In this document: positions 1 to 44,049 of the stretch, piece by piece
Position numbering within the stretch: position 1 is the stretch's first letter
How the letters are laid out: each line of letters starts with the position of its first letter
From: Bacteroidota bacterium
GTDB taxonomy: Bacteria > Bacteroidota > Ignavibacteria > UBA10030 > UBA8401
Direction: 5' to 3'
DNA length: 44,049 nucleotides
Assembly: GCA_028873075.1 (NCBI GenBank)
Contig: JAGWND010000003.1
Coordinates: 1 to 44,049, forward strand
Notes under the pieces: generated by a model
Database searches by the model: none
Told to the model about the DNA's origin: nothing
Seen by the model: the letters and a program-made list of their open reading frames with translations, nothing else
Position numbers and translations under genes: made by a program

Positions 1-9
1 ATTAAAGAG

Positions 10-22
10 GTTAGGTTACACA
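10..22 (+). other. Left arm of a 13-bp inverted repeat (GTTAGGTTACACA); XerD-arm-like or integron core-like site, cut by the window edge
   Basis: Exact reverse complement of 519..531. TTAGGTTACAC matches the E. coli dif XerD arm TTATGTTAAAT at 8/11 positions. Confidence 0.45.
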
Positions 23-204
23 AAACAATATCAAACATAAATAGAATAGTGAACGTGCATATTGAATTTCATGTTGATACTATGAATTTTGTACGATTGA
101 AGAAATAAAAGTATTCCGTGAACTTGCCGAAACGTTAGAAAATGGTACATTGGGTAATCACGCATATGAATTTTGCGTGCGACCAAATGGAACTCGTATT
201 GTTT

Positions 205-483
205 TTAATGGAGTAGAGTGGAACGGTTAACATAATCAGCACTAACATCAGTACCTTTTACACGGATGTCGAGTATTTCACCTTTGGGCGCATTCTTTGC
301 TAAATCAGAAAAACGAGCTTGGTATTGCGATTTATGCATTTCTGGATACTTTTCAACCTTTATTGAAATAACAAATTCAATACATACTGGACACTTAAAA
401 TGTTTTCTAAAATCATGGTCTATTAAAACAAATCGTGCAGGGTTGCTACATAAAGGACATTGTTGGTCTTGTATTGATTGCAT
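205..483 (-). CDS. Small hypothetical protein with two CxxC pairs (zinc-ribbon-like)
   Basis: 92-aa ORF with CPLC...CPVC; AGGAG Shine-Dalgarno just upstream of the ATG; AT-rich. Confidence 0.7.
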   Translation of the reverse strand: MQSIQDQQCPLCSNPARFVLIDHDFRKHFKCPVCIEFVISIKVEKYPEMHKSQYQARFSDLAKNAPKGEILDIRVKGTDVSADYVNRSTLLH

Positions 484-519
484 ATGAACTCCTAAGAAAA
501 ATTATTGAATGCTAATTCT

Positions 520-547
520 GTGTAACCTAACTAATATTATACTGCGC
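520..547 (-). other. dif-like 28-bp recombination site (11-6-11)
   Basis: Minus strand reads GCGCAGTATAA-TATTAG-TTAGGTTACAC, compared with E. coli dif GGTGCGCATAA-TGTATA-TTATGTTAAAT. Confidence 0.5.
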
Positions 548-657
548 TCTGTTGAATAATGTGAGCTATCGAATGTTATTCAACTTCTCTGTTAATTGAA
601 AAAAATTACAATTCATTTTCACCTCGTTTCCAATGTCCTCGCTGAAACGTTAGCGCA

Positions 658-748
658 AGTCCCGAAGGGACTCCTTCGGAGCGGGCACAATGGGGAAAAA
701 ATCTAAGAGAATCGTGGGGCTATTCTCTTCCTGCCTGTCGCAGGCAGG
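658..748. repeat. Short GC-rich REP-like palindromes
   Basis: AGTCCC-GAA-GGGACT and CTCC-TTC-GGAG (658..681); CCTGCCTG-TCG-CAGGCAGG (730..748). Confidence 0.55.
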
Positions 749-949
749 GTTTACCTAAAACAATGGGTTCATCTTACCTTTTCTTTACCACAAAATCAAG
801 TCCCCTTTCTTAAAGAAAATCCCTCAAGCCTTTCCCCAAACCTTGAAACCCGTTCAATAAGTGCGCAGCCTAAATTTAATTGCACGATGCACACAACGCC
901 GGTCGGCACGCCGGAATGGCTGGAATTTAGCCTTTTTAATAAAACCCTC

Positions 950-1137
950 GTTTTTAAAATTGAAAATCGTATTAAAAGTTTCTTTTATTGCGTTTTGAGA
1001 AACTTTTATTGTACTAAAAGTTTCTTTTTTCGCATTCCGAAAACTCTTATCGCGATTTCAATTTCTTCTATTGCGTGCAAAGAAACCCTTGCCGCGTTCC
1101 GAAATTTCTTTATTGCATAGAAAGGTTCTTGAATTGG
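950..1137. repeat. Degenerate 21-bp tandem array, about 9 units
   Basis: Units include ATTAAAAGTTTCTTTTATTGC (971), ACTAAAAGTTTCTTTTTTCGC (1013), GATTTCAATTTCTTCTATTGC (1054) and GTTCCGAAATTTCTTTATTGC (1096); one unit (1034..1053) is 20 bp. Confidence 0.6.
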
Positions 1138-1184
1138 GGGGGTGATGTTACTGGAATGGTTTGTCTCATTGCTTACATTTGCCG

Positions 1185-2300
1185 TCACCATTCGAGCGTT
1201 TCGCCGATCATCATCAGCCAATAATTTTCGGGCGAAAGATTTTTTCTTTTCATCTCGTCGCGGAAACGTTTCGGCGGTTCGTCAATCGGCTCGTCGGTCA
1301 GCTTGAATGTTCCCCAATGCACTGCTAACATAATTTTTCCTTTCAAATCGCTGTTTGCCTTTATCGCTTCTTCAGGCGTCATGTAAATCTGGTGCATCAG
1401 CTCTGCCGGTTCGTATCCGCCGATGGGAAGAATTGTCAGGTCGAAAGGACCGAATCTGCTGCCAATTTCTTCGAAGCCGGTAAAGTAGCCGGAGTCGCCG
1501 CAGAAGTAGAGCCGCTTTTCTTTTCCCCAGAGAACGAACGATGCCCATAATGTTTCGTCGCGGTCGGTCAGCCATCGCCCGGAAGAATGCTGCGCCGGCG
1601 TGCAGATGATTTTTATTCCTTTGTAGGTCGTTCCTTCCCACCAGTCAAGCTCCTGCACATTGGAAATTCCGATGTCTTCCAGTTTGTCGCGCAGGCGCAG
1701 CGGCACAATAAAACGTGTAGCCTTGTTTTGCGCTAACTTCATCAGCGTTTCTTTGTCGAAGTGATCGTAATGGTTATGCGAGATAATGACAAGGTCAATG
1801 GGTGGAAGTTTGTCGAATGCAATGCCGGGGTCAACTGCACGCGGAGCGCCTGCCCAGCTTACCGGGCCGAGCCTGCCGCTCCACACCGGATCGGTGAGGA
1901 TATTTTTTCCTTCACATTGAATGAGCACTGTTGATTGCCCCACCCACGTAACGGTGTATGGTTTGTTTTGCGCGATGAGCGATCCATCGTTGGATACGTG
2001 CGGCGTTTCAGCGGTTGCCGTGGAAAACGGCGCCGTGAATTTTTCGATGAACCACGGAACATACCGCGTGAACGGAATTTCTTTGAATGCCGGATCGGGA
2101 TTTTTAAATCCCCCTTCGATTGTGTGGGAGGGCGTGTTATTCGTTTGCGCGGAAAGAGGGATGACGAATAGAACCAGTGATGCCGAGAGGAATTGGATGA
2201 ATGGATAAATGGATTGATGAATTGACGACCTTAAATTTTCCAGTAATCCAATAATCCAACAATGCAGCGATGCATTCGCTTTTTGTTGTCTCGGCATCAT
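1185..2300 (-). CDS. MBL-fold metallo-hydrolase, NAPE-PLD/RomA-like, probably exported
   Basis: Motifs LTDPVW, SHNHYDH (HxHxDH), PAQHSSGR, GDSGY, HWGTF; hydrophobic segment ending PLSA-Q. Start codon uncertain. Confidence 0.9.
   Translation of the reverse strand: MMPRQQKANASLHCWIIGLLENLRSSIHQSIYPFIQFLSASLVLFVIPLSAQTNNTPSHTIEGGFKNPDPAFKEIPFTRYVPWFIEKFTAPFSTATAETPHVSNDGSLIAQNKPYTVTWVGQSTVLIQCEGKNILTDPVWSGRLGPVSWAGAPRAVDPGIAFDKLPPIDLVIISHNHYDHFDKETLMKLAQNKATRFIVPLRLRDKLEDIGISNVQELDWWEGTTYKGIKIICTPAQHSSGRWLTDRDETLWASFVLWGKEKRLYFCGDSGYFTGFEEIGSRFGPFDLTILPIGGYEPAELMHQIYMTPEEAIKANSDLKGKIMLAVHWGTFKLTDEPIDEPPKRFRDEMKRKNLSPENYWLMMIGETLEW
2194..2262. repeat. Inverted octamer arrays (TGGATNNA)n ... (TCCANNAA)n
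   Basis: tggatgaa tggataaa tggattga tgaattga ... tccagtaa tccaataa tccaacaa. Confidence 0.65.
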
Positions 2301-2348
2301 CGTGGTTAAAAAATACGAAAAATAAATCGTAGAAGTTGCGCCTGCACG

Positions 2349-2377
2349 TTGACAAACCGCTCTAAATTTCTTACACT
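2349..2377 (+). promoter_or_regulatory. Sigma70-type promoter for the herA-like gene
   Basis: TTGACA (2349..2354), 17-bp spacer, TACACT (2372..2377). Confidence 0.7.
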
Positions 2378-2393
2378 AACGCAAGCTCTATTT

Positions 2394-2420
2394 GTAGGGC
2401 AAAGCGCCGCTTCGCCCTAC
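2394..2420. repeat. GTAG-type REP-like palindrome
   Basis: GTAGGGC-AAAGCGCCGCTTC-GCCCTAC: perfect 7-bp outer stem plus inner AAGCG/CGCTT. Confidence 0.65.
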
Positions 2421-2458
2421 TGTTCCAATGAGAACTCTTCAACAGTACCGGTACATAC

Positions 2459-4066
2459 ATGACAACTTCTGAAAAACATATCGGCATCATTCAAGATGTC
2501 TCCAGTTCTTCTGCTATCGTTGCGCTTGACGACACGCTCGATTCATTCGAGCGTGCAATAAACGGCAAGACGTATCGCATTGCGCAATTGGGTTCGTTCG
2601 TGTCGCTGCCGATAGCGGACGTCACCGTTATCGGCATGGTAACAAATGCGAAAATTAACTCATCGCAGGACGACGGGAAAAAGAAGTCAATTGTTGTTCA
2701 ACTCATCGGTTCCGTTGCCGATGGAAAGTTCGAAAAAGGTCTTGCCATGTTTCCGCTCATCGGCGGCGATGTGTACATGACTGACGACGACGACCTTACA
2801 CAATTCCTTTCTGCCTTTGCCCAGTTCGGGTTTGCGGTCGGCGATCTTTCCGGGTACGCGGGAGAGAGATTGTACATTGACCCGAACAAATTTTTCGGGA
2901 AACATATTGCGCTTCTCGGTTCAACCGGATCGGGAAAGTCAACCGCAGTCGCATCCATTCTCCAAAAGGTGCAGATGTTTTCCAACACGCACGTCATTGT
3001 CCTCGATATTCACAATGAATACGCTGCTGCGTTCCGCAGTTACGGAAATCTTATCAACCTTACAGAGCTGGAGCTGCCGTACTGGTTCATGAACTTTGAA
3101 GAGATGCGTGAGATGTTCGTTGACGAGAGCGAGCCTTCGGCGCAGAGCCAGATTATGATGTTGAAAGATCTCGTGCTGAATTCGAAGAAAGCAAAAAACC
3201 CCACGATCCAGCAATTTATCACCGTTGATTCTCCCGTCTATTACGACCTGAACGAAGTCCGCGCAAAATTTCAGTTCTACGATACCGAGCGCGTAAGCGG
3301 CTATGCCGGCGGACAGGCGCGCGAAGGCCCGTTCTACGGACAGTTCACGCGCTTTCTTGTTCGCCTCGACAGCCGCATGACGGACAAGCGCTACGAATTT
3401 ATGTTCCGTCCGCGGAAGTATAAAGACTCCGGTGCGCTGAAAGAGATTCTCACGCGAATGTTCGGTTTCGAATCGAAGAAGCAGATCACGGTGGTGGACC
3501 TCAGCGGCGTCCCGTTCGACATTGTCAACACGATCGTCTCGCTGCTGGGCAGAACGGTGTTTGATTTCAATTTCTGGAATAAGAGCAAATCGGATTTTCC
3601 CGTGCTGCTTGTCTTCGAAGAATCGCACAACTATCTCCCGCAAATTCCAACGCCGACAAACCGCGCCGCGCGGCGCACCGTGGAGCGTATTGCAAAAGAA
3701 GGAAGAAAGTACGGGGTTGCCTGCATGATTGTCAGCCAGCGGCCGTCGGAGCTATCGGAGACGATTCTTTCGCAGTGCAATAATTTCATTACTCTGCGCC
3801 TGACGAACCCGAACGATCAGGCGTACGTGAAAAAGCTTGTGCCGGATTCATTCGGCGGTTTGCTCGATGTGCTGCCGTCGCTCCGCCAGGGCGAAGCGAT
3901 GATCGTCGGCGATGCCACGGCGCTGCCGATGCGTGTCATGCTCGATTTCCCGTCGCCTCCGCCGGACAGTTCGGATATTAAATTCTACGACAAGTGGGTT
4001 GCGTCTGAACAGCCGACCGTCGTTTCCGATGTTGTCGAGCGGTGGTGGAGGCAGGAAAGGACGTAG
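2459..4066 (+). CDS. HerA/FtsK-family ATPase (HAS barrel + DUF87-type domain)
   Basis: N-terminal HAS-barrel-like region, Walker A GSTGSGKS, LDIHNEY, Walker B LLVFEESH, IAKEGRKYG, SQRPSE. Confidence 0.9.
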   Translation: MTTSEKHIGIIQDVSSSSAIVALDDTLDSFERAINGKTYRIAQLGSFVSLPIADVTVIGMVTNAKINSSQDDGKKKSIVVQLIGSVADGKFEKGLAMFPLIGGDVYMTDDDDLTQFLSAFAQFGFAVGDLSGYAGERLYIDPNKFFGKHIALLGSTGSGKSTAVASILQKVQMFSNTHVIVLDIHNEYAAAFRSYGNLINLTELELPYWFMNFEEMREMFVDESEPSAQSQIMMLKDLVLNSKKAKNPTIQQFITVDSPVYYDLNEVRAKFQFYDTERVSGYAGGQAREGPFYGQFTRFLVRLDSRMTDKRYEFMFRPRKYKDSGALKEILTRMFGFESKKQITVVDLSGVPFDIVNTIVSLLGRTVFDFNFWNKSKSDFPVLLVFEESHNYLPQIPTPTNRAARRTVERIAKEGRKYGVACMIVSQRPSELSETILSQCNNFITLRLTNPNDQAYVKKLVPDSFGGLLDVLPSLRQGEAMIVGDATALPMRVMLDFPSPPPDSSDIKFYDKWVASEQPTVVSDVVERWWRQERT

Positions 4067-4124
4067 AGCGAATATCTGAAAGCGTTTTTTGCTGTCTGAC
4101 ATTTCACCATAACCTAAATTTTCA

Positions 4125-4817
4125 ATGCTGTTTAATAATCAATTACCGACAGCCGATTTCCGATTACAAACGATTCATTATCTTATCGCGATAATCGCTG
4201 CGCTGTTTTTTTCTTCATGCTCAAAAAAGCATCTGGATACTTCGCCTTCTGTTCCTTCAGATTTTATATCGAAGCTCGAGACCCACCGCGCGGAAGTGGA
4301 TTCCGTTATGCATTTCGCGCCGGATTCACCGTTCAACCGGGATACAACCGTTGCTTATCATGGTCTGAATTATTTTCCTCCGAATGCGGAGCTCCGTTTC
4401 GGATGCGTTTTACACCGCTATCCGATTCCAACACCGACTGCGGTAGTGGGAACGAAAGGTGAGATACGAAGCGAAATGAAGTACGGCTATTTTGCATTTA
4501 CGTACAGGGAGAAAAATTACCGCCTCACTGTTTACAAAATGTCTGACCAAGAATTGCGCAAGCATGGCAGCGGGCTGGAGGATTATTTGATGGTTTGGTT
4601 CACCGACAGCACAACGGGAAGAGAAACATATCCTGTCGGGCGGTATGTGGATGTCGAGCGCGAATCTCCCGATCCGAATTTTCTTTACACGCTCGATTTC
4701 AATTACGCATACAACCCGTACTGCGCGTACAGCGCCAACTATTCATGTGCTGTCCCGACGAAAGAGAATGCGCTGCCTTTCCCGGTTTACGCCGGCGAGA
4801 AAAAATACCATAATTGA
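4125..4817 (+). CDS. DUF1684 family lipoprotein
   Basis: FTDSTTGRETYPVGRY, LDFNYAYNPYCAYSANYSC and AGEK motifs; lipobox-like FSSC. Confidence 0.9.
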   Translation: MLFNNQLPTADFRLQTIHYLIAIIAALFFSSCSKKHLDTSPSVPSDFISKLETHRAEVDSVMHFAPDSPFNRDTTVAYHGLNYFPPNAELRFGCVLHRYPIPTPTAVVGTKGEIRSEMKYGYFAFTYREKNYRLTVYKMSDQELRKHGSGLEDYLMVWFTDSTTGRETYPVGRYVDVERESPDPNFLYTLDFNYAYNPYCAYSANYSCAVPTKENALPFPVYAGEKKYHN

Positions 4818-4819
4818 AA

Positions 4820-6604
4820 ATGCTTCAAAGAATTTCTTCTGCAACGAAAATCAGAGGACATCATTTTCTCCGCTGCATTTTTCTTTCTTTCATTGTACTC
4901 TCTCTTGCCGCTGCTCAGTCTTCCCTTTTTCCCAAGCGGGAAGTCCGCGCAGTGTGGCTGACGACTGCGGGGGGTGCAGATTGGCCTGCGTCATTCAATG
5001 CCGAGGAGCAGAAACGCTCTTTGATCCAAATTTTCAATACGCTTCAGAAAGAAAATTTCAATACCGTTTTTTTTCAGGTGCGCCCGCGCGGGAATGCGTT
5101 TTACCGTTCAAGCTACGAGCCGTGGGCGGCAGAACTGACCGGGACGCTCGGGAAAGATCCGGGATGGGACCCGCTTGCGTTTGCAATTGACGAAGCGCAC
5201 AGGCGCGGAATGGAACTGCATGCGTGGTTCAATGTGGCGAAAGTGTACGGCGAAGGAATGCCGCCGGTGAGTTCTCCGCGTCACATTGTGCGCGCTCATC
5301 CGGAATGGGTGCAGCAATACAACGGCGAGTGGTGGGTCGATATGGGGATTCCGAATGTGAGAACGTACACAGAGAACATAGTAATGGAGTTGGTCCGGAA
5401 GTACAATCTCGACGGAATTCATTTCGATTACATTCGGTACCCGGGGGAGAAATTCAACGACTGGAGTTCGTTCCGCGCATTCGGAGGCGGGATGAACCGC
5501 GACGATTGGCGGCGGAATAATATTACGACGTTTGTCCGCGACATGTACCGCGAGATTACCGCAGAAAAGCCGATGATGAAAGTCGGCTCGGCGCCGCTCG
5601 GAGTTTACACGCAAATTCCCGGCGCGTCGTCGGGGTTCGCCGGTTATTCTGTTTTGTACCAGGATTCGCGGTTATGGCTGCGCGAAGGAATTCACGATTA
5701 CCTTGCACCGCAAATTTATTGGAGTTTCGGCGAACAATCTTCTCCTAACGATCCTGATTTCCGCGCACTGTGCATTGATTGGGCGCGGAATAATTTCGGC
5801 AGGCACATTTATATCGGTATCGGCGCGTACCGCGAAAACGTGCGCAGCGAGATACTGGAGCAGATATTCATGGCACGAAGCACGGAAGCGAATGGCGAAG
5901 CGTTTTTCCGTTATGAAAATATCGCCGACATGCCGTCTCTTGTTGCGGCATACAAATATCCCGCCCTTATTCCGCCGATGCCGTGGAAAGATTGCATCCC
6001 TCCGCTGCCGCCTGAAAATATCCGTGTGAGCGAGCCGCAGCCCGATCTCTCTCTGATTCAGTGGACAGCGCCGCCTGCTGCTGCGGATGGCGATACAGCA
6101 TGGCGATACGTCATCTACCGTTCTACTTCCGAAAATATAGATACCGACAATCCGCGCGCGATTGCCGCTGTCGTTCCGGCAACGGAAACGAGGTACATTG
6201 ACCGAACGTCGAACACGTTCGGAATGAAATTGTATTATACAGTAACCGCGCTTGATCGCGGCAATAATGAAAGTGTTGCACCGACATTAGCCGGTACTGC
6301 ATTTTCCGTTTCCGAGAAAGCCTCGAATAAGGCGGAGCCGGCATCATTGTGGCTCGCTCAAAATTACCCGAATCCTTTTTTCACACGCACGTACATTTCC
6401 TACAAACTGAATAGGCGGATGCCTGTTGAGCTGGTAGTCAGCGATACGGCAGGAAGAACGGCAATGACGCTCGTGCGCGAAACGCAAAATCCGGGAACGT
6501 ATATCGTTTCGGTTGACGCCGCGGATTTGTCCGAAGGGAAATATATTTATCGTCTGAAGGCGGGATCGTTTATCAAGACGAAGTATATGGTGAGAGGAGA
6601 ATGA
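4820..6604 (+). CDS. GHL10 (DUF187/YddW-like) glycoside hydrolase with FN3 domain and T9SS C-terminal sorting domain
   Basis: REVRAVWL, FFQVRP, WDPL, ELHAWFN, DGIHFDYIRYP, DYLAPQIYW; YYTVTALDRGNNES (FN3); LAQNYPNPF...YIYRL (Por/T9SS CTD). Start could be TTG 4814. Confidence 0.9.
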   Translation: MLQRISSATKIRGHHFLRCIFLSFIVLSLAAAQSSLFPKREVRAVWLTTAGGADWPASFNAEEQKRSLIQIFNTLQKENFNTVFFQVRPRGNAFYRSSYEPWAAELTGTLGKDPGWDPLAFAIDEAHRRGMELHAWFNVAKVYGEGMPPVSSPRHIVRAHPEWVQQYNGEWWVDMGIPNVRTYTENIVMELVRKYNLDGIHFDYIRYPGEKFNDWSSFRAFGGGMNRDDWRRNNITTFVRDMYREITAEKPMMKVGSAPLGVYTQIPGASSGFAGYSVLYQDSRLWLREGIHDYLAPQIYWSFGEQSSPNDPDFRALCIDWARNNFGRHIYIGIGAYRENVRSEILEQIFMARSTEANGEAFFRYENIADMPSLVAAYKYPALIPPMPWKDCIPPLPPENIRVSEPQPDLSLIQWTAPPAAADGDTAWRYVIYRSTSENIDTDNPRAIAAVVPATETRYIDRTSNTFGMKLYYTVTALDRGNNESVAPTLAGTAFSVSEKASNKAEPASLWLAQNYPNPFFTRTYISYKLNRRMPVELVVSDTAGRTAMTLVRETQNPGTYIVSVDAADLSEGKYIYRLKAGSFIKTKYMVRGE

Positions 6605-6610
6605 GAAACC

Positions 6611-6657
6611 GGGATATTGGATTACCCGACCGCTCGTTTGCATAAATCCAATAACCC
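6611..6657. repeat. Inverted octamer-type repeat between convergent genes, possible terminator
   Basis: GGGATATTGGATT (6611..6623) and AATCCAATAACCC (6645..6657) are complementary at 12/13 positions. Confidence 0.5.
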
Positions 6658-6740
6658 AAGCATCTCGACTTTTACCTCTCGGTCAAATTGCCAAAAACAC
6701 TGCTGATCTTTTTCTCCATCGTCAAGTGAGTTAAGCCGGC

Positions 6741-7685
6741 TCACCAATTTCCCATCGGACCGCCGTAGGCTCCCTGATCGTTTCTGCTGCCGTCAAGGTT
6801 GTTGAAAGCGGGAGAAGGATTTCCTGCGCGGCGGCAGGGCGAGGATGAGAGAAGGTGAAAATCAGACGTTGAAGCGAAGAGCGGATCGTTTGTATCCGAT
6901 CCGAAGAAGTTGTATTTCACAAGATACCGGCTCGAGTCGCTGGCGAGTATTTGCAAGTTGGGGTCCAGCGTGCGGCTCGCATTTTCGTAGAAAATATTAT
7001 TTTCTATCGTGTCGTCTTGCGCGCTTGAGACGGCAAGCCCGCCCCCCGCGTTCCAGCTTGTGTTGCCGAAAAAAGTATTATTCACAATTGTTGCTGTCGA
7101 ACTGTCTGCTACCACAGCGCCGCCGTAGACGGAAGCCTTATTCACAGAAAAAACCGAATTGGTGATTGTTCCTTTTGAAGCAGACAGGGAAATGCCGCCT
7201 CCGCTTGGAGCGTTGTTTTGGGCCAACAAACAATTATGAACCGTGATTGATGAATTGACGACGTCAATGGAGCCGTTTCTTGTTCGGTCGTTTACCGCGT
7301 TGATTTTTTCGAACACGGCAAACTGAAATGCGGAGATTCCCGTAGAGTTCAGAATTTTTATTCCGTCCCACTGTGTGTGCAGCGCTGTGAAAAGAATCGT
7401 CTTATCAGCTGTGCCTTGTGCAAGCAAAGCCCCGCGGACAATAATTACTGTGCTGTCGTCGCAGAACACCTGCACCCCCGGTTCAATTGTGACCGATTGT
7501 GAAGAATCAATGACAATTGTTCCTGAAAGATAAAACGGGGAATTAGCGAATTTCAATGTGCCGCTGATGTGCCCCGAAAGAGGAGTGTGCGCGGGCGTCG
7601 GCAGAGCCTGATCCGGGCCGAGTTGCTCGCGGCAGCCGGACGAGACCATGAGCAGTACAAGGATATATGGAACAGTCCGATTCAT
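6741..7685 (-). CDS. Lipoprotein with right-handed parallel beta-helix repeats
   Basis: Lipobox VSSGC; repeated NxA..GGG motifs; C-terminal DFHL..SSPC...NDQGAYGGP. Confidence 0.8.
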   Translation of the reverse strand: MNRTVPYILVLLMVSSGCREQLGPDQALPTPAHTPLSGHISGTLKFANSPFYLSGTIVIDSSQSVTIEPGVQVFCDDSTVIIVRGALLAQGTADKTILFTALHTQWDGIKILNSTGISAFQFAVFEKINAVNDRTRNGSIDVVNSSITVHNCLLAQNNAPSGGGISLSASKGTITNSVFSVNKASVYGGAVVADSSTATIVNNTFFGNTSWNAGGGLAVSSAQDDTIENNIFYENASRTLDPNLQILASDSSRYLVKYNFFGSDTNDPLFASTSDFHLLSSSPCRRAGNPSPAFNNLDGSRNDQGAYGGPMGNW

Positions 7686-7731
7686 TCCATTTTCCGCCTT
7701 CCGTCATTCCGACAATCCGTTCTTCCAAGCA

Positions 7732-8949
7732 TCAATATTCTTTCCTGTTCGCGTACACGTTCATTAACAACCCTGCCAGGATCATAAATGAACAGAGCGA
7801 AGAGCCGCCGTACGAAAGAAAAGGGAGCGGAATACCGATGACCGGCATCAGTCCAACCGACATGCCGATATTCACAAACATGTGGAAAGCAAACAACGCT
7901 GTAATGCCGAGCGCCGTAATGCTGCCGAATTTATTTTTGGCAACATGTGCGAGCTTGACGCCGTGCAGGAATAAAATTGCGAAGAGCGTGAGGATCACAA
8001 TAGCACCGATAAATCCGAATTCCTCTCCCGGAACACAGAAAATGAAATCAGTCCACTGTTTTGGTATGAAATTCAACTGTGTTTGCGTTCCGTGCAAATA
8101 TCCTTTTCCGAACAGGCCGCCTGAACCGATCGCCACTTTCGCTTGAATGACATTATAGCCGGCGCCGAGCGGGTCGTTGTTGGGATTCAGAAATGTAGAA
8201 ATTCTTTTTTGTTGATACAGGGCAAGTTTTTCGTACACAACTTGCACAAAAATGCCGACGACAGCATTTACACCGAACATCAACGAAGAAGAAAACATAT
8301 CTTCGCGCAGAAGGTACAGCGCGACCCCGACGAGAGCGAGTACAACGACAAATGTCGTTGTGCCGATCAATGCCGCGACAGCGATAATCGGCGGCGTGAG
8401 AAGCGCAACGATGAGAAACTGCGATGCACCTGCCCAGTACAAAACAGGCAGAAGCATTGCAATAAATGTAAGGGAAGTGCCGAGATCCGGTTGGAGCATA
8501 ATCAGCGCCACAGGAAGAAGCACAAAACCGCACGCTTTAAGAATGTCCGTCGTTTTGCCGATGCTGACGTCGCTTCGGCTGAGGTAGGAAGCGAGTGCGA
8601 GCAGTGTCGTTACCTTGACGAACTCGGAAGGCTGAATGCCGAACCCGCCGATGCCGAACCAGCTTGTCGAGCCGTATACTTTTTTGCCGATAGCGAGCAC
8701 AATGATGAGCAGCGCCAGTGAAAGAGCATACACGATATACGCCGAGCGCTGAATGAGGCGCAGCGGTGTCGCAAGCGCTACTATCATCAGCACCAAACCG
8801 ATTGCCGTCCACACCAACTGGTGATCAAAACTGCGTCCTGCCTGCATGTCGAATGTCGCGCTGTAAATAGAGAGCAGCCCGATAACAATCAACGCTAACG
8901 TTGTCCACAGTGTTGTATGATCAAAATGTTCTTTGAAAAAAGAATTCAA
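7732..8949 (-). CDS. rodA: Rod shape-determining SEDS glycosyltransferase RodA
   Basis: IQPSEFVK, LQPDLGT, GAGYNVIQAKVAIGSGG, TDFIF, PFLSYGGSS. Probable TTG start at 8949 overlaps the mrdA stop; the longer ORF start lies inside mrdA. Confidence 0.95.
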   Translation of the reverse strand: MNSFFKEHFDHTTLWTTLALIVIGLLSIYSATFDMQAGRSFDHQLVWTAIGLVLMIVALATPLRLIQRSAYIVYALSLALLIIVLAIGKKVYGSTSWFGIGGFGIQPSEFVKVTTLLALASYLSRSDVSIGKTTDILKACGFVLLPVALIMLQPDLGTSLTFIAMLLPVLYWAGASQFLIVALLTPPIIAVAALIGTTTFVVVLALVGVALYLLREDMFSSSLMFGVNAVVGIFVQVVYEKLALYQQKRISTFLNPNNDPLGAGYNVIQAKVAIGSGGLFGKGYLHGTQTQLNFIPKQWTDFIFCVPGEEFGFIGAIVILTLFAILFLHGVKLAHVAKNKFGSITALGITALFAFHMFVNIGMSVGLMPVIGIPLPFLSYGGSSLCSFMILAGLLMNVYANRKEY

Positions 8950-10856
8950 TGCCGTAAGCTTTCCGGGGAAGTTTTTACAATTTTTTGAGTTTGAATGCTG
9001 CTGCCGGGCTGAACGGCTTTCTGCACAAGTGTAACTCTTGGAGTTATCGCCGTGTCCTTCAAAGAAACAGGAGTGTTCCGTGCTGGCTGCGGCTGGATGA
9101 TTTCTCCGTACAAGTATTTTTCCATGCACAATCCGGCAATCGGTGCTGCAAAGGAGCCGCCGTAGCCCGCGTTTTCTACGAGCACACAAATTGCAATTTT
9201 CGGATGATCGAACGGCGCAAACCCGATAAACCACGCGTGCGCTTTACCGTGCGGGTTTTGTGCAGTCCCGGTTTTTCCGGCAACTTCGATGCCGGGAATC
9301 CGCGCCTCCCATCCGGTTCCGCCGGGCGACATAACACAGCGGCGCATCCCTTCACGAACAATATCCCACGTGCGTTCTGAAACGTGAATAGAATCTTTTT
9401 TGTACGCAACCGTTTCCGTCTTATGCGTCCGGTTGTTGTAAATGTAATCCACGATATGCGGCTGGTAGTGGTGCCCTTTGTTTGCCAGCATGGCACAGTA
9501 GTCCGCCATTTGCAGCGGCGTTACGCCGATTTCTCCCTGACCGATGCCGAGACTGACGAGATAGCCTTGCGTCCATTTGCCTTTTCCGTATACGCGGTTG
9601 AAATAATCGGTTGTCGGAAGCAATCCCGGGTTCTCTTCAAGAATATCAATGTCCGAAAGCTCGCCGAAACCGAATTCTTTTCCGACTGCAGCCCACGGAT
9701 CGAGTCCGACTTTGAGCATCAGTTGATAGAAGAAAACGTTGCATGATTTCTGAATTGCCTCGATGATATTCACGGAGCCGTGAACGTGTTCGTCTCTGAA
9801 AACCTTGTTTCCGAATTTGAACGAGCCGCGGCACACGATGCGGTAGTTTTCATTGACCACATGATTTTCTAATGCTGCAATTGCGAGTACCATTTTGAAT
9901 GTCGAACCGGGAGGATACCGCGTCAGCGTTGCGCGGTTGAAGAGCGGCTTGCTATCATCGTCGTTCAGCGCTTTCCATAGTTCCGGCGGCGTTACGCCGC
10001 TGAAATCGGAGAGATTGTATTCCGGCGCGCTGACCATTGCGATCACGCCGCCGTTGTTGGGGTCAACGGCGACGACAGCGCCGCAGCGATCGGTCATGAG
10101 CGATTCCGCAAGCGCCTGCACGCCGGCGTCAACGGCAAGATGAAGATCGAGTCCGTCATGGGGAGGAATATCATCTTTGCCGTTGTTGAATGTACCGATC
10201 ATTTGTCCCCTGGCGTTCTGCGAAATAAATTCATATCCTTTTTGTCCGCGTAGATATTTTTCGTACTTCGCTTCGATACCGACCGAACCGACGACATCGC
10301 CTTGCTGGTAATAATCTCCCAGCCTTTCCAATTGATAGTCGGAAATTTCCTTCACGTAACCGAGCAGGTGCGATGCGGACGCCGGTGATGCGTAATAGCG
10401 TTTCGATTCCGTTTGAATTTTTACGCCCGGCAGTTGCTCTTTATACTCCTCAAGAATCGAAAGTGTTCGGAAATCAATATCACGCTTGATGCGCGCAGGC
10501 ATGAACGGATTGTACTGCCGCGCGCGTTTGATTTTTTCGAGGATCGCCTCTTCAGGGAGGCCGAGAATCTGCGAGAGGAACGGAAGGTTCTTCTTGTTGA
10601 AATCAATCGGCGTGAGCATGACGGAATATGAGGGGCGGTTGTCAACGATGAGCTTGTCGTTGCGGTCGTAGACATAACCGCGAACCGGCTCTTCCACAAT
10701 TTTCCGGATGCTGTTCTCTTCGGATTTCTTTCCGTATTCCGCGCTGTAAATATATTGAAGCTGGTACAGCCGTCCGACAACAACAATGAACCCTAACCAC
10801 ACGACAAGGGTGATAATTGTTCTGCGCTTGCTTGAACCGAACTCTTCAGTGACCAT
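8946..10856 (-). CDS. mrdA: Penicillin-binding protein 2
   Basis: RG..YDRN; catalytic motifs PGSTFK, SCN and KTGTAQ; N-terminal TM segment; lies between mreD and rodA. Confidence 0.95.
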   Translation of the reverse strand: MVTEEFGSSKRRTIITLVVWLGFIVVVGRLYQLQYIYSAEYGKKSEENSIRKIVEEPVRGYVYDRNDKLIVDNRPSYSVMLTPIDFNKKNLPFLSQILGLPEEAILEKIKRARQYNPFMPARIKRDIDFRTLSILEEYKEQLPGVKIQTESKRYYASPASASHLLGYVKEISDYQLERLGDYYQQGDVVGSVGIEAKYEKYLRGQKGYEFISQNARGQMIGTFNNGKDDIPPHDGLDLHLAVDAGVQALAESLMTDRCGAVVAVDPNNGGVIAMVSAPEYNLSDFSGVTPPELWKALNDDDSKPLFNRATLTRYPPGSTFKMVLAIAALENHVVNENYRIVCRGSFKFGNKVFRDEHVHGSVNIIEAIQKSCNVFFYQLMLKVGLDPWAAVGKEFGFGELSDIDILEENPGLLPTTDYFNRVYGKGKWTQGYLVSLGIGQGEIGVTPLQMADYCAMLANKGHHYQPHIVDYIYNNRTHKTETVAYKKDSIHVSERTWDIVREGMRRCVMSPGGTGWEARIPGIEVAGKTGTAQNPHGKAHAWFIGFAPFDHPKIAICVLVENAGYGGSFAAPIAGLCMEKYLYGEIIQPQPARNTPVSLKDTAITPRVTLVQKAVQPGSSIQTQKIVKTSPESLRH

Positions 10857-10862
10857 ATCCTG

Positions 10863-11345
10863 TTATGCAAGCTTCCGGTGAAACGAAAAAACAGGGAACA
10901 ACGCCGTTGCTGTTGTATAAATTGTGGAAAAAATTCCGAACTGAAACACTGCTGTCCAAAAACTTATGCTTGTGCCCTGCACGAAGATTGTAAAGTACAC
11001 AATATTGTGGATAAATGATGCCAGCGCCACAACGAGAAGAAATCTGTGGCTTCCGAGCGTCTGCTCGATTTTGTTATCGCTGTAAAAATATCCCGCAAGA
11101 AACCCGGCGATAGTTTTGGAAAACGCCGATAATCCGATGAACTGACCGCCGATCAGATCAACAACGATGCCTGCTGTAAATCCGGCGATGGTAGCTGGAA
11201 TTTGTCCCGCCTGAATGGCAATATAGACGATCCACACTAACAAAACATCCGGGACAGTGTTCGCAATCGAGACGAATGGTATGATTGTCGCCTGGAGGAT
11301 AACAAGCGCCAGAGTAATCAGCGCGTACTGCACATATCGTTGCAT
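10863..11345 (-). CDS. mreD: Rod shape-determining protein MreD
   Basis: 160-aa hydrophobic protein with PD(V)LL and G...D...G motifs, directly upstream of mrdA. Confidence 0.88.
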   Translation of the reverse strand: MQRYVQYALITLALVILQATIIPFVSIANTVPDVLLVWIVYIAIQAGQIPATIAGFTAGIVVDLIGGQFIGLSAFSKTIAGFLAGYFYSDNKIEQTLGSHRFLLVVALASFIHNIVYFTIFVQGTSISFWTAVFQFGIFSTIYTTATALFPVFSFHRKLA

Positions 11346-11382
11346 GAACTGCGGAACGCCAAGGGATTAAAAATAAGTTTCC

Positions 11383-11413
11383 CAAAGTTAGCAGAAATTC
11401 GTGTAAGAAGCAA
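11383..11413 (-). promoter_or_regulatory. Putative promoter of mreD-mrdA-rodA
   Basis: Minus strand TTGCTT, 17 bp, TAACTT with a TGn extension; also fits TAnnTTTG (TAACTTTG). Confidence 0.55.
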
Positions 11414-11548
11414 TGAATTCCATCTCATTCAGGATGTTTCTATTCGGCAAACCTTTAACGCGGTGTGTTGTCCAACGAGTTGAAAAACCCCTTTGGCAGA
11501 CAAGCCAGCCTTCATTTCAAGAAAAAATTTGGAGTAAAGGAGGTTCGT

Positions 11549-11875
11549 ATGAAAAAGCTCATTGGTTTTGTTTTTGCCGCAGTTCTGGTAAGCGGTTGTT
11601 ACACGGAGCTTCAAACATTGAATGAAGAAAGCTCATCTACCCCTCAACCAATAATTGAATATGTGCCCGTACCCATACTCATACCCGTGCCCGTTCCTGC
11701 GCCGCCTCCGCCGCATCCTTATCCTCCTCGACCGACTCCTATTTCGCCGCCAATTATTGTAGCGCCTACTTCACCAGCCCCTCCGCCGCAACCGCCGCGA
11801 GTGCGCACGGGGGGTGCAACGCGAGGCGGGAACAGCCAAACCAGCGCGAGGGAAAGAACGCGTTCTTCGCGGTAA
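11549..11875 (+). CDS. Small proline-rich lipoprotein
   Basis: AAAGGAGG SD; MKKLIGFVFAAVLVSG-C lipobox; Pro-rich middle and Arg-rich tail. Confidence 0.8.
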   Translation: MKKLIGFVFAAVLVSGCYTELQTLNEESSSTPQPIIEYVPVPILIPVPVPAPPPPHPYPPRPTPISPPIIVAPTSPAPPPQPPRVRTGGATRGGNSQTSARERTRSSR

Positions 11876-11936
11876 GTGCACGTTGTATCCGTTCAGGAAT
11901 TTTCTTAGCTTCCCATTGTACGAAAGAAAGTGAAGT

Positions 11937-12494
11937 ATGAATAAAATTCTCACGTGCTGCATTCTTTCTTTTCTTCTCATGGATTGCAGTCAGCGTCCTG
12001 TTCAAAGTCGATCTGTAGCGAAAGGAGTTGACCCGATGAGCATCACTGTGATCAGCGCCGCCTTCAACGACGGAGAGCTGATCCCGAAGAAGTTTACGTG
12101 CGACGGGGCGAACATCTCACCCGCATTGACATGGTCATCGTTTCCTGCACGAACAAAGACGTTTGCGATTATTGCAGATGATCCCGATGCGCCGGCGGGG
12201 ACATGGGTGCATTGGGTCGTGTTCAACATCCCGCAATCCGTTGCAACGCTTTCGGAAAATATTCCGCACGACGAAATTCTTTCCAACGGAGCAAAACAGG
12301 GGAAAAATGATTTTGGCGATATCGGCTACGGCGGTCCGTGCCCTCCGCGCGGAACGCACAGGTATTTTTTCAAAATGTACGCTCTCGATACAGCGTTAAA
12401 CCTCGAAGCCGGATGCACAAAAGAGGACTTGCTCGATGCAATGCACGGGCATATTTTGGCGCAAGGTCAGTTGATGGGACGGTATCATCACTAA
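11937..12494 (+). CDS. YbhB/YbcL family (PEBP, Raf kinase inhibitor-like) protein
   Basis: TCDG.NISP.L.W, DPDAP.GTWVHW, GYGGPCPP.G.HRYFF. Confidence 0.93.
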   Translation: MNKILTCCILSFLLMDCSQRPVQSRSVAKGVDPMSITVISAAFNDGELIPKKFTCDGANISPALTWSSFPARTKTFAIIADDPDAPAGTWVHWVVFNIPQSVATLSENIPHDEILSNGAKQGKNDFGDIGYGGPCPPRGTHRYFFKMYALDTALNLEAGCTKEDLLDAMHGHILAQGQLMGRYHH

Positions 12495-13075
12495 TGCCTC
12501 CCGGTGCTTCGGAATCGTATCCGTACCTTGTTGAATTTGCCCGCGAGCTTGTTCCGCAGCCGCGCCGCGTTCTCGATGTCGGCGTTGGATTCGGGACAAT
12601 CGGATTTCTCGTTCGAAATTATTTTGAAGCGAAAGAACATTTGCGTTTTTCAAAGCGCGAGTGGAAAGTCACGCTTATCGGCATAGAAATTTACAAAGAT
12701 TCCATTCATTCTCTGCAAAAAGAAATCTACAACTCAATTGTTATCGGCGATGTGTTTGAAGAAGCGGAAAAGTTGGGAGCATTCGATCTTATTTTTCTCG
12801 GCGATATTATTGAGCATTTTGCAAAAAGAGACGGGCACCGTTTGCTTTCACTGCTGCTTCAGCGCACAAAGTATGTGGTTATTGCGACACCGCTCGGATT
12901 TAAAAAGCAAGGTGCAGTCGGAAGGAATGTTCACGAAGCGCACAAATCGGGATGGGTGCCGAAGGATTTCAAAAAATATTCTGTTGCGAAAAGTGCAGTT
13001 GTGCCGAGAATTCGGAAGAAAGAAAAAGTGTTGGTAGCAGCGTTACGGGGACATGGTAATGGAAAGCTCTCATAA
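12494..13075 (+). CDS. Class I SAM-dependent methyltransferase
   Basis: VLDVGVGFG, GIEI, DIIEHF; ATG at 12494 overlaps the upstream stop (TAATG). Confidence 0.8.
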   Translation: MPPGASESYPYLVEFARELVPQPRRVLDVGVGFGTIGFLVRNYFEAKEHLRFSKREWKVTLIGIEIYKDSIHSLQKEIYNSIVIGDVFEEAEKLGAFDLIFLGDIIEHFAKRDGHRLLSLLLQRTKYVVIATPLGFKKQGAVGRNVHEAHKSGWVPKDFKKYSVAKSAVVPRIRKKEKVLVAALRGHGNGKLS

Positions 13076-13148
13076 ATCTCTCGCGAAGCCCCAAAGAAAC
13101 CAAGAATTATTTTTCAGGTTTTGCTTTGCGCCGGGCGTCTTTGCGTAA

Positions 13149-15818
13149 TCAGAGATTCTCTTTCAGTTTTGCCAGAACCTTCAGTGCTTCGAGCGGCGTC
13201 AGTGAATTGATATCAAGAGTGCGGATCGCGTCGCGCAGTTCGTCATCTTTCATTTCGAACATGGTGATTTGCGTAGTTGAAGGGATGTCTGCAATTTTTT
13301 GCTTGATGTTCCGGGCCTCTTTTTTGTCCGAAGGGCTTTCGCCGTGTGCAGAGAGCTGCGATGATTCCAAATTTGCAAGGATGGTTTTCGCTCGTTCCGT
13401 TACTGTTTCCGGTACGCCTGCCATTTTTGCGACTTGGATTCCGTACGAATGATCAGCGGTTCCTTGCGTAACCGTGTGGAGAAAAACGACCTTGTCCCCG
13501 TACTCGCGCACATCAACTTTGTAATTTTTGATTCTCGGAAGCAACTCGGCAAGCTCGTTCAGTTCATGATAATGCGTTGCGAACAGCGTTCGCGCCCCGA
13601 TATGCTCGTGAAGAAATTCCGTGAGCGCCCACGCGATACTGATGCCGTCGAATGTGCTCGTGCCGCGTCCGACTTCATCGAGTAAAATCAAACTGTGCGA
13701 CGTTGCACGGTTGACAATATTCGCCGCTTCGTGCATTTCCACGAGGAACGTGCTTTCGCCCGATGCAATATTGTCGCTCGCACCGACGCGCGTGAAAATA
13801 TTGTCTACCAGACCGATGACAGCTTTTTTTGCCGGAACGAACGAGCCAATCTGGGCAAGCAGCACGATCAATCCGACTTGGCGAAGGAACGACGATTTCC
13901 CGCTCATGTTTGGCCCGGTGATAATCAAAATTTGGTTCGATGTTGTATCGAGCGAAACAGAATTCGGCACGTACTGTTCGCCGGGCGGGAGGAGAATTTC
14001 GATAACAGGATGGCGCCCATCTTCAATAATAAGCGAAGTTGATGCATTCACTTCGGGTTGTGTATAGCGATTTTCGTGCGCAACTTGTGCGAGCGAGACC
14101 AGACAATCAAGGGTGGCAATGGTCTGTGCATTTCCCTGAATTGCTGCTGCGTGTTCGGCAATTCTCATTCGGAGCGCCGAAAACAATTCTGTTTCCAGTG
14201 CAAGAATTTTTTCCTCCGCATGAAGAATTTTCTCCTCATATTCTTTCAACTCGGGCGTGACGTACCGTTCCGCGTTCGTCATCGTTTGTTTGCGGATGTA
14301 ATCCTGCGGAGCTTTGTTTTTATTAGCATTCGTGATTTCGATGTAGTAGCCGAAGACATTGTTGAAACCGATTTTCAGTGACGCAATGCCCGTGCGCTCG
14401 CGCTCTTTCTTTTGAAGATTCGCGATCCATTCTTTCGCCGAATGTGCAAGCGTTGTCAGCTCGTCAAGCTCGGCATTGTAGCCGCGGCGGATAACGCCCC
14501 CTTCAACAAGTGTTGCTGGCGGGTTATCGGCAATCGCTTTTTCGATTTCATCGGCAAGAAAATCCAACGGCTGCAACGCTGTATCGATGTCGGCAAGCGC
14601 CGAAATGGACTCTGCCTTCCTTGCTTCGTTCCCAAACCCTGTCTGGGAACGACCTTCGCTCAAAATATTTTTGAGCGAGGGAATTCTTCTGAGTATGAAT
14701 TTCATCGCCGTAACGTCGCGCGGCATTGCTCTGCCGGTAGCAATTTTCGCAATGAGCCGCTCAATGTCCCCGATTTCCGCAAGCTCATCCTGCAATTTTT
14801 TTCGGACCGAAGAATGCTGAACCAGAAACGCGACGCCGTTCGAGCGCCAGCGAATTTCTTCCAATTTCTTTAGCGGATGTGCGACCCATTTTTTCAGCAG
14901 ACGTCCGCCCATTGGCGTGCCTGTTTTATCGAGCACGGAAAAAAGCGTTCCCTCCGATGCGCCGCCGAACGACGAGGTGATTTCTAAATTTCGTTTTGTT
15001 GAAGGATCGAGGACGATGGTTTCCGAGATTTCGTGCGGAACAATTTTCGAGATGTGCGCGAGGTTCGCTTTCTGTGTTTCGTTCAGGTAATGCATCGCTG
15101 CGCCTGCGGCAACAACGCCGATACGCATTTCATCGATGCCGAAGCCTTTCAGGGACTGTGTTTTGAAATGGCGCGCGAGCGTTTCAAAACCGTATTCAAA
15201 ATTGAACAGCCAATCGTCGAGCGTTGAAAAAATTCCTTTATAGCTTGTGCGAAGAATGTTTTGCAGCGTTTCTTTGTCCCGTTTCTGAACGACAATTTCC
15301 GACGGTGTAATGGAATGAATTTGCTGCTCGAGTATTTTGAGCGGAATCTCCGAGCATGCAAATTCGCCGGTCGAAATATCCACGAATGAAAATCCGGCGA
15401 CGTCATCTGCAGCGGTAAGCGCATTCGGGAGTGCAATGGCGGCAAGGTAATTATTCTGTTTTTGGTCGAGCACCTTGTCGGAAAACGCGACACCCGGCGT
15501 CACGACTTCAATGACGTCCCGCTTCACAATTCCTTTGGCGAATTTCGGGTCTTCAAGTTGTTCGCACACGGCGACGCGAAGCCCCGCTTTCAATAATTTC
15601 GGCAGGTACGCATCGAGAGCGTGATGCGGAAAGCCCGCGAGCGGCACTTCGCCCGCTGCGCCGTTGCCGCGGCGTGTCAGCGTGATGCCGAGAACGCGCG
15701 AAGTGATTTTTGCGTCGTCATCGAATGTCTCGAAAAAATCTCCCATGCGAAAAAGAAGTATTGTGCCGGGATACTTCGCTTTCACCTGAGCGTACTGTTT
15801 CATCAGCGGCGTTGACAT
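13149..15818 (-). CDS. mutS: DNA mismatch repair protein MutS
   Basis: TPLMKQY, FRMGDFFE, GRHPV, TGPNMSGKS, DEVGRGT, FATHYHEL, SYGI.VA. Start taken at MSTPLM. Confidence 0.98.
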   Translation of the reverse strand: MSTPLMKQYAQVKAKYPGTILLFRMGDFFETFDDDAKITSRVLGITLTRRGNGAAGEVPLAGFPHHALDAYLPKLLKAGLRVAVCEQLEDPKFAKGIVKRDVIEVVTPGVAFSDKVLDQKQNNYLAAIALPNALTAADDVAGFSFVDISTGEFACSEIPLKILEQQIHSITPSEIVVQKRDKETLQNILRTSYKGIFSTLDDWLFNFEYGFETLARHFKTQSLKGFGIDEMRIGVVAAGAAMHYLNETQKANLAHISKIVPHEISETIVLDPSTKRNLEITSSFGGASEGTLFSVLDKTGTPMGGRLLKKWVAHPLKKLEEIRWRSNGVAFLVQHSSVRKKLQDELAEIGDIERLIAKIATGRAMPRDVTAMKFILRRIPSLKNILSEGRSQTGFGNEARKAESISALADIDTALQPLDFLADEIEKAIADNPPATLVEGGVIRRGYNAELDELTTLAHSAKEWIANLQKKERERTGIASLKIGFNNVFGYYIEITNANKNKAPQDYIRKQTMTNAERYVTPELKEYEEKILHAEEKILALETELFSALRMRIAEHAAAIQGNAQTIATLDCLVSLAQVAHENRYTQPEVNASTSLIIEDGRHPVIEILLPPGEQYVPNSVSLDTTSNQILIITGPNMSGKSSFLRQVGLIVLLAQIGSFVPAKKAVIGLVDNIFTRVGASDNIASGESTFLVEMHEAANIVNRATSHSLILLDEVGRGTSTFDGISIAWALTEFLHEHIGARTLFATHYHELNELAELLPRIKNYKVDVREYGDKVVFLHTVTQGTADHSYGIQVAKMAGVPETVTERAKTILANLESSQLSAHGESPSDKKEARNIKQKIADIPSTTQITMFEMKDDELRDAIRTLDINSLTPLEALKVLAKLKENL
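14626..14652. repeat. REP-like palindrome inside the mutS coding sequence
   Basis: TCGTTCCCA-AACCCTGTC-TGGGAACGA with perfect 9-bp arms; encodes RSQTGFGNE. Confidence 0.6.
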
Positions 15819-15936
15819 GGAAAGAAGGTAGCCAAAAAATGAGCGCCAATCAAGAATTGAAATTCGAGAGAAGTTTTGGTAGCTTATTTTATCCCGAAAT
15901 GCAGGCATACGACCTCAAAACAATTTAGGTGTGACG

Positions 15937-16662
15937 ATGAAACGGATTCTATCAACATTGATTGCCTTTCTTGGATTCTCGGCGGTGTTTTTCCCGCTAT
16001 TGAATAATGCCGCGCTTGCCCAGTTCACAAAAGATTTACACCCGAAACTTGTTGTGGGCAGTCTCGAAGTTCACTGGGGATTGATCCGCGCCGGCACGCT
16101 GAAGATCACCCGCATAGCGTTGAAAAATGCCGGCACCGACACGCTGAAAATTCTTCACGTCCAAACATCGTGCGGATGCACAACGGTGAAGCCTTCGAAA
16201 CCGGTATTGCTTCCGGGAGAATCGGACACGTTGGTTGTGCAATTCAATTCCACCGGCTATCAAGGCGACGTGAAAAAGTATGTAGACATTGAAACAAACG
16301 ACCCGTCATCTCCGTTTGTTACAGTAAAATTTTTCGGAACCGTTCATGCAATTTTGGAGTCGACGACATTTACGTCATATCTCTGGTTAGGAGGCGTTCC
16401 CGTCGGCAAAGGGTTGAAAAAAAGTTTTACTCTTCGCAATACAACGGATCATCCTGTAACTGTGAAAACGGCGGAGATGCATTCCGGTGAATTATCGTTC
16501 ACAACAAAACAGCGGACAATTATGCCCGCAGATTCTGCGACATTCACATTTACCCTCACGCCTCTGCGGACAGGCTTAGAAAGCAAGAGGATTGTTCTGA
16601 AAACGGATGACGCAAATCAGACAGAAGTCCCGATTCTCATCACTTTTACCGGCGTGCAATGA
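15937..16662 (+). CDS. DUF1573 domain (Ig-like) exported protein
   Basis: Signal peptide; KNAG...L.I..V.TSCGCT...PGES motif; second Ig-like repeat. Confidence 0.85.
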   Translation: MKRILSTLIAFLGFSAVFFPLLNNAALAQFTKDLHPKLVVGSLEVHWGLIRAGTLKITRIALKNAGTDTLKILHVQTSCGCTTVKPSKPVLLPGESDTLVVQFNSTGYQGDVKKYVDIETNDPSSPFVTVKFFGTVHAILESTTFTSYLWLGGVPVGKGLKKSFTLRNTTDHPVTVKTAEMHSGELSFTTKQRTIMPADSATFTFTLTPLRTGLESKRIVLKTDDANQTEVPILITFTGVQ

Positions 16663-17888
16663 ACCAACGCAAACTCTATAAAACGATCGAGAGCTTCGAT
16701 TCGCGGAAGTTCGATTCGACACAGGATCTGTTGGCGCATGTTGTGCGCCAGCTTGTTGACAATGACAGCATCGAAATTCGCGGCGGACGCGTGTGGAAGC
16801 TCAATCAACAAAAAGAGACGTACGAACTGGTTGCGCAAATCGGTATGGTGGAAACAATCAAAGCGCATTTCTCGGTCCGTGTAGACGATTACCGGATGTT
16901 CAAGCTTCTTCCGAAACACCGGACGATGGTAGCGAACGAAACGAATGCGTATTTGCGCAGCAAAGGAATTTTTAAATATTCTGCAACCGGCCTCGGCGAG
17001 CTTGTGAAAGTGAACGGAGCGGAATTGTATCCGTACGTACTTTCGTTCAACACCGATTTGAGCCACGAACAAGTGGCGCCGATGCTGAACATTATCGGTC
17101 TCGCTGTTACCGCTATGCTGCGCAGCCGCAGCATCGAAAAAAAGCGGGCGCAGTTGGAGAAGGATCTCGATAAAGCGCGTCTCATTCAGCAAAGCATACT
17201 TCCTGAACACGAGCTGCGTTTTCATAATTACGAAGTGTTCGGCATTTCGGTGGCGGATAGAATCGTCGGCGGGGATTTTTTCGATTACATTCTCAGCGAT
17301 GACGGAGACCGTCTCGGCATCGCTATCGGCGATGCCGCGAGCAAAGGAATGTCCGCGGCGGTACAGGCGCTGTATGTTTCAGGCGCGCTGCGGATGGGCG
17401 CCGGCTTTGAGACGAAAATCAGCACGCTCATCCGTAAAATCAATTCGCTCGTTCGTCGCACGTTTACCGACGACCGGTTCCTGACGCTTTTTTATGCTGA
17501 ATTGATTGACGACAAGCAGGGGTTGTGCGTCTATGTCAACGCCGGACACAGCAGTCCGATTGTGTACCGCGCAAAGAGCGACGCGGCGGAGTTTTTGGAA
17601 GCAACAGGGAATATCATCGGTCCGTTTGAAGATCAAATCTACCGCAGCGAGGGGATCATGATTGAAAAAGGGGATATCATGTTGTTGTACACCGACGGCG
17701 TTTCCGAAGCGATGGACGAGAAAGGAAATCAATACACGGAAAAGCGATTGCTTGAAAATCTTTCTTCGATGAAAAAGAAGAGTGCTCAGGAAATTGCCCG
17801 CCTGTTGTTGGAAGACGTGCAGAAGTTCAATGCCAAAAGCAAATATTCCGATGATAAAACCATTGTCGTTATAAAGCGTGTGAAATAA
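16659..17888 (+). CDS. PP2C/SpoIIE (RsbU-like) serine phosphatase with N-terminal sensor-like domain
   Basis: VGGDFFD, IGDAASKG, NAGH, LYTDGVSEA, DDKT; ATGA overlap with the upstream stop. Confidence 0.92.
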   Translation: MNQRKLYKTIESFDSRKFDSTQDLLAHVVRQLVDNDSIEIRGGRVWKLNQQKETYELVAQIGMVETIKAHFSVRVDDYRMFKLLPKHRTMVANETNAYLRSKGIFKYSATGLGELVKVNGAELYPYVLSFNTDLSHEQVAPMLNIIGLAVTAMLRSRSIEKKRAQLEKDLDKARLIQQSILPEHELRFHNYEVFGISVADRIVGGDFFDYILSDDGDRLGIAIGDAASKGMSAAVQALYVSGALRMGAGFETKISTLIRKINSLVRRTFTDDRFLTLFYAELIDDKQGLCVYVNAGHSSPIVYRAKSDAAEFLEATGNIIGPFEDQIYRSEGIMIEKGDIMLLYTDGVSEAMDEKGNQYTEKRLLENLSSMKKKSAQEIARLLLEDVQKFNAKSKYSDDKTIVVIKRVK

Positions 17889-17904
17889 CTGAATCTCCAG
17901 AGTA

Positions 17905-17985
17905 TCGGATCGTTGGATGACTGGAAGATAGTTACAAAGTCTGCGGTTCGATGATCCAATAATCCATTAACGCAACAATCCATTT
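17905..17985. repeat. Inverted octamer arrays
   Basis: tcggatcg ttggatga ctggaaga ... atccaata atccatta acgcaaca atccattt. Confidence 0.55.
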
Positions 17986-17990
17986 AGACT

Positions 17991-19148
17991 ATGCCGAAAA
18001 TTTCTTTCGTTATTTTCTTTTCTATTGCAATTTTCATTTATCTTCTCATCAACTTTTATATTGTTCTCCGCGGGTGGCAGGCGCTTTCCTCATTGCCGCA
18101 GTACCGAACGGCATATCTTGCTGTGAGCTCGGTCGTTTCGCTCTCATTTATCGCGGGAAGATTTCTTGAGCGTGGATCGCTTACGTGGTTCAGCAGTGCG
18201 CTTGTGTGGATCGGCTCGTTCTGGCTTGGTGCAATGGTTTATTTTCTTTTGATTCTTTTTTGTGTGGACATTCTGCGGGGAATCTCGCATTTTGTTTCCT
18301 TTCTCCCGCCCTCGGGATCAGCGGAATATAACCGTTTGAATATTCTCTCGTTCATCGGCATCGTTTCTGTTGTAGCAGTGATTGTGATTGCCGGATTTTT
18401 CAATGCAGTTTCGCCCCGAGTAAAAACTCTCGATTTGGCTATTCACAAAAATTCTCACCCGTTAAAATCACTCGACCTCGTTGCAGTTTCGGATATTCAT
18501 CTCGGCACAATTATCGGAAGGCACCGGCTCGAGCGCCTTGTGGAAAAAATCAATTCGCTGAACGCGGATATCGTACTGTTGCCGGGCGACGTTGTGGATG
18601 AAGATATCGGTCCCGTTATCAAACAAAATCTCGGTGAAACGCTTCGAACGATTAAAAGCAAGTTCGGCGTCTACGCCGTTACCGGCAATCATGAATACAT
18701 CGGCGGCGTGGAGGCGGCATGCCGTTATCTCACCGAGCACGGAATTGTGATGCTTCGCGACAGCGTTGCGACGATTGCGGATGCAATCACTCTTGTGGGA
18801 AGGGAAGACATCAGCATCAAAAGCTTTGCGCAACAACAGCGGGCTTCGCTTGGCGAGCTGATGAAGAATGTTGACCGAACGAAACCGGTTATTCTGATGG
18901 ATCATCAGCCGTTTCATCTGAACGAAGCGGCAGAAGCCGGCGTTGACCTTCAGCTTTCGGGGCACACGCACCACGGACAGTTGTGGCCCTTCAACTTCAT
19001 CACGGAAAAAGTATACGAGGTAAGCTGGGGATATTTGAAGAAAGGCACAACTCATTATTATGTTTCCTGCGGTGCCGGAACGTGGGGGCCGCCGATGCGA
19101 ACAGGAAACACACCGGAGATTATGAACATCCACTTGAAACTTGATTGA
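17991..19148 (+). CDS. Membrane-anchored metallophosphoesterase (YkuE-like)
   Basis: N-terminal TM helices; SDIHLG, GDVVD, GNHE, HQP, SGHTHHGQ. Confidence 0.92.
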   Translation: MPKISFVIFFSIAIFIYLLINFYIVLRGWQALSSLPQYRTAYLAVSSVVSLSFIAGRFLERGSLTWFSSALVWIGSFWLGAMVYFLLILFCVDILRGISHFVSFLPPSGSAEYNRLNILSFIGIVSVVAVIVIAGFFNAVSPRVKTLDLAIHKNSHPLKSLDLVAVSDIHLGTIIGRHRLERLVEKINSLNADIVLLPGDVVDEDIGPVIKQNLGETLRTIKSKFGVYAVTGNHEYIGGVEAACRYLTEHGIVMLRDSVATIADAITLVGREDISIKSFAQQQRASLGELMKNVDRTKPVILMDHQPFHLNEAAEAGVDLQLSGHTHHGQLWPFNFITEKVYEVSWGYLKKGTTHYYVSCGAGTWGPPMRTGNTPEIMNIHLKLD

Positions 19149-19227
19149 TTCTCTAAATGAATCTGTCTATATTTTTGACAAAAATCATCCACGAAGCACA
19201 CGAAACCCCATAAAGAAAAAAATCCCC

Positions 19228-20145
19228 ATGTCCGCTGAAGTCGTTCTCCGTACCATCGCCCTCGGCAAGCAGTACAAATCAAAACGCTGGGCGGTACAGG
19301 ATGTGAATTTGGAAATTCATCGCGGGGATATTTTCGGCTTTCTCGGTCCGAACGGCGCGGGAAAAAGCACGACGATCCGGATGATTCTTTCGTTGATTGC
19401 TCCGACTGCCGGCTCTGTCGAGCTTTTCGGTCATCAGCTTTCCACAGAGCGCGAAGCCGCGCTCGCGAAGGTCGCCGGCATCGTTGAGAAACCCGATTTC
19501 TATCTTTATCTCAGCGCCTTTCGGAATATGCAGATTACCGGCGCAATGACGTTAGGAAAAACTCCGTTGCGCACGATGATTATGGACAGTCTGCAGCTTG
19601 TCGGACTTGCCGGACGCGCGTTCGACCGCGTGAAAACTTTTTCGCACGGGATGAAACAGCGTCTCGGCATTGCGCAGGCGCTCCTGTGCAAGCCCGAAGT
19701 GATCGTGCTTGATGAACCTACGAGCGGGCTCGATCCGCAGGGAATGAAAGAAGTGCGAGAGCTGATCGCGCGCTTGTCGCGCGAACATAAAATGACGGTT
19801 TTTCTTTCTTCGCACTTGCTCAACGAAGTCGAACAAGTTGCAACGCGCATGGCAATTATCAGCAAGGGAAAACTTGTCGCTCAGGGAAGTGTGGAGGAGC
19901 TGCTTCGTTCAAAGATAAGCAGCGTCAAAATTTTAAGCGAGCCTGTGAAACGATCAACTGCAATTCTGAAGAAAATGAAAAGCGTTAGCAATGTTGTGCT
20001 CAATGGAGACGGTATTTCCGCAACAATTGAAAAAAGCGATATTCCCAAAGTTGTCAAGACGCTGACGGCAGCAGAGTGTAAAATTTATTCAATTGTACCG
20101 CAGCAATCTTTAGAAGAATATTTTCTTTCGGTGACGGAAGAATGA
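19228..20145 (+). CDS. ABC transporter ATP-binding protein (ABC-2/BcrA-like)
   Basis: GPNGAGKST, FSHGMKQR, LDEPTSGLD, SSHLL. Start taken at ATG 19228. Confidence 0.93.
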   Translation: MSAEVVLRTIALGKQYKSKRWAVQDVNLEIHRGDIFGFLGPNGAGKSTTIRMILSLIAPTAGSVELFGHQLSTEREAALAKVAGIVEKPDFYLYLSAFRNMQITGAMTLGKTPLRTMIMDSLQLVGLAGRAFDRVKTFSHGMKQRLGIAQALLCKPEVIVLDEPTSGLDPQGMKEVRELIARLSREHKMTVFLSSHLLNEVEQVATRMAIISKGKLVAQGSVEELLRSKISSVKILSEPVKRSTAILKKMKSVSNVVLNGDGISATIEKSDIPKVVKTLTAAECKIYSIVPQQSLEEYFLSVTEE

Positions 20146-20211
20146 TCGAAAACGGATGATGGAAGATGAACTCCACCTTGAAGGTGGGTGACCGTCTTTT
20201 AACAACACACT

Positions 20212-21054
20212 ATGTTCAACTTAATCTATTACGAGTTGTTCAAAACGTACGCGAAGTGGCGAACCTACATTGGTTTCATCGCTGTGGGTCTCATTATCCC
20301 GTTGATTATGTGGGGAATGCATCTTCAAGCCGGGCATAATTTCGTGCAGTATCAGTTGCGCTCGCTGCAAAGCGATTTTCTCATCACGGGAAATTTGTTC
20401 AACGGCTGGAGCATCTCTCAAATTATTATGAACAGCTTGTGGGTGCATGTGCCGTTTCTCATCAGTCTTGTTGCAGGAGATCAGCTTGCCGGCGAAGCGA
20501 CGGCAGGAACATTCCGGCTGATATTGATTCGTCCCGTGTCGCGCACGCGTGTTCTCGTTTCAAAATATAGTGCCACGCTGCTCTATACAGCCTCGCTCTT
20601 GATGACGATTGCCGTCCTCAGTCTCGGTCTCGGTTTGATGATCTTTGGCAGCGGCGATTTGCTTGCAGTTGACCGCGACATGCTCACGGTCCTTCCCGAA
20701 GTGCATCTGTGGAGCAGATTTCTTCTTGCGTACTCGCTTGCAATCTGGTCCATGTGGGTCATCGCTTCGCTTGCGTTTCTTTTTTCTTCGTTTGTGGAAA
20801 ATGCCATCGGACCGATCATTTCGACAATGACTGTTGTCATCGGGTTGTTGATCATTTCAAACCTTCCGGTTGAATCGTTCGAGCCGGTGAAGCCGTATCT
20901 TTTCACGACGTATCAGGATGTGTGGCAGCAGGCATTCAAGGAACCGGTGAATTGGAGCCGCATTGCGGAATCGTGCGGCGTGCTCGGGGCGTACAGTGCA
21001 GTGTTTTTTTCAATGACGTGGTACATTTTTAAGAGGAAGGACATACTCTCATAA
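20212..21054 (+). CDS. ABC-2 type transporter permease
   Basis: AGE...GT.R.IL.RPVSR..V..SK motif; multiple TM helices; C-terminal FKRKDILS. Confidence 0.9.
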   Translation: MFNLIYYELFKTYAKWRTYIGFIAVGLIIPLIMWGMHLQAGHNFVQYQLRSLQSDFLITGNLFNGWSISQIIMNSLWVHVPFLISLVAGDQLAGEATAGTFRLILIRPVSRTRVLVSKYSATLLYTASLLMTIAVLSLGLGLMIFGSGDLLAVDRDMLTVLPEVHLWSRFLLAYSLAIWSMWVIASLAFLFSSFVENAIGPIISTMTVVIGLLIISNLPVESFEPVKPYLFTTYQDVWQQAFKEPVNWSRIAESCGVLGAYSAVFFSMTWYIFKRKDILS

Positions 21055-21083
21055 ATAATTATGAATGATGAACGACGACGAAG

Positions 21084-21251
21084 ATGTCCATAGCGTATGA
21101 AAAAGCTCGGGAAACACATTATTGGTTGAGACTTTTGAAAGAAAGTTAGTTGAGAGGAAACAAATTGGCTGAATCCATGCCAAGAGATGTTGATGAACTC
21201 CTGAAAATGATCGGTTCCATTCAACGGACAACACGAAATAAAAATTCATAA
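21084..21251 (+). pseudogene. Four-helix-bundle (23S rRNA IVS protein family) gene remnant
   Basis: Manual translation MSIAYEKARETHYWLRLLKES*LRGNKLAESMPRDVDELLKMIGSIQRTTRNKNS*. Resembles the C-terminal half of the family; in-frame TAG at 21147..21149; N-terminal half missing. Confidence 0.8.
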
Positions 21252-21271
21252 TTGATAATTCGTCATTAGCT

Positions 21272-22549
21272 ATGGACATAAAGCAGACTTTTCTTGAACT
21301 CAAACGCGGCTTTCACCGTTCATTCTGGGTCGCAAACGGGATGGAGCTATTCGAGCGGCTTGCGTACTACGGACAGCAGATCGTCTTCATGATTTATCTG
21401 AGGAACAAGTTGGGTTTCACCGAAGCCGAAGCGGGTCAGCTCTCCGGCGTTTTCGGCGGAATCATTTTCCTGCTTCCCATCCTCGGCGGCACGCTTGCCG
21501 ACAAATGGGGATTTCGGAGAGCGTTCAACGTTGCGTTCAGCATCCTTGCTCTCGGTTATTTTCTCATCGGCTCCGTCGGGATGAGTGCGTTCGCCGGTGT
21601 GTATGGAAATTTTTCGCTCTACTGGCTGATGATGATTTTTTTGATCTTCACCGCGTTCGGCGGTTCATTCATCAAACCTTCCGTGCTCGGGACGGTGGCG
21701 GTAACATCAACGGAAAAATCGAAATCGTTCGGATTTGCGATCTATTATTGGCTGGTAAATGTCGGTGCGGCTATTGGTCCGACGATTGCTTATTTCGTGC
21801 GCGACGGTTTGGGCACCCAATACGTCTACATGGTCTCAGCCTTGAGTTGTTTGGCGATGCTGATCGTGAACGTGACGCTTTACAGAGATGTGCAAGGCAG
21901 GGGAACGGGAGTAGCGGAGTCGGTTGGGAAAAAAATAGTCAACCTTTTTGTCGTGTTGGGAAATTTCAAGTTCATGATTTTTCTTCTGATCTATTCACTC
22001 TACTGGATTATTTTCTGGCAGGAATTCATCATTATTCCTTATTACGTTACAGATTATATCAGCGCTTCGTATCCGTACGAAATTCTCCAGTCATGGGCGG
22101 CGGCAGGTGCGATTATCCTGTTTCAAATCCCCGTCAATCGTCTCACGAAGAATATTCCGACTCGCACAGCCATTGCATTAGGCTTTGCAATATCCAGTCT
22201 TATTTGGGTCATTATCGGAATCTATCCAAGTATTCCGACGATCGCTGCGGGTGTTATAGCATTTGCAATCGGCGAGATGACGCAAGCGCCGCGCTATTAT
22301 GAATATATTTCGGAAATTGCTCCGCCGGGCCAACAGGGACTTTATCAGGGATACGCATTTCTTCCCATTGCGATTGCCCGCTTCGTCGGCGATCCGTTCG
22401 GAGGCTGGATTTATGAAGTTGCGAAGGCAGCAGGCAAACCGGCGTACATCTGGTGGTCGCTGATCGGCGTCGGCGTTTTGGGCGCAGCGGCGATGCTTAC
22501 GTACAATTATTTTATTTCCCGTCAGGAACTTCAGCGCGCTCCGGAGTGA
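21272..22549 (+). CDS. MFS transporter, POT/PTR peptide:H+ symporter-like
   Basis: ELFERLAYYG (ExxER motif), GG.LADKWG, FIKP, YW.VNVGA; about 12 TM helices. Confidence 0.88.
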   Translation: MDIKQTFLELKRGFHRSFWVANGMELFERLAYYGQQIVFMIYLRNKLGFTEAEAGQLSGVFGGIIFLLPILGGTLADKWGFRRAFNVAFSILALGYFLIGSVGMSAFAGVYGNFSLYWLMMIFLIFTAFGGSFIKPSVLGTVAVTSTEKSKSFGFAIYYWLVNVGAAIGPTIAYFVRDGLGTQYVYMVSALSCLAMLIVNVTLYRDVQGRGTGVAESVGKKIVNLFVVLGNFKFMIFLLIYSLYWIIFWQEFIIIPYYVTDYISASYPYEILQSWAAAGAIILFQIPVNRLTKNIPTRTAIALGFAISSLIWVIIGIYPSIPTIAAGVIAFAIGEMTQAPRYYEYISEIAPPGQQGLYQGYAFLPIAIARFVGDPFGGWIYEVAKAAGKPAYIWWSLIGVGVLGAAAMLTYNYFISRQELQRAPE

Positions 22550-22576
22550 ACGCCGGCCATTATTCTCGAGGACAGT

Positions 22577-23266
22577 ATGAAGAAAAAAATTGTCATCGCA
22601 TGTTTACTCTGCATCCTTCCGGCTTTTGGAAGAGCGCAGCAATTGACCGCGTCTCAGATTCTTGCCAACGTTCAGAAGCAATTCGAGCAGGTGAACGATT
22701 ATACCGTGACGCTTCACGCGACGGTGAATATCGAGCATTTGAACATTCCCGATATGACGGTAAAATTATATTTCAAGCAGCCCGACAAGATTCACATCGA
22801 ATCGAAGAACTTTGCCATGCTGCCGAAAGAAGGCATCGCGCTGACGCCGGCGCTGTTGTTAGCGAAGTTCGACGCGACGCTTGCCGCCACCGAACAAACC
22901 GGAAAAGAAAAAATTTATAAGCTCCGTCTCATCTCGAAGCCGGAGCCGGGGAAGCTCACGATTGAAAGTTATGTGTGGGTGGATGCCGCACGATGGATCA
23001 TTACCCGCTTGGAATCGGAGCCGATGGGAAACAGGCGTATCAGCATAGTGTTCGAAGATACGCTTATCGAAGGGAAATATTTTTTGCCTGCGAAGATTAC
23101 CGCTTCATTCGGCTCGTCGGCAGTTGATACGGTGGGCGTTCCTTTTCCCGAAAGCAAGTTCTCTCAGCGAATGCCCCGCAAAGGGAGCGTGACCATTTTC
23201 TATTCCGGCTACAAGATCAACAGCGGCTTGCCGGACGAGATGTTCGAGAAAAAAGCGGACGAGTAA
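22577..23266 (+). CDS. LolA-like outer-membrane lipoprotein carrier/sorting protein
   Basis: Signal peptide; DY......YFKQPDKI; WVD...W; C-terminal INSGLPDEMF. Confidence 0.7.
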   Translation: MKKKIVIACLLCILPAFGRAQQLTASQILANVQKQFEQVNDYTVTLHATVNIEHLNIPDMTVKLYFKQPDKIHIESKNFAMLPKEGIALTPALLLAKFDATLAATEQTGKEKIYKLRLISKPEPGKLTIESYVWVDAARWIITRLESEPMGNRRISIVFEDTLIEGKYFLPAKITASFGSSAVDTVGVPFPESKFSQRMPRKGSVTIFYSGYKINSGLPDEMFEKKADE

Positions 23267-23338
23267 CGGGGTTCGAGTTTCCAGGTTCGGGGCAGTTGGA
23301 ACTCTGAAACTGGGAACGCAAGCCTCGAACCTCGAAAT
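23267..23338. repeat. Inverted heptamer arrays
   Basis: cggggtt cgagttt ccaggtt cgggg ... tgggaac gcaagcc tcgaacc tcgaaat. Confidence 0.55.
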
Positions 23339-23349
23339 ACCTTCCACGC

Positions 23350-23378
23350 TTGACAAAGCCATATCTAATTATTATTTT
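23350..23378 (+). promoter_or_regulatory. Sigma70-type promoter of the mntR operon
   Basis: TTGACA (23350..23355), 17 bp, TATTTT (23373..23378). Confidence 0.7.
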
Positions 23379-23391
23379 AGTCTTACCTAAA
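23376..23391. promoter_or_regulatory. DtxR/MntR-family operator
   Basis: Palindrome TTTAG-TCTTAC-CTAAA overlapping the -10/+1 region directly upstream of a DtxR-family gene. Confidence 0.75.
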
Positions 23392-23407
23392 TTTTTTAGC
23401 AATCATT

Positions 23408-24061
23408 ATGCCAAGCATCAGCGTCGAAGATTATCTTAAGCACATCTATTACCTCGGAGAAAAAGGCGGTGCTGTAACGACGTCGTTGTTAGCCGCGGAG
23501 CTGAAGATTGCCGCCGCTTCCGTAACGGATATGGTGAAGAAGCTTTCCGGGCAGAAATATCTCCGCCATTCGCCGTACCGCGGCGTTCAGCTTACGGAAA
23601 AAGGGCGCCGCTCTGCGCTGAAAATTATCCGCAAGCACCGGCTGTGGGAAATGTTTCTTTCGGAGGTGCTCCATTTCCGCTGGGATGAAATTCACGAAGA
23701 AGCGGAAAAGTTCGAACACATTATGTCGGAAAAAATGGAGGATAAGATTGATGAAGTGCTCGGCTTTCCGCGCGTTGATCCTCACGGCGATCCGATTCCC
23801 GCAAAAGACGGCACCGTGAAAACCATCGTGGCGTTTCCGCTTTCCAACGCTGAGGAGGGAACAACGGTGCGCGTTCTCCGCGTGAATGACGCGAATCCGG
23901 AACTGCTTCAGTATGTTTCGAGCATCGGGCTTTCGCTGAATAAAAAACTGGGCATCAAACAGCGGATCAAGTTTGATAATTCGCTGGTCATCAAAATCGG
24001 CTCGAAGGAAATGACGATCAGCTCGCTTGCCGCAGAGAATATTTTTGTCGAATCGGTGTAA
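23408..24061 (+). CDS. mntR: DtxR/MntR-family metal-dependent repressor with C-terminal FeoA domain
   Basis: EDYLK.IY, SVTDMVKKL, RKHRLWEMFL, HEEAEKFEH, DPHGDPIP; adjacent to mntH. Confidence 0.93.
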   Translation: MPSISVEDYLKHIYYLGEKGGAVTTSLLAAELKIAAASVTDMVKKLSGQKYLRHSPYRGVQLTEKGRRSALKIIRKHRLWEMFLSEVLHFRWDEIHEEAEKFEHIMSEKMEDKIDEVLGFPRVDPHGDPIPAKDGTVKTIVAFPLSNAEEGTTVRVLRVNDANPELLQYVSSIGLSLNKKLGIKQRIKFDNSLVIKIGSKEMTISSLAAENIFVESV

Positions 24062-24066
24062 GAAGT

Positions 24067-25452
24067 ATGACTTTTGAGCAGAAAAAAACTCCGGACCATC
24101 TCTCACTTGAAGGAATACACGGCACAATCGAAGTGCCGCATCATCAATCCGGTTTCTGGCAGCAATGGAAAGCATTTGTCGGTCCCGCACTTCTCGTCAG
24201 CGTCGGTTATATGGATCCGGGAAACTGGGGAACCGATCTGATGGGAGGCGCTCAGTTCAAATACAGCCTGCTCTGGGTTGTCGGTTTGGCAAGCTTGATG
24301 GCGATTTTCATGCAGGTGATTTCCGCTCGCTTAGGTGTGGTAACAGGAAAAGATCTTGCGCAAGCATGCCGCGATTGGTATCCGCGCTGGACTCGCTGGC
24401 CTAACTGGCTTCTGAGCGAACTGGCAATCGGCGCGTGCGATTTGGCGGAAGTGTTGGGAAGCGCAGTCGCGCTGAATCTGCTGTTTCATATTCCGCTCCT
24501 CTGGGCTGTCATCATTACCGGTTTCGATGTGTTGATGTTGTTGGCTCTGCAGCGTTTCGGCATGCGCACGATTGAAGCGATAGTGCTTGTGCTGATATCA
24601 ACGATCGCCGTTTGTTATTTTATAGAAATTTTTGTTTTGCCGGAAACTCAACCCAGCTTTTTGGAAATGGGAAAAGCGTTGGTAAGTCCGACCTTCCGCC
24701 AAATCGGAATGATCTACATTGCGATCGGCATTATCGGTGCGACCGTAATGCCTCATAATCTGTATCTTCATTCAGCACTCGTGCAGAGCCGCAAATTGCA
24801 GAAGGACGACACCTCAATCAAACAAGGGATTCGTTTCAATACTATTGATTCTGTCGTTGCGCTGACGATCGCCTTTTTTGTGAACGCAGCAATTCTGGTG
24901 CTTGCCGCGTTGGTTTTCTACGGGAAAACGAGCGTTACAACGGCAGGTGGAGAAGTGGTGAAATTTGTTGCCGACAGCGATTGGATCCGCGTTGCGTATC
25001 TCACGCTTGCCCCCTTGCTTGGGACGGCGGCGGCGAGTACATTATTTGCAATAGCGCTGTTGGCAAGCGGTCAAAGCAGCACCATTACCGGAACGCTTGC
25101 CGGTCAGGTTGTGATGGAAGGCTTCATGCATTGGAGATTGAAGCCGTGGGTGCGTCGTCTTATCACACGCACGCTGGCAATTCTTCCGGCAATTTTTATT
25201 ATCGGCATACGCGGCGAGAGCAGTGTAACGGATCTGTTGACGCTAAGCCAATTCGTGCTGGCGCTCCAGCTTCCGTTTGCGATGTTTCCGCTGCTTCACT
25301 TTACAAGCTCGAGAAAACGAATGGGAAAATGGAAGAACGGCTGGCTGTTGATGATGCTCGGGTGGGGAAGCGCGCTGTTGATTACGGCAATGGACGTGTA
25401 CGGTTTGCCTGAGTCGCTTGCGGCAGCATGGCATGTTATCATCGGCGGATAA
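24067..25452 (+). CDS. mntH: NRAMP-family Mn2+/Fe2+ transporter
   Basis: VGYMDPGNW, GATVMPHNLYLHS, SGQSST.TGT.AGQ.VMEGF. Confidence 0.95.
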   Translation: MTFEQKKTPDHLSLEGIHGTIEVPHHQSGFWQQWKAFVGPALLVSVGYMDPGNWGTDLMGGAQFKYSLLWVVGLASLMAIFMQVISARLGVVTGKDLAQACRDWYPRWTRWPNWLLSELAIGACDLAEVLGSAVALNLLFHIPLLWAVIITGFDVLMLLALQRFGMRTIEAIVLVLISTIAVCYFIEIFVLPETQPSFLEMGKALVSPTFRQIGMIYIAIGIIGATVMPHNLYLHSALVQSRKLQKDDTSIKQGIRFNTIDSVVALTIAFFVNAAILVLAALVFYGKTSVTTAGGEVVKFVADSDWIRVAYLTLAPLLGTAAASTLFAIALLASGQSSTITGTLAGQVVMEGFMHWRLKPWVRRLITRTLAILPAIFIIGIRGESSVTDLLTLSQFVLALQLPFAMFPLLHFTSSRKRMGKWKNGWLLMMLGWGSALLITAMDVYGLPESLAAAWHVIIGG

Positions 25453-25509
25453 TATTTTCTTTTACCGCGAAAACATCCCGCTTGAGCGCGATCAACTTCG
25501 GCACAAAGA

Positions 25510-25600
25510 AATTGAAAATTGAGAGTTGAATATTGAACATTGAGAATTTCTTTCTGCCTAAGTTACATTTTTCAAAATGTTCAATAAACAATGCTCAATA
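25510..25600. repeat. Inverted heptamer arrays
   Basis: aattgaa aattgag agttgaa tattgaa cattgag ... tgttcaa taaacaa tgctcaa. Confidence 0.65.
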
Positions 25601-25621
25601 AGACACGAAAAAAGGAATAGC

Positions 25622-26038
25622 GTGTACAAAACAATCCTTGTAACGTTAGACGGCACGCCGACCGACAGGGCAATCATCGAACATGTGAAGCAGCTCGCAG
25701 CGCTGGCGAAGAGCCGCGTTGTGCTGTTACATGTTGCCGATGGCTGGGCAGCCCGCACATTTGGCTCGGATGCTGTTGGTCCGGAAGTTGCGGAGGACAT
25801 TGCTTATCTTGAAAAAGTGAAGTCGGAATTGACCGCAAATGGCATTCCAGCCGAAGCGGAACTTGCATACGGCGAACCGGCCGCAGAAATTGTGAAGTGG
25901 GTGAAAAAAGGGAATTGCGATCTTGTCGCGATGAGCACGCACGGCCACCGCTTTGTCGCCGATTTGTTTCTCGGTGCAACGGCAACGCGCGTGCGGCACG
26001 GGGTGGATGTTCCAGTGTTGCTTCTTAAAGCGAAGTAA
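25622..26038 (+). CDS. Universal stress protein (UspA family)
   Basis: GTG start after AAGGA; YKTILV.LDG, GEPA.EI, DLVAMSTHG, G....V......PVLL. Confidence 0.9.
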   Translation: MYKTILVTLDGTPTDRAIIEHVKQLAALAKSRVVLLHVADGWAARTFGSDAVGPEVAEDIAYLEKVKSELTANGIPAEAELAYGEPAAEIVKWVKKGNCDLVAMSTHGHRFVADLFLGATATRVRHGVDVPVLLLKAK

Positions 26039-26057
26039 TATCGGAGGTGGAAGAAAT

Positions 26058-26945
26058 TTGTCCCCCGCGCGTCAATCGTTGAATTACAATAGGCTCTTTG
26101 GCTATGGAGTTGTCTTCAATGTTTCGTACATCATTGTCGAGATTGTGTACGGCCTTCGCATTGATTCCATGGCGCTTCTTGCCGACGCCGGACATAACTT
26201 TGGCGACGTGTTGAGCTTAATGCTGGCATGGGGCGCGACTTCTCTGGCAAAAACAGCAGCGACAAAAAACCGGACGTACGGATTAAGAAAATCTACAATT
26301 TTAGCTTCCTTGTTTAATGCGATTATTCTCTTGATTGTTGTTGGTGCAATTGCAATTGAATCATTAAGAAAAATTTTTGAACCGCAGTCCGTGGGTGGAA
26401 TGACGATGACGATTATCGCAGGCGTGGGAGTGGTTGTCAATACGCTGACGGCGTTGTTGTTTGTGAAGGGAAGGAAATCCGATTTGAATATGAAAGCGGC
26501 GTTTCTTCACATGGCGGCAGATGCGGGAATTTCATTAGGCATTGTTGTAGCAGGATTGTTTATCATCATGACAGGTTACGTTCTTCTCGATCCGATTGTC
26601 GGTCTTGCGATTATCATTGTCATCACCGCGGGGACGTGGAACCTGCTCAAAGATTCAGTTCACCTTTCTATGGATGCCGTTCCGAGAGATATTGATGTAG
26701 AGAACGTCAAAAAATTTCTCACGTTGCTCGATGGTGTAGAAGAAGTTCACGATCTTCATGTTTGGGCGATGAGCACGACTGAAACTGCTCTCACCGCTCA
26801 TCTTGTTATGCCGCGCGAACACCACGACGATAAATTTTTGGGTAACGTGTGCGGTCAATTGTACGAAAAGTTCGGCATCGAACATTCCACAATCCAAGTC
26901 GAAAGGAACGCGCAAAGCGCAAGCTGCGCAAAGGATAAGGTGTAG
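26058..26945 (+). CDS. Cation diffusion facilitator (CzcD/ZitB-like; Zn/Co/Cd)
   Basis: SMALLADAGHNFGD, TYG..K, AFLHMAAD, VHDLHVW, H.TIQ.E; TTG start after GGAGG. Confidence 0.92.
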   Translation: MSPARQSLNYNRLFGYGVVFNVSYIIVEIVYGLRIDSMALLADAGHNFGDVLSLMLAWGATSLAKTAATKNRTYGLRKSTILASLFNAIILLIVVGAIAIESLRKIFEPQSVGGMTMTIIAGVGVVVNTLTALLFVKGRKSDLNMKAAFLHMAADAGISLGIVVAGLFIIMTGYVLLDPIVGLAIIIVITAGTWNLLKDSVHLSMDAVPRDIDVENVKKFLTLLDGVEEVHDLHVWAMSTTETALTAHLVMPREHHDDKFLGNVCGQLYEKFGIEHSTIQVERNAQSASCAKDKV

Positions 26946-26949
26946 TGTA

Positions 26950-28623
26950 TCAATACACGTTGTAACGAATACTGAATACCACATCGTACTTTCCTGCATA
27001 CGCTGGTTCAGCAAGATAATCAAATGGATTGTTGATGAAATCGGGCGTTGTGGGTTTTATGTCTGTTGAAAAACGTGTTCGCAGCACATGAAAATCTACA
27101 AATAAATCACGCAGCGGCTGATAACTCCCGACAATTCCAAACGATTGCTGTTTAGTGACCGGTCCGTAAAATAACGGAGGTTCGTTTCTTGAATATTGAT
27201 ATTTCGTTGAATCTTTCCCTCCTTTGCGAAGCGATTCAAATTGCAGACCGACTTCAAGATTGTACATCGGACGATAGGAAATCGCAGCGGAAAATAAATC
27301 CGCATTTTGACCGATCCAATTTCCTAAATTCACGCCATGATTTTGATATGTGTCTTCAGGAAAATTATGATTATAGACCCACGGATTAATGCGGGTGTAT
27401 TCGACGTTTATTCTCGTATCGTGATATACTACATCGTAGGCATTTCCGCCGAACGTAAAGCCGACCTGATTATGGTTTTCGGTCGGGCTGAATATCTTTT
27501 CGGGTCGTAATTCATCAACATACCATGCGAGATACCAACTGTAATTCTTGATGACAGAAACTTTAAAGCTGCCAAAAAATGCCGAGTTGTCGTCATCATC
27601 CATATAATGCTCTGCGGCTTTGAAAAACATCACGGGAATGAGATACAGCAATTCAGGATTTCTGTTCCCGTAAATTTCCGATTCGCCGAGCGCAATGTTC
27701 ACGCCGTTCCAGGGCGTGAACTCGAGCATTTGCGCCGCAATGTATTTGGGCACATAAATGCTCCTTATACTTTTTGTTCCTAGAGCAGAAGCATTGTACG
27801 AGCGCGACGAGTCTAATATTCCTGAAAAAAGCCAGCCGTGAATATAGGTGAACTCTATATCTTTGCTCAGCCTGGCACGTAATTTAATTTGTGGGAATGC
27901 CGGTGCTTTGGTGGAAAGAATAAGATTGCCGTTTTCACCTGCACCCCAGACGTCGTTCATTTGTTCGAGAGAGAGCGTAACGAATCCCAAATCAATATTC
28001 AATTGCGCGTTGAAGGTATCGTAATCGTACGACGTTGCGGATGTTGAGTTTGAAATTACCGCCGCTTGTAGAGGAGAAAGAGGGCGCAACACCGCCTGAT
28101 TTTGCCCCAGAGAAGCGACATATGAACCGCCGTCGTGGTTATCGTGATAGTAAAAATATACGCCAAGAGATTTTCCGAAATATCCGTACGAAAAGAATCC
28201 ATTCTGCCAATTGTGAAGAACGTTTCCGTCCGCCATGTGATCGTTTGATGCGCCGCCGATAAGATCAACAACAAAATTTGATGGCTCGCTTTGGTAATGG
28301 TACAGATGCCAGCGCTCTTCGGGTAGCTTATCGTATTTCAGGTTTTTCAATTCTTCAAAAAATTCTTCTTTATAAAACCTCAATTCGTCACGCTCAATAC
28401 TAGTCATTTGTGCATCAGTGCTGTCGAGCGTTATAAGAAATTTTGCAATCGCTTCGCGGCTCAGTGGTTTCACGGCGTCGCGGTAGTCGGTGATGAATTG
28501 TTTTGCCGCCATTTTGTCAAGAAAATTATAGACAGGATGGGTTGCGGGTAAATAAACGGATTGAGCGGTGAGCGATGAAAAGACGAACAAACACGCTGTG
28601 GAGAAAAATACGATTTTGTTCAT
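26950..28623 (-). CDS. Capsule assembly Wzi-family outer-membrane beta-barrel
   Basis: Signal peptide; WG.G..G.LILS..AP.FPQI, EYTR..PWVY.H and G.WIG.NAD motifs; terminal aromatic residue. Confidence 0.7.
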   Translation of the reverse strand: MNKIVFFSTACLFVFSSLTAQSVYLPATHPVYNFLDKMAAKQFITDYRDAVKPLSREAIAKFLITLDSTDAQMTSIERDELRFYKEEFFEELKNLKYDKLPEERWHLYHYQSEPSNFVVDLIGGASNDHMADGNVLHNWQNGFFSYGYFGKSLGVYFYYHDNHDGGSYVASLGQNQAVLRPLSPLQAAVISNSTSATSYDYDTFNAQLNIDLGFVTLSLEQMNDVWGAGENGNLILSTKAPAFPQIKLRARLSKDIEFTYIHGWLFSGILDSSRSYNASALGTKSIRSIYVPKYIAAQMLEFTPWNGVNIALGESEIYGNRNPELLYLIPVMFFKAAEHYMDDDDNSAFFGSFKVSVIKNYSWYLAWYVDELRPEKIFSPTENHNQVGFTFGGNAYDVVYHDTRINVEYTRINPWVYNHNFPEDTYQNHGVNLGNWIGQNADLFSAAISYRPMYNLEVGLQFESLRKGGKDSTKYQYSRNEPPLFYGPVTKQQSFGIVGSYQPLRDLFVDFHVLRTRFSTDIKPTTPDFINNPFDYLAEPAYAGKYDVVFSIRYNVY

Positions 28624-28677
28624 CAAGGGTTTCCTTTTTTGAAGATGTGAATATGTACACAACAAAGCATACATACG

Positions 28678-28875
28678 TTACTTTTTCTCAGATTTATTGT
28701 CAAGTTGTTTTGCTTCTTTTTCGACTTCTTCTTGGATGTCCCGCGCTGCTTTACGAAATTCCCGAATTCCCTGCCCAAGCCCTTTTGCTATCTCAGGAAT
28801 TTTCTTCGCGCCGAAGAAGATAATGATGACAAATAATATCAGCAGAAGTTCCGGGAGACCGATATTTTCAAACAT
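28678..28875 (-). CDS. tatA: Twin-arginine translocase TatA/E subunit
   Basis: IG.PELLLI....IFFGAKKIPEIAKGLGQGIREFRKA. Confidence 0.95.
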   Translation of the reverse strand: MFENIGLPELLLILFVIIIFFGAKKIPEIAKGLGQGIREFRKAARDIQEEVEKEAKQLDNKSEKK

Positions 28876-28917
28876 GACAGTTTTCCTTTCTCGTATTTGT
28901 GAAATGCGTTCGTTAAT

Positions 28918-30414
28918 TCAATTTTTTGGGACATCTTCTCTGTTCCACCAGCCGCCGCCAAGCGCAAAGAATAACGCCGCTGTGTCGGCATACCGGTTCG
29001 CTCGCGCCTGCACAAGGCTGATCACCGCGTCTTGATATGTTTGTTCAGCGTTCAACAATGCGAGATAGTTTGTGTATCCCGCTTGCCATTGTTTCCTTGC
29101 TAAGTCGAGGGTCATTTCGGCAGCATTGTTAGCGTCAGCCGACGCCTTCAGCGTCGCGGCATCTTGCTCGAGAGCTTGAAGTACATCGGCAACATTTCGG
29201 AACGCATTGAGAACAGTGCTGCGGTATTGTTCTGCAGCTTGTGTGTATGCCGCTTTCGCCGCACGCTCTTGGTGCAGTAACTTTCCTCCTTCAAAAATCG
29301 GTTGCGTTGCGTTCGCAGCCATGTCCCAGATCCCCGTGCCACCTTTAAATAGAGTGGCAGGATTGAGCGCCATGCTTCCGATATCAGCAGTCAGAGTAAT
29401 AAGCGGCAGCCGGTTGGCTTCAGCAATTCCGATTTGTGCGCTTGCCGCGTGTAAATTTTCTTCCGCTTGCAAAATGTCGGGACGCCGTTCCACTAACTTT
29501 GAGGGAATGCTCTCAGGAAGTTCTTGCGGAAGCTGTAAGCTTGAAAGTGAAAACGTTTCAGACAAATCCTGGTTCGGAAAATTTCCGGACAGCATTGCGA
29601 GAAGATTGCGCTGCTGAGCGAGCTGTTTTTCCAGCGGTGGAAGCGTGGCGGTAATCTGAGCGAGCTGGGATTCCTGCTCGGCAACTTCGAGCCGGCCGAC
29701 ATACCCTTTCTCGAATTGCTTGTGCAGGATTTCAACCATGTCGCTATTGATGGTGATGAGTTGCCGCGTCGCATCAATCTGCGCGCGCAGCGATGCTTCC
29801 TGAATCGCCGCCGCAGCGACATTTGCGCTTACTGTAATGTGTGCTGCGATAAGAGCGAATCGGATTTGTTCTGCCTGCGCTTTGAATAGTTCAGCGGTTC
29901 GACGATATAGACCAAATACATCCGGTACGTACGAGACGCTCACTTGCGGTGTGAAAAGACTGAAATACACATCGCCTGAATTAGGCGTGGGTGAAATTTC
30001 TGACGCTGTTTTCGATCTGCTTGCTGAAAAATTTCCTGCCGCACTTGGATACAATGCACTGCGTTGCGCGAGAAAATTTTCCTGCGCAGCGGTTAAAGCG
30101 GCTTGAGCAGCTTTAAGATCGGGATTGTTTTTCAGCGAAAGCTCTATTAAAGCATTAAGCGGTTTCGATTGGAACAGTGCCCACCATTCTCCGGAAATAT
30201 CACTGTCTTCTATAAAACGTTGAGCACTCCCGCCGGAGAGATTCGCTGTGGAGTCGGTGGTCGAAAGAGGTTTTGTTGTATAGCCAGCAGTGCTGTCCGG
30301 AGGCGAAGGTTTTACAAAATCGGGACCGACAGTGCAGCCGGCGGTAAACAGCAAGAGTGTTGTAATAACCGAAACCCAATCTGATTTTTTCTGAGATAAA
30401 ATCATACAAATCAT
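28918..30414 (-). CDS. RND efflux outer-membrane factor, NodT/TolC-family lipoprotein
   Basis: AGCTVGPDF lipobox, WW..F....LN.LI, RRPDI..AE, LF.ALGGGW. Confidence 0.93.
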   Translation of the reverse strand: MICMILSQKKSDWVSVITTLLLFTAGCTVGPDFVKPSPPDSTAGYTTKPLSTTDSTANLSGGSAQRFIEDSDISGEWWALFQSKPLNALIELSLKNNPDLKAAQAALTAAQENFLAQRSALYPSAAGNFSASRSKTASEISPTPNSGDVYFSLFTPQVSVSYVPDVFGLYRRTAELFKAQAEQIRFALIAAHITVSANVAAAAIQEASLRAQIDATRQLITINSDMVEILHKQFEKGYVGRLEVAEQESQLAQITATLPPLEKQLAQQRNLLAMLSGNFPNQDLSETFSLSSLQLPQELPESIPSKLVERRPDILQAEENLHAASAQIGIAEANRLPLITLTADIGSMALNPATLFKGGTGIWDMAANATQPIFEGGKLLHQERAAKAAYTQAAEQYRSTVLNAFRNVADVLQALEQDAATLKASADANNAAEMTLDLARKQWQAGYTNYLALLNAEQTYQDAVISLVQARANRYADTAALFFALGGGWWNREDVPKN

Positions 30415-30417
30415 TCC

Positions 30418-33400
30418 TTATACACTTTGTTTTATTTCCGCTTTAGTTACTTGATTTTTCTTGCGATCCAGAACAATCATTTTCAATGCGGGCACGACGA
30501 TGAGCAGCATAAGCGGACCAACTAACATACCGCCAACGATGACCGTTGCCAGAGGACGCTGCACTTGACTTCCAATTCCTGTGGAAATTGCCGAAGGCAG
30601 CAAACCAAGGCAAGCAGAGAGGCTTATCATAAGTATCGAGCGCATGCGAGTAGACGCGGCGTAAAACATCGCATTCATCGGTGCATCGCCGCGGAGCCGT
30701 GCGTGGTTGAAATACGTCATCAGTAGAATTCCATTCATAACGGAAACGCCGAAGAGCGAAATAAAGCCGATCGCCGCGGAAATACTGAAATTAAGTCCAG
30801 CAATATAAAGCGCTAATACGCCGCCGGCAATCGCAAACGGAATTCCTGAAAGAACCAACAAACACTCGCGCAATGAATTGAACATCGCGTAGAGAATGCC
30901 GAGAATAATGACAAGCGTAATCGGTACGATAATCGCCAGACGTTTTTGTGCAGCCTGAAGCTGTCCGAATTCTCCAGCCCACACAAGACGATAGCCGCTC
31001 GGGAGCTTCACGTTTTTTGCAATGCGCTCCTGCGCTTCTGCAACAGTGCTTCCAAGATCGCGTCCGCGCACGCTGAACTTTATCGGAATGAAACGCTCGG
31101 TGCTTTCATGATAGATCCATGAGGCTCCGTTATCAAAAGTGATCGTTGCCAATTCGCTCAACGGTATGTAGGCGCTTGCACCGCTTCGTGTTTGGTAGGC
31201 AACTTTGATGTTCGATATTTTCTCAACGTTGTCCCGGTATTCCTGCGGATAGCGGACAGCGACGTCAAACTGGCGGTCGTTCTCGAAAATTGTTGTTGCC
31301 GTCACTCCGCCCACTGCTGCCTGGATGATGGAATTCACGTCTCCGACGTTCAATCCGTAGCGTGCAGCTTTTGCTCTGTCCACCTTGATGTTAAGATTCG
31401 GCTGACCAAGGATCGGAAAAATCCCGAGATCGGCAACTCCCGGCACCTGTGCCATCTCATTGCGAACTTGTTCAGCCAATACTGTCAGCGTTTTTAGATT
31501 TGGTCCGATAATCTTGACAGAATTCGCGCCTTTGACGCCGGAAATCCCTTCCTGAATGTTGTCCTGAATGTATTGCGAAAAAGTAAAATTGACTCCCGGC
31601 AATTCCCGTTGGAAGTCTGCGTTAATTTGCTCAGTCAATTTTTCTTTTGTCATGCCTTTAGGCCACTGACTCAGCGGTTTGAGCGGCGCGAACAATTCAA
31701 CATTTGAAAACGGCGAAGCATCGCTGCCGTCATCGGGTCGTCCGTGCTGAGATGATACGGTGATGACTTCGGGGTATTTCATGAGTATCAGCCGCATTTT
31801 TCTTGCTGCTGCTTCACCATCCTGAAGTGAAAGCGTCATCGGCATGGACGCACGAATCCAAAAATTACCTTCTTCAAGGGCAGGAAGAAATTCACTTCCG
31901 AGGCGAGCTGCTAAAAATCCTGCGAGAGCGATGAAGAGAATTCCGGCGATGAGCATCGCTCTTCGTTTTGCAAGCGCAAACCGCAGTACCGGATTATAGA
32001 GACGGTGCAAAAACCGGACAACGATTGTCTCTGTTTCTTTCACATTCTCTGGAAGAAGAAAGGAAGAAAGAACGGGTGTAGCGGTGAATGTTGCAATCAA
32101 CGCGCCGGCAAGCGCGTACGCATACGTTCGCGCCATCGGTCCGAAGATGGCTCCTTCGACTCCTTGCATCGTGAAGAGCGGAACAAAGGCGGCAACGGTG
32201 ATGAGTGCCGAGAAGAGAACAGGATTGCCGACTTGTATAGCGCTGATCAGGATTTCTTTTAACCGCGTTGTCCAAGTTTGGTGCACTGAAGAGTGCAGCG
32301 CGTTTGTCGGATCGGGTCCCCAAAATCCGTCGGCGAGTTGACGAAGCAAACTTTCCCGTTCCTCCGGCGTTTTCTGAAAATTTCTGAAAATATTTTCGAT
32401 GAGAATAACCGATGCGTCCACAATAATACCGAGGTCAACAGCGCCTACCGAAAGGAGATTGGCGCTTTCGCCTCGTATCACAAGAATGATAACGGCGAAA
32501 AAAAGTGCAAACGGAATAGTCAAGCCGACAATAATTGCGCTTCGGAGATCGCCGAGAAAAATCCATTGAATGAAAAAAATCAGCAGCGTTCCGAAAATCA
32601 GGTTATGCAGAACAGTGCTTGTCGTAACCGATATTAACCAGCCACGATCATAAAACGGAACGAGCTTTACTCCGGGCGGCAGGCTGCCATCATGGTTCAT
32701 TTTGTTAATTTCGGCTTCAACCTTCGGCAGCAAGTCATGTGCACGCTCATCGCGGCTCATCACCACAATTCCCGCGACTCCGTCGTCTTCCTTATCGTGT
32801 CCCCAAATGCCGAGTCTCGGTACATATCCTACAGATACTGCAGCAACATCCTTTACCAGAATCGGAACTCCGTTCGATTGAGTGAGAACAACATTTTCAA
32901 TGTCATCGGTGTGGTAGCCCTGAGTCAAATCATCGTTTCCTCCGTCGTCCATTAATCCGACGCCGCGAATGTTGATGGACTGCTGACCGATTCGAATTTC
33001 CCGTCCACCGACGTTGATGTTCGCGTTATTCAACGCCGTGAGCACTTGAGGCACAGAAAGATTGTAGGCTTGAAGCTTGTGCGGATCAACATCAACCTCG
33101 AATTGTTTTGTCGGACCGCCCCACGAGTTGACTTGAACAATACCGGGAATAGTCAACAGGCGCCGCTTCACGATCCATTCCTGCACCGTCCGAAGATTTT
33201 CCAATCCAAAATGTTTCGGACCGATAACTTCGTAGCGAAGAATTTCTCCGGTTGTGCTGTTCTGTTGGATTGTTGGAACCAAACCTCCCGGCAGATTAAT
33301 ATTTTGCTGTATTGCGACTGCTGTTTGACTGTAAGCAAAATGAAAATCTACGCCGTACTTGAAAACAACCCGAACAAACGACAAACCGTAGAACGATGTT

Positions 33401-33651
33401 GAGCGAATGACATCAATTCCGGGAACAGTGTACAGCCCGATTTCAATCGGTCGCGTGTAGTAACGCTCCATTTCTTCAGCGGAAAGCCCCGGCGCTTGAG
33501 CGGTGACTTCAAGAATAACCGGCGTCGGATTAGGATATGCCTCGATGTTGAGCTGCTGGTATGCGGCGAATCCGGCGCCGAGGAACAGCAGCAAACAGAC
33601 GAGAACGATGGCGCGATGACTTAAACAAAACGCGATGATGGAATTCAGCAT
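30418..33651 (-). CDS. czcA: CzcA/CusA-family heavy-metal RND efflux transporter
   Basis: IEAYP, SANLLSVGAVDLGIIVD, EFLP.LEEG, GFISLFGVSVMNG, GSQVQRPLATVIVGG; 1077 aa. Confidence 0.92.
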   Translation of the reverse strand: MLNSIIAFCLSHRAIVLVCLLLFLGAGFAAYQQLNIEAYPNPTPVILEVTAQAPGLSAEEMERYYTRPIEIGLYTVPGIDVIRSTSFYGLSFVRVVFKYGVDFHFAYSQTAVAIQQNINLPGGLVPTIQQNSTTGEILRYEVIGPKHFGLENLRTVQEWIVKRRLLTIPGIVQVNSWGGPTKQFEVDVDPHKLQAYNLSVPQVLTALNNANINVGGREIRIGQQSINIRGVGLMDDGGNDDLTQGYHTDDIENVVLTQSNGVPILVKDVAAVSVGYVPRLGIWGHDKEDDGVAGIVVMSRDERAHDLLPKVEAEINKMNHDGSLPPGVKLVPFYDRGWLISVTTSTVLHNLIFGTLLIFFIQWIFLGDLRSAIIVGLTIPFALFFAVIILVIRGESANLLSVGAVDLGIIVDASVILIENIFRNFQKTPEERESLLRQLADGFWGPDPTNALHSSVHQTWTTRLKEILISAIQVGNPVLFSALITVAAFVPLFTMQGVEGAIFGPMARTYAYALAGALIATFTATPVLSSFLLPENVKETETIVVRFLHRLYNPVLRFALAKRRAMLIAGILFIALAGFLAARLGSEFLPALEEGNFWIRASMPMTLSLQDGEAAARKMRLILMKYPEVITVSSQHGRPDDGSDASPFSNVELFAPLKPLSQWPKGMTKEKLTEQINADFQRELPGVNFTFSQYIQDNIQEGISGVKGANSVKIIGPNLKTLTVLAEQVRNEMAQVPGVADLGIFPILGQPNLNIKVDRAKAARYGLNVGDVNSIIQAAVGGVTATTIFENDRQFDVAVRYPQEYRDNVEKISNIKVAYQTRSGASAYIPLSELATITFDNGASWIYHESTERFIPIKFSVRGRDLGSTVAEAQERIAKNVKLPSGYRLVWAGEFGQLQAAQKRLAIIVPITLVIILGILYAMFNSLRECLLVLSGIPFAIAGGVLALYIAGLNFSISAAIGFISLFGVSVMNGILLMTYFNHARLRGDAPMNAMFYAASTRMRSILMISLSACLGLLPSAISTGIGSQVQRPLATVIVGGMLVGPLMLLIVVPALKMIVLDRKKNQVTKAEIKQSV

Positions 33652-33665
33652 AATAATTCTCCTCC

Positions 33666-34658
33666 TTAATCTTCCGGCGGAGCTTGCAGCATGTTGCTGA
33701 GAAATACGCCCCCTCTGCTCACCATCTGTTCTCCGGGTCTAAGTCCATCGAGGATTTGGTATTCGTCGTCTCGCTGCAATCCTACTGTCACCTTTCTCTG
33801 GACGAAGCGGCAGCGGTCTGTCGTTACCCAGACGGTTAACGTACCGTCGCCTTCACGCACGATACCCGTAACAGGAATTGTTACAGCTTTTTTCTTGTCG
33901 CCGAAAAAATGTGCTGTTCCGAACATTCCGGCGCGGAGTTTGTTCTCAAGATTCGAAAGAATGATTCGGACTTTCGCGGTTCTCGTTGTTGGATCAATGA
34001 CATCGCCGATGGAGGAGACCTTTCCAATGAAGCGTTCTGCGGGATATGCGTTACACTCAATTTCAACTTTTGAGTTCGTTTTGATATTGGTGAGCTGTCC
34101 TTCTGGGACTTCGGCGGCAACGATCACCGTTCCTGCAGCCGTTTGCTCGAGCACCTTCGGATCAATTCCAGCAGCACGCAACTGGCTTTCTTTCTGTGCC
34201 ATATCTGCCTGCGATTGGTTGTAGTCTGTTTGTGCGTCGAGCAATTCTTTTTCTGCGATGGCTTTGTCTTTTGTCAAATCTTCCAAACGGCGGTAATTTT
34301 TTGACGAGCGCTCGACGGCAGAAACGCTTTTTACAAAATCGGCATACAATTGCGTTAAGTCCGGCGTTTCAAAAAGGTATACGTTGCCGTTTCCGAATTC
34401 GGAGCGCGCGATGCTCACAGCAAAATGCGCCGGAGCCGTAAACTCGGTTTGAATAGTTTCTTCGTGTACCGTATCAATGGTGAATTGTTGAAGCTGAAGC
34501 GAATTCGGTGAGAAAACAATTTCGTTTTCATCGTTCAGCACCTGCGGCGCTGAGATGTTTCGTCCCGAAGCCGCCCGGGCTTCATCTGAGCGATTGCATG
34601 ACTGTAATGCTAATCCATCCAAAATTATCAGCATGGGAATTAAAATTCTCGTGATCAT
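33666..34658 (-). CDS. RND efflux periplasmic adaptor (CzcB-like)
   Basis: AEVPE, IDP.TRT.KVR, LRAGMF, GL.PGE; lipoprotein-like N-terminus; GAGGA SD. Confidence 0.88.
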   Translation of the reverse strand: MITRILIPMLIILDGLALQSCNRSDEARAASGRNISAPQVLNDENEIVFSPNSLQLQQFTIDTVHEETIQTEFTAPAHFAVSIARSEFGNGNVYLFETPDLTQLYADFVKSVSAVERSSKNYRRLEDLTKDKAIAEKELLDAQTDYNQSQADMAQKESQLRAAGIDPKVLEQTAAGTVIVAAEVPEGQLTNIKTNSKVEIECNAYPAERFIGKVSSIGDVIDPTTRTAKVRIILSNLENKLRAGMFGTAHFFGDKKKAVTIPVTGIVREGDGTLTVWVTTDRCRFVQRKVTVGLQRDDEYQILDGLRPGEQMVSRGGVFLSNMLQAPPED

Positions 34659-34876
34659 ATCTTTTCCTCGATAAAGCCTAATACATTCTTTTTAATACAA
34701 CTGAAGAATCAAACTTGTATGTGAAACCGTTTCAGCGGTTTTTCACTATGCAAGCGTTAATGCGGCATTTTTATTCATTCGAACGGAGAATGGATAAAAA
34801 TAACGAGCGCTTGTACCGGCACAAAACAACCGGCGCAACCAAGTCTAAAAAAGGAAATGGAAACTGGAGAAAAAGA

Positions 34877-35284
34877 TTAGATGAGAAATTCGCAGTGGAG
34901 CAGGTACAGCGGTAACGCGGAAATATGAGAAATACAATGAACGTTCTGCTCAACAGGGAGGATGCTTATACTCTGATCTACTAGTGCCGGATCTGCTGCA
35001 AGGGAGGGGCTGTCCAAATCTACAATTTGTATTGTGTGCCGGCGTGCAGCGTGCAGCGGAGTGAGAGATAGCTTCAGCTGAATAAGTGATTTTGCATTTT
35101 GAAGCTCCTCGCTGTTTATCGCCGCGTTGCCCGATTCCTCTGAAATGCCGACTTCCTCGGGGTGGCTTACACTGGTTCCCGGCAAAACATCGTCGAGATT
35201 TGCGAAATCAGCGAAGAACGTGGCGATAAAGAACCACGTTACCAGTGTCAACAAATTCGATTTTTTAAAGCAGAGGGTCATCAT
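34877..35284 (-). CDS. Small leader-like membrane/exported protein heading the czcBAC-type operon
   Basis: 135-aa ORF with N-terminal hydrophobic helix, scattered His, and C-terminus HCISHISALPLYLLHCEFLI; strong promoter immediately upstream. Confidence 0.65.
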   Translation of the reverse strand: MMTLCFKKSNLLTLVTWFFIATFFADFANLDDVLPGTSVSHPEEVGISEESGNAAINSEELQNAKSLIQLKLSLTPLHAARRHTIQIVDLDSPSLAADPALVDQSISILPVEQNVHCISHISALPLYLLHCEFLI

Positions 35285-35302
35285 ATTTGAGCATCAAACG
35301 TA

Positions 35303-35333
35303 CAAATATACGCTGCCGCTGCGTGGTTGTCAA
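35303..35333 (-). promoter_or_regulatory. Promoter for the leader ORF + czcBAC
   Basis: Minus strand TTGACA (35333..35328), 17 bp, TATATT (35310..35305); also fits TAnnTTTG. Confidence 0.75.
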
Positions 35334-35402
35334 GGTTTGTTTGCTGAAGAAAAAGCGCTGATCACTTCACAGCATATACATGCATTGCAAATTAGTCGAA
35401 TG

Positions 35403-36902
35403 CTATTGCACAACAAACATTTTCTTTTCCCTGTCCCACAGTAAACGCGCACGATTTTTTCCCCACCACGTTTGGACTTTTGCAACATCCTTCACAGAAA
35501 ATGAAATTGGAATATGGCTTTGCAGATGATCGTGTGCGTCATCGGCGAAAATTCCGCCGTCCTGAATAAGGCGAATCATCGCCGGAATTGCGTCGGCATC
35601 TCCCAGCTCAAGTGCGGTTTCCAAAAACTGGATTTGCATCTCGGGGTCGTCCTCCGACTTCGACGCCTCGACAAGTTTTTTCGCGGAAACACCGTCGCCG
35701 AATGTCTTCACTGCAACAAGCACGCTTTGTTGAACGTCGTCTGATTTGTCGTTGAGAAGCGGAACGATCTGAGCTTCCGCTGAAGCGACGCGCGATTTCG
35801 TTAACAGGTCCACTGCGGCTTTACGCACTTCGGAATCTTCATCGTGAAGAGCTTTTGTAACAAGCGGAATCCATTCTTGTTGCTGTGCGGGAAACGAAGC
35901 AAGCATGTGAATACCCGATTGTCTTTCTGTGCTCGCTTGACTCTGAAGCAAATGCAATGCGTGTTCGAGAGGATCTTCTGCAGGTTTGCGGAAGAAAAAA
36001 ACACCCGCAATAAAAATTGCAACGACAGCAGCAGCCGACGCGAGATTTCTAACTGCAATAGAAACACGCTCCGCCGTTTTGATGTAGCGGTACATTCCGC
36101 TTATCAGTAAACCGGCTGCGAGCAAAACAACAACCAAGGGGCTTGTCGGAAGTCCGGTGTTCCACGAAAGCTTCACGCCGATGAAGCTGATGATCGCACT
36201 TCCGATCCAGCCGATTGCGAGCCGCGTGCTGAGTTTATCGGAAAGCATCATTGCTCCGACGGACGGAATGACGAGGTAGCTGAAGACGAGAAACACCCCC
36301 GCAATTGCCACTGAACTTGTGATGACGAATCCGAACGACATATAAAAGAGAAAATCCCATAAGCGGACATTGATGCCGCCCGCTTCCGCTCTTGCAGGAT
36401 CGAACGAGATTGCCATGAACTTTTTCCGGAAGATGAAATGGAACAACCCGACAATCGAATAAATGATTGCTGTTTTGATAACGACGTGGCCCTGTACCCA
36501 GAGCAGATCGCCTTTAATGATGTGATCGAGTTCCTGCGGACCGAGCGCGCTTTTTGAAAGGATCAGAATTGTTGCCGCGAACGTTACGGCATAGACAATG
36601 CCAATGATCGCTTCGTGCGGTACTTTTTCGCTCTTCATGCGTGTGGCGGAAAAGATGAACGCGCCGAAAATCGTGAATGCAAGCGAGTAAAGATACAATG
36701 CTGTAATATCCGTGCCAACTTCGTAACCGAGCAGCACGCCGATGACTGTTCCTAATGCGGCAATTTGCGCCAACGCAAGATCAACGAAAATGACTTTTCG
36801 TGCGACAACGTGAACACCTAAATAGACATGAATGCCGGTGAGCACGAGGCACGCCAGCAGCGGCCAGATCATTGTTGAGGGCAAATAGAAAAGTTGTTCC
36901 AT
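35403..36902 (-). CDS. ZnuB/MntB-type metal ABC permease fused to C-terminal HEAT-like repeats
   Basis: FVDLALAQIAALG, EAIIGIVY, SFDPARAEAGG, AGVFLVFSYLVIP; then LHDEDSEVRKAAVDLL and LLNDKSDDVQQ. Confidence 0.88.
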   Translation of the reverse strand: MEQLFYLPSTMIWPLLACLVLTGIHVYLGVHVVARKVIFVDLALAQIAALGTVIGVLLGYEVGTDITALYLYSLAFTIFGAFIFSATRMKSEKVPHEAIIGIVYAVTFAATILILSKSALGPQELDHIIKGDLLWVQGHVVIKTAIIYSIVGLFHFIFRKKFMAISFDPARAEAGGINVRLWDFLFYMSFGFVITSSVAIAGVFLVFSYLVIPSVGAMMLSDKLSTRLAIGWIGSAIISFIGVKLSWNTGLPTSPLVVVLLAAGLLISGMYRYIKTAERVSIAVRNLASAAAVVAIFIAGVFFFRKPAEDPLEHALHLLQSQASTERQSGIHMLASFPAQQQEWIPLVTKALHDEDSEVRKAAVDLLTKSRVASAEAQIVPLLNDKSDDVQQSVLVAVKTFGDGVSAKKLVEASKSEDDPEMQIQFLETALELGDADAIPAMIRLIQDGGIFADDAHDHLQSHIPISFSVKDVAKVQTWWGKNRARLLWDREKKMFVVQ

Positions 36903-36922
36903 AAAGTTTCCTTCGAGTGATC

Positions 36923-37292
36923 GTCATTTTGAGGTACTTATCCACGCCTTTGGCGTGGAAACTTCTTCTGCAATGACATTCGTTGTCATTCGTAGTCGTG
37001 GTTCGACTTCGCTCACCACGACAGCCGCCCTGAGCGAAGTCGAAGGGCGGAAAAAACCTCTTTCTTCTCGATGTCATTAGTAGGAGCGAAGCGACGAAGA
37101 ATCCAGCTTTTTGCCTCAAGGTAAAGTATGGATTCTTCGCTCCGCTGCTTATGACATTGGAGTCGTTCTGGGTCCCGCTGTTTTTTCGCTGATGCTCAGC
37201 ATGACAAACTCGGCCTAATTCGAAAGGCTGATCGGATGTCAATGCATGCGAAGATTCTTGACAAAGTCGAGATACATACCTCAGAATGACAA
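36923..37292. repeat. Cluster of REP-like palindromes (GTCAT...ATGAC and TTCGACTTCGCTCA types)
   Basis: TCCACGCC-TTT-GGCGTGGA (36941..36959); TTCGACTTCGCTCA (37002..37015) with TGAGCGAAGTCGAA (37031..37044); ATGTCAT..CGAAGAATCC..GGATTCTTCG..ATGACAT (37071..37157); half copies CTCAGCATGAC and CTCAGAATGAC. Confidence 0.8.
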
Positions 37293-37314
37293 ATCAGAAG
37301 ATTCTTGTTTTCTG

Positions 37315-38346
37315 TTACGATGCTGCTTTCAATATTTTTTCAAGCAAATAGGTGATGAGGTTTTCGTACGTGTTCGCCTCCGGACTGGAATACACATCAA
37401 TGTACGTCACGATTACTTTTGCTCCGGTTTTACTCGCAACATAGTCCGCCGCATCGGTGGAATAAAAATTATCGTTTAAAATGACTTTCACGCCGTCTCG
37501 TTTTACAAGGTCAACAACTTCGTCACGATGCTTCGCTGGCGGCGGAATGCCCGGCTTTTCTTCAAGCTCCCCGGCAATTTTTACTCCGAAGCGGTCGGCG
37601 AAATAGATGTACGTTTTGTGATAGGAAATGATTTCCTTCCCTTGCAGCGGCTCTGCCATTTTCATCCATCCGCCTAACTTTGCATCGAGATGCCGCGAAG
37701 CAAGCCACGAATACAGCTCGCCGTCTTTTGTTTTGCGGGTGAGAATATCGCCCCCTTTTTTGCCGAGCAGGTCGAGCAATTCGCTGCCGTACATTTTTTC
37801 GTCGAGACGGTGCTTGAAGGCATCGAGTCGTTGCTGGTAATAGCCCGAATTTGTCGGGTCAATTTGTTGAAGCCGTGCAGCAATATTTTCTGCTACGATT
37901 CTCACGTTCAGCGGATCGAGCCAGATGTGTGGATTGCCCTGCGGATGGATATCGCCCCACGCGCGCGAAACTTCTGTCGGCAATTCTCTTACCGGCACAT
38001 TGATCGTCGCGATGAGATGTCCGGGATTTCCGACTCCGATATTCGGATTACCCGATGCGTCAATAACATTTTTTGCCCAGAGGTCGAGCGACAATCCGTT
38101 TTCGATGAACAAATCGGCGTTTGTTGTTACTTCATTCATGCGCGGCGTCGGCGTAACATAGTGCGGGTCCTGTTTTGGATTGGCAAGAGCCGTGACCGTT
38201 ACTTTATCCCCGCCGACCTGTTCCGTCACGTATTTGAGATAATTCAGCGTGACAACAACGTTTAATTTTTTTTGTGCCGCCGCTGAAACATGCGCTATTG
38301 AAAACGCCAGAAATACGGCAAGTAGTGCTGCGAAAAGTTTTTTCAT
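37315..38346 (-). CDS. ZnuA/TroA-family (cluster A-I) metal-binding protein
   Basis: Signal peptide; QDPHY, NGL.LD.W, GDIHPQGNPHIWLDP, YHK...YFA.RFG, EEKPGIPP...H. Confidence 0.92.
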   Translation of the reverse strand: MKKLFAALLAVFLAFSIAHVSAAAQKKLNVVVTLNYLKYVTEQVGGDKVTVTALANPKQDPHYVTPTPRMNEVTTNADLFIENGLSLDLWAKNVIDASGNPNIGVGNPGHLIATINVPVRELPTEVSRAWGDIHPQGNPHIWLDPLNVRIVAENIAARLQQIDPTNSGYYQQRLDAFKHRLDEKMYGSELLDLLGKKGGDILTRKTKDGELYSWLASRHLDAKLGGWMKMAEPLQGKEIISYHKTYIYFADRFGVKIAGELEEKPGIPPPAKHRDEVVDLVKRDGVKVILNDNFYSTDAADYVASKTGAKVIVTYIDVYSSPEANTYENLITYLLEKILKAAS

Positions 38347-38400
38347 GATATTCTCCAAATTCTCAAGTTTTCCATTGACCATTTTTCGTCTTTCATGTTT

Positions 38401-39756
38401 TTATTTGTTCACCCAATATGGCTCTACCGGATGAGAGCCGAAGACGAAGTTTGCTCCAAAAAGTATTGAATTGGTGTTGTTCAGATTCGGCGCCAACGCA
38501 TCGCTCGTTCTGTGCTCGAAGCCGAGCCGGAAGCGGAGAAATTCCGTTGTGTAATAACTGACGAAAACAGAAATTTCCCGCGTCACTAATTGAGCATTTG
38601 ACGGTTCTTGTACCCAATCGTAACGAAGCCCCGCATACGTCCAGTATGAAAATTGATACTGAGCAAAGGTGTACCAACCGTACGGCTTGCGTGTTACCGT
38701 TCCTCCGGCAGGATTTGGTGTTGTATGATCGCCGAAGAAAATTTCTCCGCCGCCGACAAACGAATGATTTTCTCTTTGCTCGCTTGGCGCCCACTTATAC
38801 ATGAGGTTGCCTCCGACGAGATTCGTTGTTGTGATGCCGCTTTCGGTATAGCCGCTGACGCCGAGAACGAGCAGGTGCTCGTTGTTCCAATCCTGCGACA
38901 AGGTTAAATGCCCGAGATACGCGGTCTGTCCTCCCGGGTCGCCTGCGGATATTCCAAGCTCACTGCCGCGAAGAACGTCGGCGTTCATCTCGAATGTCGC
39001 AGAAGGAACCGGCGACGGGAGGAAGAATTGAAAATCGGCACCGACCGGATTGAAACCGGAATCAAAAAAGTTGCCGTGTTCTCCCCCTAGGTATTTTGAA
39101 ATCACAAGCGGGTATGTTGTCCACGGCAAATCGTGCAGGTGCGTGATGTTGCTGATGCCGATGGGAGCGAGATAGCGCCCGATTTTCACTTTCAACCCGA
39201 GCGGCGCGGTTTCGAGAATCGGCAGGCGTTTGATGAGGCCGTACGCTTCTTCCGCTTCAACACTGAACCCTTGCTGTGCATCGCTGTTGAGTGAAATGAT
39301 CGCGACGGCTTCAGCGTAGGGATCGACCGCAGAGCCTAATTCCATTTCTACCGCGCGGAGAAACGGGCGGTTGGAAATAACACTGCCGCCCGGCGCATCG
39401 TACACTGTGTCGTTGTCATGCCGCGCGGCAAAATTGATGAATGCCGTCATGCGCGGATTCAGAACGATCGGTGCCGATGCGCGAGACACGGCATCAACCT
39501 TGTTTTCCAGCCTCTGCATTCGTTGATCAATATTGTCTTCAAGCGCATCAAGGTCGTCTTCCGTTACCTGAGTCAACGATGTAGTTGTGCTGTCTGTTTT
39601 CAGGCTTTGAATCTCTTTGCGCAGTTCGTTAACCTCGTTTCGCAGCCGTTGAATGCTTGTCTCGCTGGTATCAGCCTGAGAATCCTTTGCGGATTGTTGT
39701 GCCATTATTGTGCCTGCGCATACAAACATTCCAACGGCAATCAAAAAATATTTCAT
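38401..39756 (-). CDS. Outer-membrane porin-like protein with N-terminal coiled coil, associated with metal uptake
   Basis: Signal peptide, coiled coil, E......VDPY, EEAY, N..HLHD.P, G.RYD, TEFLRFRL, FVFGSHP; heads the SBP-permease genes. Confidence 0.75.
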   Translation of the reverse strand: MKYFLIAVGMFVCAGTIMAQQSAKDSQADTSETSIQRLRNEVNELRKEIQSLKTDSTTTSLTQVTEDDLDALEDNIDQRMQRLENKVDAVSRASAPIVLNPRMTAFINFAARHDNDTVYDAPGGSVISNRPFLRAVEMELGSAVDPYAEAVAIISLNSDAQQGFSVEAEEAYGLIKRLPILETAPLGLKVKIGRYLAPIGISNITHLHDLPWTTYPLVISKYLGGEHGNFFDSGFNPVGADFQFFLPSPVPSATFEMNADVLRGSELGISAGDPGGQTAYLGHLTLSQDWNNEHLLVLGVSGYTESGITTTNLVGGNLMYKWAPSEQRENHSFVGGGEIFFGDHTTPNPAGGTVTRKPYGWYTFAQYQFSYWTYAGLRYDWVQEPSNAQLVTREISVFVSYYTTEFLRFRLGFEHRTSDALAPNLNNTNSILFGANFVFGSHPVEPYWVNK

Positions 39757-39786
39757 GATTGCCCTCTGAGTAGTTGAACGATTTGT

Positions 39787-39814
39787 CGGTGATCCCGCTA
39801 TTAACAGGACACCG
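39787..39814 (-). promoter_or_regulatory. Stem-loop between the RGPP leader and the porin gene
   Basis: Minus strand CGGTGTCCTGTT-AAT-AGCGGGATCACCG: 12 pairs including two G-U and one bulge; no U-tract. Confidence 0.55.
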
Positions 39815-39828
39815 TTGAGGAAAATAGA

Positions 39829-40188
39829 TTAGGCAGTCACGAAAGGAGGGCCGCGATGGAAATACGGCGATAAAACTTCAAAGGAAACTGCAGGAACAAA
39901 AGTGATATAGGGAAGGTAAAATGCTTTCTCTTCAGGCTGAACTGTGAACACGGCCGTCGGCATGAATGCTCTGCCGAAAATCCCTGAGCATACGGCACAT
40001 GTTTCGGTATGCGAGAGGTCAATATGGTGACAATGAGCAGCATCCGCGTGTGTTGAGACAGTCTCATATCCCGTGCCTATAACAAATATTGCTTCATAGT
40101 CGCGGTGAATGGGCACAAGAATAACCATACCCACGACGTAAAACGCGAGCACCCACGACGAAAGCTTTTTATTGATACGGGAAATCAT
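39829..40188 (-). CDS. DUF2946/CruR-like leader protein (TM, His cluster, CxxC, C-terminal RGPP)
   Basis: 119 aa from MISRINKK; hydrophobic helix ending in H; THADAAHCHHIDLSHTETCAVC; ends YFHRGPPFVTA; 72 bp upstream of the porin ATG. Confidence 0.8.
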   Translation of the reverse strand: MISRINKKLSSWVLAFYVVGMVILVPIHRDYEAIFVIGTGYETVSTHADAAHCHHIDLSHTETCAVCSGIFGRAFMPTAVFTVQPEEKAFYLPYITFVPAVSFEVLSPYFHRGPPFVTA

Positions 40189-40307
40189 TGATGCATAAAA
40201 GATACAACATTCTAAACCAAATACAAGGAAAAAGGTTCCGCTTTGCGACATGATTTTTTATTGCACGAAGAAACCTTCAAAGTAAAAAGAAGGTTATATC
40301 ATCAGGC

Positions 40308-40730
40308 ATGAATGTTATTGCTAAATACTTCGGTGTCGGGCTGGCGGTTGTGCTGTTATCAGCAAACGGATTTTTTACAGCCTTCGCTCCGGACTTGCGC
40401 CATCACAACAGTGTAAAGAAGGCTTCAATGCAGATGTGCAGTTGCTATTCCGGCGATGAGGCAATGACGTGTTCATGCTGTTGCGCGAAGCATCGCTCAC
40501 ATACTGCAGCGTGCACTTCGTGTGAATTTTCTTCTGCGCCATGCGCAAATCCTATTGCCGCCGTTTCACCGAATGTTCTTGATCCTGCAGTTCAAACGCA
40601 ATCGAAAGAGCAAGACATTCTGCTTGGTACGAGATCGGAAAAATTTCCGGTGCTCGCTATATTGCTTCTTTCACGGACACAAGACCCGCTTTTCCATCCC
40701 CCGCAATCCTTTTCACACATCTTTTCATAA
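40308..40730 (+). CDS. Cys-rich leader-like protein with C-terminal FHPP, upstream of a TonB-dependent receptor
   Basis: N-terminal hydrophobic segment; 9 Cys in CSC...CSCCC...CTSC...C; ends DPLFHPPQSFSHIFS. Confidence 0.75.
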   Translation: MNVIAKYFGVGLAVVLLSANGFFTAFAPDLRHHNSVKKASMQMCSCYSGDEAMTCSCCCAKHRSHTAACTSCEFSSAPCANPIAAVSPNVLDPAVQTQSKEQDILLGTRSEKFPVLAILLLSRTQDPLFHPPQSFSHIFS

Positions 40731-40759
40731 TACAACTGCTCAACAAAAAATCTGAAGGC

Positions 40760-40792
40760 AATGTCTGACAGCGGTTGTTACTGTCTGACATT
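40760..40792 (+). promoter_or_regulatory. Hairpin or tandem TGTCTGACA palindromes between the leader and the TonB-dependent receptor
   Basis: AATGTC-T-GACAG-CGGTTGTTA-CTGTC-T-GACATT; TGTCTGACA at 40762 and 40782. Confidence 0.55.
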
Positions 40793-40898
40793 CAGCGAAA
40801 ATGAAATAAAGATATCAGCGGCTCGAAAACGCCGTCAGGTATCATTACGTTGAGCAATGATAAATTTTTCTTTGCGGTACTTAACGAAAGAAATCTCT

Positions 40899-42869
40899 AT
40901 GCGTTGGTATGTTATCAGTGCGCTGGTGTGTTTCCTTTTTTCAACGGCGTGGTCGGAAGATTCGCCGCCGGATACATCAGCCAAAGTTGTTCAGCTCCCA
41001 GAGGTAACGATTACTTCCGCTCCTGTCGCTCGCGAATTGCCGGTGAGTTCGGTAGTCGTTTCTCCGGTGGCGATTCAAAGAACCGTTGCGACAGATTCGT
41101 GGGATCTTCTTCGTCAAACTACGGGAATTGAAGTTCATGAACAGGGACAAGGACCCGGCTTCGCATCGGATGCATCCATCCGCGGCTTCAGCTCTGATCA
41201 CTCGACCGACCTCGCGCTTTGGATTGACGGAGTGCCGGTGAACGAGCCGATTAACGGACACGCGGAAGGATACAATGATTTCAGCCTTCTGATGCCGGAA
41301 GCGATCCACTCGCTCAATCTCATCAAAGGACCGACCAGCGCGCTGTACGGCAATTTTTCTATGGCAGGCGTGGTAAATGTTCGGACGCTTGAACGCATGG
41401 ACGGAACGGACATTCGTGTTTCCGGCGGCACGTTCGGCAAGCTGGAAGGATCTGCATTGAGCGGTTTTGATAACGGTAGCAGCAGCGGAGTATTCGGCAT
41501 TCGCGGCATTCAGAATCAGGGTTGGCGGCCGAACAGCCAGTACGATCTTGAACAAGCACATGCTCGGTATTTGCAGAATGTATTTTCCGATGCAACGATT
41601 GATGCCGGGGTGGAATTGTACTCTGCCAATTGGCATTCTCCCGGCTCGCTTACTGCGGCACAGTTCGCTCAACGCCAGTATAATGTTGTCGCGAACTCAA
41701 CTGACGGCGGATACAAACGCCGCGCACAGGAACGAGTGAGTTTGAGATTTTCTCCCGACTCCATCATGTTCTGGCGGACGACTATTTTTGCTACACAGGG
41801 GCGCTGGCAGCTTTTTCTCACAACGCCGCCGGAAGGTGGATTGACAGAAGGCTCCGGAAATCAAACGGAAGAAGAGGACAAGCGTTACGGTCTTGGCGGA
41901 ACAAGCGCGTTGACATGGCAGTTTCCGCAGAGTGAAATTACTGTCGGTGTAGAAGGAAAGCTCGATCATTCGAATTACGAGAACTGGTTTACAACCAATC
42001 GGGAAAGAGATTCAGCGCAGATACTCGTTTCGGCACGGCAGAGTGCCGGAGCGTTCTTTTTTCAATCGGAAGAAAATGTCGGCGATGCAAAGTTCACTCT
42101 CGGCGGACGTTATGATATTCTCAGTGTAGAATCTGTACCGGAAGGTGGCGGAACGTTGAATAATGCCAAGGGAATTTTTTCTCCGAAGCTCGGCGTAATG
42201 TATTCCTTTCCCGAAAACTTTTCCGTCTATGCAAACATCTCGCGCGGATTTCGCTCAACAGATGGTACAATAGAAGATCCATCGCTGCCGTTCATCACCG
42301 CATGGGCATACGAGACAGGAACAAAATTCGATGCAGATGTTGCCAGCGGCAGTGTTGCGCTCTTTCGGATGAATGTGAGCAACGAACAGACATTCGACCC
42401 TGTTACGCTCACTTCAACAAACGGGGGAAAAAGCCGCAGGCAAGGAGTGGAAGTGTCGGCGATGATTCGCTTTACAAATCAGGTTCGTTTCATCACTGAT
42501 GTAACGTTCAACGATGCACGTTATGAAAATTTAATTACGGAAGGTGGGGACACGCTTTCCGGTGCACGCGTGTACAACACGGCAAAATGTGTCGGCGATG
42601 CCGCGCTCGACGTTGTTCCGAACGCTCAGTGGCAGTTCCGTCTCAATTCGGATATTGTCGGTCCCTATAGTCCGTTTGATGAACCGGGAGTAGTGTTGCC
42701 GCCGTACGTTATTTTTTCGATGACAATCGGTACACATATCGGCGATGCATTTCTTCAGTTGGGAATCAAGAATCTTGCGGACAAAGCGTACCCCGAATTG
42801 CGTGCAGGCGGATTTGTCAATCCCGGTCAACCGCGCACGTTGTACGGAACAGCGTCGTATTCGTTTTAG
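40899..42869 (+). CDS. TonB-dependent outer-membrane receptor
   Basis: Signal peptide; TonB-box-like LPEVTIT; plug motifs IRGF, IDGVPVN, IKGP.SALYG...AGVVN; C-terminal NL.DK.Y...PG.PRT....SYSF. Confidence 0.95.
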   Translation: MRWYVISALVCFLFSTAWSEDSPPDTSAKVVQLPEVTITSAPVARELPVSSVVVSPVAIQRTVATDSWDLLRQTTGIEVHEQGQGPGFASDASIRGFSSDHSTDLALWIDGVPVNEPINGHAEGYNDFSLLMPEAIHSLNLIKGPTSALYGNFSMAGVVNVRTLERMDGTDIRVSGGTFGKLEGSALSGFDNGSSSGVFGIRGIQNQGWRPNSQYDLEQAHARYLQNVFSDATIDAGVELYSANWHSPGSLTAAQFAQRQYNVVANSTDGGYKRRAQERVSLRFSPDSIMFWRTTIFATQGRWQLFLTTPPEGGLTEGSGNQTEEEDKRYGLGGTSALTWQFPQSEITVGVEGKLDHSNYENWFTTNRERDSAQILVSARQSAGAFFFQSEENVGDAKFTLGGRYDILSVESVPEGGGTLNNAKGIFSPKLGVMYSFPENFSVYANISRGFRSTDGTIEDPSLPFITAWAYETGTKFDADVASGSVALFRMNVSNEQTFDPVTLTSTNGGKSRRQGVEVSAMIRFTNQVRFITDVTFNDARYENLITEGGDTLSGARVYNTAKCVGDAALDVVPNAQWQFRLNSDIVGPYSPFDEPGVVLPPYVIFSMTIGTHIGDAFLQLGIKNLADKAYPELRAGGFVNPGQPRTLYGTASYSF

Positions 42870-42876
42870 ATTTGAA

Positions 42877-42960
42877 GATTGATTGTTGGATGGCTGGATT
42901 GTTGAAATGACGGAATCGTGTTGAAAAATTCCATTTACCGTTTTCCATATTCCATTTTCC
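42877..42960. repeat. Inverted octamer arrays between convergent genes
   Basis: ttgattg ttggatgg ctggattg ttgaaatg acggaatc ... ttccattt accgttt tccatat tccattt tcc. Confidence 0.55.
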
Positions 42961-42987
42961 TAAAGATTGTGTAGCATCGTTTAGAAA

Positions 42988-44049
42988 TCACAGCTCATGA
43001 ATCAGGTGTTCGTTCTTCACTAAATCGTCGAACGTTTCCCGTTCCCGCGCAATGAAAAACTTAGCGCCGTCAACAATCACTTCTGCTGCGCGTCGGCGGG
43101 AATTGTAATTCGAGCTCATCACAAATCCGTACGCGCCGGCGGACATCACCGCAAGCAATTCGCCTCGCCCGCTTGTTTGAATCTCGCGGCTCTTCGCAAG
43201 AAAATCTCCCGATTCACATACCGGCCCGACAATATCCGCGGTGATTGTTTCGTTCTTCGTTTTTTTCACCGGCTTGATTTCGTGGAACGCGTTATACAAA
43301 CTCGGTCGCAGAAGATCGTTCATCGCCGCATCAACGATGATGAAATTTTTTTTCTTGTTTTGCTTCGTGTAAAGGACTTTTGTCAGCAAAATGCCGGCAT
43401 TTGCAGTAAGAAATCGTCCCGGCTCGAAAAGGATTTTACGGCCGATATTTTTCAAAACGGGAATCAACGCCTCAGCATAATGCCGCGGTGTCGGCGAATC
43501 ATTGTCGTTATACGAAACACCGAGCCCACCGCCGATGTCGAAATGCTGAAGCGTAATGCCGCGGCGTTCCAGTTCTGTGGCAAGCTCTGCCATTTTTCTG
43601 CATGCTTCGACGAACGGCTCGACTTGCGTAATCTGTGAGCCGATGTGCATGTCAATGCCGACGACGCGGAGATTGGGAAACGAAGCGGCGCGCTCGTACG
43701 CTTTCAGCGCCTGCGATGCTTCGATGCCGAATTTGTTCTCCGACAATCCGGTCGAGATGTACGGATGCGTTTTCGCATCAACATCCGGATTGATGCGGAT
43801 TCCGATCGGCGCAATTTTTTTCAGCGAAGCGGCAACGTTATTGAGTACGTTCAGCTCTTCGAACGACTCGACTTTGATCATCATAATATCGTGTTGAAGC
43901 ACCATCAGCATTTCTTCTTCCGTCTTCCCGACACCGGTAAAGATGATTTTGCGCGGATCAACGCCGGCTTTCAGCGCGCGGAAAAATTCTCCGCCGGAGT
44001 TGCAGTCAACGCCGCTTCCTGCAGTGTACAATATTCTGCAGACGTTGAG
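42988..44049 (-). CDS. lysA: Diaminopimelate decarboxylase (5' end beyond the window)
   Basis: SGGE, GVGK, RINPDV...THPYISTGL.ENKFG, HIGSQ, DIGGG, EPGR, GPVCESGD, GAYG..MSSNYN; frame stays open to the window edge. Confidence 0.96.
   Translation of the reverse strand, partial: LNVCRILYTAGSGVDCNSGGEFFRALKAGVDPRKIIFTGVGKTEEEMLMVLQHDIMMIKVESFEELNVLNNVAASLKKIAPIGIRINPDVDAKTHPYISTGLSENKFGIEASQALKAYERAASFPNLRVVGIDMHIGSQITQVEPFVEACRKMAELATELERRGITLQHFDIGGGLGVSYNDNDSPTPRHYAEALIPVLKNIGRKILFEPGRFLTANAGILLTKVLYTKQNKKKNFIIVDAAMNDLLRPSLYNAFHEIKPVKKTKNETITADIVGPVCESGDFLAKSREIQTSGRGELLAVMSAGAYGFVMSSNYNSRRRAAEVIVDGAKFFIARERETFDDLVKNEHLIHEL

What the first reader, a model, noticed from the sequence alone, without database searches (positions are those of the whole stretch)
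34659..42869. Candidate system: three leader-peptide metal sensors controlling import and export in one locus
Seen: efflux (czcBAC-type), ABC-type uptake and TonB-dependent uptake units each start with a 119-140 aa ORF built as hydrophobic N-terminus, His/Cys residues, linker, distinctive C-terminus. Two are back to back across a 119-bp divergent gap (40189..40307). No regulator gene lies between 24.1 and 42.9 kb. Two leaders carry anti-SD sequences where a stalled or terminating ribosome would sit. Inference: a post-transcriptional network sensing extracytoplasmic metal through nascent chains during secretion, extending the CruR concept to new motifs, targets and a different phylum. Whether this has already been described for this lineage cannot be determined here.
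Basis: partly seen in the sequence, partly recalled or inferred. Interest (0 to 1): 0.9.

Follow-up and report, generated by a model that had tools for sequence, protein, structure and literature searches.

The report
Leader-peptide metal sensors heading transporters
Three small exported proteins each sit in front of a metal pump, a metal import system or an outer-membrane receptor; one belongs to a known family of metal-sensing ribosome-stalling peptides, and the other two are unrelated families that may or may not work the same way.

Summary
Three small ORFs each head a transport unit. A (34877..35284, -) heads MFP-CzcA/CusA RND-OMF. B (39829..40188, -) heads porin-like OMP-ZnuA-ZnuB. C (40308..40730, +) heads a TonB-dependent receptor. 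All three are conserved, under purifying selection (median dN/dS 0.16-0.26), and keep their position in relatives. The whole composite locus recurs in three further genomes.

B is not a new motif. It is a divergent DUF2946 (CruR/CutF) member: CxxC, 44 residues, then RGPP four residues from the stop. Spacing is 43-44 in 18 of 18 relatives. The Znu-type operon and the Bacteroidota/Ignavibacteria-labelled lineage were not in the main texts I read.

C is a very narrow family, unrelated to B. It has an export signal, a Cys cluster, an invariant HPPQ exactly 50 residues after the last Cys (12 of 12 loci) and no confident fold. That fits an analogous arrest sensor, which is unproven.

A has an invariant C-terminus (YL..N..LLI-stop) but no proline motif. 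A CzcI-like periplasmic pump modulator is at least as likely.

RNA-level coupling evidence is mixed. No expression data exist. The verdict is a new variant of a known kind.

The parts
39829..40188 (-). B: 119-aa DUF2946/CruR-type small exported ORF. The open frame extends to 40251, but the supported start is 40188.
   Evidence: PF11162 scores 21.5 bits against a cut-off of 23.7. The invariant residues H28, D30, G38, G40, H47, D49, A50, C53, H55, C64, C67, R112, P114 and P115 hold in 11 sequences. dN/dS is 0.26.
39988..39999 (-). CxxC (CAVC) motif of B
   Evidence: Read from the sequence. It is invariant in 11 of 11 aligned relatives and in 18 of 18 genome-contig loci.
39844..39855 (-). RGPP codons of B, the putative arrest point. 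The GCCCUC here is complementary to the downstream SD.
   Evidence: R[GA]PP lies 43-44 residues after CxxC in 18 of 18 loci, with 4 or 6 residues before the stop. RGPP occurs in only 2 of 9,719 six-frame ORFs of this genome. Duplex energy is -13.1 kcal/mol, the best window in the ORF.
39757..39828 (-). B-to-OMP intergenic region with an internal hairpin. The SD-like GAGGGC is at 39761..39766.
   Evidence: In the minimum-energy fold the 3' end of B pairs with the start region of the OMP gene, at -36.8 kcal/mol, z = -3.04, matched by 0 of 200 shuffles.
35403..39756 (-). Uptake operon headed by B: porin-like OMP (38401..39756), ZnuA-type binding protein (37315..38382), and an ABC-3 permease fused to HEAT repeats (35403..36902). 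No ATPase gene is present.
   Evidence: The order B-OMP-ZnuA-ZnuB is seen in 7 of 11 G-handle loci and in 8 of 18 genome-contig loci.
40189..40307 (.). 119-bp divergent region between B and C
   Evidence: The B|C back-to-back arrangement is also present in G044, G048 and G050.
40308..40730 (+). C: 140-aa Cys-rich small exported ORF of a narrow family with no known relatives
   Evidence: Only 10 cluster representatives turn up among 1.84 billion. No Pfam hit in 0 of 19 members. hhalign against B gives 7% probability. dN/dS is 0.26. In the AF2 model only the N-terminal helix 3-19 is confident.
40695..40706 (+). HPPQ codons of C, the candidate arrest motif
   Evidence: H130, P131, P132 and Q133 are invariant in 19 sequences. 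The motif lies exactly 50 residues after the last Cys in 12 of 12 loci. Third codon positions vary between loci.
40731..40898 (+). C-to-receptor intergenic region, 168 nt if the receptor starts at the conserved MRW at 40899
   Evidence: Relatives mostly have 74-87 nt with a hairpin that shows compensatory changes.
40857..42869 (+). TonB-dependent receptor headed by C
   Evidence: PF07715 and PF00593 match. C precedes its orthologue in 11 genomes by tblastn.
34877..35284 (-). A: 135-aa small exported ORF with the invariant C-terminus YL..N..LLI-stop
   Evidence: 16 sequences aligned, with no indels in the last 49 columns. No Pfam hit in 0 of 16 members. dN/dS is 0.16. In the AF2 model only helix 4-28 is confident.
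34659..34876 (-). A-to-MFP intergenic region. CUUUUUCUC (34867..34875) is complementary to GAGGAAAAG (34661..34669).
   Evidence: With a ribosome placed at the stop codon, accessibility of the start region rises from 0.27 to 0.50, against 0.27 for the control. The complementarity is not seen in 4 relatives.
28918..34658 (-). Heavy-metal RND efflux operon headed by A: MFP, CusA/CzcA-family RND, OMF

Best explanation
This is a conserved chromosomal metal-homeostasis cluster. Each of three transport units begins with a small, exported, fast-evolving but constrained ORF.

B is a divergent member of the DUF2946 family, to which CruR and CutF belong. Behind an N-terminal hydrophobic segment its nascent chain carries a His/Cys cluster ending in CxxC. 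Exactly 44 residues later comes RGPP, the strongest known RAPP-type ribosome-arrest motif, four codons before the stop. I infer the following. The ribosome arrests on RGPP. The arrest keeps the downstream message productive, either by holding open the pairing between the Pro codons or ORF end and the start region of the next gene, or by keeping Rho off a C-rich 3' stretch. Metal binding by the part of the chain that has just left the tunnel changes how long the arrest lasts. In that way porin-ZnuA-ZnuB expression follows metal supply. For an uptake operon the CruR logic (metal relieves arrest, so expression falls) is the more sensible direction.

C is an unrelated, very narrow family built on the same plan: export signal, Cys cluster, a spacer of fixed length, invariant HPPQ and a short tail. 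It most likely plays the same role for its TonB-dependent receptor.

A heads the CzcA-type efflux operon. Its role is unresolved: either a sensor acting at its invariant C-terminus or stop codon, or a CzcI-like periplasmic modulator.

My probabilities are: B is a cis-acting arrest sensor, about 0.75; C likewise, about 0.4; A likewise, about 0.2. The confidence given for this explanation as a whole (B a CruR-type sensor, C probably analogous, A open) is 0.55.
For: **B, family signature.** It has CxxC, a 44-residue spacer and RGPP. The spacing is 43-44 in 18 of 18 loci, with 4 or 6 residues after PP. Roy et al. 2022 (PMC9426467, passages) define DUF2946 by CXXC and RAPP spaced by 45 residues, give or take 1-2, and show that both motifs and the spacing matter. 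All 11 relatives hit PF11162 at E <= 0.1. Two homologues are named DUF2946 family protein by NCBI. RGPP gives the strongest arrest of the motifs tested (PMC12992588, passages) and is rare in this genome, in 2 of 9,719 ORFs.

**B, gene order.** A B-type gene comes first in 18 of 18 loci, before either OMP-ZnuA-ZnuB (8 loci) or a TonB receptor with or without a P-type ATPase (10 loci).

**B, RNA.** The B 3' end pairs with the OMP start region (z = -3.0, matched by 0 of 200 shuffles). The arrest zone is the best anti-start window in 5 of 21 loci and among the top two in 10 of 21, where about 7% and 15% are expected. A modelled stalled ribosome raises start-region accessibility in 11 of 20 loci, against 3 of 20 for a control footprint. 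There is one compensatory change between the two genomes of the genus: GCCCUC/GAGGGC against GUCCUC/GAGGAC.

**C.** The invariant residues, and exact spacings of 50 and 37 residues, hold in 12 of 12 loci despite a variable linker. Conservation is at the peptide level with synonymous variation. C precedes the receptor in 11 genomes. There is no confident fold beyond the signal helix.

**All three.** They are under purifying selection, show a C>G stretch at the ORF 3' end, and match no Rfam riboswitch. The composite locus is conserved in G044, G048 and G050.
Against: - There is no expression, ribosome-profiling or arrest data of any kind.
- B scores below Pfam's gathering cut-off.
- In this window the ensemble model does not predict unmasking of the OMP start by a ribosome on RGPP: accessibility goes from 0.23 to 0.14.
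- For C the same test fails in 0 of 12 loci, at both the HPP and the stop positions. The window's C shows no special complementarity to the receptor start (rank 7 of 11).
- HPPQ is not a known arrest motif. It lacks the Arg that is essential in RAPP-type motifs. PPQ appears in both pausing and non-pausing sets in E. coli (PMC4140641, passages).
- In G002 the C homologue precedes a 326-aa exported protein of no family, not the receptor.
- A has no proline motif, and its anti-SD complementarity is confined to this window.
- The related genomes are not independent of each other, so the counts overstate the support.
- The AF2 models rest on shallow alignments of 16 and 19 sequences.
Confidence: 0.55

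Rival explanations
1. The small ORFs, A and C above all, are ordinary exported metal-binding accessory proteins that act in trans. A would be a CzcI-like periplasmic protein that tunes the RND pump. C would be a Cys-rich periplasmic metal carrier or partner of the TonB-dependent receptor. Their conserved C-termini would serve folding, docking or anchoring, not translation control.
For: All three are under protein-level purifying selection along their whole length, not only at the C-terminus. CzcI is described as a periplasmic protein encoded first in czcICBA that quenches pump activity (PMC10127602, passages). A has conserved motifs spread over the chain (ANLDD, DxDSxSL) and no arrest-type motif. 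RNA tests for C are negative in the ensemble model. In G002 the C homologue is followed by another gene.
Against: Neither A nor C has a confidently predicted fold beyond the signal helix (mean pLDDT 52 and 50). The linkers have exactly fixed length but variable sequence, which points to a ruler rather than a domain. The position is strictly first-in-unit. For B, the full CruR signature argues against a purely trans role, and Roy et al. and Ozturk et al. could not detect the mature proteins.
Confidence: 0.25
2. All three ORFs are nascent-chain sensors of extracytoplasmic metal that act during secretion. Together they form one post-transcriptional network that balances import and export without any protein regulator.
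For: All three share one plan: a hydrophobic N-terminus, a conserved mid-section, a spacer of fixed length and an invariant C-terminus. The whole three-unit locus is conserved in four genomes. Each ORF has a C>G stretch at its 3' end. No regulator gene lies inside the locus.
Against: A lacks any known arrest motif and any conserved Cys or His cluster; only H41 is invariant. CruR itself senses copper independently of its signal peptide, so periplasmic sensing is not a given. A DtxR-type repressor abuts the locus and a Fur-family regulator is encoded elsewhere. There is no evidence that the three units talk to each other.
Confidence: 0.15
3. Metal control of these operons is essentially transcriptional, through trans-acting repressors (a Fur/Zur-family protein, or the DtxR/MntR-type protein next door) that bind the promoters. 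The small ORFs are co-transcribed passengers.
For: A Fur-family gene lies on contig C103 (119 bits). A DtxR-type repressor with a FeoA domain lies at 23408..24061, next to Nramp. B and C share a 119-bp divergent region that could hold an operator.
Against: No operator was identified (read by eye only). This does not explain the CruR signature of B or the exact spacers. The published DUF2946 systems work post-transcriptionally, alongside whatever transcriptional control exists.
Confidence: 0.1

Closest known systems
CruR (Bp2923) of Bordetella pertussis, DUF2946 / PF11162
   Same: For B: a small first gene of a metal-uptake operon, an N-terminal export signal, CxxC, a spacer of about 45 residues (44 here), a C-terminal RAPP-type motif (RGPP here; RAPP or RGPP in relatives), and a C>G stretch at the 3' end. 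A paralogous B-type gene in relatives heads a TonB-dependent receptor, as cruR does.
   Different: The Pfam score is just under the gathering cut-off. B has an extra invariant H.D...H.DA..C.H cluster. The intergenic region is short (72 nt against 162 nt). The operon is porin-ZnuA-ZnuB rather than TBDT-PepSY_TM. The lineage is labelled Bacteroidota/Ignavibacteriae, whereas the main text of Roy et al. names Proteobacteria, Planctomycetes, Firmicutes and Deinococcus (their Table S1 was not visible). The metal is unknown.
CutF of Rhodobacter capsulatus (DUF2946)
   Same: Export signal, Cys motif, C-terminal proline repeat, and a stem that masks the ribosome-binding site of the next gene and is melted by the stalled ribosome. 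The pairing of the B 3' end with the OMP start region is of this type.
   Different: CutF uses CxxxC and GPPPR and switches on a detoxifying oxidase when copper is high. Here the targets are uptake genes. The unmasking is predicted in only 11 of 20 relatives and not in this window.
RAPP/RGPP arrest peptides (ApdA, ApdP, SecM-type; survey in EMBO J 2025, PMC12992588)
   Same: Small exported proteins with RAPP or RGPP near the C-terminus, upstream of TonB-dependent receptors and metal genes, are reported across Gram-negative phyla. B fits this class.
   Different: C has HPPQ with no Arg, and A has no prolines. Neither would be found by that survey's motif. 'Zinc' and 'ABC transporter' do not occur in that paper's main text. 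I could not see its figures or appendix lists.
CzcI of Cupriavidus metallidurans
   Same: For A: a small exported protein encoded first in a CzcCBA-type heavy-metal RND operon.
   Different: Ozturk et al. place CzcI among CutF-like DUF2946 proteins, whereas 0 of 16 A-family members hit PF11162.

Membership tests
DUF2946 / CruR-CutF family (for B) | Match to Pfam PF11162 at or above the gathering score | tested here: not met
   21.5 bits against a cut-off of 23.7, E = 4e-4. All 11 of 11 family members hit at E <= 0.1, best 4.7e-5. NCBI names two homologues 'DUF2946 family protein'. This is a near miss typical of a divergent branch.
DUF2946 / CruR-CutF family (for B) | Conserved CXXC motif | tested here: met
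   CAVC at residues 64-67. It is invariant in 11 of 11 sequences and in 18 of 18 loci.
DUF2946 / CruR-CutF family (for B) | C-terminal RAPP-type motif | tested here: met
   RGPP at residues 112-115, four residues before the stop. Relatives carry RGPP or RAPP in 18 of 18 loci.
DUF2946 / CruR-CutF family (for B) | Spacing of about 45 residues (give or take 1-2) between CXXC and RAPP | tested here: met
   44 residues here. In the 18 loci it is 44 in 16 and 43 in 2.
DUF2946 / CruR-CutF family (for B) | First gene of an operon for metal transport or homeostasis | tested here: met
   18 of 18 loci lie upstream, on the same strand, of OMP-ZnuA-ZnuB or of a TonB receptor with or without a P-type ATPase. 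That they form one transcript is not shown.
DUF2946 / CruR-CutF family (for B) | Motif-dependent ribosome arrest and metal-dependent control of the downstream genes in cis | not testable with these tools
   No RNA runs hold this sequence. This needs in vitro translation and reporter assays.
DUF2946 / RAPP-type arrest peptides (for C) | Sequence homology to DUF2946 | tested here: not met
   0 of 19 members hit PF11162, even at E <= 10. hhalign of C against B gives 7% probability, over the N-terminal 17 columns only.
DUF2946 / RAPP-type arrest peptides (for C) | R-[AG]-P-P motif near the C-terminus | tested here: not met
   The invariant motif is [FYL]-H-P-P-Q, with no Arg.
DUF2946 / RAPP-type arrest peptides (for C) | Architecture: export signal, Cys motif, spacer of fixed length, Pro-Pro, short tail, first in the unit | tested here: met
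   Signal helix at residues 3-19. C44, C46, C57, C72 and C79 are invariant. The 50-residue spacer holds in 12 of 12 loci. The tail is 5-10 residues. C precedes the receptor in 11 genomes.
CzcI-like / DUF2946 (for A) | Sequence homology to DUF2946 or CzcI | tested here: not met
   0 of 16 members hit PF11162. CzcI itself could not be compared because no sequence was available.
CzcI-like / DUF2946 (for A) | Small exported protein encoded first in a CzcCBA-type operon | tested here: met
   A lies upstream of MFP-RND or OMF-MFP-RND in the window and in G005, G015, G022, G048 and G050. In G020 it lies upstream of an OMF. The RND is CusA/CzcA family.

The most novel reading that the evidence does not exclude
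C (Cys cluster, exactly 50 residues, HPPQ) and A (DxDSxSL, about 31 residues, YL..N..LLI-stop) are two new classes of metal-responsive arrest or termination peptides, with no homology to each other or to DUF2946. Together with the CruR-type B they would form a three-channel nascent-chain sensing system that sets efflux, inner-membrane uptake and outer-membrane uptake from one locus. That would show the CruR/CutF principle has been invented several times, with different arrest chemistries.
Probability: 0.15. Interest if true: 0.85.

Novelty: new variant of a known kind. Interest (0 to 1): 0.6.

Why it matters
Metal-sensing arrest peptides (CruR, CutF) were described only from 2022 on, and almost entirely in Proteobacteria and for copper.

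This locus gives three things:
- A clear CruR-type member in front of a Znu-type ABC importer with its own porin, in a Bacteroidota/Ignavibacteria-labelled lineage. This widens both the targets and the range of the family.
- A non-homologous small protein, C, with the same ruler-like design but a different Pro-Pro motif (HPPQ). It is a cheap, directly testable candidate for a new arrest sequence.
- A natural arrangement in which import and export units, each with its own leader, sit together. That is a good model for asking how cells balance uptake and efflux after transcription.

If C and A turn out to be ordinary periplasmic proteins, the finding shrinks to one more DUF2946 operon.

Tried and rejected
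**Searches that found nothing**
- Paralogy among A, B and C and within the genome: none. tblastn gave self hits only, with the next best at E >= 0.33; blastp among the three gave a best E of 1.3.
- NCBIfam for A, B and C: no hits.
- Rfam over the whole window at gathering thresholds, and over 34400..41000 at E <= 1: nothing. A known riboswitch is therefore not the explanation.
- Orthologues of the C-linked receptor across the class, to see which leaders they carry: 0 of 250 other genomes at E <= 1e-60. That sample held no genome of genus g4, so it says only that the module is narrow.
- Paper searches: 'DUF2946' (16 papers); 'CruR' + 'copper' + 'upstream' (30 papers); 'arrest peptide' + 'TonB-dependent' + 'zinc' (0); 'HPPQ' + 'ribosome' (0). 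I saw listings and the passages cited, not whole papers. Supplementary tables were closed and may list Bacteroidota members or ABC contexts (Roy Table S1, Ozturk File S1, the EMBO appendix).

**Tests with weak or negative results**
- Promoter and terminator scan of 34400..41100: 6 promoter-like sites against 6.9 expected, and 7 terminator-like sites against 8.6 expected. This carries no evidential weight. The 11-of-12 match at 35333..35305 upstream of A is noted only.
- RNAalifold on nine C-to-receptor regions: weak consensus (-2.85 kcal/mol), one hairpin with compensatory changes, and an invariant pairing of the stop region with the start region that cannot be judged.
- Ensemble accessibility test: negative for C (0 of 12 loci at HPP and 0 of 12 at the stop) and for the window's own B.
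- Anti-start complementarity for A in four relatives: none near the stop.
- Operator search in the B|C gap: by eye only, no clear shared palindrome.
- AF2 of A and C: low confidence (pLDDT 52 and 50). No fold search was therefore made.

**Tools or data not available**
- No RNA holder was listed for this stretch.

Full report
**What is there**

The right-hand 21 kb of the window is a metal-homeostasis cluster on an otherwise housekeeping chromosome stretch that carries RodA, PBP2 and MutS. Reading left to right, it holds the following genes.
- A DtxR/MntR-type repressor (23408..24061), Nramp (24067..25452), a Usp protein and a CDF exporter (25953..26945).
- A Wzi-like OMP (26950..28674).
- On the minus strand, an OMF (28918..30414), a CusA/CzcA-family RND pump (30418..33651; TIGR00914, 874.7 bits against a cut-off of 701) and an MFP (33666..34658), preceded by small ORF A (34877..35284).
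- Still on the minus strand, an ABC-3 permease fused to HEAT repeats (35403..36902), a ZnuA-type binding protein (37315..38382) and a 451-aa OMP (38401..39756), preceded by small ORF B (39829..40188).
- On the plus strand, small ORF C (40308..40730) and a TonB-dependent receptor (to 42869).

The 451-aa OMP has no Pfam family. Its nearest ESM Atlas clusters are porin O/P-like (feature scores 0.97-0.98), which I treat as a lead only.

**Are the small ORFs real genes?**

Yes. None has a paralogue in the genome, and the three are not detectably related to each other.

Each is found as an intact frame in relatives:
- B in 15 of 41 genomes, spanning 10 of 27 genera;
- C in 5 of 41, and with a profile in 14 of 55 genomes of the family;
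- A in 5 of 41, and with a profile in 13 of 55.

Pairwise dN/dS medians are 0.26 (B, 28 pairs), 0.16 (A, 7 pairs) and 0.26 (C, 19 pairs). The amino-acid sequences are therefore under selection, which disposes of the 'untranslated' refuter.

Position is conserved.
- B-type genes lie directly upstream, on the same strand, of either OMP-ZnuA-ZnuB (8 loci) or a different TonB-dependent receptor, often followed by a P-type ATPase (10 loci), in 18 of 18 loci from named MAG records.
- C precedes the orthologous receptor in 11 genomes. The exception is G002, where a 326-aa exported protein of no family follows.
- A precedes MFP-RND or OMF-MFP-RND in every locus with enough sequence. In G020 it sits between an Nramp-Usp fusion and an OMF.
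- The entire arrangement RND<-MFP<-A<-ZnuB<-ZnuA<-OMP<-B | C->receptor recurs in G044, G048 and G050.
- In the same-genus genome G001, lysA abuts B and the C-receptor pair is missing. C plus receptor therefore behaves as a two-gene cassette.
- Record titles of relatives read 'Bacteroidetes/Bacteroidota bacterium', 'uncultured Chitinophagaceae' and 'Ignavibacteriae bacterium'.

**B is a CruR/CutF-type DUF2946 protein**

Pfam gives only a sub-threshold hit (21.5 bits against 23.7). However, all 11 aligned relatives hit the same model, and NCBI already names two homologues 'DUF2946 family protein'.

More telling are the features that Roy et al. 2022 use to define the family and show to be functional. 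[quoted passage not shown] B has CAVC, 44 residues, then RGPP. In 18 of 18 further loci the spacer is 43 or 44, the motif is RGPP or RAPP, and 4 or 6 residues follow.

In the experiments reported in EMBO J 2025, RGPP gave the strongest arrest of the RAPP-like motifs tested, and it is strongly avoided in proteomes (PMC12992588, passages). Here it occurs in 2 of 9,719 six-frame ORFs.

B also has an invariant H.D and H.DA..C.H cluster ahead of CxxC. The metal need not be copper: the binding protein's best (sub-threshold) NCBIfam hits are zinc and manganese types.

**C is something else with the same plan**

A profile of eight C sequences found only ten cluster representatives among 1.84 billion. 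None of 19 members hits any Pfam family. hhalign against B finds nothing beyond the N-terminal hydrophobic segment.

The design nevertheless repeats:
- a signal-like helix, with LLSANG conserved;
- a Cys cluster, with C44, C46, C57, C72 and C79 invariant;
- a conserved S.APC..P....PN.LD block;
- a linker that varies freely in sequence but never in length;
- then [FYL]HPPQ and a 5-10-residue Ser/Phe/Leu tail.

Of 15 loci scanned, 12 passed my motif filter. In all 12 the last Cys lies exactly 50 residues, and the LD exactly 37 residues, before the His. The three that failed were one with an in-frame TGA, one with VNTLD, and one unresolved. The HPP codons differ at third positions between loci, so the constraint is on the peptide.

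AF2 gives no confident structure beyond residues 3-19 (mean pLDDT 50.5, 19-sequence alignment). A spacer of 44-50 residues is about what is needed for a sensor motif to have just cleared the ribosomal tunnel when the Pro-Pro codons are in the peptidyl-transferase centre. That last point is my inference from general knowledge.

Against this, HPPQ has no Arg, which is essential in RAPP-type motifs. PPQ is context-dependent in E. coli (PMC4140641).

**A is the weakest of the three**

Sixteen sequences share an N-terminal helix, ANLDD..PG..V.H, an acidic or His-rich variable middle, DxDSxSL, and then 31 residues on an invariant YL..N..LLI immediately before the stop. There are no indels in the last 49 columns.

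There is no proline motif, only one invariant His, no Pfam hit (0 of 16) and no confident fold (pLDDT 52).

The closest known analogue by position is CzcI. It is described as a periplasmic protein that damps the CzcCBA pump (PMC10127602), and Ozturk et al. count it among CutF-like proteins lacking the proline motif (PMC9973294). I could not compare sequences.

**How might arrest be coupled to the next gene?**

Two published routes exist. One is Rho-dependent termination, as for CruR. The other is melting of a stem that masks the ribosome-binding site, as for CutF.

Features compatible with the first: each of the three ORFs ends in a C>G, pyrimidine-rich stretch, and the genome encodes Rho.

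Features bearing on the second are as follows.
- In the window the last codons of B pair with the OMP start region around an internal hairpin (-36.8 kcal/mol, z = -3.04, matched by 0 of 200 shuffles).
- The Gly-Pro-Pro codons GCCCUC are complementary to GAGGGC. The same-genus genome has GUCCUC and GAGGAC, a single compensatory change.
- Across 21 B loci the arrest zone is the best anti-start window in 5 and among the best two in 10. About 7% and 15% are expected, and the loci are not independent.
- For C it is among the best two in 6 of 7 relatives but not in the window itself.
- For A it holds only in the window.

A stricter ensemble test blocks a 27-nt ribosome footprint and then asks whether the start region opens. 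It gives 11 of 20 for B against 3 of 20 for a control footprint, but the window's own B goes the wrong way (0.23 to 0.14). For C it gives 0 of 12. For A in the window accessibility goes from 0.27 to 0.50, against a control of 0.27.

I conclude that the coupling mechanism is unresolved. There is modest support for unmasking in the B family and none for C.

**What is not excluded**

Transcriptional control by a Fur-family protein or by the adjacent DtxR-type repressor may coexist with the leaders. No known riboswitch is present. No RNA data exist for this organism in the runs on offer.

**Comparison and novelty**

B is a new member of a known kind. Two aspects were not found in the main texts I read (supplements closed). 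One is the operon it heads, a Znu-type importer with its own porin and no ATPase gene. The other is its lineage.

C is the real novelty candidate: convergent architecture with a different motif. A is an unexplained conserved small gene.

Paper searches for 'arrest peptide' + 'TonB-dependent' + 'zinc' and for 'HPPQ' + 'ribosome' returned nothing.

**Verdict**

It is right in kind for B, plausible for C and unsupported for A. Interest is 0.6, a new variant of a known kind.

Noticed in passing
window 36903..37314: The znuA-znuB gap is 412 nt here, against about 97 nt in the same-genus genome G001. About 165-190 nt of it (roughly 36920..37105) is a dispersed repeat with at least 20 further copies on other contigs of this genome (70-97% identity), which looks MITE-like. 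It carries a hairpin at 36941..36959.
   Followed up: partly
window 35403..36902: The ABC-3 (ZnuB-type) permease is fused to a C-terminal HEAT-repeat domain, giving 499 aa. Most relatives have a permease of about 278 aa; G044 also has the long form. No ABC ATPase gene lies in the operon, in any relative examined.
   Followed up: partly
window 23408..26945; L023 (G020): A DtxR/MntR-type repressor with a FeoA domain, Nramp, Usp and a CDF exporter lie just left of the locus. In G020 an Nramp-Usp fusion (438 aa) sits directly upstream of the A homologue and an OMF gene.
   Followed up: no
L026, L033, L039, L042-L043, L046-L047, L049, L051-L052, L054-L055: A second B-type (RGPP) paralogue next to lysA heads an 845-aa TonB-dependent receptor, often followed by a heavy-metal P-type ATPase. 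The intergenic distance is strikingly constant, 85-89 nt.
   Followed up: partly
L031 / L038 (G001) compared with window 40189..42987: In the same-genus genome lysA directly abuts B. The C-plus-receptor pair is absent there, so it behaves as an inserted or lost two-gene cassette.
   Followed up: partly
L017 (G002) 287..1736: Here the C homologue is followed by a 326-340-aa exported protein with no Pfam family instead of the TonB-dependent receptor. The contig ends at 2176.
   Followed up: partly
C-to-receptor intergenic regions of L056, L057, L059, L060, L062, L083-L085, L089: A hairpin whose arms read like an anti-SD and an SD (for example CUCCUU...AAGGAG) sits mid-way. It shows compensatory changes between genomes. 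The window lacks it and has two other hairpins in a longer spacer.
   Followed up: partly
L024 13416..14378: In genus g4 a 320-aa exported protein (weak DUF5683 hit, below cut-off) lies between A and the OMF-MFP-RND genes in G022. The gene order there is OMF-MFP-RND, against MFP-RND-OMF in the window.
   Followed up: no
window 26950..28674: A 574-aa Wzi-like (capsule assembly) outer-membrane protein lies directly downstream of the efflux OMF gene on the same strand. Its link to the metal cluster is unclear.
   Followed up: no

Follow-up and report, generated by a model that had tools for sequence, protein, structure and literature searches.

Translation of a small upstream ORF may gate the translation of a heavy-metal efflux pump, and the proposed gate is a long-range mRNA helix that joins the end of the ORF to the initiation region of the gene for the pump's periplasmic adaptor. 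Folding calculations strongly favour this helix in the window (the whole 44,049-nt stretch of DNA that was analysed). The gating itself, which we infer from the modelled position of the helix, is put forward tentatively as the best explanation, and is somewhat more doubtful than secure. The genes and signals concerned are:

35305..35333, minus strand: sigma-70-like promoter TTGACA-17-TATATT, 11/12 consensus matches, 5' of the small ORF
34877..35284, minus strand: 135-aa small ORF (P0001), ending LYLLHCEFLI and then TAA
34880..34909, minus strand: codons of the C-terminal motif L-Y-L-L-H-C-E-F-L-I, adjoining the stop codon
33666..34658, minus strand: czcB-like periplasmic adaptor (MFP) with a lipoprotein-like N-terminus (HlyD_D23, 1.6e-19; TIGR01730, 113 bits, cutoff 94.9)
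30418..33651, minus strand: CusA/CzcA-family heavy-metal RND permease (TIGR00914, 874.7 bits, cutoff 701.45)
28918..30414, minus strand: outer-membrane efflux protein (OEP; TIGR01845, 7.2e-127)

The original prediction had described a promoter, followed by a 135-aa ORF ending LYLLHCEFLI, a 218-bp spacer and the adaptor gene. All of these were present: the promoter at 35333-35305, the ORF at 35284-34877 and the adaptor, of the HlyD_D23 type, at 34658-33666. In a consensus scan, the promoter was the sole promoter-like site in 34300-35700, for which shuffled sequences averaged 1.8. Its position implies a ~14-nt 5' UTR without an SD for the small ORF, the start of transcription being placed from the promoter. 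On the same strand, the 218-nt spacer separates the small ORF from the adaptor gene, while the gaps further downstream are 14 nt (adaptor-RND) and 3 nt (RND-OEP). No intrinsic terminator or second promoter was detected in the spacer by the consensus scan, which covered sigma-70-type promoters, and this was counted in favour of the gating reading. A single mRNA that begins at the 35333-35305 promoter probably carries both the small ORF and the adaptor gene. Control of heavy-metal RND pumps is usually attributed to two-component systems or to regulators of the MerR/ArsR type; of the window ORFs that were scanned, none beside the operon was a dedicated regulator. Two same-genus genomes (G001 and G002) had neither the small ORF nor the operon or a close adaptor homologue. 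Contigs from three runs, compared at 80% likeness for population variants, showed no differences.

The RNA from the stop region to the start region was then described by the following elements:

34867..34891, minus strand: helix 5' strand (GAA 34891-34889; UUCUC 34887-34883; AUC 34882-34880; AUCUUUUUCUC 34877-34867)
34642..34669, minus strand: helix 3' strand, the adaptor initiation region (GAGGA SD and spacer 34669-34659; G of AUG plus AU 34656-34654; GAGAA 34650-34646; UUU 34644-34642)
34834-34815, 34813-34751, 34746-34721 and 34716-34674, minus strand: four spacer hairpins, enclosed by the long-range helix

The 11-bp pairing with one G-U that had been proposed between AUCUUUUUCUC (34877-34867) and GAGGAAAAGAU (34669-34659) was confirmed, but the predicted helix is longer. 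In both the MFE and centroid structures, 34891-34867 pairs with 34669-34642 to give 22 bp (3+5+3+11 bp), reaching into the sense codons on one side and adaptor codons 2-5 on the other. The 5' strand takes in the three final sense codons, the stop and 10 nt beyond it, and pairing with it hides the SD, AUG and opening codons (codons 2-5 paired) of the adaptor gene. The SD itself, GAGGA at -11..-7, fits the genome-wide enrichment of G at -12..-8, and SDs at such spacing are in use in this genome. Folding of the stop-to-start RNA, suggested as a check on the pairing, strongly favoured the helix, with a probability of 0.96-0.99 across eight folding contexts of 225 to 841 nt. The 261-nt fold had a z of -3.15, and 1/200 shuffles folded as well. 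Four internal hairpins were predicted in the spacer, rather than the two small ones first described.

At E<=1, the sole Rfam match in 34300-35700 was to a snoRNA and was taken as chance. A lost-gene origin of the spacer was considered and rejected: in locus L067, a 129-aa ORF separates the small ORF from the adaptor gene, and it gave only E 6.2 against the window spacer. When the spacer was compared by blastn with every family locus, only 19 nt at the ORF end matched.

The 11-bp core, which is A/U-rich, is unexceptional on its own. A helix of at least 11 bp between -16..-1 and the 230 nt upstream was present at 53/1634 gene starts, and at 384/1634 the duplex energy was at least as good. Of 450 sampled genes, 19 had long-range SD pairing of equal or greater strength and 65 had an SD at least as fully paired, and narrow post-stop versus pre-start windows gave a shuffle p of 0.03-0.037. 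A strong rarity signal was given solely by the full stop-region:initiation-region windows, whereas these narrower statistics were weak. The full duplex, at -18.7 kcal/mol, ranked 8/1074 among same-strand adjacent ORF junctions, with a shuffle z of -4.6 to -4.8 and 0/300 shuffles as good, and its in-context pairing mass of 19.7 was reached by 0/330 background junctions. The whole stop-region:start-region duplex is unusual for this genome. Since seven further junctions of this genome score no worse, the helix could still be due to chance.

According to the gating reading, the gene for a small exported or membrane-anchored protein heads the heavy-metal RND operon and would share its mRNA with the adaptor gene. 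The four spacer hairpins would bring the helix strands together, and with the helix in place the adaptor initiation region would be poorly accessible. A ribosome completing the small ORF would cover the 5' strand and free the initiation region, so that adaptor translation would depend on translation of the small ORF and on how long the ribosome dwells at its end. The RND and OEP genes, which follow after short gaps, would probably come under the same gating.

The modelled footprint of a ribosome with the stop codon in its A site is 34894-34867 and holds almost the whole 5' strand (34891-34867). Opening the adaptor initiation region costs 14.7 kcal/mol in the free RNA, and 21/200 genome genes were as high or higher. 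When 34894-34867 was blocked, the cost fell to 5.7 kcal/mol, compared with a genome median of 9.0. The opening cost supports, in silico, the claim that a ribosome at the ORF end would free the SD. A point against it is that, with the 5' strand blocked, the ensemble still had the SD just 25% unpaired, since back-up partners are available in the pyrimidine tract that follows the stop codon.

Long-range mRNA pairing couples translation in rpmI-rplT of E. coli and in coat-replicase of RNA phage MS2. As in these systems, the downstream initiation region would here be sequestered by a distant upstream translated segment and opened when that segment is translated. Unlike in these systems, the upstream strand lies exactly at the stop of the metal-operon small ORF, so control by dwell time (a pause) would be possible.

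Stop-to-start pairing was also found at two canonical small ORFs of the CutF/CruR type (PP-type) in the same window. For the RGPP ORF (39829-40251), the stop:start duplex was -16.8 kcal/mol, reached by 0/300 shuffles, and the pairing mass was 13.4, while for the HPP ORF (40308-40730) the pairing had a p of 0.04 and a mass of 7.5-9.6.

Among related loci, some show an analogous pairing, which counts for gating, and most lack it, which counts against. With the relatives' downstream start codons set mechanically, comparable pairing (mass >=8) was present in 10/45 related loci versus 29/330 background junctions and was missing from the remaining 35/45. Only 4/45 beat composition-matched shuffles at p<=0.05 (mean z -0.5), and with narrower windows 2/45 did so (mean z +0.2). 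The stop:start helix is not conserved across the family. For the g4-genus spacers, a consensus RNA structure was found from which the helix is absent. At loci L002 and L027, the same UUUCUCAUC codons pair with a different downstream gene. No RNA families were found in the spacers of 15 related loci; a Moco riboswitch was present elsewhere in L064 only.

The lack of the helix in most relatives, together with the seven other junctions that score as well, favours a different reading, in which the small protein serves the pump in trans, as an accessory in the periplasm or membrane. It might, for instance, be a quencher like CzcI or a metal buffer that is acidic and disordered. The helix would then arise incidentally, where a 3' flank rich in pyrimidines happens to face a purine-rich SD. 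This reading is considered unlikely, though it is the nearest competitor to gating. It is opposed by the comparison with composition-matched shuffles (0/300), by the register of the helix, which fits a terminating ribosome, and by the recurrence of stop-to-start pairing at the RGPP and HPP ORFs. A role in trans would also be compatible with gating in cis. If the helix is fortuitous, what is left would be a new accessory small-protein family of the efflux operons of acid-mine-type bacteria.

The protein itself has features that bear on this reading. Residues 10-28 are predicted to form a hydrophobic helix, preceded by KK, which represents a putative N-terminal export segment. In the AF2 model, helices were assigned to 10-28 and 123-134 and the remainder had a pLDDT <50. 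The mean pLDDT was 48.7, so the model was too poor for a fold search. Every Atlas structure row for the small protein had a TM <0.5. The last 15 residues are ISALPLYLLHCEFLI. The 135-aa protein was without a match in Pfam or NCBIfam, and a homologue, P0002, encoded on an 81-kb metagenome contig, is 64% identical to it. One Atlas look-alike cluster carries DUF8440 (PF28586) in 24% of its members, which is a lead only; no mention of DUF8440 was found in the literature.

Full-length matches to the protein formed 183 clusters restricted to one bacterial order, with a median length of 135 aa. Three motifs were shared: FADxANLDDxxPGxxVxH, DxDSPSLAA (here DQDSPSLAA) and, just ahead of the stop, a C-terminal L[YH]LxxCxLLI. 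Of the 150 family representatives that matched the profile, 141 have the last of these <=1 residue from the C-terminus. Conserved residues include His41 and the acidic set D26, N29, D32, D89 and D91, and the C-terminal Cys is frequent. The body of the family protein is acidic, contains His and is mostly predicted to be disordered. On this evidence, the 135-aa ORF is a genuine gene of an uncharacterised, conserved and order-restricted small-protein family, whose members are predicted from the hydrophobic N-terminal helix to be exported or membrane-anchored. The earlier label of 'leader ORF' was too small for a full member of a conserved ~135-aa family with three motifs. Conservation of the motifs along the whole protein, the 183 clusters of full-length matches, the N-terminal hydrophobic helix and the acidic, His-containing, disordered body all speak for function in trans.

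At 46 unique loci, the gene downstream of the family ORF encoded an OEP (31), an adaptor (2), DUF2279 (3) or a protein of no family (10), which places 33/46 loci directly upstream of efflux OEP or adaptor genes. This position recalls CzcI of Cupriavidus metallidurans pMOL30, a periplasmic protein described in PMC10127602 as quenching CzcCBA. As with czcI, the small gene lies immediately upstream of an HME-RND operon, and most relatives have the order small ORF, OEP, MFP, as in czcI-czcC-czcB; this match to czcI-czcCBA is a further point for action in trans. The order in the window is different (small ORF, MFP, RND, OEP). No sequence similarity to CzcI was found (hhalign of the family profile, probability 0.6%, E 0.091), which counts against the trans reading, and CzcI is His/Cys-rich, whereas the family is acidic with a hydrophobic C-terminal motif. 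The resemblance to czcI that had been noted thus holds for position and fails for sequence.

Returning to gating in cis, a closer precedent in layout is CutF of Rhodobacter capsulatus, in which the cutO SD is hidden by a stem-loop and translation of cutF is required in cis (PMC9973294). The CutF protein was reported to be undetectable in vivo. According to PMC9973294, CutF-like genes are defined by a length of <150 aa, an N-terminal signal peptide, a PP motif, a Cys/His motif (e.g. CxxxC) and a same-strand downstream gene within 1000 nt, typically of metal homeostasis; the spacer is typically <100 nt, and the commonest neighbours are OEP, ACR_tran and HlyD_D23. The small ORF is like CutF in its length (135 aa), its putative export-type N-terminal segment, its conserved C-terminus and the same-strand efflux gene downstream, with 218 nt to an HlyD_D23 adaptor followed by a CusA/CzcA RND gene. 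As in CutF, mRNA structure would hide the SD of the next gene and be openable by a ribosome at the ORF end, although here both are predicted. Unlike CutF, the small ORF lacks a proline-rich motif in the last 15 residues and lacks CxxxC, and where CutF has a short local stem-loop, it has a 218-nt spacer and a long-range helix. Nor was any sequence relation to DUF2946 detectable by comparison with Pfam and with the DUF2946-like ORF of the window. By analogy, the small ORF resembles the copper-sensing leader genes without their hallmark motif.

If the gating is true, the CutF principle, by which translation of a small exported ORF opens the next RBS, would extend beyond its current definition. 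It would reach a family that is invisible to the published filters (PP motif, Cys/His motif), and would cover pumps of the Zn/Co/Cd type and RNA structure that is long-range, not local. It would also give an uncharacterised family a concrete and testable role.

The likeness to CutF can be taken further. The family could be a proline-less, CutF/CruR-like nascent-chain sensor, in which the acidic/His motif senses periplasmic metal during translation and the C-terminal motif stalls the ribosome at the stop; a stall at L[YH]LxxCxLLI would then free the adaptor SD. Metal-sensing arrest by the small ORF is plausible only by analogy, and the sensor reading as a whole is judged improbable. The family's architecture parallels that given for CutF-like genes in PMC9973294, namely <150 aa, an N-terminal hydrophobic segment with a motif just after it, a conserved C-terminus, and OEP, HlyD_D23 or ACR_tran genes as downstream neighbours. 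The C-terminal motif lies against the stop in the 141/150 representatives noted above, most of the protein is predicted to be disordered, the scanned window ORFs beside the operon include no dedicated regulator, and two canonical PP-type small ORFs occur in the same window. The sequence signatures of the known sensors are, however, rare or missing. PP occurred within the last 15 residues of just 2/141 family members, and CxxC or CxxxC occurred in 7/141. Pfam, including DUF2946 (PF11162), gave no match among 86 family members at E<=0.01. By hhalign, the probabilities for the family against the two PP-type ORFs of the window were 0.1-0.2% (DUF2946-like ORF 0.1%). A search for DUF2946 genes elsewhere in the genome gave only the one sub-threshold match already known. 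No arrest motif is known to resemble LYLxxCxLLI.

In its widest form, the sensor reading would make the family a new class of sensor, proline-less and co-translational, that reads periplasmic metal for RND pumps of the Zn/Co/Cd type, a proposal for which our expectation is equally low. The N-terminal segment would export the nascent chain, and the acidic/His motif would bind metal while the C-terminal motif is still in the exit tunnel. The altered time of termination or release would set how long the ribosome covers the flanking RNA, with the outcome that the pump RBS is unmasked (in the source genome and some relatives) or that a Rho-loading tract is hidden (family-wide).

The tract in question directly follows the stop codon:

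34847..34876, minus strand: pyrimidine-rich, G-poor tract, 27/30 Y, directly 3' of the stop, with extra anti-SD-like UUUCC repeats

A pyrimidine-rich tract had been noted in the spacer and was confirmed at 34876-34847. The Y content of the first 25 nt after the stop was 0.88, which was reached by 4/1993 genome post-stop controls. Across the family, whose members are related and are not independent samples, post-stop Y averaged 0.72 (n=52), compared with 0.49 in 154 matched controls and 0.48 in the 1993 genome controls, and G content was 0.07-0.14 from -30 to +14. The pyrimidine-rich post-stop tract is a family-wide feature. Family spacers were between 73 and 356 nt in 40/45 cases, with outliers at 53, 438 and 546 nt.

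Both the tract and the long spacers would suit a Rho-loading site, which a ribosome at the stop would shield and at which Rho would otherwise act to terminate transcription in the spacer. The precedents are TnaC of E. coli and CruR of Bordetella pertussis, where, according to PMC12360218, the ribosome stalls at the uORF stop and shields an adjacent Rut site; CruR is itself metal-responsive. In common with these, the stop marks both the end of a conserved peptide and the beginning of a G-poor tract rich in pyrimidines, and a long untranslated spacer leads to the regulated genes (PMC12360218). The small ORF is different in its 135 aa, its export-type N-terminus and its lack of RAPP, and the tract is partly base-paired in the window. 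This last alternative is regarded as very unlikely: in the window, pairing is predicted for 11 nt at the beginning of the tract, the tract is U-rich and not C-rich, and part of the signal comes from the Leu/Ile codons of the C-terminal motif. Whichever mechanism holds, the family-wide post-stop pyrimidine tract is a new feature that can be checked.

The 135-aa ORF stands at the head of the operon of the czcB-like adaptor, on the same strand as the metal-uptake block:

38382-37315 (minus), ZnuA-type binding protein, metal-uptake block
36902-35403 (minus), 499-aa fusion of an ABC-3 permease with HEAT repeats, metal-uptake block
35333-35305 (minus), promoter-like site TTGACA-17-TATATT, from the promoter scan
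35284-34877 (minus), 135-aa target ORF
34876-34659 (minus), 218-nt spacer between the target ORF and the adaptor gene
34658-33666 (minus), HlyD_D23 adaptor gene
33651-30418 (minus), RND permease gene, above the CusA/CzcA cutoff (874.7 vs 701.45 bits)
30414-28918 (minus), outer-membrane efflux protein (OEP) gene

Scans of the spacer revealed neither a terminator-like site nor a second promoter-like site, and an Rfam search of the target-ORF/spacer region returned no family match. Among the window ORFs scanned, none encoded a two-component, MerR or ArsR regulator. A metal island surrounds the operon: one part (23408-26945, plus) encodes Nramp, a CDF exporter, a universal stress protein and a DtxR-type repressor that carries a FeoA domain, and the ABC-3/HEAT permease gene listed above also belongs to it. 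Because the two same-genus genomes lack both the target ORF and a close adaptor homologue, the operon is accessory.

Folding of 34900-34640 (minus) confirmed and extended the original observation, in the minimum-energy structure as well as in the centroid. The 11-nt pairing proposed between the end of the small ORF and the adaptor Shine-Dalgarno (SD) region is literally there in the sequence; however, it is only the core of a predicted, interrupted 22-bp helix, and this encloses four hairpins rather than the two that had been noted. Both folds contained the same segments, all on the minus strand:

GAA 34891-34889 with UUU 34644-34642, segment 1
UUCUC 34887-34883 with GAGAA 34650-34646, segment 2
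AUC 34882-34880 with GAU 34656-34654, segment 3
AUCUUUUUCUC 34877-34867 with GAGGAAAAGAU 34669-34659, segment 4 (11-bp core)

The 5′ strand comprises the last sense codons of the target ORF, its stop codon and the next 10 nt, and the 3′ strand the adaptor SD together with the G of its start codon and codons 2-5. The 11 core pairs had a mean probability of 0.96-0.99 in eight contexts of 225 nt to 841 nt, the longest being the whole 5′ part of the putative transcript.

The core by itself is not beyond chance. Helices of at least 11 bp to the upstream 230 nt were counted at 53 of 1634 gene starts genome-wide, duplex energies equal to or better than that of the core at 384 of 1634, and long-range SD pairing as great in 19 of 450 sampled genes. 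The whole duplex between stop region and initiation region is unusual in the genome: at −18.7 kcal/mol it ranked 8th among 1074 junctions (same-strand adjacent ORFs, gaps of 40-400 nt) and was better than 300/300 composition-matched shuffles (z about −4.7). Its pairing mass, an in-context measure of stop-region:start-region pairing, was 19.7, a value reached by 0/330 background junctions, 29 of which had a mass of at least 8. Seven other adjacent-gene junctions of the same genome (contigs C179, C284, C316 and C137) exhibited stop:start duplexes of −18.7 to −22.9 kcal/mol and may be further coupling devices; since they score as well, the window helix could still have arisen by chance.

Judged by established ribosome footprints, the mRNA shielded while the stop codon occupies the A site would be roughly 34894-34867, and this modelled footprint takes in the entire 5′ strand of the helix. 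With the footprint blocked, opening the adaptor −14..+15 region cost 5.7 kcal/mol in the ensemble instead of 14.7. The unblocked cost was matched or topped by 21 of 200 genome genes (genome median 9.0), and a ribosome modelled ten codons upstream had no effect. The opening cost thus supports, in silico, the proposal that a ribosome at the leader end would free the SD. The opening is not clean: with the 5′ strand blocked the SD was just 25% unpaired in the ensemble, because the pyrimidine tract supplies weaker back-up partners. SDs at adaptor-like spacing are used by this genome, with G enriched at −12..−8 of gene starts and a 5-mer SD core at 19% of starts vs 3.9% in a control region.

The likeliest mechanism, at somewhat under an even chance, is translational gating of the adaptor by ribosomes at the end of the conserved small-protein ORF. 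A ribosome reaching that end would open the adaptor initiation region, allowing the adaptor to be translated, and the gating probably extends to the whole pump. Three alternatives overlap with this reading and with each other. What is shown is confined to the sequence, the predicted fold, its statistics and the surrounding genes; the mechanisms themselves are inferred.

What had been described as a leader ORF proved to be no short leader but a member of a real protein family with full-length homologues. One homologue was 64% identical and further relatives 30-38%. A profile search gave 183 clusters at E<=1e-3 (118 of them at E<=1e-10), nearly all of 125-140 aa and matching end to end. Conserved features were an N-terminal hydrophobic helix, FADxANLDDLxPGxxVxHxDE, DQDSPSLAA and, at the very end of the protein, L[YHF][LI]xx[CRH][TS]LL[IL], a motif that 141 of 150 profile-matching representatives carry no more than 1 residue from the terminus. 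AlphaFold2 gave the target protein two helices only (10-28 and 123-134), the remainder being of low confidence (mean pLDDT 48.7). The family was without a match in Pfam and NCBIfam. PF28586 (DUF8440) occurred on 24% of members of one Atlas look-alike cluster, a lead only, and the name DUF8440 was found in no paper in the literature searched. Among the genomes searched, the family is restricted to one order, where 57 of 277 genomes (25 of 110 genera) carried it; when 401 genomes were sampled from across the phylum, 7 were positive, all of them of that order.

Gene context was counted at 46 unique loci, each with an ORF of 150 aa or more lying no further than 700 nt downstream. OEP genes accounted for 31 of these ORFs, HlyD_D23 adaptors for 2 and DUF2279 for 3, while 10 belonged to no family. 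The adaptor comes first in the window and at L067, where it is 47% identical. The adaptor gene followed the OEP gene wherever the locus sequence reached far enough, so the usual order is small ORF, OEP, adaptor, which is the position of czcI. The suggested likeness to czcI stood for position but not for sequence, the family profile giving no relation to pMOL30 CzcI (hhalign probability 0.6%). CzcI is described as a periplasmic protein that quenches CzcCBA, and transcripts of czcI and of czcICBA both occur (PMC10127602). At L067, a 129-aa ORF (2069-2458, plus) separates the small ORF from the adaptor gene, whose start it overlaps; it has a signal-like N-terminus, no Pfam family and no counterpart in the window. 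At another relative's locus, L064, there is a Moco/tungsten riboswitch match (2131-2228, plus; 38.5 bits vs a gathering score of 36), the small ORF being on the other strand.

For the pairing survey, L021 (27-nt spacer) was removed, leaving 45 loci. The pairing was mostly not conserved, a comparable pairing mass (at least 8) being seen in 10/45 only, vs 29/330 background junctions. Shuffle p was <=0.05 in 4/45 (L001, L027, L002, L068; mean z −0.5), and narrower windows gave 2/45 (mean z +0.2). Duplex energy lay under the genome 5th percentile in 8/45, a count confounded by base composition and relatedness. Stop:start pairing is mostly not a family trait, although the mechanical assignment of start codons downstream may have concealed some cases. 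In L002 and L027 the same UUUCUCAUC codons pair with AUGAUGAGAA of the OEP gene, which looks like an independent instance of the stop:start design. Spacers of the best-sampled genus form their own conserved hairpins, with compensatory changes in 18 of 40 predicted pairs, and the stop:start helix was not in their consensus structure. That the small protein is a purely trans-acting accessory and the helix fortuitous is the likeliest of the three alternatives, though less likely than not.

In one genus, the aligned spacers of L002, L004, L006, L007, L010, L011, L024 and L032 (roughly 250 nt, small ORF to OEP gene) contain conserved hairpins with compensatory changes. A TTCATTTGCATCA-like motif is also conserved in them; it lies about 25 nt upstream of the OEP start and pairs with the region around the start codon. 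At L003, L009 and L026, the same spacer accompanies the small ORF though a different gene lies downstream.

The pyrimidine-rich tract noted in the spacer follows the stop in the window and is new as a family-wide feature. The first 25 nt had a mean pyrimidine fraction of 0.72 and G of 0.15 (52 unique tracts), vs pyrimidine fractions of 0.49 after 154 other ORFs of the same loci and 0.48 after 1993 in the genome, a comparison in which the Mann-Whitney p overstates significance because relatives are not independent. The window tract, at 0.88, was reached by 4 of the 1993. G is scarce from about −30 to +30 relative to the stop, and on the upstream side this reflects Leu and Ile codons. The tract could act as a store of anti-SD sequence or as a site where Rho loads. 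CruR and TnaC stall at their own stop codons, shielding a Rut site (PMC12360218); a Rho-type variant here is the most doubtful alternative.

The small DUF2946-like protein CutF of R. capsulatus is exported by Sec, and unfolding of the stem-loop that shields the cutO SD requires its translation in cis, its CxxxC motif and its proline-rich C-terminus (PMC9973294). CutF-like proteins are there defined by <150 aa, a signal peptide, PP in the last 15 residues and a same-strand neighbour, frequently OEP, ACR_tran or HlyD_D23, with most intergenic distances <100 nt (PMC9973294). The target resembles these in size, context and predicted RNA shielding but lacks PP, CxxxC and homology, and is therefore not a CutF-like member as defined; by analogy it may nonetheless work in a CutF-like manner. 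A metal-sensing arrest variant of the gating appears improbable.

Two small ORFs of PP type were found in the window, neither related to the target family by profile comparison:

39829-40251 (minus), 140-aa ORF, RGPP type; its N-terminus is hydrophobic, and it has an HCHH...CAVC cluster, with RGPP placed 6 residues from the end
40308-40730 (plus), 140-aa Cys-rich ORF, HPP type, with a signal-like hydrophobic N-terminus, Cys/His clusters and HPP near the C-terminus
40857-42869 (plus), TonB-dependent receptor gene, 126 nt after the HPP ORF

The RGPP ORF, with a sub-threshold DUF2946 match (E 5.7e-4, 21.1 vs 23.7 bits), heads the gene cluster containing ZnuA. Like the HPP ORF, it shows the stop:start pairing of the target: the final codons plus the stop pair with the SD and start codon of a 451-aa gene downstream (−16.8 kcal/mol, pairing mass 13.4; 0/300 shuffles as good), and the ORF looks like a canonical CutF/CruR-type leader of the ZnuA/ABC-3 block. 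For the HPP ORF (shuffle p 0.04, pairing mass 7.5-9.6), the stretch 8-17 nt past the stop pairs with the 8 nt directly before the receptor AUG in both the MFE and the centroid fold. The placing of this ORF ahead of a receptor gene is like that of CruR-BfrG.

What the first reader, a model, noticed from the sequence alone, without database searches (positions are those of the whole stretch)
39749..40188. RGPP leader peptide whose final codons can sequester the porin SD and start codon
Seen: a 119-aa ORF with TM segment, His cluster, CAVC and terminal RGPP (39855..39844). Its mRNA UAUUUCCAU-CGCG-GCCCUC (codons Y-F-H-R-G-P, 39864..39846) is complementary to GAGGGC-AAUC-AUGAAAUA (39766..39749): 6 bp over the SD plus 8 bp over the AUG with one bulge. 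A separate hairpin (39787..39814) shortens the loop. Known: RAPP/RGPP motifs cause ribosome arrest (ApdA/ApdP type), and Bordetella CruR (DUF2946; CxxC + RAPP) is a copper-responsive upstream ORF for a TonB-dependent receptor. Inference: without metal, the ribosome stalls on RGPP, covers the anti-SD and turns uptake on; metal binding to the exported His/Cys domain releases the stall and turns it off. The target here is a ZnuA-type system, so the signal may be Zn/Mn/Co rather than Cu.
Basis: partly seen in the sequence, partly recalled or inferred. Interest (0 to 1): 0.9.

Follow-up and report, generated by a model that had tools for sequence, protein, structure and literature searches.

The report
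Metal-sensing arrest leader of uptake operon
A small exported-protein gene ending in the ribosome-stalling motif RGPP sits in front of a porin and ZnuA-type metal-import operon and most likely acts as a built-in metal switch of a kind described since 2022, here attached to a cargo not discussed in those papers.

Summary
The sequence facts are right. A 119-aa ORF (40188..39829, minus strand) has an N-terminal hydrophobic anchor, a His/Cys block, CAVC and RGPP at 39855..39844. RGPP is not terminal: FVTA and TAA follow it. By its hallmarks the ORF is a CruR/CutF-type (DUF2946-like) leader. The CxxC-to-RGPP spacing is 44 residues, and 43-46 in all 59 scored homologues. Pfam scores it just below threshold.

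It heads a porin-like gene, a ZnuA-type binding protein and an ABC-3 permease. This order recurs in 18 of 28 relatives' loci and in about 36 metagenome loci.

The SD/AUG pairs instead with the codons just after RGPP (39844..39831, 0.52) or with the porin's own early codons (0.21). Both upstream arms lie under or next to an arrested ribosome.

Codon tests on 58 loci support selection for SD complementarity (17 of 58 at p<=0.05, decoys 1 of 58; CCU at the first Pro codon in 28 of 58, 9.9 expected). A C>G tract over the arrest site equally fits the Rho mechanism shown for CruR.

Verdict: a real regulatory leader, a new variant of a known kind. The RNA output and the metal are unresolved.

The parts
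39829..40188 (-). Leader ORF, 119 aa plus stop (CruR/CutF-like, DUF2946-like)
   Evidence: ORF listing. The start at 40188 is supported by alignment with 27 homologues. Pfam DUF2946 E 4.1e-4, 21.5 bits against a cut-off of 23.7.
40108..40164 (-). N-terminal hydrophobic segment (L9-I27) after R4, K7 and K8: a putative signal anchor
   Evidence: Read from the translation. It is the only confident part of the AF2 model (helix 2-35, pLDDT 75-96). No signal-peptide predictor was run.
39988..40050 (-). Putative metal site: H47-A-D-A-A-H-C53-H-H55 ... C64-A-V-C67
   Evidence: H55, C64 and C67 are invariant and H47 is 90% or more conserved among 28 sequences.
39856..39987 (-). 44-residue spacer, conserved in length but not in sequence
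   Evidence: Spacing is 43-45 in 28 of 28 loci and 43, 44 or 46 in 31 of 31 metagenome loci that keep CxxC. There are no invariant columns between C67 and R112.
39844..39855 (-). RGPP arrest motif (CGC GGC CCU CCU)
   Evidence: Read. R112, P114 and P115 are invariant. RGPP occurs 0 times in 838,889 aa of long ORFs of the genome, about 6 expected.
39829..39843 (-). Tail FVTA plus TAA
   Evidence: Tails of 2-10 residues in 28 relatives, with a mode of 4.
39831..39844 (-). Predicted anti-SD/anti-start arm (UUUCGUGAcUGCCU), pairing with 39764..39751
   Evidence: MFE folds. 13 pairs listed. Ensemble fraction 0.52 in 39880..39730. Pairing probability 0.53-0.65 in 4 of 7 windows and 0.00-0.10 in 3 of 7.
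39846..39864 (-).
   Evidence: 14 Watson-Crick pairs are possible, but the ensemble fraction is 3.7e-7. There is one compensatory change in the same-genus locus L003: GGC/GAGGGC becomes GGU/GAGGAC.
39835..39861 (-). mRNA assumed covered by a ribosome arrested with the Pro114 codon in the P site (-12..+14)
   Evidence: Inference from the arrest position toeprinted for CruR (PMC12992588, passage) and a standard footprint. Used as a folding constraint.
39787..39814 (-). Intergenic hairpin
   Evidence: -14.8 kcal/mol. Kept in L003 with a U.G to C-G change (read). Not followed by a U run, and no terminator-like site was reported in the spacer.
39751..39766 (-). Porin SD (GAGG 39766..39763), spacer, and ATG 39756..39754 with the first codons
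39736..39763 (-). Competing local hairpin, GGCAAUCA with UGAUUGCC (porin codons 5-7)
   Evidence: 8 Watson-Crick pairs. Ensemble fraction 0.21. It dominates in 3 of 7 windows.
39767..39922 (-). C-rich, G-poor tract over the end of the leader and the spacer (rut-like)
   Evidence: C minus G is +0.10 to +0.18 in 78-nt windows here, and -0.08 to +0.09 elsewhere in 40260..39611. The family mean peaks at +0.19 around the arrest site in 58 loci.
38401..39756 (-). Porin-like outer-membrane protein, 451 aa (N-terminal coiled coil plus beta strands)
   Evidence: No Pfam or NCBIfam family over threshold. AF2 mean pLDDT 58.3, with strands at 238-437. The top Foldseek hits are porins, TM 0.30-0.47.
37315..38382 (-). 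ZnuA-family substrate-binding protein
   Evidence: PF01297 E 5e-51. Closest NCBIfam model is AztC, 105 bits, below cut-off. The His in 'isyHktyiY' aligns with the Glu in 'vtsEgafsY' of YfeA.
35403..36902 (-). ABC-3 permease fused to C-terminal HEAT repeats
   Evidence: PF00950 E 2.6e-34 and HEAT_2 E 8.7e-18.

Best explanation
The 119-aa ORF is a cis-acting, metal-sensing regulatory leader of the CruR/CutF (DUF2946-like) kind. It heads an uptake operon of a porin-like protein, a ZnuA-type binding protein and an ABC-3 permease.

Shown from sequence:
- An N-terminal anchor, a conserved His/Cys site and a 44-residue spacer of fixed length.
- An invariant R-x-P-P four codons before the stop.
- First place in the operon.

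Inferred mechanism:
- When the metal is scarce, the ribosome arrests with the two Pro codons in its P and A sites.
- The arrested ribosome covers about 39861..39835. That pyrimidine tract (GGC CCU CCU UUC GUG ACU GCC) contains every upstream partner predicted for the porin SD and start codon.
- The ribosome-binding site is therefore kept out of the long-range helix, the porin is translated, and the transcript is protected.
- When the nascent His/Cys site binds metal, the arrest is released and the ribosome terminates at TAA.
- The 39844..39831 arm then re-pairs with 39764..39751 around the 39814..39787 hairpin and porin initiation drops. Rho acting on the C>G tract probably then reduces the distal ZnuA and permease genes.
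For: Family features:
- CxxC, R[AG]PP and 43-45 spacing in 28 of 28 loci from relatives, and 43-46 in 31 of 31 metagenome loci.
- Invariant H28, H55, C64, C67, R112, P114 and P115.
- DUF2946 matched by 18 of 28 members at E<=0.01.
- The product is predicted to be unstructured beyond the anchor, as reported for CruR.

Operon:
- A porin homologue lies downstream in 18 of 28 loci, with ZnuA seen after it in 10 of 28; the loci reach only about 1.5 kb.
- 34 of 56 metagenome porin loci with 450 nt or more upstream carry such an ORF; 2 of the 34 were judged spurious.

RNA:
- The own-locus MFE pairs the SD/AUG with 39844..39831 (-36.8 kcal/mol, z -3.2, 0 of 200 shuffles as good).
- The ensemble fraction of that helix is 0.52.

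Codon tests on 58 non-identical loci:
- The first Pro codon is CCU in 28 and the second in 23, against 9.9 expected from each locus's own usage. 0 and 1 of 100,000 simulations reach these counts.
- The real codons pair with the SD/start better than 95% of synonymous recodings in 17 of 58 loci, against 1 of 58 for each of two decoy targets.
- The signal persists with the Pro codons held fixed, in 14 of 58.
- The SD region pairs with the footprint zone at a mean of 0.21, against 0.036 for a control zone 40 nt upstream; it is higher in 45 of 57 loci.

Published precedent:
- CruR arrests at RAPP with the Pro codons in the P and A sites (PMC12992588, passage).
- RGPP gave the most stable arrest among the RAPP-like motifs tested there (same call).
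Against: - No experiment bears on this locus.
- The window's protein is below Pfam's gathering score (21.1-21.5 against 23.7).
- The predicted SD partner depends on the stretch folded: the 39844..39831 arm has probability 0.00-0.10 in 3 of 7 windows.
- Blocking the footprint does not reliably free the SD in this locus. SD-core pairing falls in 6 of 9 windows and rises in 3 of 9. It rose from 0.66 to 0.83 in the family-wide run. The reason is the local hairpin with the porin's own codons.
- Across the family, blocking lowers SD pairing by more than 0.1 in only 14 of 57 loci.
- The arm is a generic anti-SD mimic: 7.9% of 1418 gene starts pair with it as well.
- The control zone lies farther from the SD, so distance alone favours the footprint zone.
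- The loci are related, so the p-values overstate.
- The CCU preference could reflect a tRNA or decoding requirement of the arrest itself.
- The C>G tract and the presence of rho fit the CruR mechanism without any SD masking.
Confidence: 0.55

Rival explanations
1. The leader and its arrest logic are the same, but the output is Rho-dependent termination, as shown for Bordetella CruR. The arrested ribosome blocks Rho loading or translocation on the C-rich tract at the end of the leader. Release of the arrest lets Rho terminate before or within the porin gene. The SD complementarity would be a by-product of a pyrimidine-rich rut site.
For: - This is the mechanism demonstrated for the family's type member (abstract and discussion of PMC9426467).
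- C minus G is +0.10 to +0.18 over 39922..39767. The family mean peaks at +0.19 for windows starting 60 to 20 nt before the R codon and falls to about 0 downstream.
- A rho gene is present (123 bits).
- Blocking the footprint does not consistently open the SD in the folding model.
Against: - The spacer is 72 nt here and mostly 51-116 nt in the family, against 162 bp in B. pertussis.
- Synonymous-codon choice is tuned to the SD/start target and not to the decoys (17 of 58 against 1 of 58). A rut site alone need not produce that, although C-rich codons would.
- The two mechanisms are not exclusive.
Confidence: 0.25
2. CutF-type polarity: metal binding prolongs the arrest rather than relieving it, so the operon is switched on by metal excess.
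For: This was shown for R. capsulatus CutF, a member of the same broad family (abstracts of PMC9973294 and of the preprint 10.1101/2025.02.05.636593). The window is a metal-homeostasis island with RND and CDF efflux genes.
Against: - The regulated genes are import parts (a ZnuA-family binding protein, an ABC-3 permease and a porin). Induction by excess metal would be harmful.
- Paralogous leaders in relatives head TonB-dependent receptor genes: 6 of 7 non-porin neighbours scanned, as for CruR, which is switched off by copper.
Confidence: 0.07
3. The ORF encodes a working membrane-anchored periplasmic metal-binding protein, a chaperone for the porin/ZnuA pathway. Its RGPP is a tolerated or slow-translating motif with no regulatory role.
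For: The His/Cys site is conserved. Co-operonic small metallochaperones exist, and CutF was first conjectured to be a chaperone (discussion of PMC9426467).
Against: - There are no conserved residues in the 44-residue stretch between CxxC and RGPP, yet its length is fixed.
- The AF2 pLDDT is 51-60 for residues 31-119.
- RGPP is otherwise absent from 838,889 aa of long ORFs, yet it is invariant here.
- The codon-level bias lies at and after the motif.
Confidence: 0.05
4. One reading: 39864..39856 pairs with 39756..39749 and 39851..39846 pairs with 39766..39761, and this is the functional off-state helix.
For: - 14 Watson-Crick pairs.
- The structure with the hairpin scores -25.9 kcal/mol, against -15.9 for the hairpin alone.
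- There is one compensatory change in the same-genus locus L003: GGC to GGU with GAGGGC to GAGGAC.
Against: - Ensemble fraction 3.7e-7, and probability at most 0.02 in 7 of 7 windows.
- In L003 the part over the AUG loses two pairs (UAU to UUU and CAU to CAC, read).
- The Gly/Ala wobble base pairs with the base next to GGAGG in only 7 of 13 testable loci.
Confidence: 0.03

Closest known systems
CruR (Bp2923) of Bordetella pertussis, DUF2946 upstream ORF (PMC9426467)
   Same: - Small first gene of a metal-uptake operon.
- N-terminal export signal and CxxC.
- R-A/G-P-P 3-4 residues before the stop.
- About 45-residue spacer conserved in length (44 here).
- Product predicted to be poorly structured.
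- Expected logic: arrest means ON, metal means OFF.
   Different: - RGPP instead of RAPP.
- An extra HxDxxxCxH block 10 residues before CxxC.
- Below Pfam's DUF2946 threshold.
- Host is an Ignavibacteria-like Bacteroidota rather than a proteobacterium.
- Cargo is a porin plus a ZnuA-type ABC importer, not a TonB-dependent receptor plus PepSY_TM.
- Spacer is 72 nt rather than 162 bp.
- The RNA output may be SD masking rather than, or as well as, Rho termination.
CutF of Rhodobacter capsulatus and 'CutF-like' proteins (PMC9973294; preprint 10.1101/2025.02.05.636593)
   Same: - It meets all four published filters: under 150 aa, PP within the last 15 residues, an N-terminal signal, and a same-strand neighbour within 1000 nt.
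- The SD of the next gene is predicted to be shielded by RNA structure that a stalled ribosome would melt.
   Different: - CutF uses CxxxC and a PPP tract.
- Its anti-SD lies in an intergenic stem-loop, not in the leader's own last codons.
- Copper increases its stalling and switches on a detoxifying oxidase, so the polarity and the cargo are opposite.
SecM-secA and MifM-yidC2 (arrest peptides that unmask a downstream SD); details recalled
   Same: An arrest near the end of an exported leader, with the arrested ribosome disrupting a helix that hides the next gene's SD. Release is by a force on the nascent chain.
   Different: Those leaders monitor the export machinery itself. Here the proposed release signal is metal binding, and the cargo is a metal importer.
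ApdA/ApdP RAPP arrest peptides and the RGPP/RAPP small-protein survey (PMC7897499 seen only in a search listing; PMC10951233 abstract; PMC12992588 passages)
   Same: An R-A/G-P-P core close to the C terminus of a small secreted protein. The survey lists TonB-dependent receptors and metal-homeostasis genes among the enriched downstream genes.
   Different: It is not upstream of sec or yidC genes. The survey's main text does not contain 'porin', 'ZnuA' or 'zinc', and it says the Cu-related class was not found in Bacteroidota.

Membership tests
DUF2946 / CruR family | Match to Pfam PF11162 above the gathering score | tested here: not met
   21.1 bits (140-aa form) and 21.5 bits (119-aa form) against a cut-off of 23.7; E 4-6e-4; the match covers profile positions 44-117 of 117. 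18 of 28 relatives match at E<=0.01, best 2.5e-6. This is a near miss, so I file it as DUF2946-like.
DUF2946 / CruR family | Conserved CxxC motif | tested here: met
   CAVC at residues 64-67. Both Cys are invariant in 28 sequences.
DUF2946 / CruR family | R-A-P-P-type motif about 3 residues before the C terminus | tested here: met
   RGPP at residues 112-115, followed by 4 residues. R[AG]PP with a tail of 2-10 residues in 28 of 28 loci. The published feature is quoted.
DUF2946 / CruR family | Spacing between CxxC and RAPP conserved at about 45 residues, within 1-2 | tested here: met
   44 here. Counts are 44 (17 loci), 43 (9) and 45 (2), and 43 (10), 44 (19) and 46 (2).
DUF2946 / CruR family | N-terminal export signal (signal peptide or N-in/C-out transmembrane segment) | tested here: inconclusive
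   R4, K7 and K8 followed by 19 hydrophobic residues. The AF2 helix 2-35 is confident. No dedicated predictor was available.
DUF2946 / CruR family | First gene of an operon for metal homeostasis | tested here: met
   Porin-like gene, ZnuA and ABC-3 permease lie downstream on the same strand. The order is conserved.
DUF2946 / CruR family | Ribosome arrest at the motif and metal-dependent control of downstream genes | not testable with these tools
   No RNA run holds the locus. This needs toeprinting and reporter assays.
CutF-like proteins (filters of PMC9973294) | Under 150 aa; PP within the last 15 residues; N-terminal signal; same-strand downstream gene within 1000 nt | tested here: met
   119 aa; PP at 5-6 residues from the end; hydrophobic N terminus; 72-nt spacer. 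The filters are quoted.
CutF-like proteins (filters of PMC9973294) | RNA structure that shields the downstream SD | tested here: inconclusive
   The SD/AUG is paired in the MFE, but the partner varies with the window folded and the effect of a stalled ribosome is inconsistent.
Sec/YidC-monitoring RAPP arrest peptides (ApdA/ApdP) | Encoded upstream of a protein-localisation gene (secDF, yidC and the like) | tested here: not met
   The downstream genes are a porin-like protein and ZnuA-type transporter parts. It shares only the arrest core.

The most novel reading that the evidence does not exclude
A subfamily of CruR-like leaders in Ignavibacteria-like Bacteroidota senses a metal other than copper, most plausibly zinc. 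It controls a dedicated outer-membrane porin plus a ZnuA-type ABC importer. In this subfamily the arrest-site codons themselves (CCU CCU and the pyrimidine-rich tail) are dual-coded as the anti-SD. The ribosome would then unmask the next gene's ribosome-binding site simply by sitting on its own arrest codons. This would be a riboswitch-free, protein-based post-transcriptional sensor for a metal for which no riboswitch had been described, according to the discussion of PMC9426467.
Probability: 0.3. Interest if true: 0.65.

Novelty: new variant of a known kind. Interest (0 to 1): 0.5.

Why it matters
Nascent-chain metal sensors (CruR in 2022, CutF in 2023, the RGPP/RAPP survey in 2025) are a young class, and only two members have been studied at the bench.

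This locus and about 60 related ones extend the class in three ways:
- to a distant lineage;
- to a cargo that the main texts of those papers do not mention, namely a Pfam-less porin followed by a ZnuA-type importer;
- to a testable twist, in which codon choice at and after the arrest motif is biased toward complementarity with the next gene's Shine-Dalgarno sequence.

If the metal is zinc, it would show that the ruler-and-arrest design is a general periplasmic or cytoplasmic metal sensor rather than a copper speciality. For annotation, it flags that small 'hypothetical' ORFs ending in R-G/A-P-P before transporter genes should be called regulatory leaders.

Tried and rejected

2. Covariation of the Gly/Ala wobble base with the base beside GGAGG. 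Only 13 of 58 loci carry an exact complement of the Pro-Pro 5-mer, and 7 of those 13 pair. This is no signal.

3. Thermodynamic on/off simulation with a 27-nt footprint constraint. The results depend on the window folded and are mostly small. I do not count them for the model.

4. Known RNA families: 0 Rfam matches at E<=1 in 39500..40900.

5. Intrinsic terminator in the spacer: none. The only two terminator-like sites lie inside the leader at 40127..40157, and the count is no more than in shuffles.

6. Expression data: no RNA holder is listed for 39400..40300. The one full DNA holder (X1, labelled mine drainage metagenome) may be the source of the window.

7. Porin fold: the AF2 model is of low confidence (mean pLDDT 58.3). 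Foldseek hits to porins have TM of only 0.30-0.47. This is taken as consistent with a beta-barrel and no more.

8. Other RGPP-type leaders in the genome. Five ORFs of 260 aa or less end in R[AGSD]PP plus up to 12 residues. Only the one in this window has CxxC; the other four look like chance frames.

9. Specificity of the arm for its own SD. The cognate mean is -14.0 kcal/mol against -11.2 for non-cognate pairs. Cognate targets rank first to fifth of 28 for only 13 arms, so the arm-SD match is mostly generic.

10. Complex prediction, the search of protein representatives, the protein-atlas search, search_dna_similar and the listing of cluster members were not used. Supplementary tables of PMC9973294, PMC9426467 and PMC12992588 were closed. 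They may already list porin or ZnuA neighbours or these very proteins, which would lower the novelty.


Full report
WHAT IS THERE

On the minus strand an ORF runs from ATG 40188 (an alternative ATG lies at 40251) to TAA 39831..39829. Twenty-seven homologues from related genomes start at the position of 40188, so the product is 119 aa. It reads as follows:
- A basic N terminus and a 19-residue hydrophobic stretch (L9-I27).
- H47-A-D-A-A-H-C-H-H55.
- C64-A-V-C67.
- A 44-residue stretch.
- R112-G-P-P115 at 39855..39844.
- F-V-T-A and the stop.

Seventy-two nucleotides downstream a 451-aa gene starts at 39756, with GAGG at -10. After it come a ZnuA-family binding protein (PF01297, E 5e-51) and an ABC-3 permease fused to HEAT repeats.

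The organism has the usual 16S tail ...CACCUCCUUUCU. SD cores peak at -15..-8 before its genes; 28.9% of 1418 crude starts carry one, against 9.2% in a background window. Calling GAGG an SD is therefore reasonable. Named relatives of the porin gene are Bacteroidota and Ignavibacteriales MAGs.

FAMILY

Pfam places the ORF just under the DUF2946 threshold (21.1-21.5 bits against 23.7). Eighteen of 28 homologues match at E<=0.01.

[quoted passage not shown] These are met here:
- In 28 of the 29 places found in 24 of 61 related genomes, the ORF has CxxC and R[AG]PP followed by 2-10 residues.
- The spacing is 43, 44 or 45 in all 28.
- A scan of metagenome contigs with the porin alignment gave 80 loci. 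Of the 56 with 450 nt or more upstream, 34 have such an ORF just before the porin, two of them judged spurious. In the 31 that keep CxxC the spacing is 43, 44 or 46.
- In the alignment only M1, H28, H55, C64, C67, R112, P114 and P115 are invariant. Nothing between C67 and R112 is conserved except the length.
- AF2 is confident only for the N-terminal helix. CruR is likewise described as poorly structured.
- RGPP is absent from 838,889 residues of long ORFs in this genome, where about 6 are expected. This is the only small ORF in the genome that combines CxxC with such an ending.

I conclude that this is a CruR/CutF-type regulatory leader. It also passes the four 'CutF-like' filters of PMC9973294.

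CARGO

- The gene order leader, porin-like gene, ZnuA is conserved. A porin homologue follows the leader in 18 of 28 relatives' loci. ZnuA is visible after it in 10; the loci end about 1.5 kb downstream.
- In the other loci the leader precedes TonB-dependent receptor genes. Six of 7 scanned have CarboxypepD_reg domains and 5 of the 7 also match Plug (3 of them below Pfam's cut-off). This is CruR's own context.
- The porin label is only moderately supported. There is no Pfam family. All named hits of the 120 listed (657 hits in all) are 'hypothetical', apart from one source label of another family. The AF2 model is of low confidence, with an N-terminal coiled coil and strands from 238 to 437. 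The best Foldseek hits are porins at TM 0.30-0.47.
- The ZnuA-like protein has His where the Mn/Fe-type YfeA has Glu. From recalled knowledge of cluster A-I binding proteins, this points to the Zn-type His-His-His site. It is a lead, not a test.
- The main texts of PMC9973294 and PMC12992588 contain none of 'porin', 'ZnuA' or 'zinc'. Their supplements were closed.

THE RNA

It is predicted to be essentially unpopulated, for two reasons. Its 5' arm is taken by a local GCCGU/GCGGC hairpin, and the SD has better partners. Its probability is at most 0.02 in 7 of 7 windows, and its ensemble fraction is 3.7e-7.

The MFE of 39875..39735 (-36.8 kcal/mol, z -3.2) pairs 39844..39831 (UUUCGUGAcUGCCU, that is the last base of the second Pro codon, F-V-T-A and the first base of the stop codon) with 39764..39751, around the hairpin 39814..39787. 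This helix holds 0.52 of the ensemble of 39880..39730. A local hairpin of the SD's 3' half and the A of the ATG with porin codons 5-7 holds 0.21 and wins in 3 of 7 windows.

Both upstream arms lie in or next to the roughly 27 nt that a ribosome arrested with Pro114 in the P site would cover. The arrest position is the one toeprinted for CruR (PMC12992588, passage).

The simple constraint model, however, does not show a clean switch. In this locus SD-core pairing falls in 6 of 9 windows and rises in 3. Across the family it falls by more than 0.1 in 14 of 57 loci.

IS THE COMPLEMENTARITY SELECTED?

Against specificity:
- CCUCCUUUC at 39849..39841 is a literal copy of the 16S anti-SD.
- 7.9% of the genome's gene starts pair with the arm as well as the porin's does.

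For selection, in 58 non-identical loci:
- The first and second Pro codons are CCU in 28 and 23 cases, against 9.9 expected from each locus's own usage.
- The real codons of the last 11-19 codons pair with the SD/start better than 95% of synonymous recodings in 17 of 58 loci. The own locus has p 0.02; about 3 loci are expected by chance. For decoy targets inside the porin gene or just after the stop the figure is 1 of 58 each.
- The signal remains when the Pro codons are held fixed, in 14 of 58.
It does not decide between the registers.

The loci are related, so all of these p-values overstate.

THE RIVAL OUTPUT

For CruR the demonstrated output is Rho-dependent termination, with a rut site in a C>G region of the leader. 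The same signature is present here:
- C minus G is +0.10 to +0.18 over 39922..39767, and near zero elsewhere.
- The family mean peaks at +0.19 for windows that span the arrest site.
- The genome has a rho gene.

Pyrimidine-rich codons serve both readings, so I cannot separate them by computation, and they may act together.

DIRECTION, SENSING AND NOVELTY

Because the cargo is an importer, the CruR polarity (arrest gives ON, metal releases the arrest and gives OFF) is far more sensible than the CutF polarity.

The CruR authors proposed the cytoplasm, after finding the signal peptide dispensable.

The class itself is in print: CruR in 2022, CutF in 2023 and 2025, and a 2025 survey that found RGPP/RAPP small secreted proteins enriched upstream of TonB receptors and metal genes. 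What is new here is the lineage-specific subfamily, the porin plus ZnuA-type cargo, and the codon-level evidence that the arrest codons double as an anti-SD.

I rate it a new variant of a known kind, with interest 0.5. My confidence is about 0.85 that it is an arrest-type metal-sensing leader and about 0.45 that SD masking is a main output. For the combined best explanation I give 0.55.

Noticed in passing
window 40308..40730 (+), then 40857..42869 (+): A second, divergently transcribed leader-type ORF of 140 aa. It has a signal peptide, a Cys-rich block (CSC...CSCCC...C..C), SAPC, SPNVLDP and the ending FHPPQ plus 7 residues. It lies 126 nt before a TonB-dependent receptor gene. It has no Pfam or NCBIfam hit. 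Homologues occur in 9 of 61 related genomes, and all end (F/L)HPPQ plus 3-7 residues. It may be a second, undescribed arrest or sensor motif, and it fits the CutF-like filters.
   Followed up: partly
window 40272..40295: A perfect 7-bp inverted repeat, AACCTTC-N10-GAAGGTT, lies in the short region between the two divergent leader ORFs. It is a candidate operator for a transcription factor acting on both operons. It is not evident upstream of the leader in L003.
   Followed up: no
window 36903..37314 and 35403..36902: There is a 412-nt gap between the ZnuA-type gene and the permease, holding only an odd-looking 153-aa ORF (36781..37242). No ABC ATPase gene was seen in the operon. The permease carries C-terminal HEAT repeats. 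The ZnuA-like protein has an insert of about 50 residues (about 195-245) relative to YfeA.
   Followed up: no
window 23408..34658: The leader sits in a metal-homeostasis island. It holds a DtxR/MntR-type repressor with a FeoA domain (23408..24061), NRAMP (24067..25452), Usp, a CDF exporter with ZT_dimer (25953..26945), and an RND set of OEP, ACR_tran and HlyD_D23 (28918..34658). A 135-aa ORF (34877..35284) with a hydrophobic N terminus, a His/Cys-containing end and no family hit lies 218 nt before the HlyD gene.
   Followed up: no
metagenome loci L036, L037, L064, L062, L050, L083, L085, L086: Variant endings occur before porin homologues: RSPP (L036, L037, L064), RDPP (L062) and KRGHP (L050). 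In GC-rich loci there is a different leader with HEHC and the ending Y-x-T-A-P-K-T-S-P-P-A-stop (L083, L085, L086). RSPP and RDPP are reported as partially permissive for arrest in PMC12992588 (passage).
   Followed up: partly
L027 (relative's locus), just after the leader: The TonB-receptor gene after this leader is interrupted in its signal peptide (MRSILI then a stop) and continues in another frame. This is a frameshift or an assembly error.
   Followed up: no
window 39922..39767: A C-rich, G-poor tract is centred on the arrest site. The same feature is seen on average in 58 homologous loci. It resembles the rut region mapped in cruR.
   Followed up: partly
window 40189..40205: There is no SD-like purine run before the leader's own ATG 40188 (upstream sequence ...tatcttttatgcatca). 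This suggests weak or SD-independent initiation; CruR is reported to be translated at low levels.
   Followed up: no

Follow-up and report, generated by a model that had tools for sequence, protein, structure and literature searches.

A cysteine-rich leader with an H-P-P-Q terminus ahead of a TonB-dependent receptor looks like a sequence-unrelated counterpart of the CruR and CutF leaders

Background

To our knowledge, a single family, DUF2946 (CruR and CutF), supplies all known metal-sensing arrest-peptide leaders, and Arg is essential to the arrest cores known so far. Here we describe a leader ORF with an H-P-P-Q motif near its C-terminus that, judged by its sequence, looks like a counterpart of these copper-sensing leaders, without being related to them in sequence.

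CruR (Bp2923) of Bordetella pertussis is a DUF2946 (PF11162) protein described by Roy et al. (mBio 2022, PMC9426467). According to that article, the spacing from CXXC to RAPP is 45 residues and is kept within 1-2 residues across the CruR family, the addition of five residues impairs control, the rut site of cruR was mapped to a C>G tract, and CruR itself is described as poorly structured. CutF of Rhodobacter capsulatus, also DUF2946, is reported to combine CxxxC with PPP, to depend on EF-P and to turn on a detoxifying oxidase (Ozturk et al., mBio 2023, PMC9973294; bioRxiv 10.1101/2025.02.05.636593). The former article also mentions small Cys proteins of the CzcI type, encoded ahead of czcCBA RND efflux operons, as CutF-like but devoid of the proline motif.

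The RAPP-like ('RQH') arrest peptides include ApdA, ApdP, ApcA and SecM, and uORFs with RAPP or RGPP are reported 5' of TonB-dependent receptors (Fujiwara et al., Nat Commun 2024, PMC10987492; EMBO J 2025, PMC12992588). As reported in PMC12992588, no other residue can replace Arg in ApcA, ApdA and ApdP. Across both articles, HAPP and HGPP are among the listed motifs, an exchange of Ala for Pro is partly permissive in ApdA and ApdP, and RAPQ is present in ApcA-type uORFs.

Results

Anatomy of the leader ORF

The window (the whole stretch of DNA analysed, 44,049 nucleotides) contains the leader ORF at 40308..40730 on the + strand. From the ORF listing, the homologues and the alignments, it is a Cys-rich, putatively exported protein of 140 aa that starts with ATG and ends in ...LFHPPQSFSHIFS. 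No Pfam or NCBIfam family matched it. Residues 1-27 (40308..40388, +), including a conserved LLSANG, are predicted to be an N-terminal export signal or signal-anchor. They hold a hydrophobic segment at about residues 8-27 and are gap-free, with a mean pairwise identity of 0.47 among 16 sequences. When AlphaFold was run on the 16-sequence alignment, a helix at residues 3-19 was the sole part with pLDDT of at least 70, and no confident fold was obtained for the leader (mean pLDDT 50.2).

The Cys cluster spans residues 44-79 (40437..40544, +) and has nine Cys in the window copy (44, 46, 55, 57, 58, 59, 69, 72 and 79), with His 62 and His 65 between them. It is followed by a fixed-length spacer of 50 residues (80-129; 40545..40694, +), with no gap cells from C79 to H130 in the 16 sequences; a SPNVLD block at its start and its final nine residues are conserved, and its middle is variable. 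The H-P-P-Q codons CAT CCC CCG CAA (40695..40706, +) are the proposed ribosome pause or arrest site, pointed to by their conservation in relatives. F-H-P-P is encoded at 40692..40703 and followed by the eight residues QSFSHIFS; the pyrimidine-rich tail SFSHIFS with its stop codon, a feature seen by comparison with the tails of relatives, occupies 40707..40730 (+), the stop itself being 40728..40730. Thus, the ORF listing and residue positions bear out the first-pass annotation on the signal/TM segment, the nine Cys with His, the FHPP eight residues before the stop and the receptor ATG 168 bp downstream, at an M-R-W start. The linker that it put at about 45 aa needs correcting to 50 residues, counted from the last conserved Cys (C79) to His130.

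Comparison of nine loci revealed a conserved GGTTATAT block at 40292..40299 (+), 8 nt 5' of the leader ATG. This block or GGTTATAG lies 5-8 nt ahead of the leader ATG in eight of the nine loci, the exception being L005. For L006 and L010, the promoter scan called TTGCCG-N16-TATAAT, ending 2 nt 5' of the leader ATG. By its sequence and position, the block is a candidate -10-like element of a promoter, whose transcripts would have a very short leader or be leaderless.

A small family with an invariant H-P-P

We found 17 distinct full-length relatives of the 140-aa ORF. All of them share the N-terminal hydrophobic segment, five invariant Cys, the 50-residue spacer and H-P-P. The earlier annotation had named conservation of HPP as a check on its reading, and the motif proved invariant (17/17), always 5-10 residues from the stop; Q follows it in 16 of the 17. 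Because it has conserved homologues with an invariant HPP, the ORF is, on sequence comparison, a real conserved gene far beyond chance.

The invariant Cys are C44, C46, C57, C72 and C79, within a 36-residue cluster whose family pattern is CxC, a CC(C) run and C-x6-C; SSAPC and SPNVLD blocks are also conserved. Across the family the motif takes the form (L/F/Y)-H-P-P-Q and contains neither Arg nor a third Pro. In all 14 proteins measured, exactly 50 residues separate the conserved Cys from His. Among the 16 aligned sequences, residues 93-120 have a pairwise identity of just 0.23 and never vary in length, and residues 121-129, directly N-terminal of the motif, are 52% identical, as expected of a segment that would contact the exit tunnel. 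The C-terminal tails of the relatives have 5-10 residues and are rich in Ser, Phe, Leu and Pro. At the codon level, His (two codons), the first Pro (four) and Gln (two) vary synonymously, the second Pro being CCG in 9/9; therefore, selection acts on the peptide.

A family-profile search of 1.84 billion representative proteins gave 10 matches, all of them HPPQ family members, and the carriers are MAGs labelled Bacteroidota or Bacteroidetes. Two scans of metagenome contigs detected no relative of the window ORF or of protein P0002. A single-protein scan of genome contigs gave eight loci, two of which (L012 and L013) were spurious on inspection. The nearest ESM Atlas clusters are unnamed (scores of 0.95-0.96) and none is DUF2946; the named neighbours DUF6769 and DUF6660 score 0.90-0.91 and serve as leads only, the listed literature mention of DUF6769 being on an unrelated subject. 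In the literature on DUF2946 and on TonB-dependent arrest-peptide uORFs we found no prior description of the family, although the supplementary tables of PMC9426467, PMC9973294 and PMC12992588 may list members. Literature searches also returned nothing on ribosome stalling by an HPP motif, and among the matches listed the term HPPQ had a nutrition-index or clinical meaning.

The receptor and its genomic setting

The TonB-dependent receptor (40899..42869, +) has 656 aa from its conserved M-R-W start, 168 nt 3' of the leader stop; there is also an in-frame ATG at 40857. Pfam domains are a PF07715 plug (2.6e-19) and a PF00593 22-strand beta-barrel (2e-32). The best PDB matches (E = 1e-14 to 4e-12) were YncD, PqqU, CntO, FoxA, FhuA and FecA, and this sequence search gave no indication of the substrate. 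Receptor orthologues with 69-70% identity are found in genomes G005, G015 and G022, with the leader ahead of each; overall, an orthologue is present in 4 of 41 related genomes and the leader ORF precedes it in 4/4.

The placement ahead of a TonB-dependent receptor, which the first-pass annotation had proposed for the window, extends to the relatives. The gene directly 3' of the leader is an outer-membrane gene in 9/9 loci with DNA and the same TonB-dependent receptor in eight of them, with spacers of 81-271 nt; in L004, the leader fronts a different outer-membrane gene after a spacer of 67 nt. The leader has either a gap of at least 142 nt or a divergent gene on its 5' side and therefore heads its unit. 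Genes 3' of the receptor in relatives encode a DsbD_2 permease-like protein, NikR, a YHS-domain protein or a cation-diffusion efflux protein, all metal-related. First-gene position with a long spacer (67-271 nt), as in DUF2946 units, is a trait of 9/9 loci. Gene content of the relatives would point to Ni or Co (NikR, DsbD_2) as much as to Cu (YHS) as the ligand. NikR was not found in the window's own genome, so the nickel hint comes from the relatives.

These observations could also be read in another way: the leader might be a working mature metallothionein-like metal binder, exported or membrane-anchored, that acts as a periplasmic chaperone or buffer passing metal to or from the receptor, with HPPQ and its spacing serving a structural or partner-binding role. 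The export segment, the five invariant Cys, the SSAPC and SPNVLD blocks, the strict co-occurrence with the receptor and the metal-handling neighbours all fit such a protein, and the motif lacks the Arg required in known RAPP-type arrest cores. However, no fold is predicted, and a 28-residue spacer middle that varies in sequence and never in length is unusual for a folded or binding domain. Moreover, the one block that is invariant throughout sits 5-10 residues before the end, ahead of a variable pyrimidine-coded tail, and the same ORF before a different outer-membrane gene in L004 suggests a portable regulatory module. So many Cys in an oxidising periplasm would also require dedicated handling. 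We consider this explanation unlikely, though a real contender.

A small Cys-rich exported product adjoining a TonB-dependent receptor also recalls the precursor of a secreted Cys-rich peptide (metallophore or RiPP-like) that the receptor would re-import. This seems very improbable to us: no modification, protease or export genes are conserved alongside in the nine loci, the most conserved element is the C-terminal HPPQ rather than a core peptide, and the family is tiny, with 10 matches in the search of 1.84 billion representative proteins.

On the other side of the leader lies a divergent CruR-like ORF (39829..40188, -) with a canonical CXXC-44-RGPP layout: CAVC, 44 residues, RGPP and four residues; in our own reading it begins at Met22. 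It scores 21.1 bits against PF11162, under the cut-off of 23.7, and has relatives in 15 of the 41 genomes. The gene unit behind it encodes a putative outer-membrane protein, ZnuA and an ABC-3 permease. We compared alignment A2 (16 HPPQ proteins) with alignment A3, in which 12 RGPP/RAPP proteins of this group of genomes have invariant C..C and R.PP. The first-pass annotation had regarded the HPPQ leader as built like this RGPP leader. The likeness of layout stands, with an export segment, a Cys cluster, a fixed-length spacer and a near-C-terminal xPP in both, and no homology was detectable: hhalign of A2 against A3 gave a probability of 14.5%, with the N-terminal 41 columns alone aligned, and 0/16 HPPQ members matched PF11162 even at E up to 10. 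Without homology to DUF2946, function cannot be transferred to the leader by family membership.

The intergenic spacer and RNA features

The leader-receptor spacer of 168 nt (40731..40898, +) folds better than its shuffles (z = -2.78), mainly owing to an inserted bipartite REP-like repeat at 40760..40843 (+), with hairpins at 40760..40792 and 40811..40843, that makes up about half of it. The repeat sits in the loop of a stem formed by GCTCAAC (40738..40744) and GTTGAGC (40849..40855). Copy counts in the genome, tandem arrays included, were 43 forward and 44 reverse matches with at most two mismatches, as against 0 forward and 0 reverse for the reversed control, and seven further copies have the same two-hairpin arrangement. 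The twin TGTCTGACA palindromes of the spacer had been a candidate operator, which we ruled out: they are part of this dispersed repeat, with 87 strand-matches in the genome. Repeats are inserted into the leader-receptor spacer in three lineages, which would equally fit two independent genes. Local hairpins in the relatives' spacers show modest covariation, with 4/10 pairs altered on both sides among seven related sequences.

A sigma-70 consensus scan of the + strand of 40731..40898 found no promoter and no terminator; other promoter types lie outside its reach. The Bacteroidota-type -7 motif TAnnTTTG has no match in 40189..40898, and in the whole window it is not enriched (25 found vs 23.8 expected).

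A C-rich, G-poor (rut-like) tract, traced by C-G per 60-nt window, runs across the leader 3' end (40657..40754, +). C-G reaches up to 21 in 60 nt there, and values of at least 19 occur in just 0.11% of + strand 60-nt windows. The tract lies over the HPPQ codons at the same place in 9/9 loci, and codons for Pro, Ser, Leu, Phe, His and Gln could alone explain it. Genes for Rho (713 bits) and EF-P (233 bits) are present in the genome.

The first-pass annotation had also drawn two stems around the receptor start, grading them as short and weak. Both can be traced: the local AU stem TTTCTTT/AAAGAAA (40867..40893, +) covers the purine-rich stretch 5' of the receptor start in MFE folds, and CCGCAA (40701..40706) is complementary to TTGCGG (40872..40877). 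Neither exceeds chance or is kept in relatives, from which the TTTCTTT/AAAGAAA stem is absent. The low grading was apt: the best duplex between leader 3' end and receptor start in the window has -9.3 kcal/mol (z = -0.39, 300 shuffles), and with a shorter 34-nt receptor start region it has -7.7 kcal/mol, weaker than the mean synonymous recoding (z = +0.90). This pairing is therefore unsupported in the window; it is plausible in the relatives.

The relatives bring in a variant of the arrest reading that differs at the output step only, a purely translational output as in CutF, SecM and MifM, in which the leader 3' end would pair with the receptor Shine-Dalgarno and start, and a stalled ribosome would hold the helix open. 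For seven receptor-linked relatives, the strongest pairing of the segment from HPPQ to the stop with the receptor start region has -13.8 to -21.5 kcal/mol (z from -1.4 to -4.1 relative to shuffles), and the whole-segment MFE closes a long-range helix in 8/8 receptor-linked loci. L005 has a differing purine block, CGAGAGG, matched by a differing tail, CCTCTCG; the inserted repeats fall within the would-be loop, and CutF provides a precedent as reported (PMC9973294; bioRxiv 10.1101/2025.02.05.636593). Against it stand both z values of the window, pairing arms 80-270 nt apart and loci that are related and hence no independent trials. Besides, synonymous recoding is beaten at p < 0.05 in only three of the seven relatives (L005, L007 and L009), so the complementarity is in large part what codons for Ser, Phe, Leu and Pro produce opposite a purine-rich RBS. 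As the whole of the output, we hold this to be distinctly unlikely.

Discussion

We regard it as moderately probable that the ORF, placed ahead of the TonB-dependent receptor, acts in cis as an arrest-peptide leader that senses metal. We infer arrest, metal binding, the direction of control and co-transcription of leader and receptor. The leader would be translated and its N-terminal segment would target the nascent chain for export. With the ribosome at H130-P131-P132 and Gln133 next, peptide-bond formation would be slowed or halted. At this pause, the exit tunnel would hold the conserved residues 121-133, and the Cys cluster, 50 residues back, would just have emerged. Binding of a thiophilic metal by the cluster (or its folding or oxidation) could then alter the pull on the nascent chain and, with it, the ribosome dwell time.

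The parked ribosome would cover the C-rich, G-poor leader 3' end and most likely block Rho loading, letting transcription run into the receptor gene; its release would lead to termination, in the CruR logic of metal turning uptake off. The mapped rut site of cruR likewise falls in a C>G tract, which speaks for this Rho route. In relatives, the pyrimidine tract would also be able to pair with the receptor Shine-Dalgarno and start region, and RBS unmasking of the CutF/SecM kind may supplement or replace the Rho route. The Arg-less H-P-P-Q is not a proven arrest core, and a lone PP with EF-P present may pause the ribosome only briefly.

More tentatively, and with somewhat less conviction than we attach to the leader role itself, we suggest that the HPPQ family evolved independently of DUF2946 and converged with it on nascent-chain metal sensing. 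Its arrest core would be H-P-P-Q without Arg, its poly-Cys cluster would serve as a 'molecular ruler' set at precisely 50 residues from the peptidyl-transferase centre, and its ligand would perhaps be Ni or Co, not copper, given NikR and DsbD_2 in relatives. In this genome, two unrelated sensors, RGPP and HPPQ, would then stand back to back over two outer-membrane uptake routes.

If the family works like CruR and CutF, the combination of export signal, Cys ligands, fixed spacer and xPP was reached twice from unrelated sequences, and the repertoire of arrest motifs would extend to H-P-P-Q. It would also be a natural system for probing how far from the peptidyl-transferase centre folding or metal binding can act, a question on which the 50-residue invariance makes a direct prediction. 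In annotation, a set of 'hypothetical proteins' encoded ahead of TonB-dependent receptors would be marked as probable regulators, not cargo.

Comparison with known systems

Among the described systems, CzcI-type proteins are likewise small, Cys-containing, exported ORFs heading metal-transport operons. This genome has one at 13707..14132 of contig C142 and probably another in the window (34877..35284, -). PP is unconserved in these ORFs and invariant in the HPPQ family; they are a contrast, not a home for the leader. The ORF on contig C142, upstream of an RND efflux operon, was considered as a third xPP leader and rejected, since PP is unconserved in its relatives.

With RAPP-like peptides, as their articles describe them, the leader has in common its small size, its secretory or membrane character, a motif close to the C-terminal end and a linked gene downstream. 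When its residues are placed as H(-2) P(-1) P(P-site) Q(A-site), the HPPQ motif is similar to the (R/Q/H)(A/G)P-X cores, and His fits position 1 of (R/Q/H)-(A/G)-P-(P/G), whose third residue is in the P site, yet this core is not satisfied. Unlike these peptides, it lacks Arg, and neither Ala nor Gly intervenes between His and PP. Those descriptions have Gln at position 4 only in ApcA-type RAPQ, and 'HPP' is absent from the main text of PMC10987492 and PMC12992588. The R-A/G-P-P of CruR and the PPP of CutF are likewise not matched by (L/F/Y)-H-P-P-Q.

The likeness to CutF, as far as its articles describe it, lies in an exported nascent chain with Cys, for which we propose metal sensing, and a C-terminal proline motif. 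The downstream RBS of CutF is shielded by RNA pairing, and comparable pairing is predicted in HPPQ relatives and unsupported in the window. In contrast to CutF, the leader carries HPPQ and stands before an uptake-type receptor.

From CruR, as presented in its article, the leader differs in that a poly-Cys cluster with five invariant Cys takes the place of a single CXXC; the window copy does have C69-x-x-C72, but C69 is unconserved, and the Cys ligand set differs from the DUF2946 CXXC/CxxxC motif. It also carries H-P-P-Q for R-A-P-P and belongs to Bacteroidota/Bacteroidetes MAGs rather than Proteobacteria. Despite these differences, both have about 140 aa, an N-terminal export signal (predicted here), a Cys metal motif (putative here) and an xPP a few residues from the stop. 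Both are first in their unit, show a C>G tract towards the ORF's 3' end, are predicted to be poorly structured and precede a TonB-dependent transporter by a long spacer (162 nt for CruR, 168 nt here). Finally, both conserve the distance from the Cys motif to xPP, 45 residues in CruR and 50 in the HPPQ leader.

A proposed HPPQ leader ORF and its family

The HPPQ ORF appears in the ORF listing at 40308..40730 (+), with an ATG start, 140 aa and a hydrophobic segment at its N-terminus. Its nine Cys fall within residues 44-79, a stretch that also contains His 62 and His 65; after the F-H-P-P codons (40692..40703, +) come eight more residues, and the stop is at 40728..40730. The TonB-dependent receptor (Plug 2.6e-19, barrel 2e-32) begins at 40899 (+) with a conserved M-R-W start, 168 nt past the leader stop. 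The first-pass annotation had described this ORF, with its hydrophobic N-terminus, Cys and His residues and near-terminal FHPP, and a receptor at that distance; all of it was present on inspection. We favor, with modest confidence, reading the ORF as a leader: a nascent chain that would sense a metal, arrest translation and control the receptor gene.

Sequence comparison indicates that the HPPQ ORF belongs to a genuine gene family that is both conserved and rare. Three relatives at 40-58% identity came from a word-indexed search of 5.8 billion proteins. With the family profile, HMMER run in full over 1.84 billion cluster representatives retrieved 10 proteins at E <= 0.001 and zero matches outside the family at that threshold. 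Of 41 related genomes, 5 carry the ORF according to whole-genome searches. Among 401 genomes sampled from the class, matches were solid in four and marginal, with internal stops, in two. Four additional loci came from a scan of species-representative genomes, with MAG records labelled Bacteroidetes, Bacteroidota or Chitinophagaceae. The set comprises 17 distinct full-length sequences, with an extra three truncated or frameshifted (P0006, P0007, and P0013). The protein alignment (A2) holds 16 sequences, P0009 being outside it, and the DNA-level comparisons cover nine loci, which are few and mutually related.

Along the alignment, mean pairwise identity was 0.47 at the N-terminus (residues 1-27, LLSANG conserved), 0.49 in the Cys cluster (residues 44-79; C44, C46, C57, C72, and C79 invariant) and 0.62 in residues 80-92, which form an SSAPC...SPNVLD block. 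It was 0.23 in the spacer middle (residues 93-120), which has zero gaps in all sequences, 0.52 in the conserved stretch preceding the motif (residues 121-129), and 0.35 in the tail (residues 134-140), which is 5-10 residues long and rich in Ser, Phe, Leu, and Pro. The homologue search bore out the conservation of HPP that the first-pass annotation had named as a check: identity at HPPQ (residues 130-133) was 1.00 across the 16 sequences, and P0009 has HPPH. The conserved Cys and the His are separated by exactly 50 residues in all members. The peptide is the conserved entity, because synonymous codons vary within the motif (two for His, four for the first Pro, two for Gln). The second Pro codon is CCG in 9/9 loci, CCG being the majority Pro codon in window genes anyway (61%). 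AlphaFold with A2 predicted no fold except an N-terminal helix (pLDDT 50.2).

Genomic setting

An outer-membrane gene directly follows the HPPQ ORF on the same strand in 9/9 loci. Eight have the same receptor, at 69-70% identity where measured; in L004, a locus whose genome belongs to the same genus, the gene after the leader encodes a 326-aa protein that matches no Pfam family. A receptor orthologue (E <= 1e-80) was present in 4 of the 41 related genomes, with the HPPQ ORF in front in all four. The product might instead be a mature protein that binds metal in the periplasm as a partner of the receptor, which would account for this co-occurrence and for the Cys cluster. However, such a partner accounts less well for a spacer free in sequence and fixed in length, for an invariant motif so near the C-terminus (5-10 residues), for the lack of a predicted fold and for the same ORF ahead of a different outer-membrane gene in L004, and we consider this explanation less probable than a leader. 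It is also unlikely that the ORF is the precursor of a secreted peptide, since processing genes are not conserved near the compared loci.

Taken as a leader, the HPPQ ORF appears to head its transcription unit, because its neighbor on the 5' side is divergent or lies at least 142 nt away, and a possible -10 block is present. This block, GGTTATAT (window 40292..40299), lies 5-8 nt 5' of the leader ATG in 8/9 loci (window, L004, L006-L011) and is kept between loci whose leader proteins share only 32-40% identity. A promoter scan called a 10-of-12 sigma-70 match at its position in L006 and L010. It may be a -10 element, and the leader mRNA would then be leaderless or near-leaderless. In g4-type relatives we also observed, 5' of the leader, a variably spaced inverted repeat, GTTCCCAA(A)C...GTT(T)GGGAAC, that the window lacks at this place (L009 ~20..45; L011 ~810..840; ~100 nt ahead of the leader in L006, L007, and L010). 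It could be the upstream gene's terminator or an operator.

Among the relatives, L006 encodes a DsbD_2 family membrane protein and NikR past the receptor, L010 a YHS-domain protein, and L009 cation-diffusion efflux proteins. DsbD_2 (UreH-like) proteins are capable of nickel permease activity. NikR was not found in the window's own genome, and the relatives' NikR and DsbD_2 give the only hint of nickel as the leader ligand. The opposite strand of the window carries a Znu-type ABC system with its own small ORF at its head.

The leader-receptor spacer

Five relatives have spacers of 81-94 nt; the spacer of the window measures 168 nt, and two further relatives reach 226 and 271 nt. Right behind the leader stop, L007 (4430..4618) and L008 (4433..4577) carry a MITE-like element with terminal inverted repeats GAGACTTCTGAAAA...TTTTCAGATGTCTC, which extends the spacer to 271 and 226 nt, respectively, and differs from the REP-like repeat of the window. 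The latter (40760..40843) consists of a hairpin TGTCTGACAGCG...GCTGTCTGACA, ~20 nt and a second hairpin GATGTCAGACGG...CCGTCAGACATC; seven copies were aligned by eye. It recurs genome-wide, with 43 forward and 44 reverse matches (87 strand-matches) vs. 0 + 0 for the reversed control; other sites include window 4073..4101 and C32:8099-9212 and C69:717-1161 on other contigs of the genome, sometimes as tandem arrays. Paired operator palindromes in the spacer were rejected on the basis of this dispersal. A flanking stem (40738..40744/40849..40855) holds the insert in its loop, and the spacer folds well (z = -2.78) mainly because of this inserted two-hairpin repeat. Without the insert the spacer is ~84 nt, similar to relatives; thus, its 168-nt length is not a designed feature.

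Possible output routes

The final 70-100 nt of the HPPQ ORF are C-rich and G-poor in 9/9 loci (e.g., 24 C vs. 5 G per 60 nt). In the window tract (40657..40754), C-G reaches 21 in 60 nt, and values of at least 19 occur in just 0.11% of 60-nt stretches of the + strand. A ribosome held at HPPQ would sit mid-position within this tract, as a Rho route would involve, and the genome encodes Rho and EF-P. The strongest C>G tract of the window lies elsewhere (11632..11798) and is due to an ORF at 11465..11875 (+) that starts like a lipoprotein (...VLVSGCY) and whose body is very rich in proline (PVPVPAPPPPHPYPPRPTP...).

In an RBS-unmasking route, the stretch that begins with the His codon and ends at the stop would pair with the purine-rich receptor start region. 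Such duplexes reached -13.8 to -21.5 kcal/mol in seven receptor-linked relatives (z = -1.4 to -4.1 vs. shuffles), and the long-range helix was closed in whole-segment MFE folds of 8/8 receptor-linked loci. L005 has a differing purine block and a differing tail complementary to that block. Against synonymous recodings of the same peptide, the pairing is distinctive only in L005 (p = 0.004), L007 (p = 0.034), and L009 (p = 0.026), so much of the complementarity comes from pyrimidine-rich codons facing a purine-rich site. In the window, the pairing of the leader 3' end with the receptor start is worse than in the average synonymous recoding (z = +0.90). The two stems claimed earlier do exist, but they are not above chance and are not kept in relatives. 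Both routes are putative, and for the window locus a Rho-type route is better supported than the RBS route.

Neighboring and other candidate leaders

The divergent RGPP ORF (39829..40188, -; alternative start 40251) has CAVC, 44 residues, RGPP and 4 final residues. It scores 21.1 bits, slightly below the cut-off, against PF11162 (DUF2946), the family of CruR and CutF, and has relatives in 15/41 genomes with C..C and R.PP invariant. We assign it as a regular predicted member of the CruR/CutF kind. It heads genes for a 451-aa putative outer-membrane protein, ZnuA and an ABC-3 permease. Being divergent and unrelated, the RGPP and HPPQ ORFs would represent two unrelated xPP leaders opposed across ~120 bp. 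At 35403..36902 (-), an ABC-3 (ZnuB-like) permease is fused to C-terminal HEAT repeats (PF00950 2.6e-34; HEAT_2 8.7e-18), which is unusual for a metal ABC permease.

Small Cys-rich exported ORFs also lie directly 5' of heavy-metal RND efflux operons (OEP, CusB-like adaptor with HMBD, AcrB-family pump), at 34877..35284 (-) in the window and on contig C142 of the same genome (13707..14132; L042:308-733). The C142 family (15/41 genomes) keeps SSGFT..CTM..CC and a C-terminal ...SSFLI, not PP, and the window ORF ends in ...HCEFLI. Both are possible CzcI-like regulators that share a conserved FLI at the C-terminus. A further candidate RAPP-like leader, on contig C292 (3921..4349; L043:122-550), is a 142-aa ORF whose N-terminal segment is hydrophobic and whose RSPP stands two residues ahead of the stop; a P-type cation ATPase gene lies ~610 nt downstream.

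Comparison with known systems

CruR of Bordetella pertussis (DUF2946) is described as having an export signal and a CXXC whose distance to RAPP is conserved at 45 residues; RAPP lies three residues short of the protein's end, and the ORF is followed by a 162-nt spacer and a TonB-dependent transporter; copper sensing by the nascent chain relieves the RAPP arrest and leads to Rho termination at a C>G region (PMC9426467). The arrest was subsequently demonstrated in vitro (PMC12992588). For CutF, with CxxxC and PPP motifs, copper-induced stalling is reported to open a stem-loop masking the following gene's ribosome-binding site (PMC9973294; bioRxiv 10.1101/2025.02.05.636593).

Arg is described as irreplaceable in three RAPP-type arrest peptides (PMC12992588), whereas the HPPQ motif has no Arg. 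The known motifs include HAPP and HGPP, replacing Ala by Pro is reported as partly permissive, and RAPQ occurs in ApcA-type uORFs (PMC10987492, PMC12992588). With H at -2, P at -1, P in the P site and Q in the A site, HPPQ would resemble (R/Q/H)(A/G)P-X cores, and the invariance of Gln would fit a role for the A-site residue.

The first-pass annotation had seen the same layout as in the RGPP leader with a different ligand set. Architecture, setting, and the difference in ligands held up, but the sequences are unrelated: hhalign against 12 RGPP/RAPP proteins gave a probability of 14.5% with only the N-terminus aligned, and PF11162 matched 0/16 family members. The HPPQ family thus shares architecture and setting with CruR and CutF, and what is new is an unrelated sequence with another ligand set and another proline motif.
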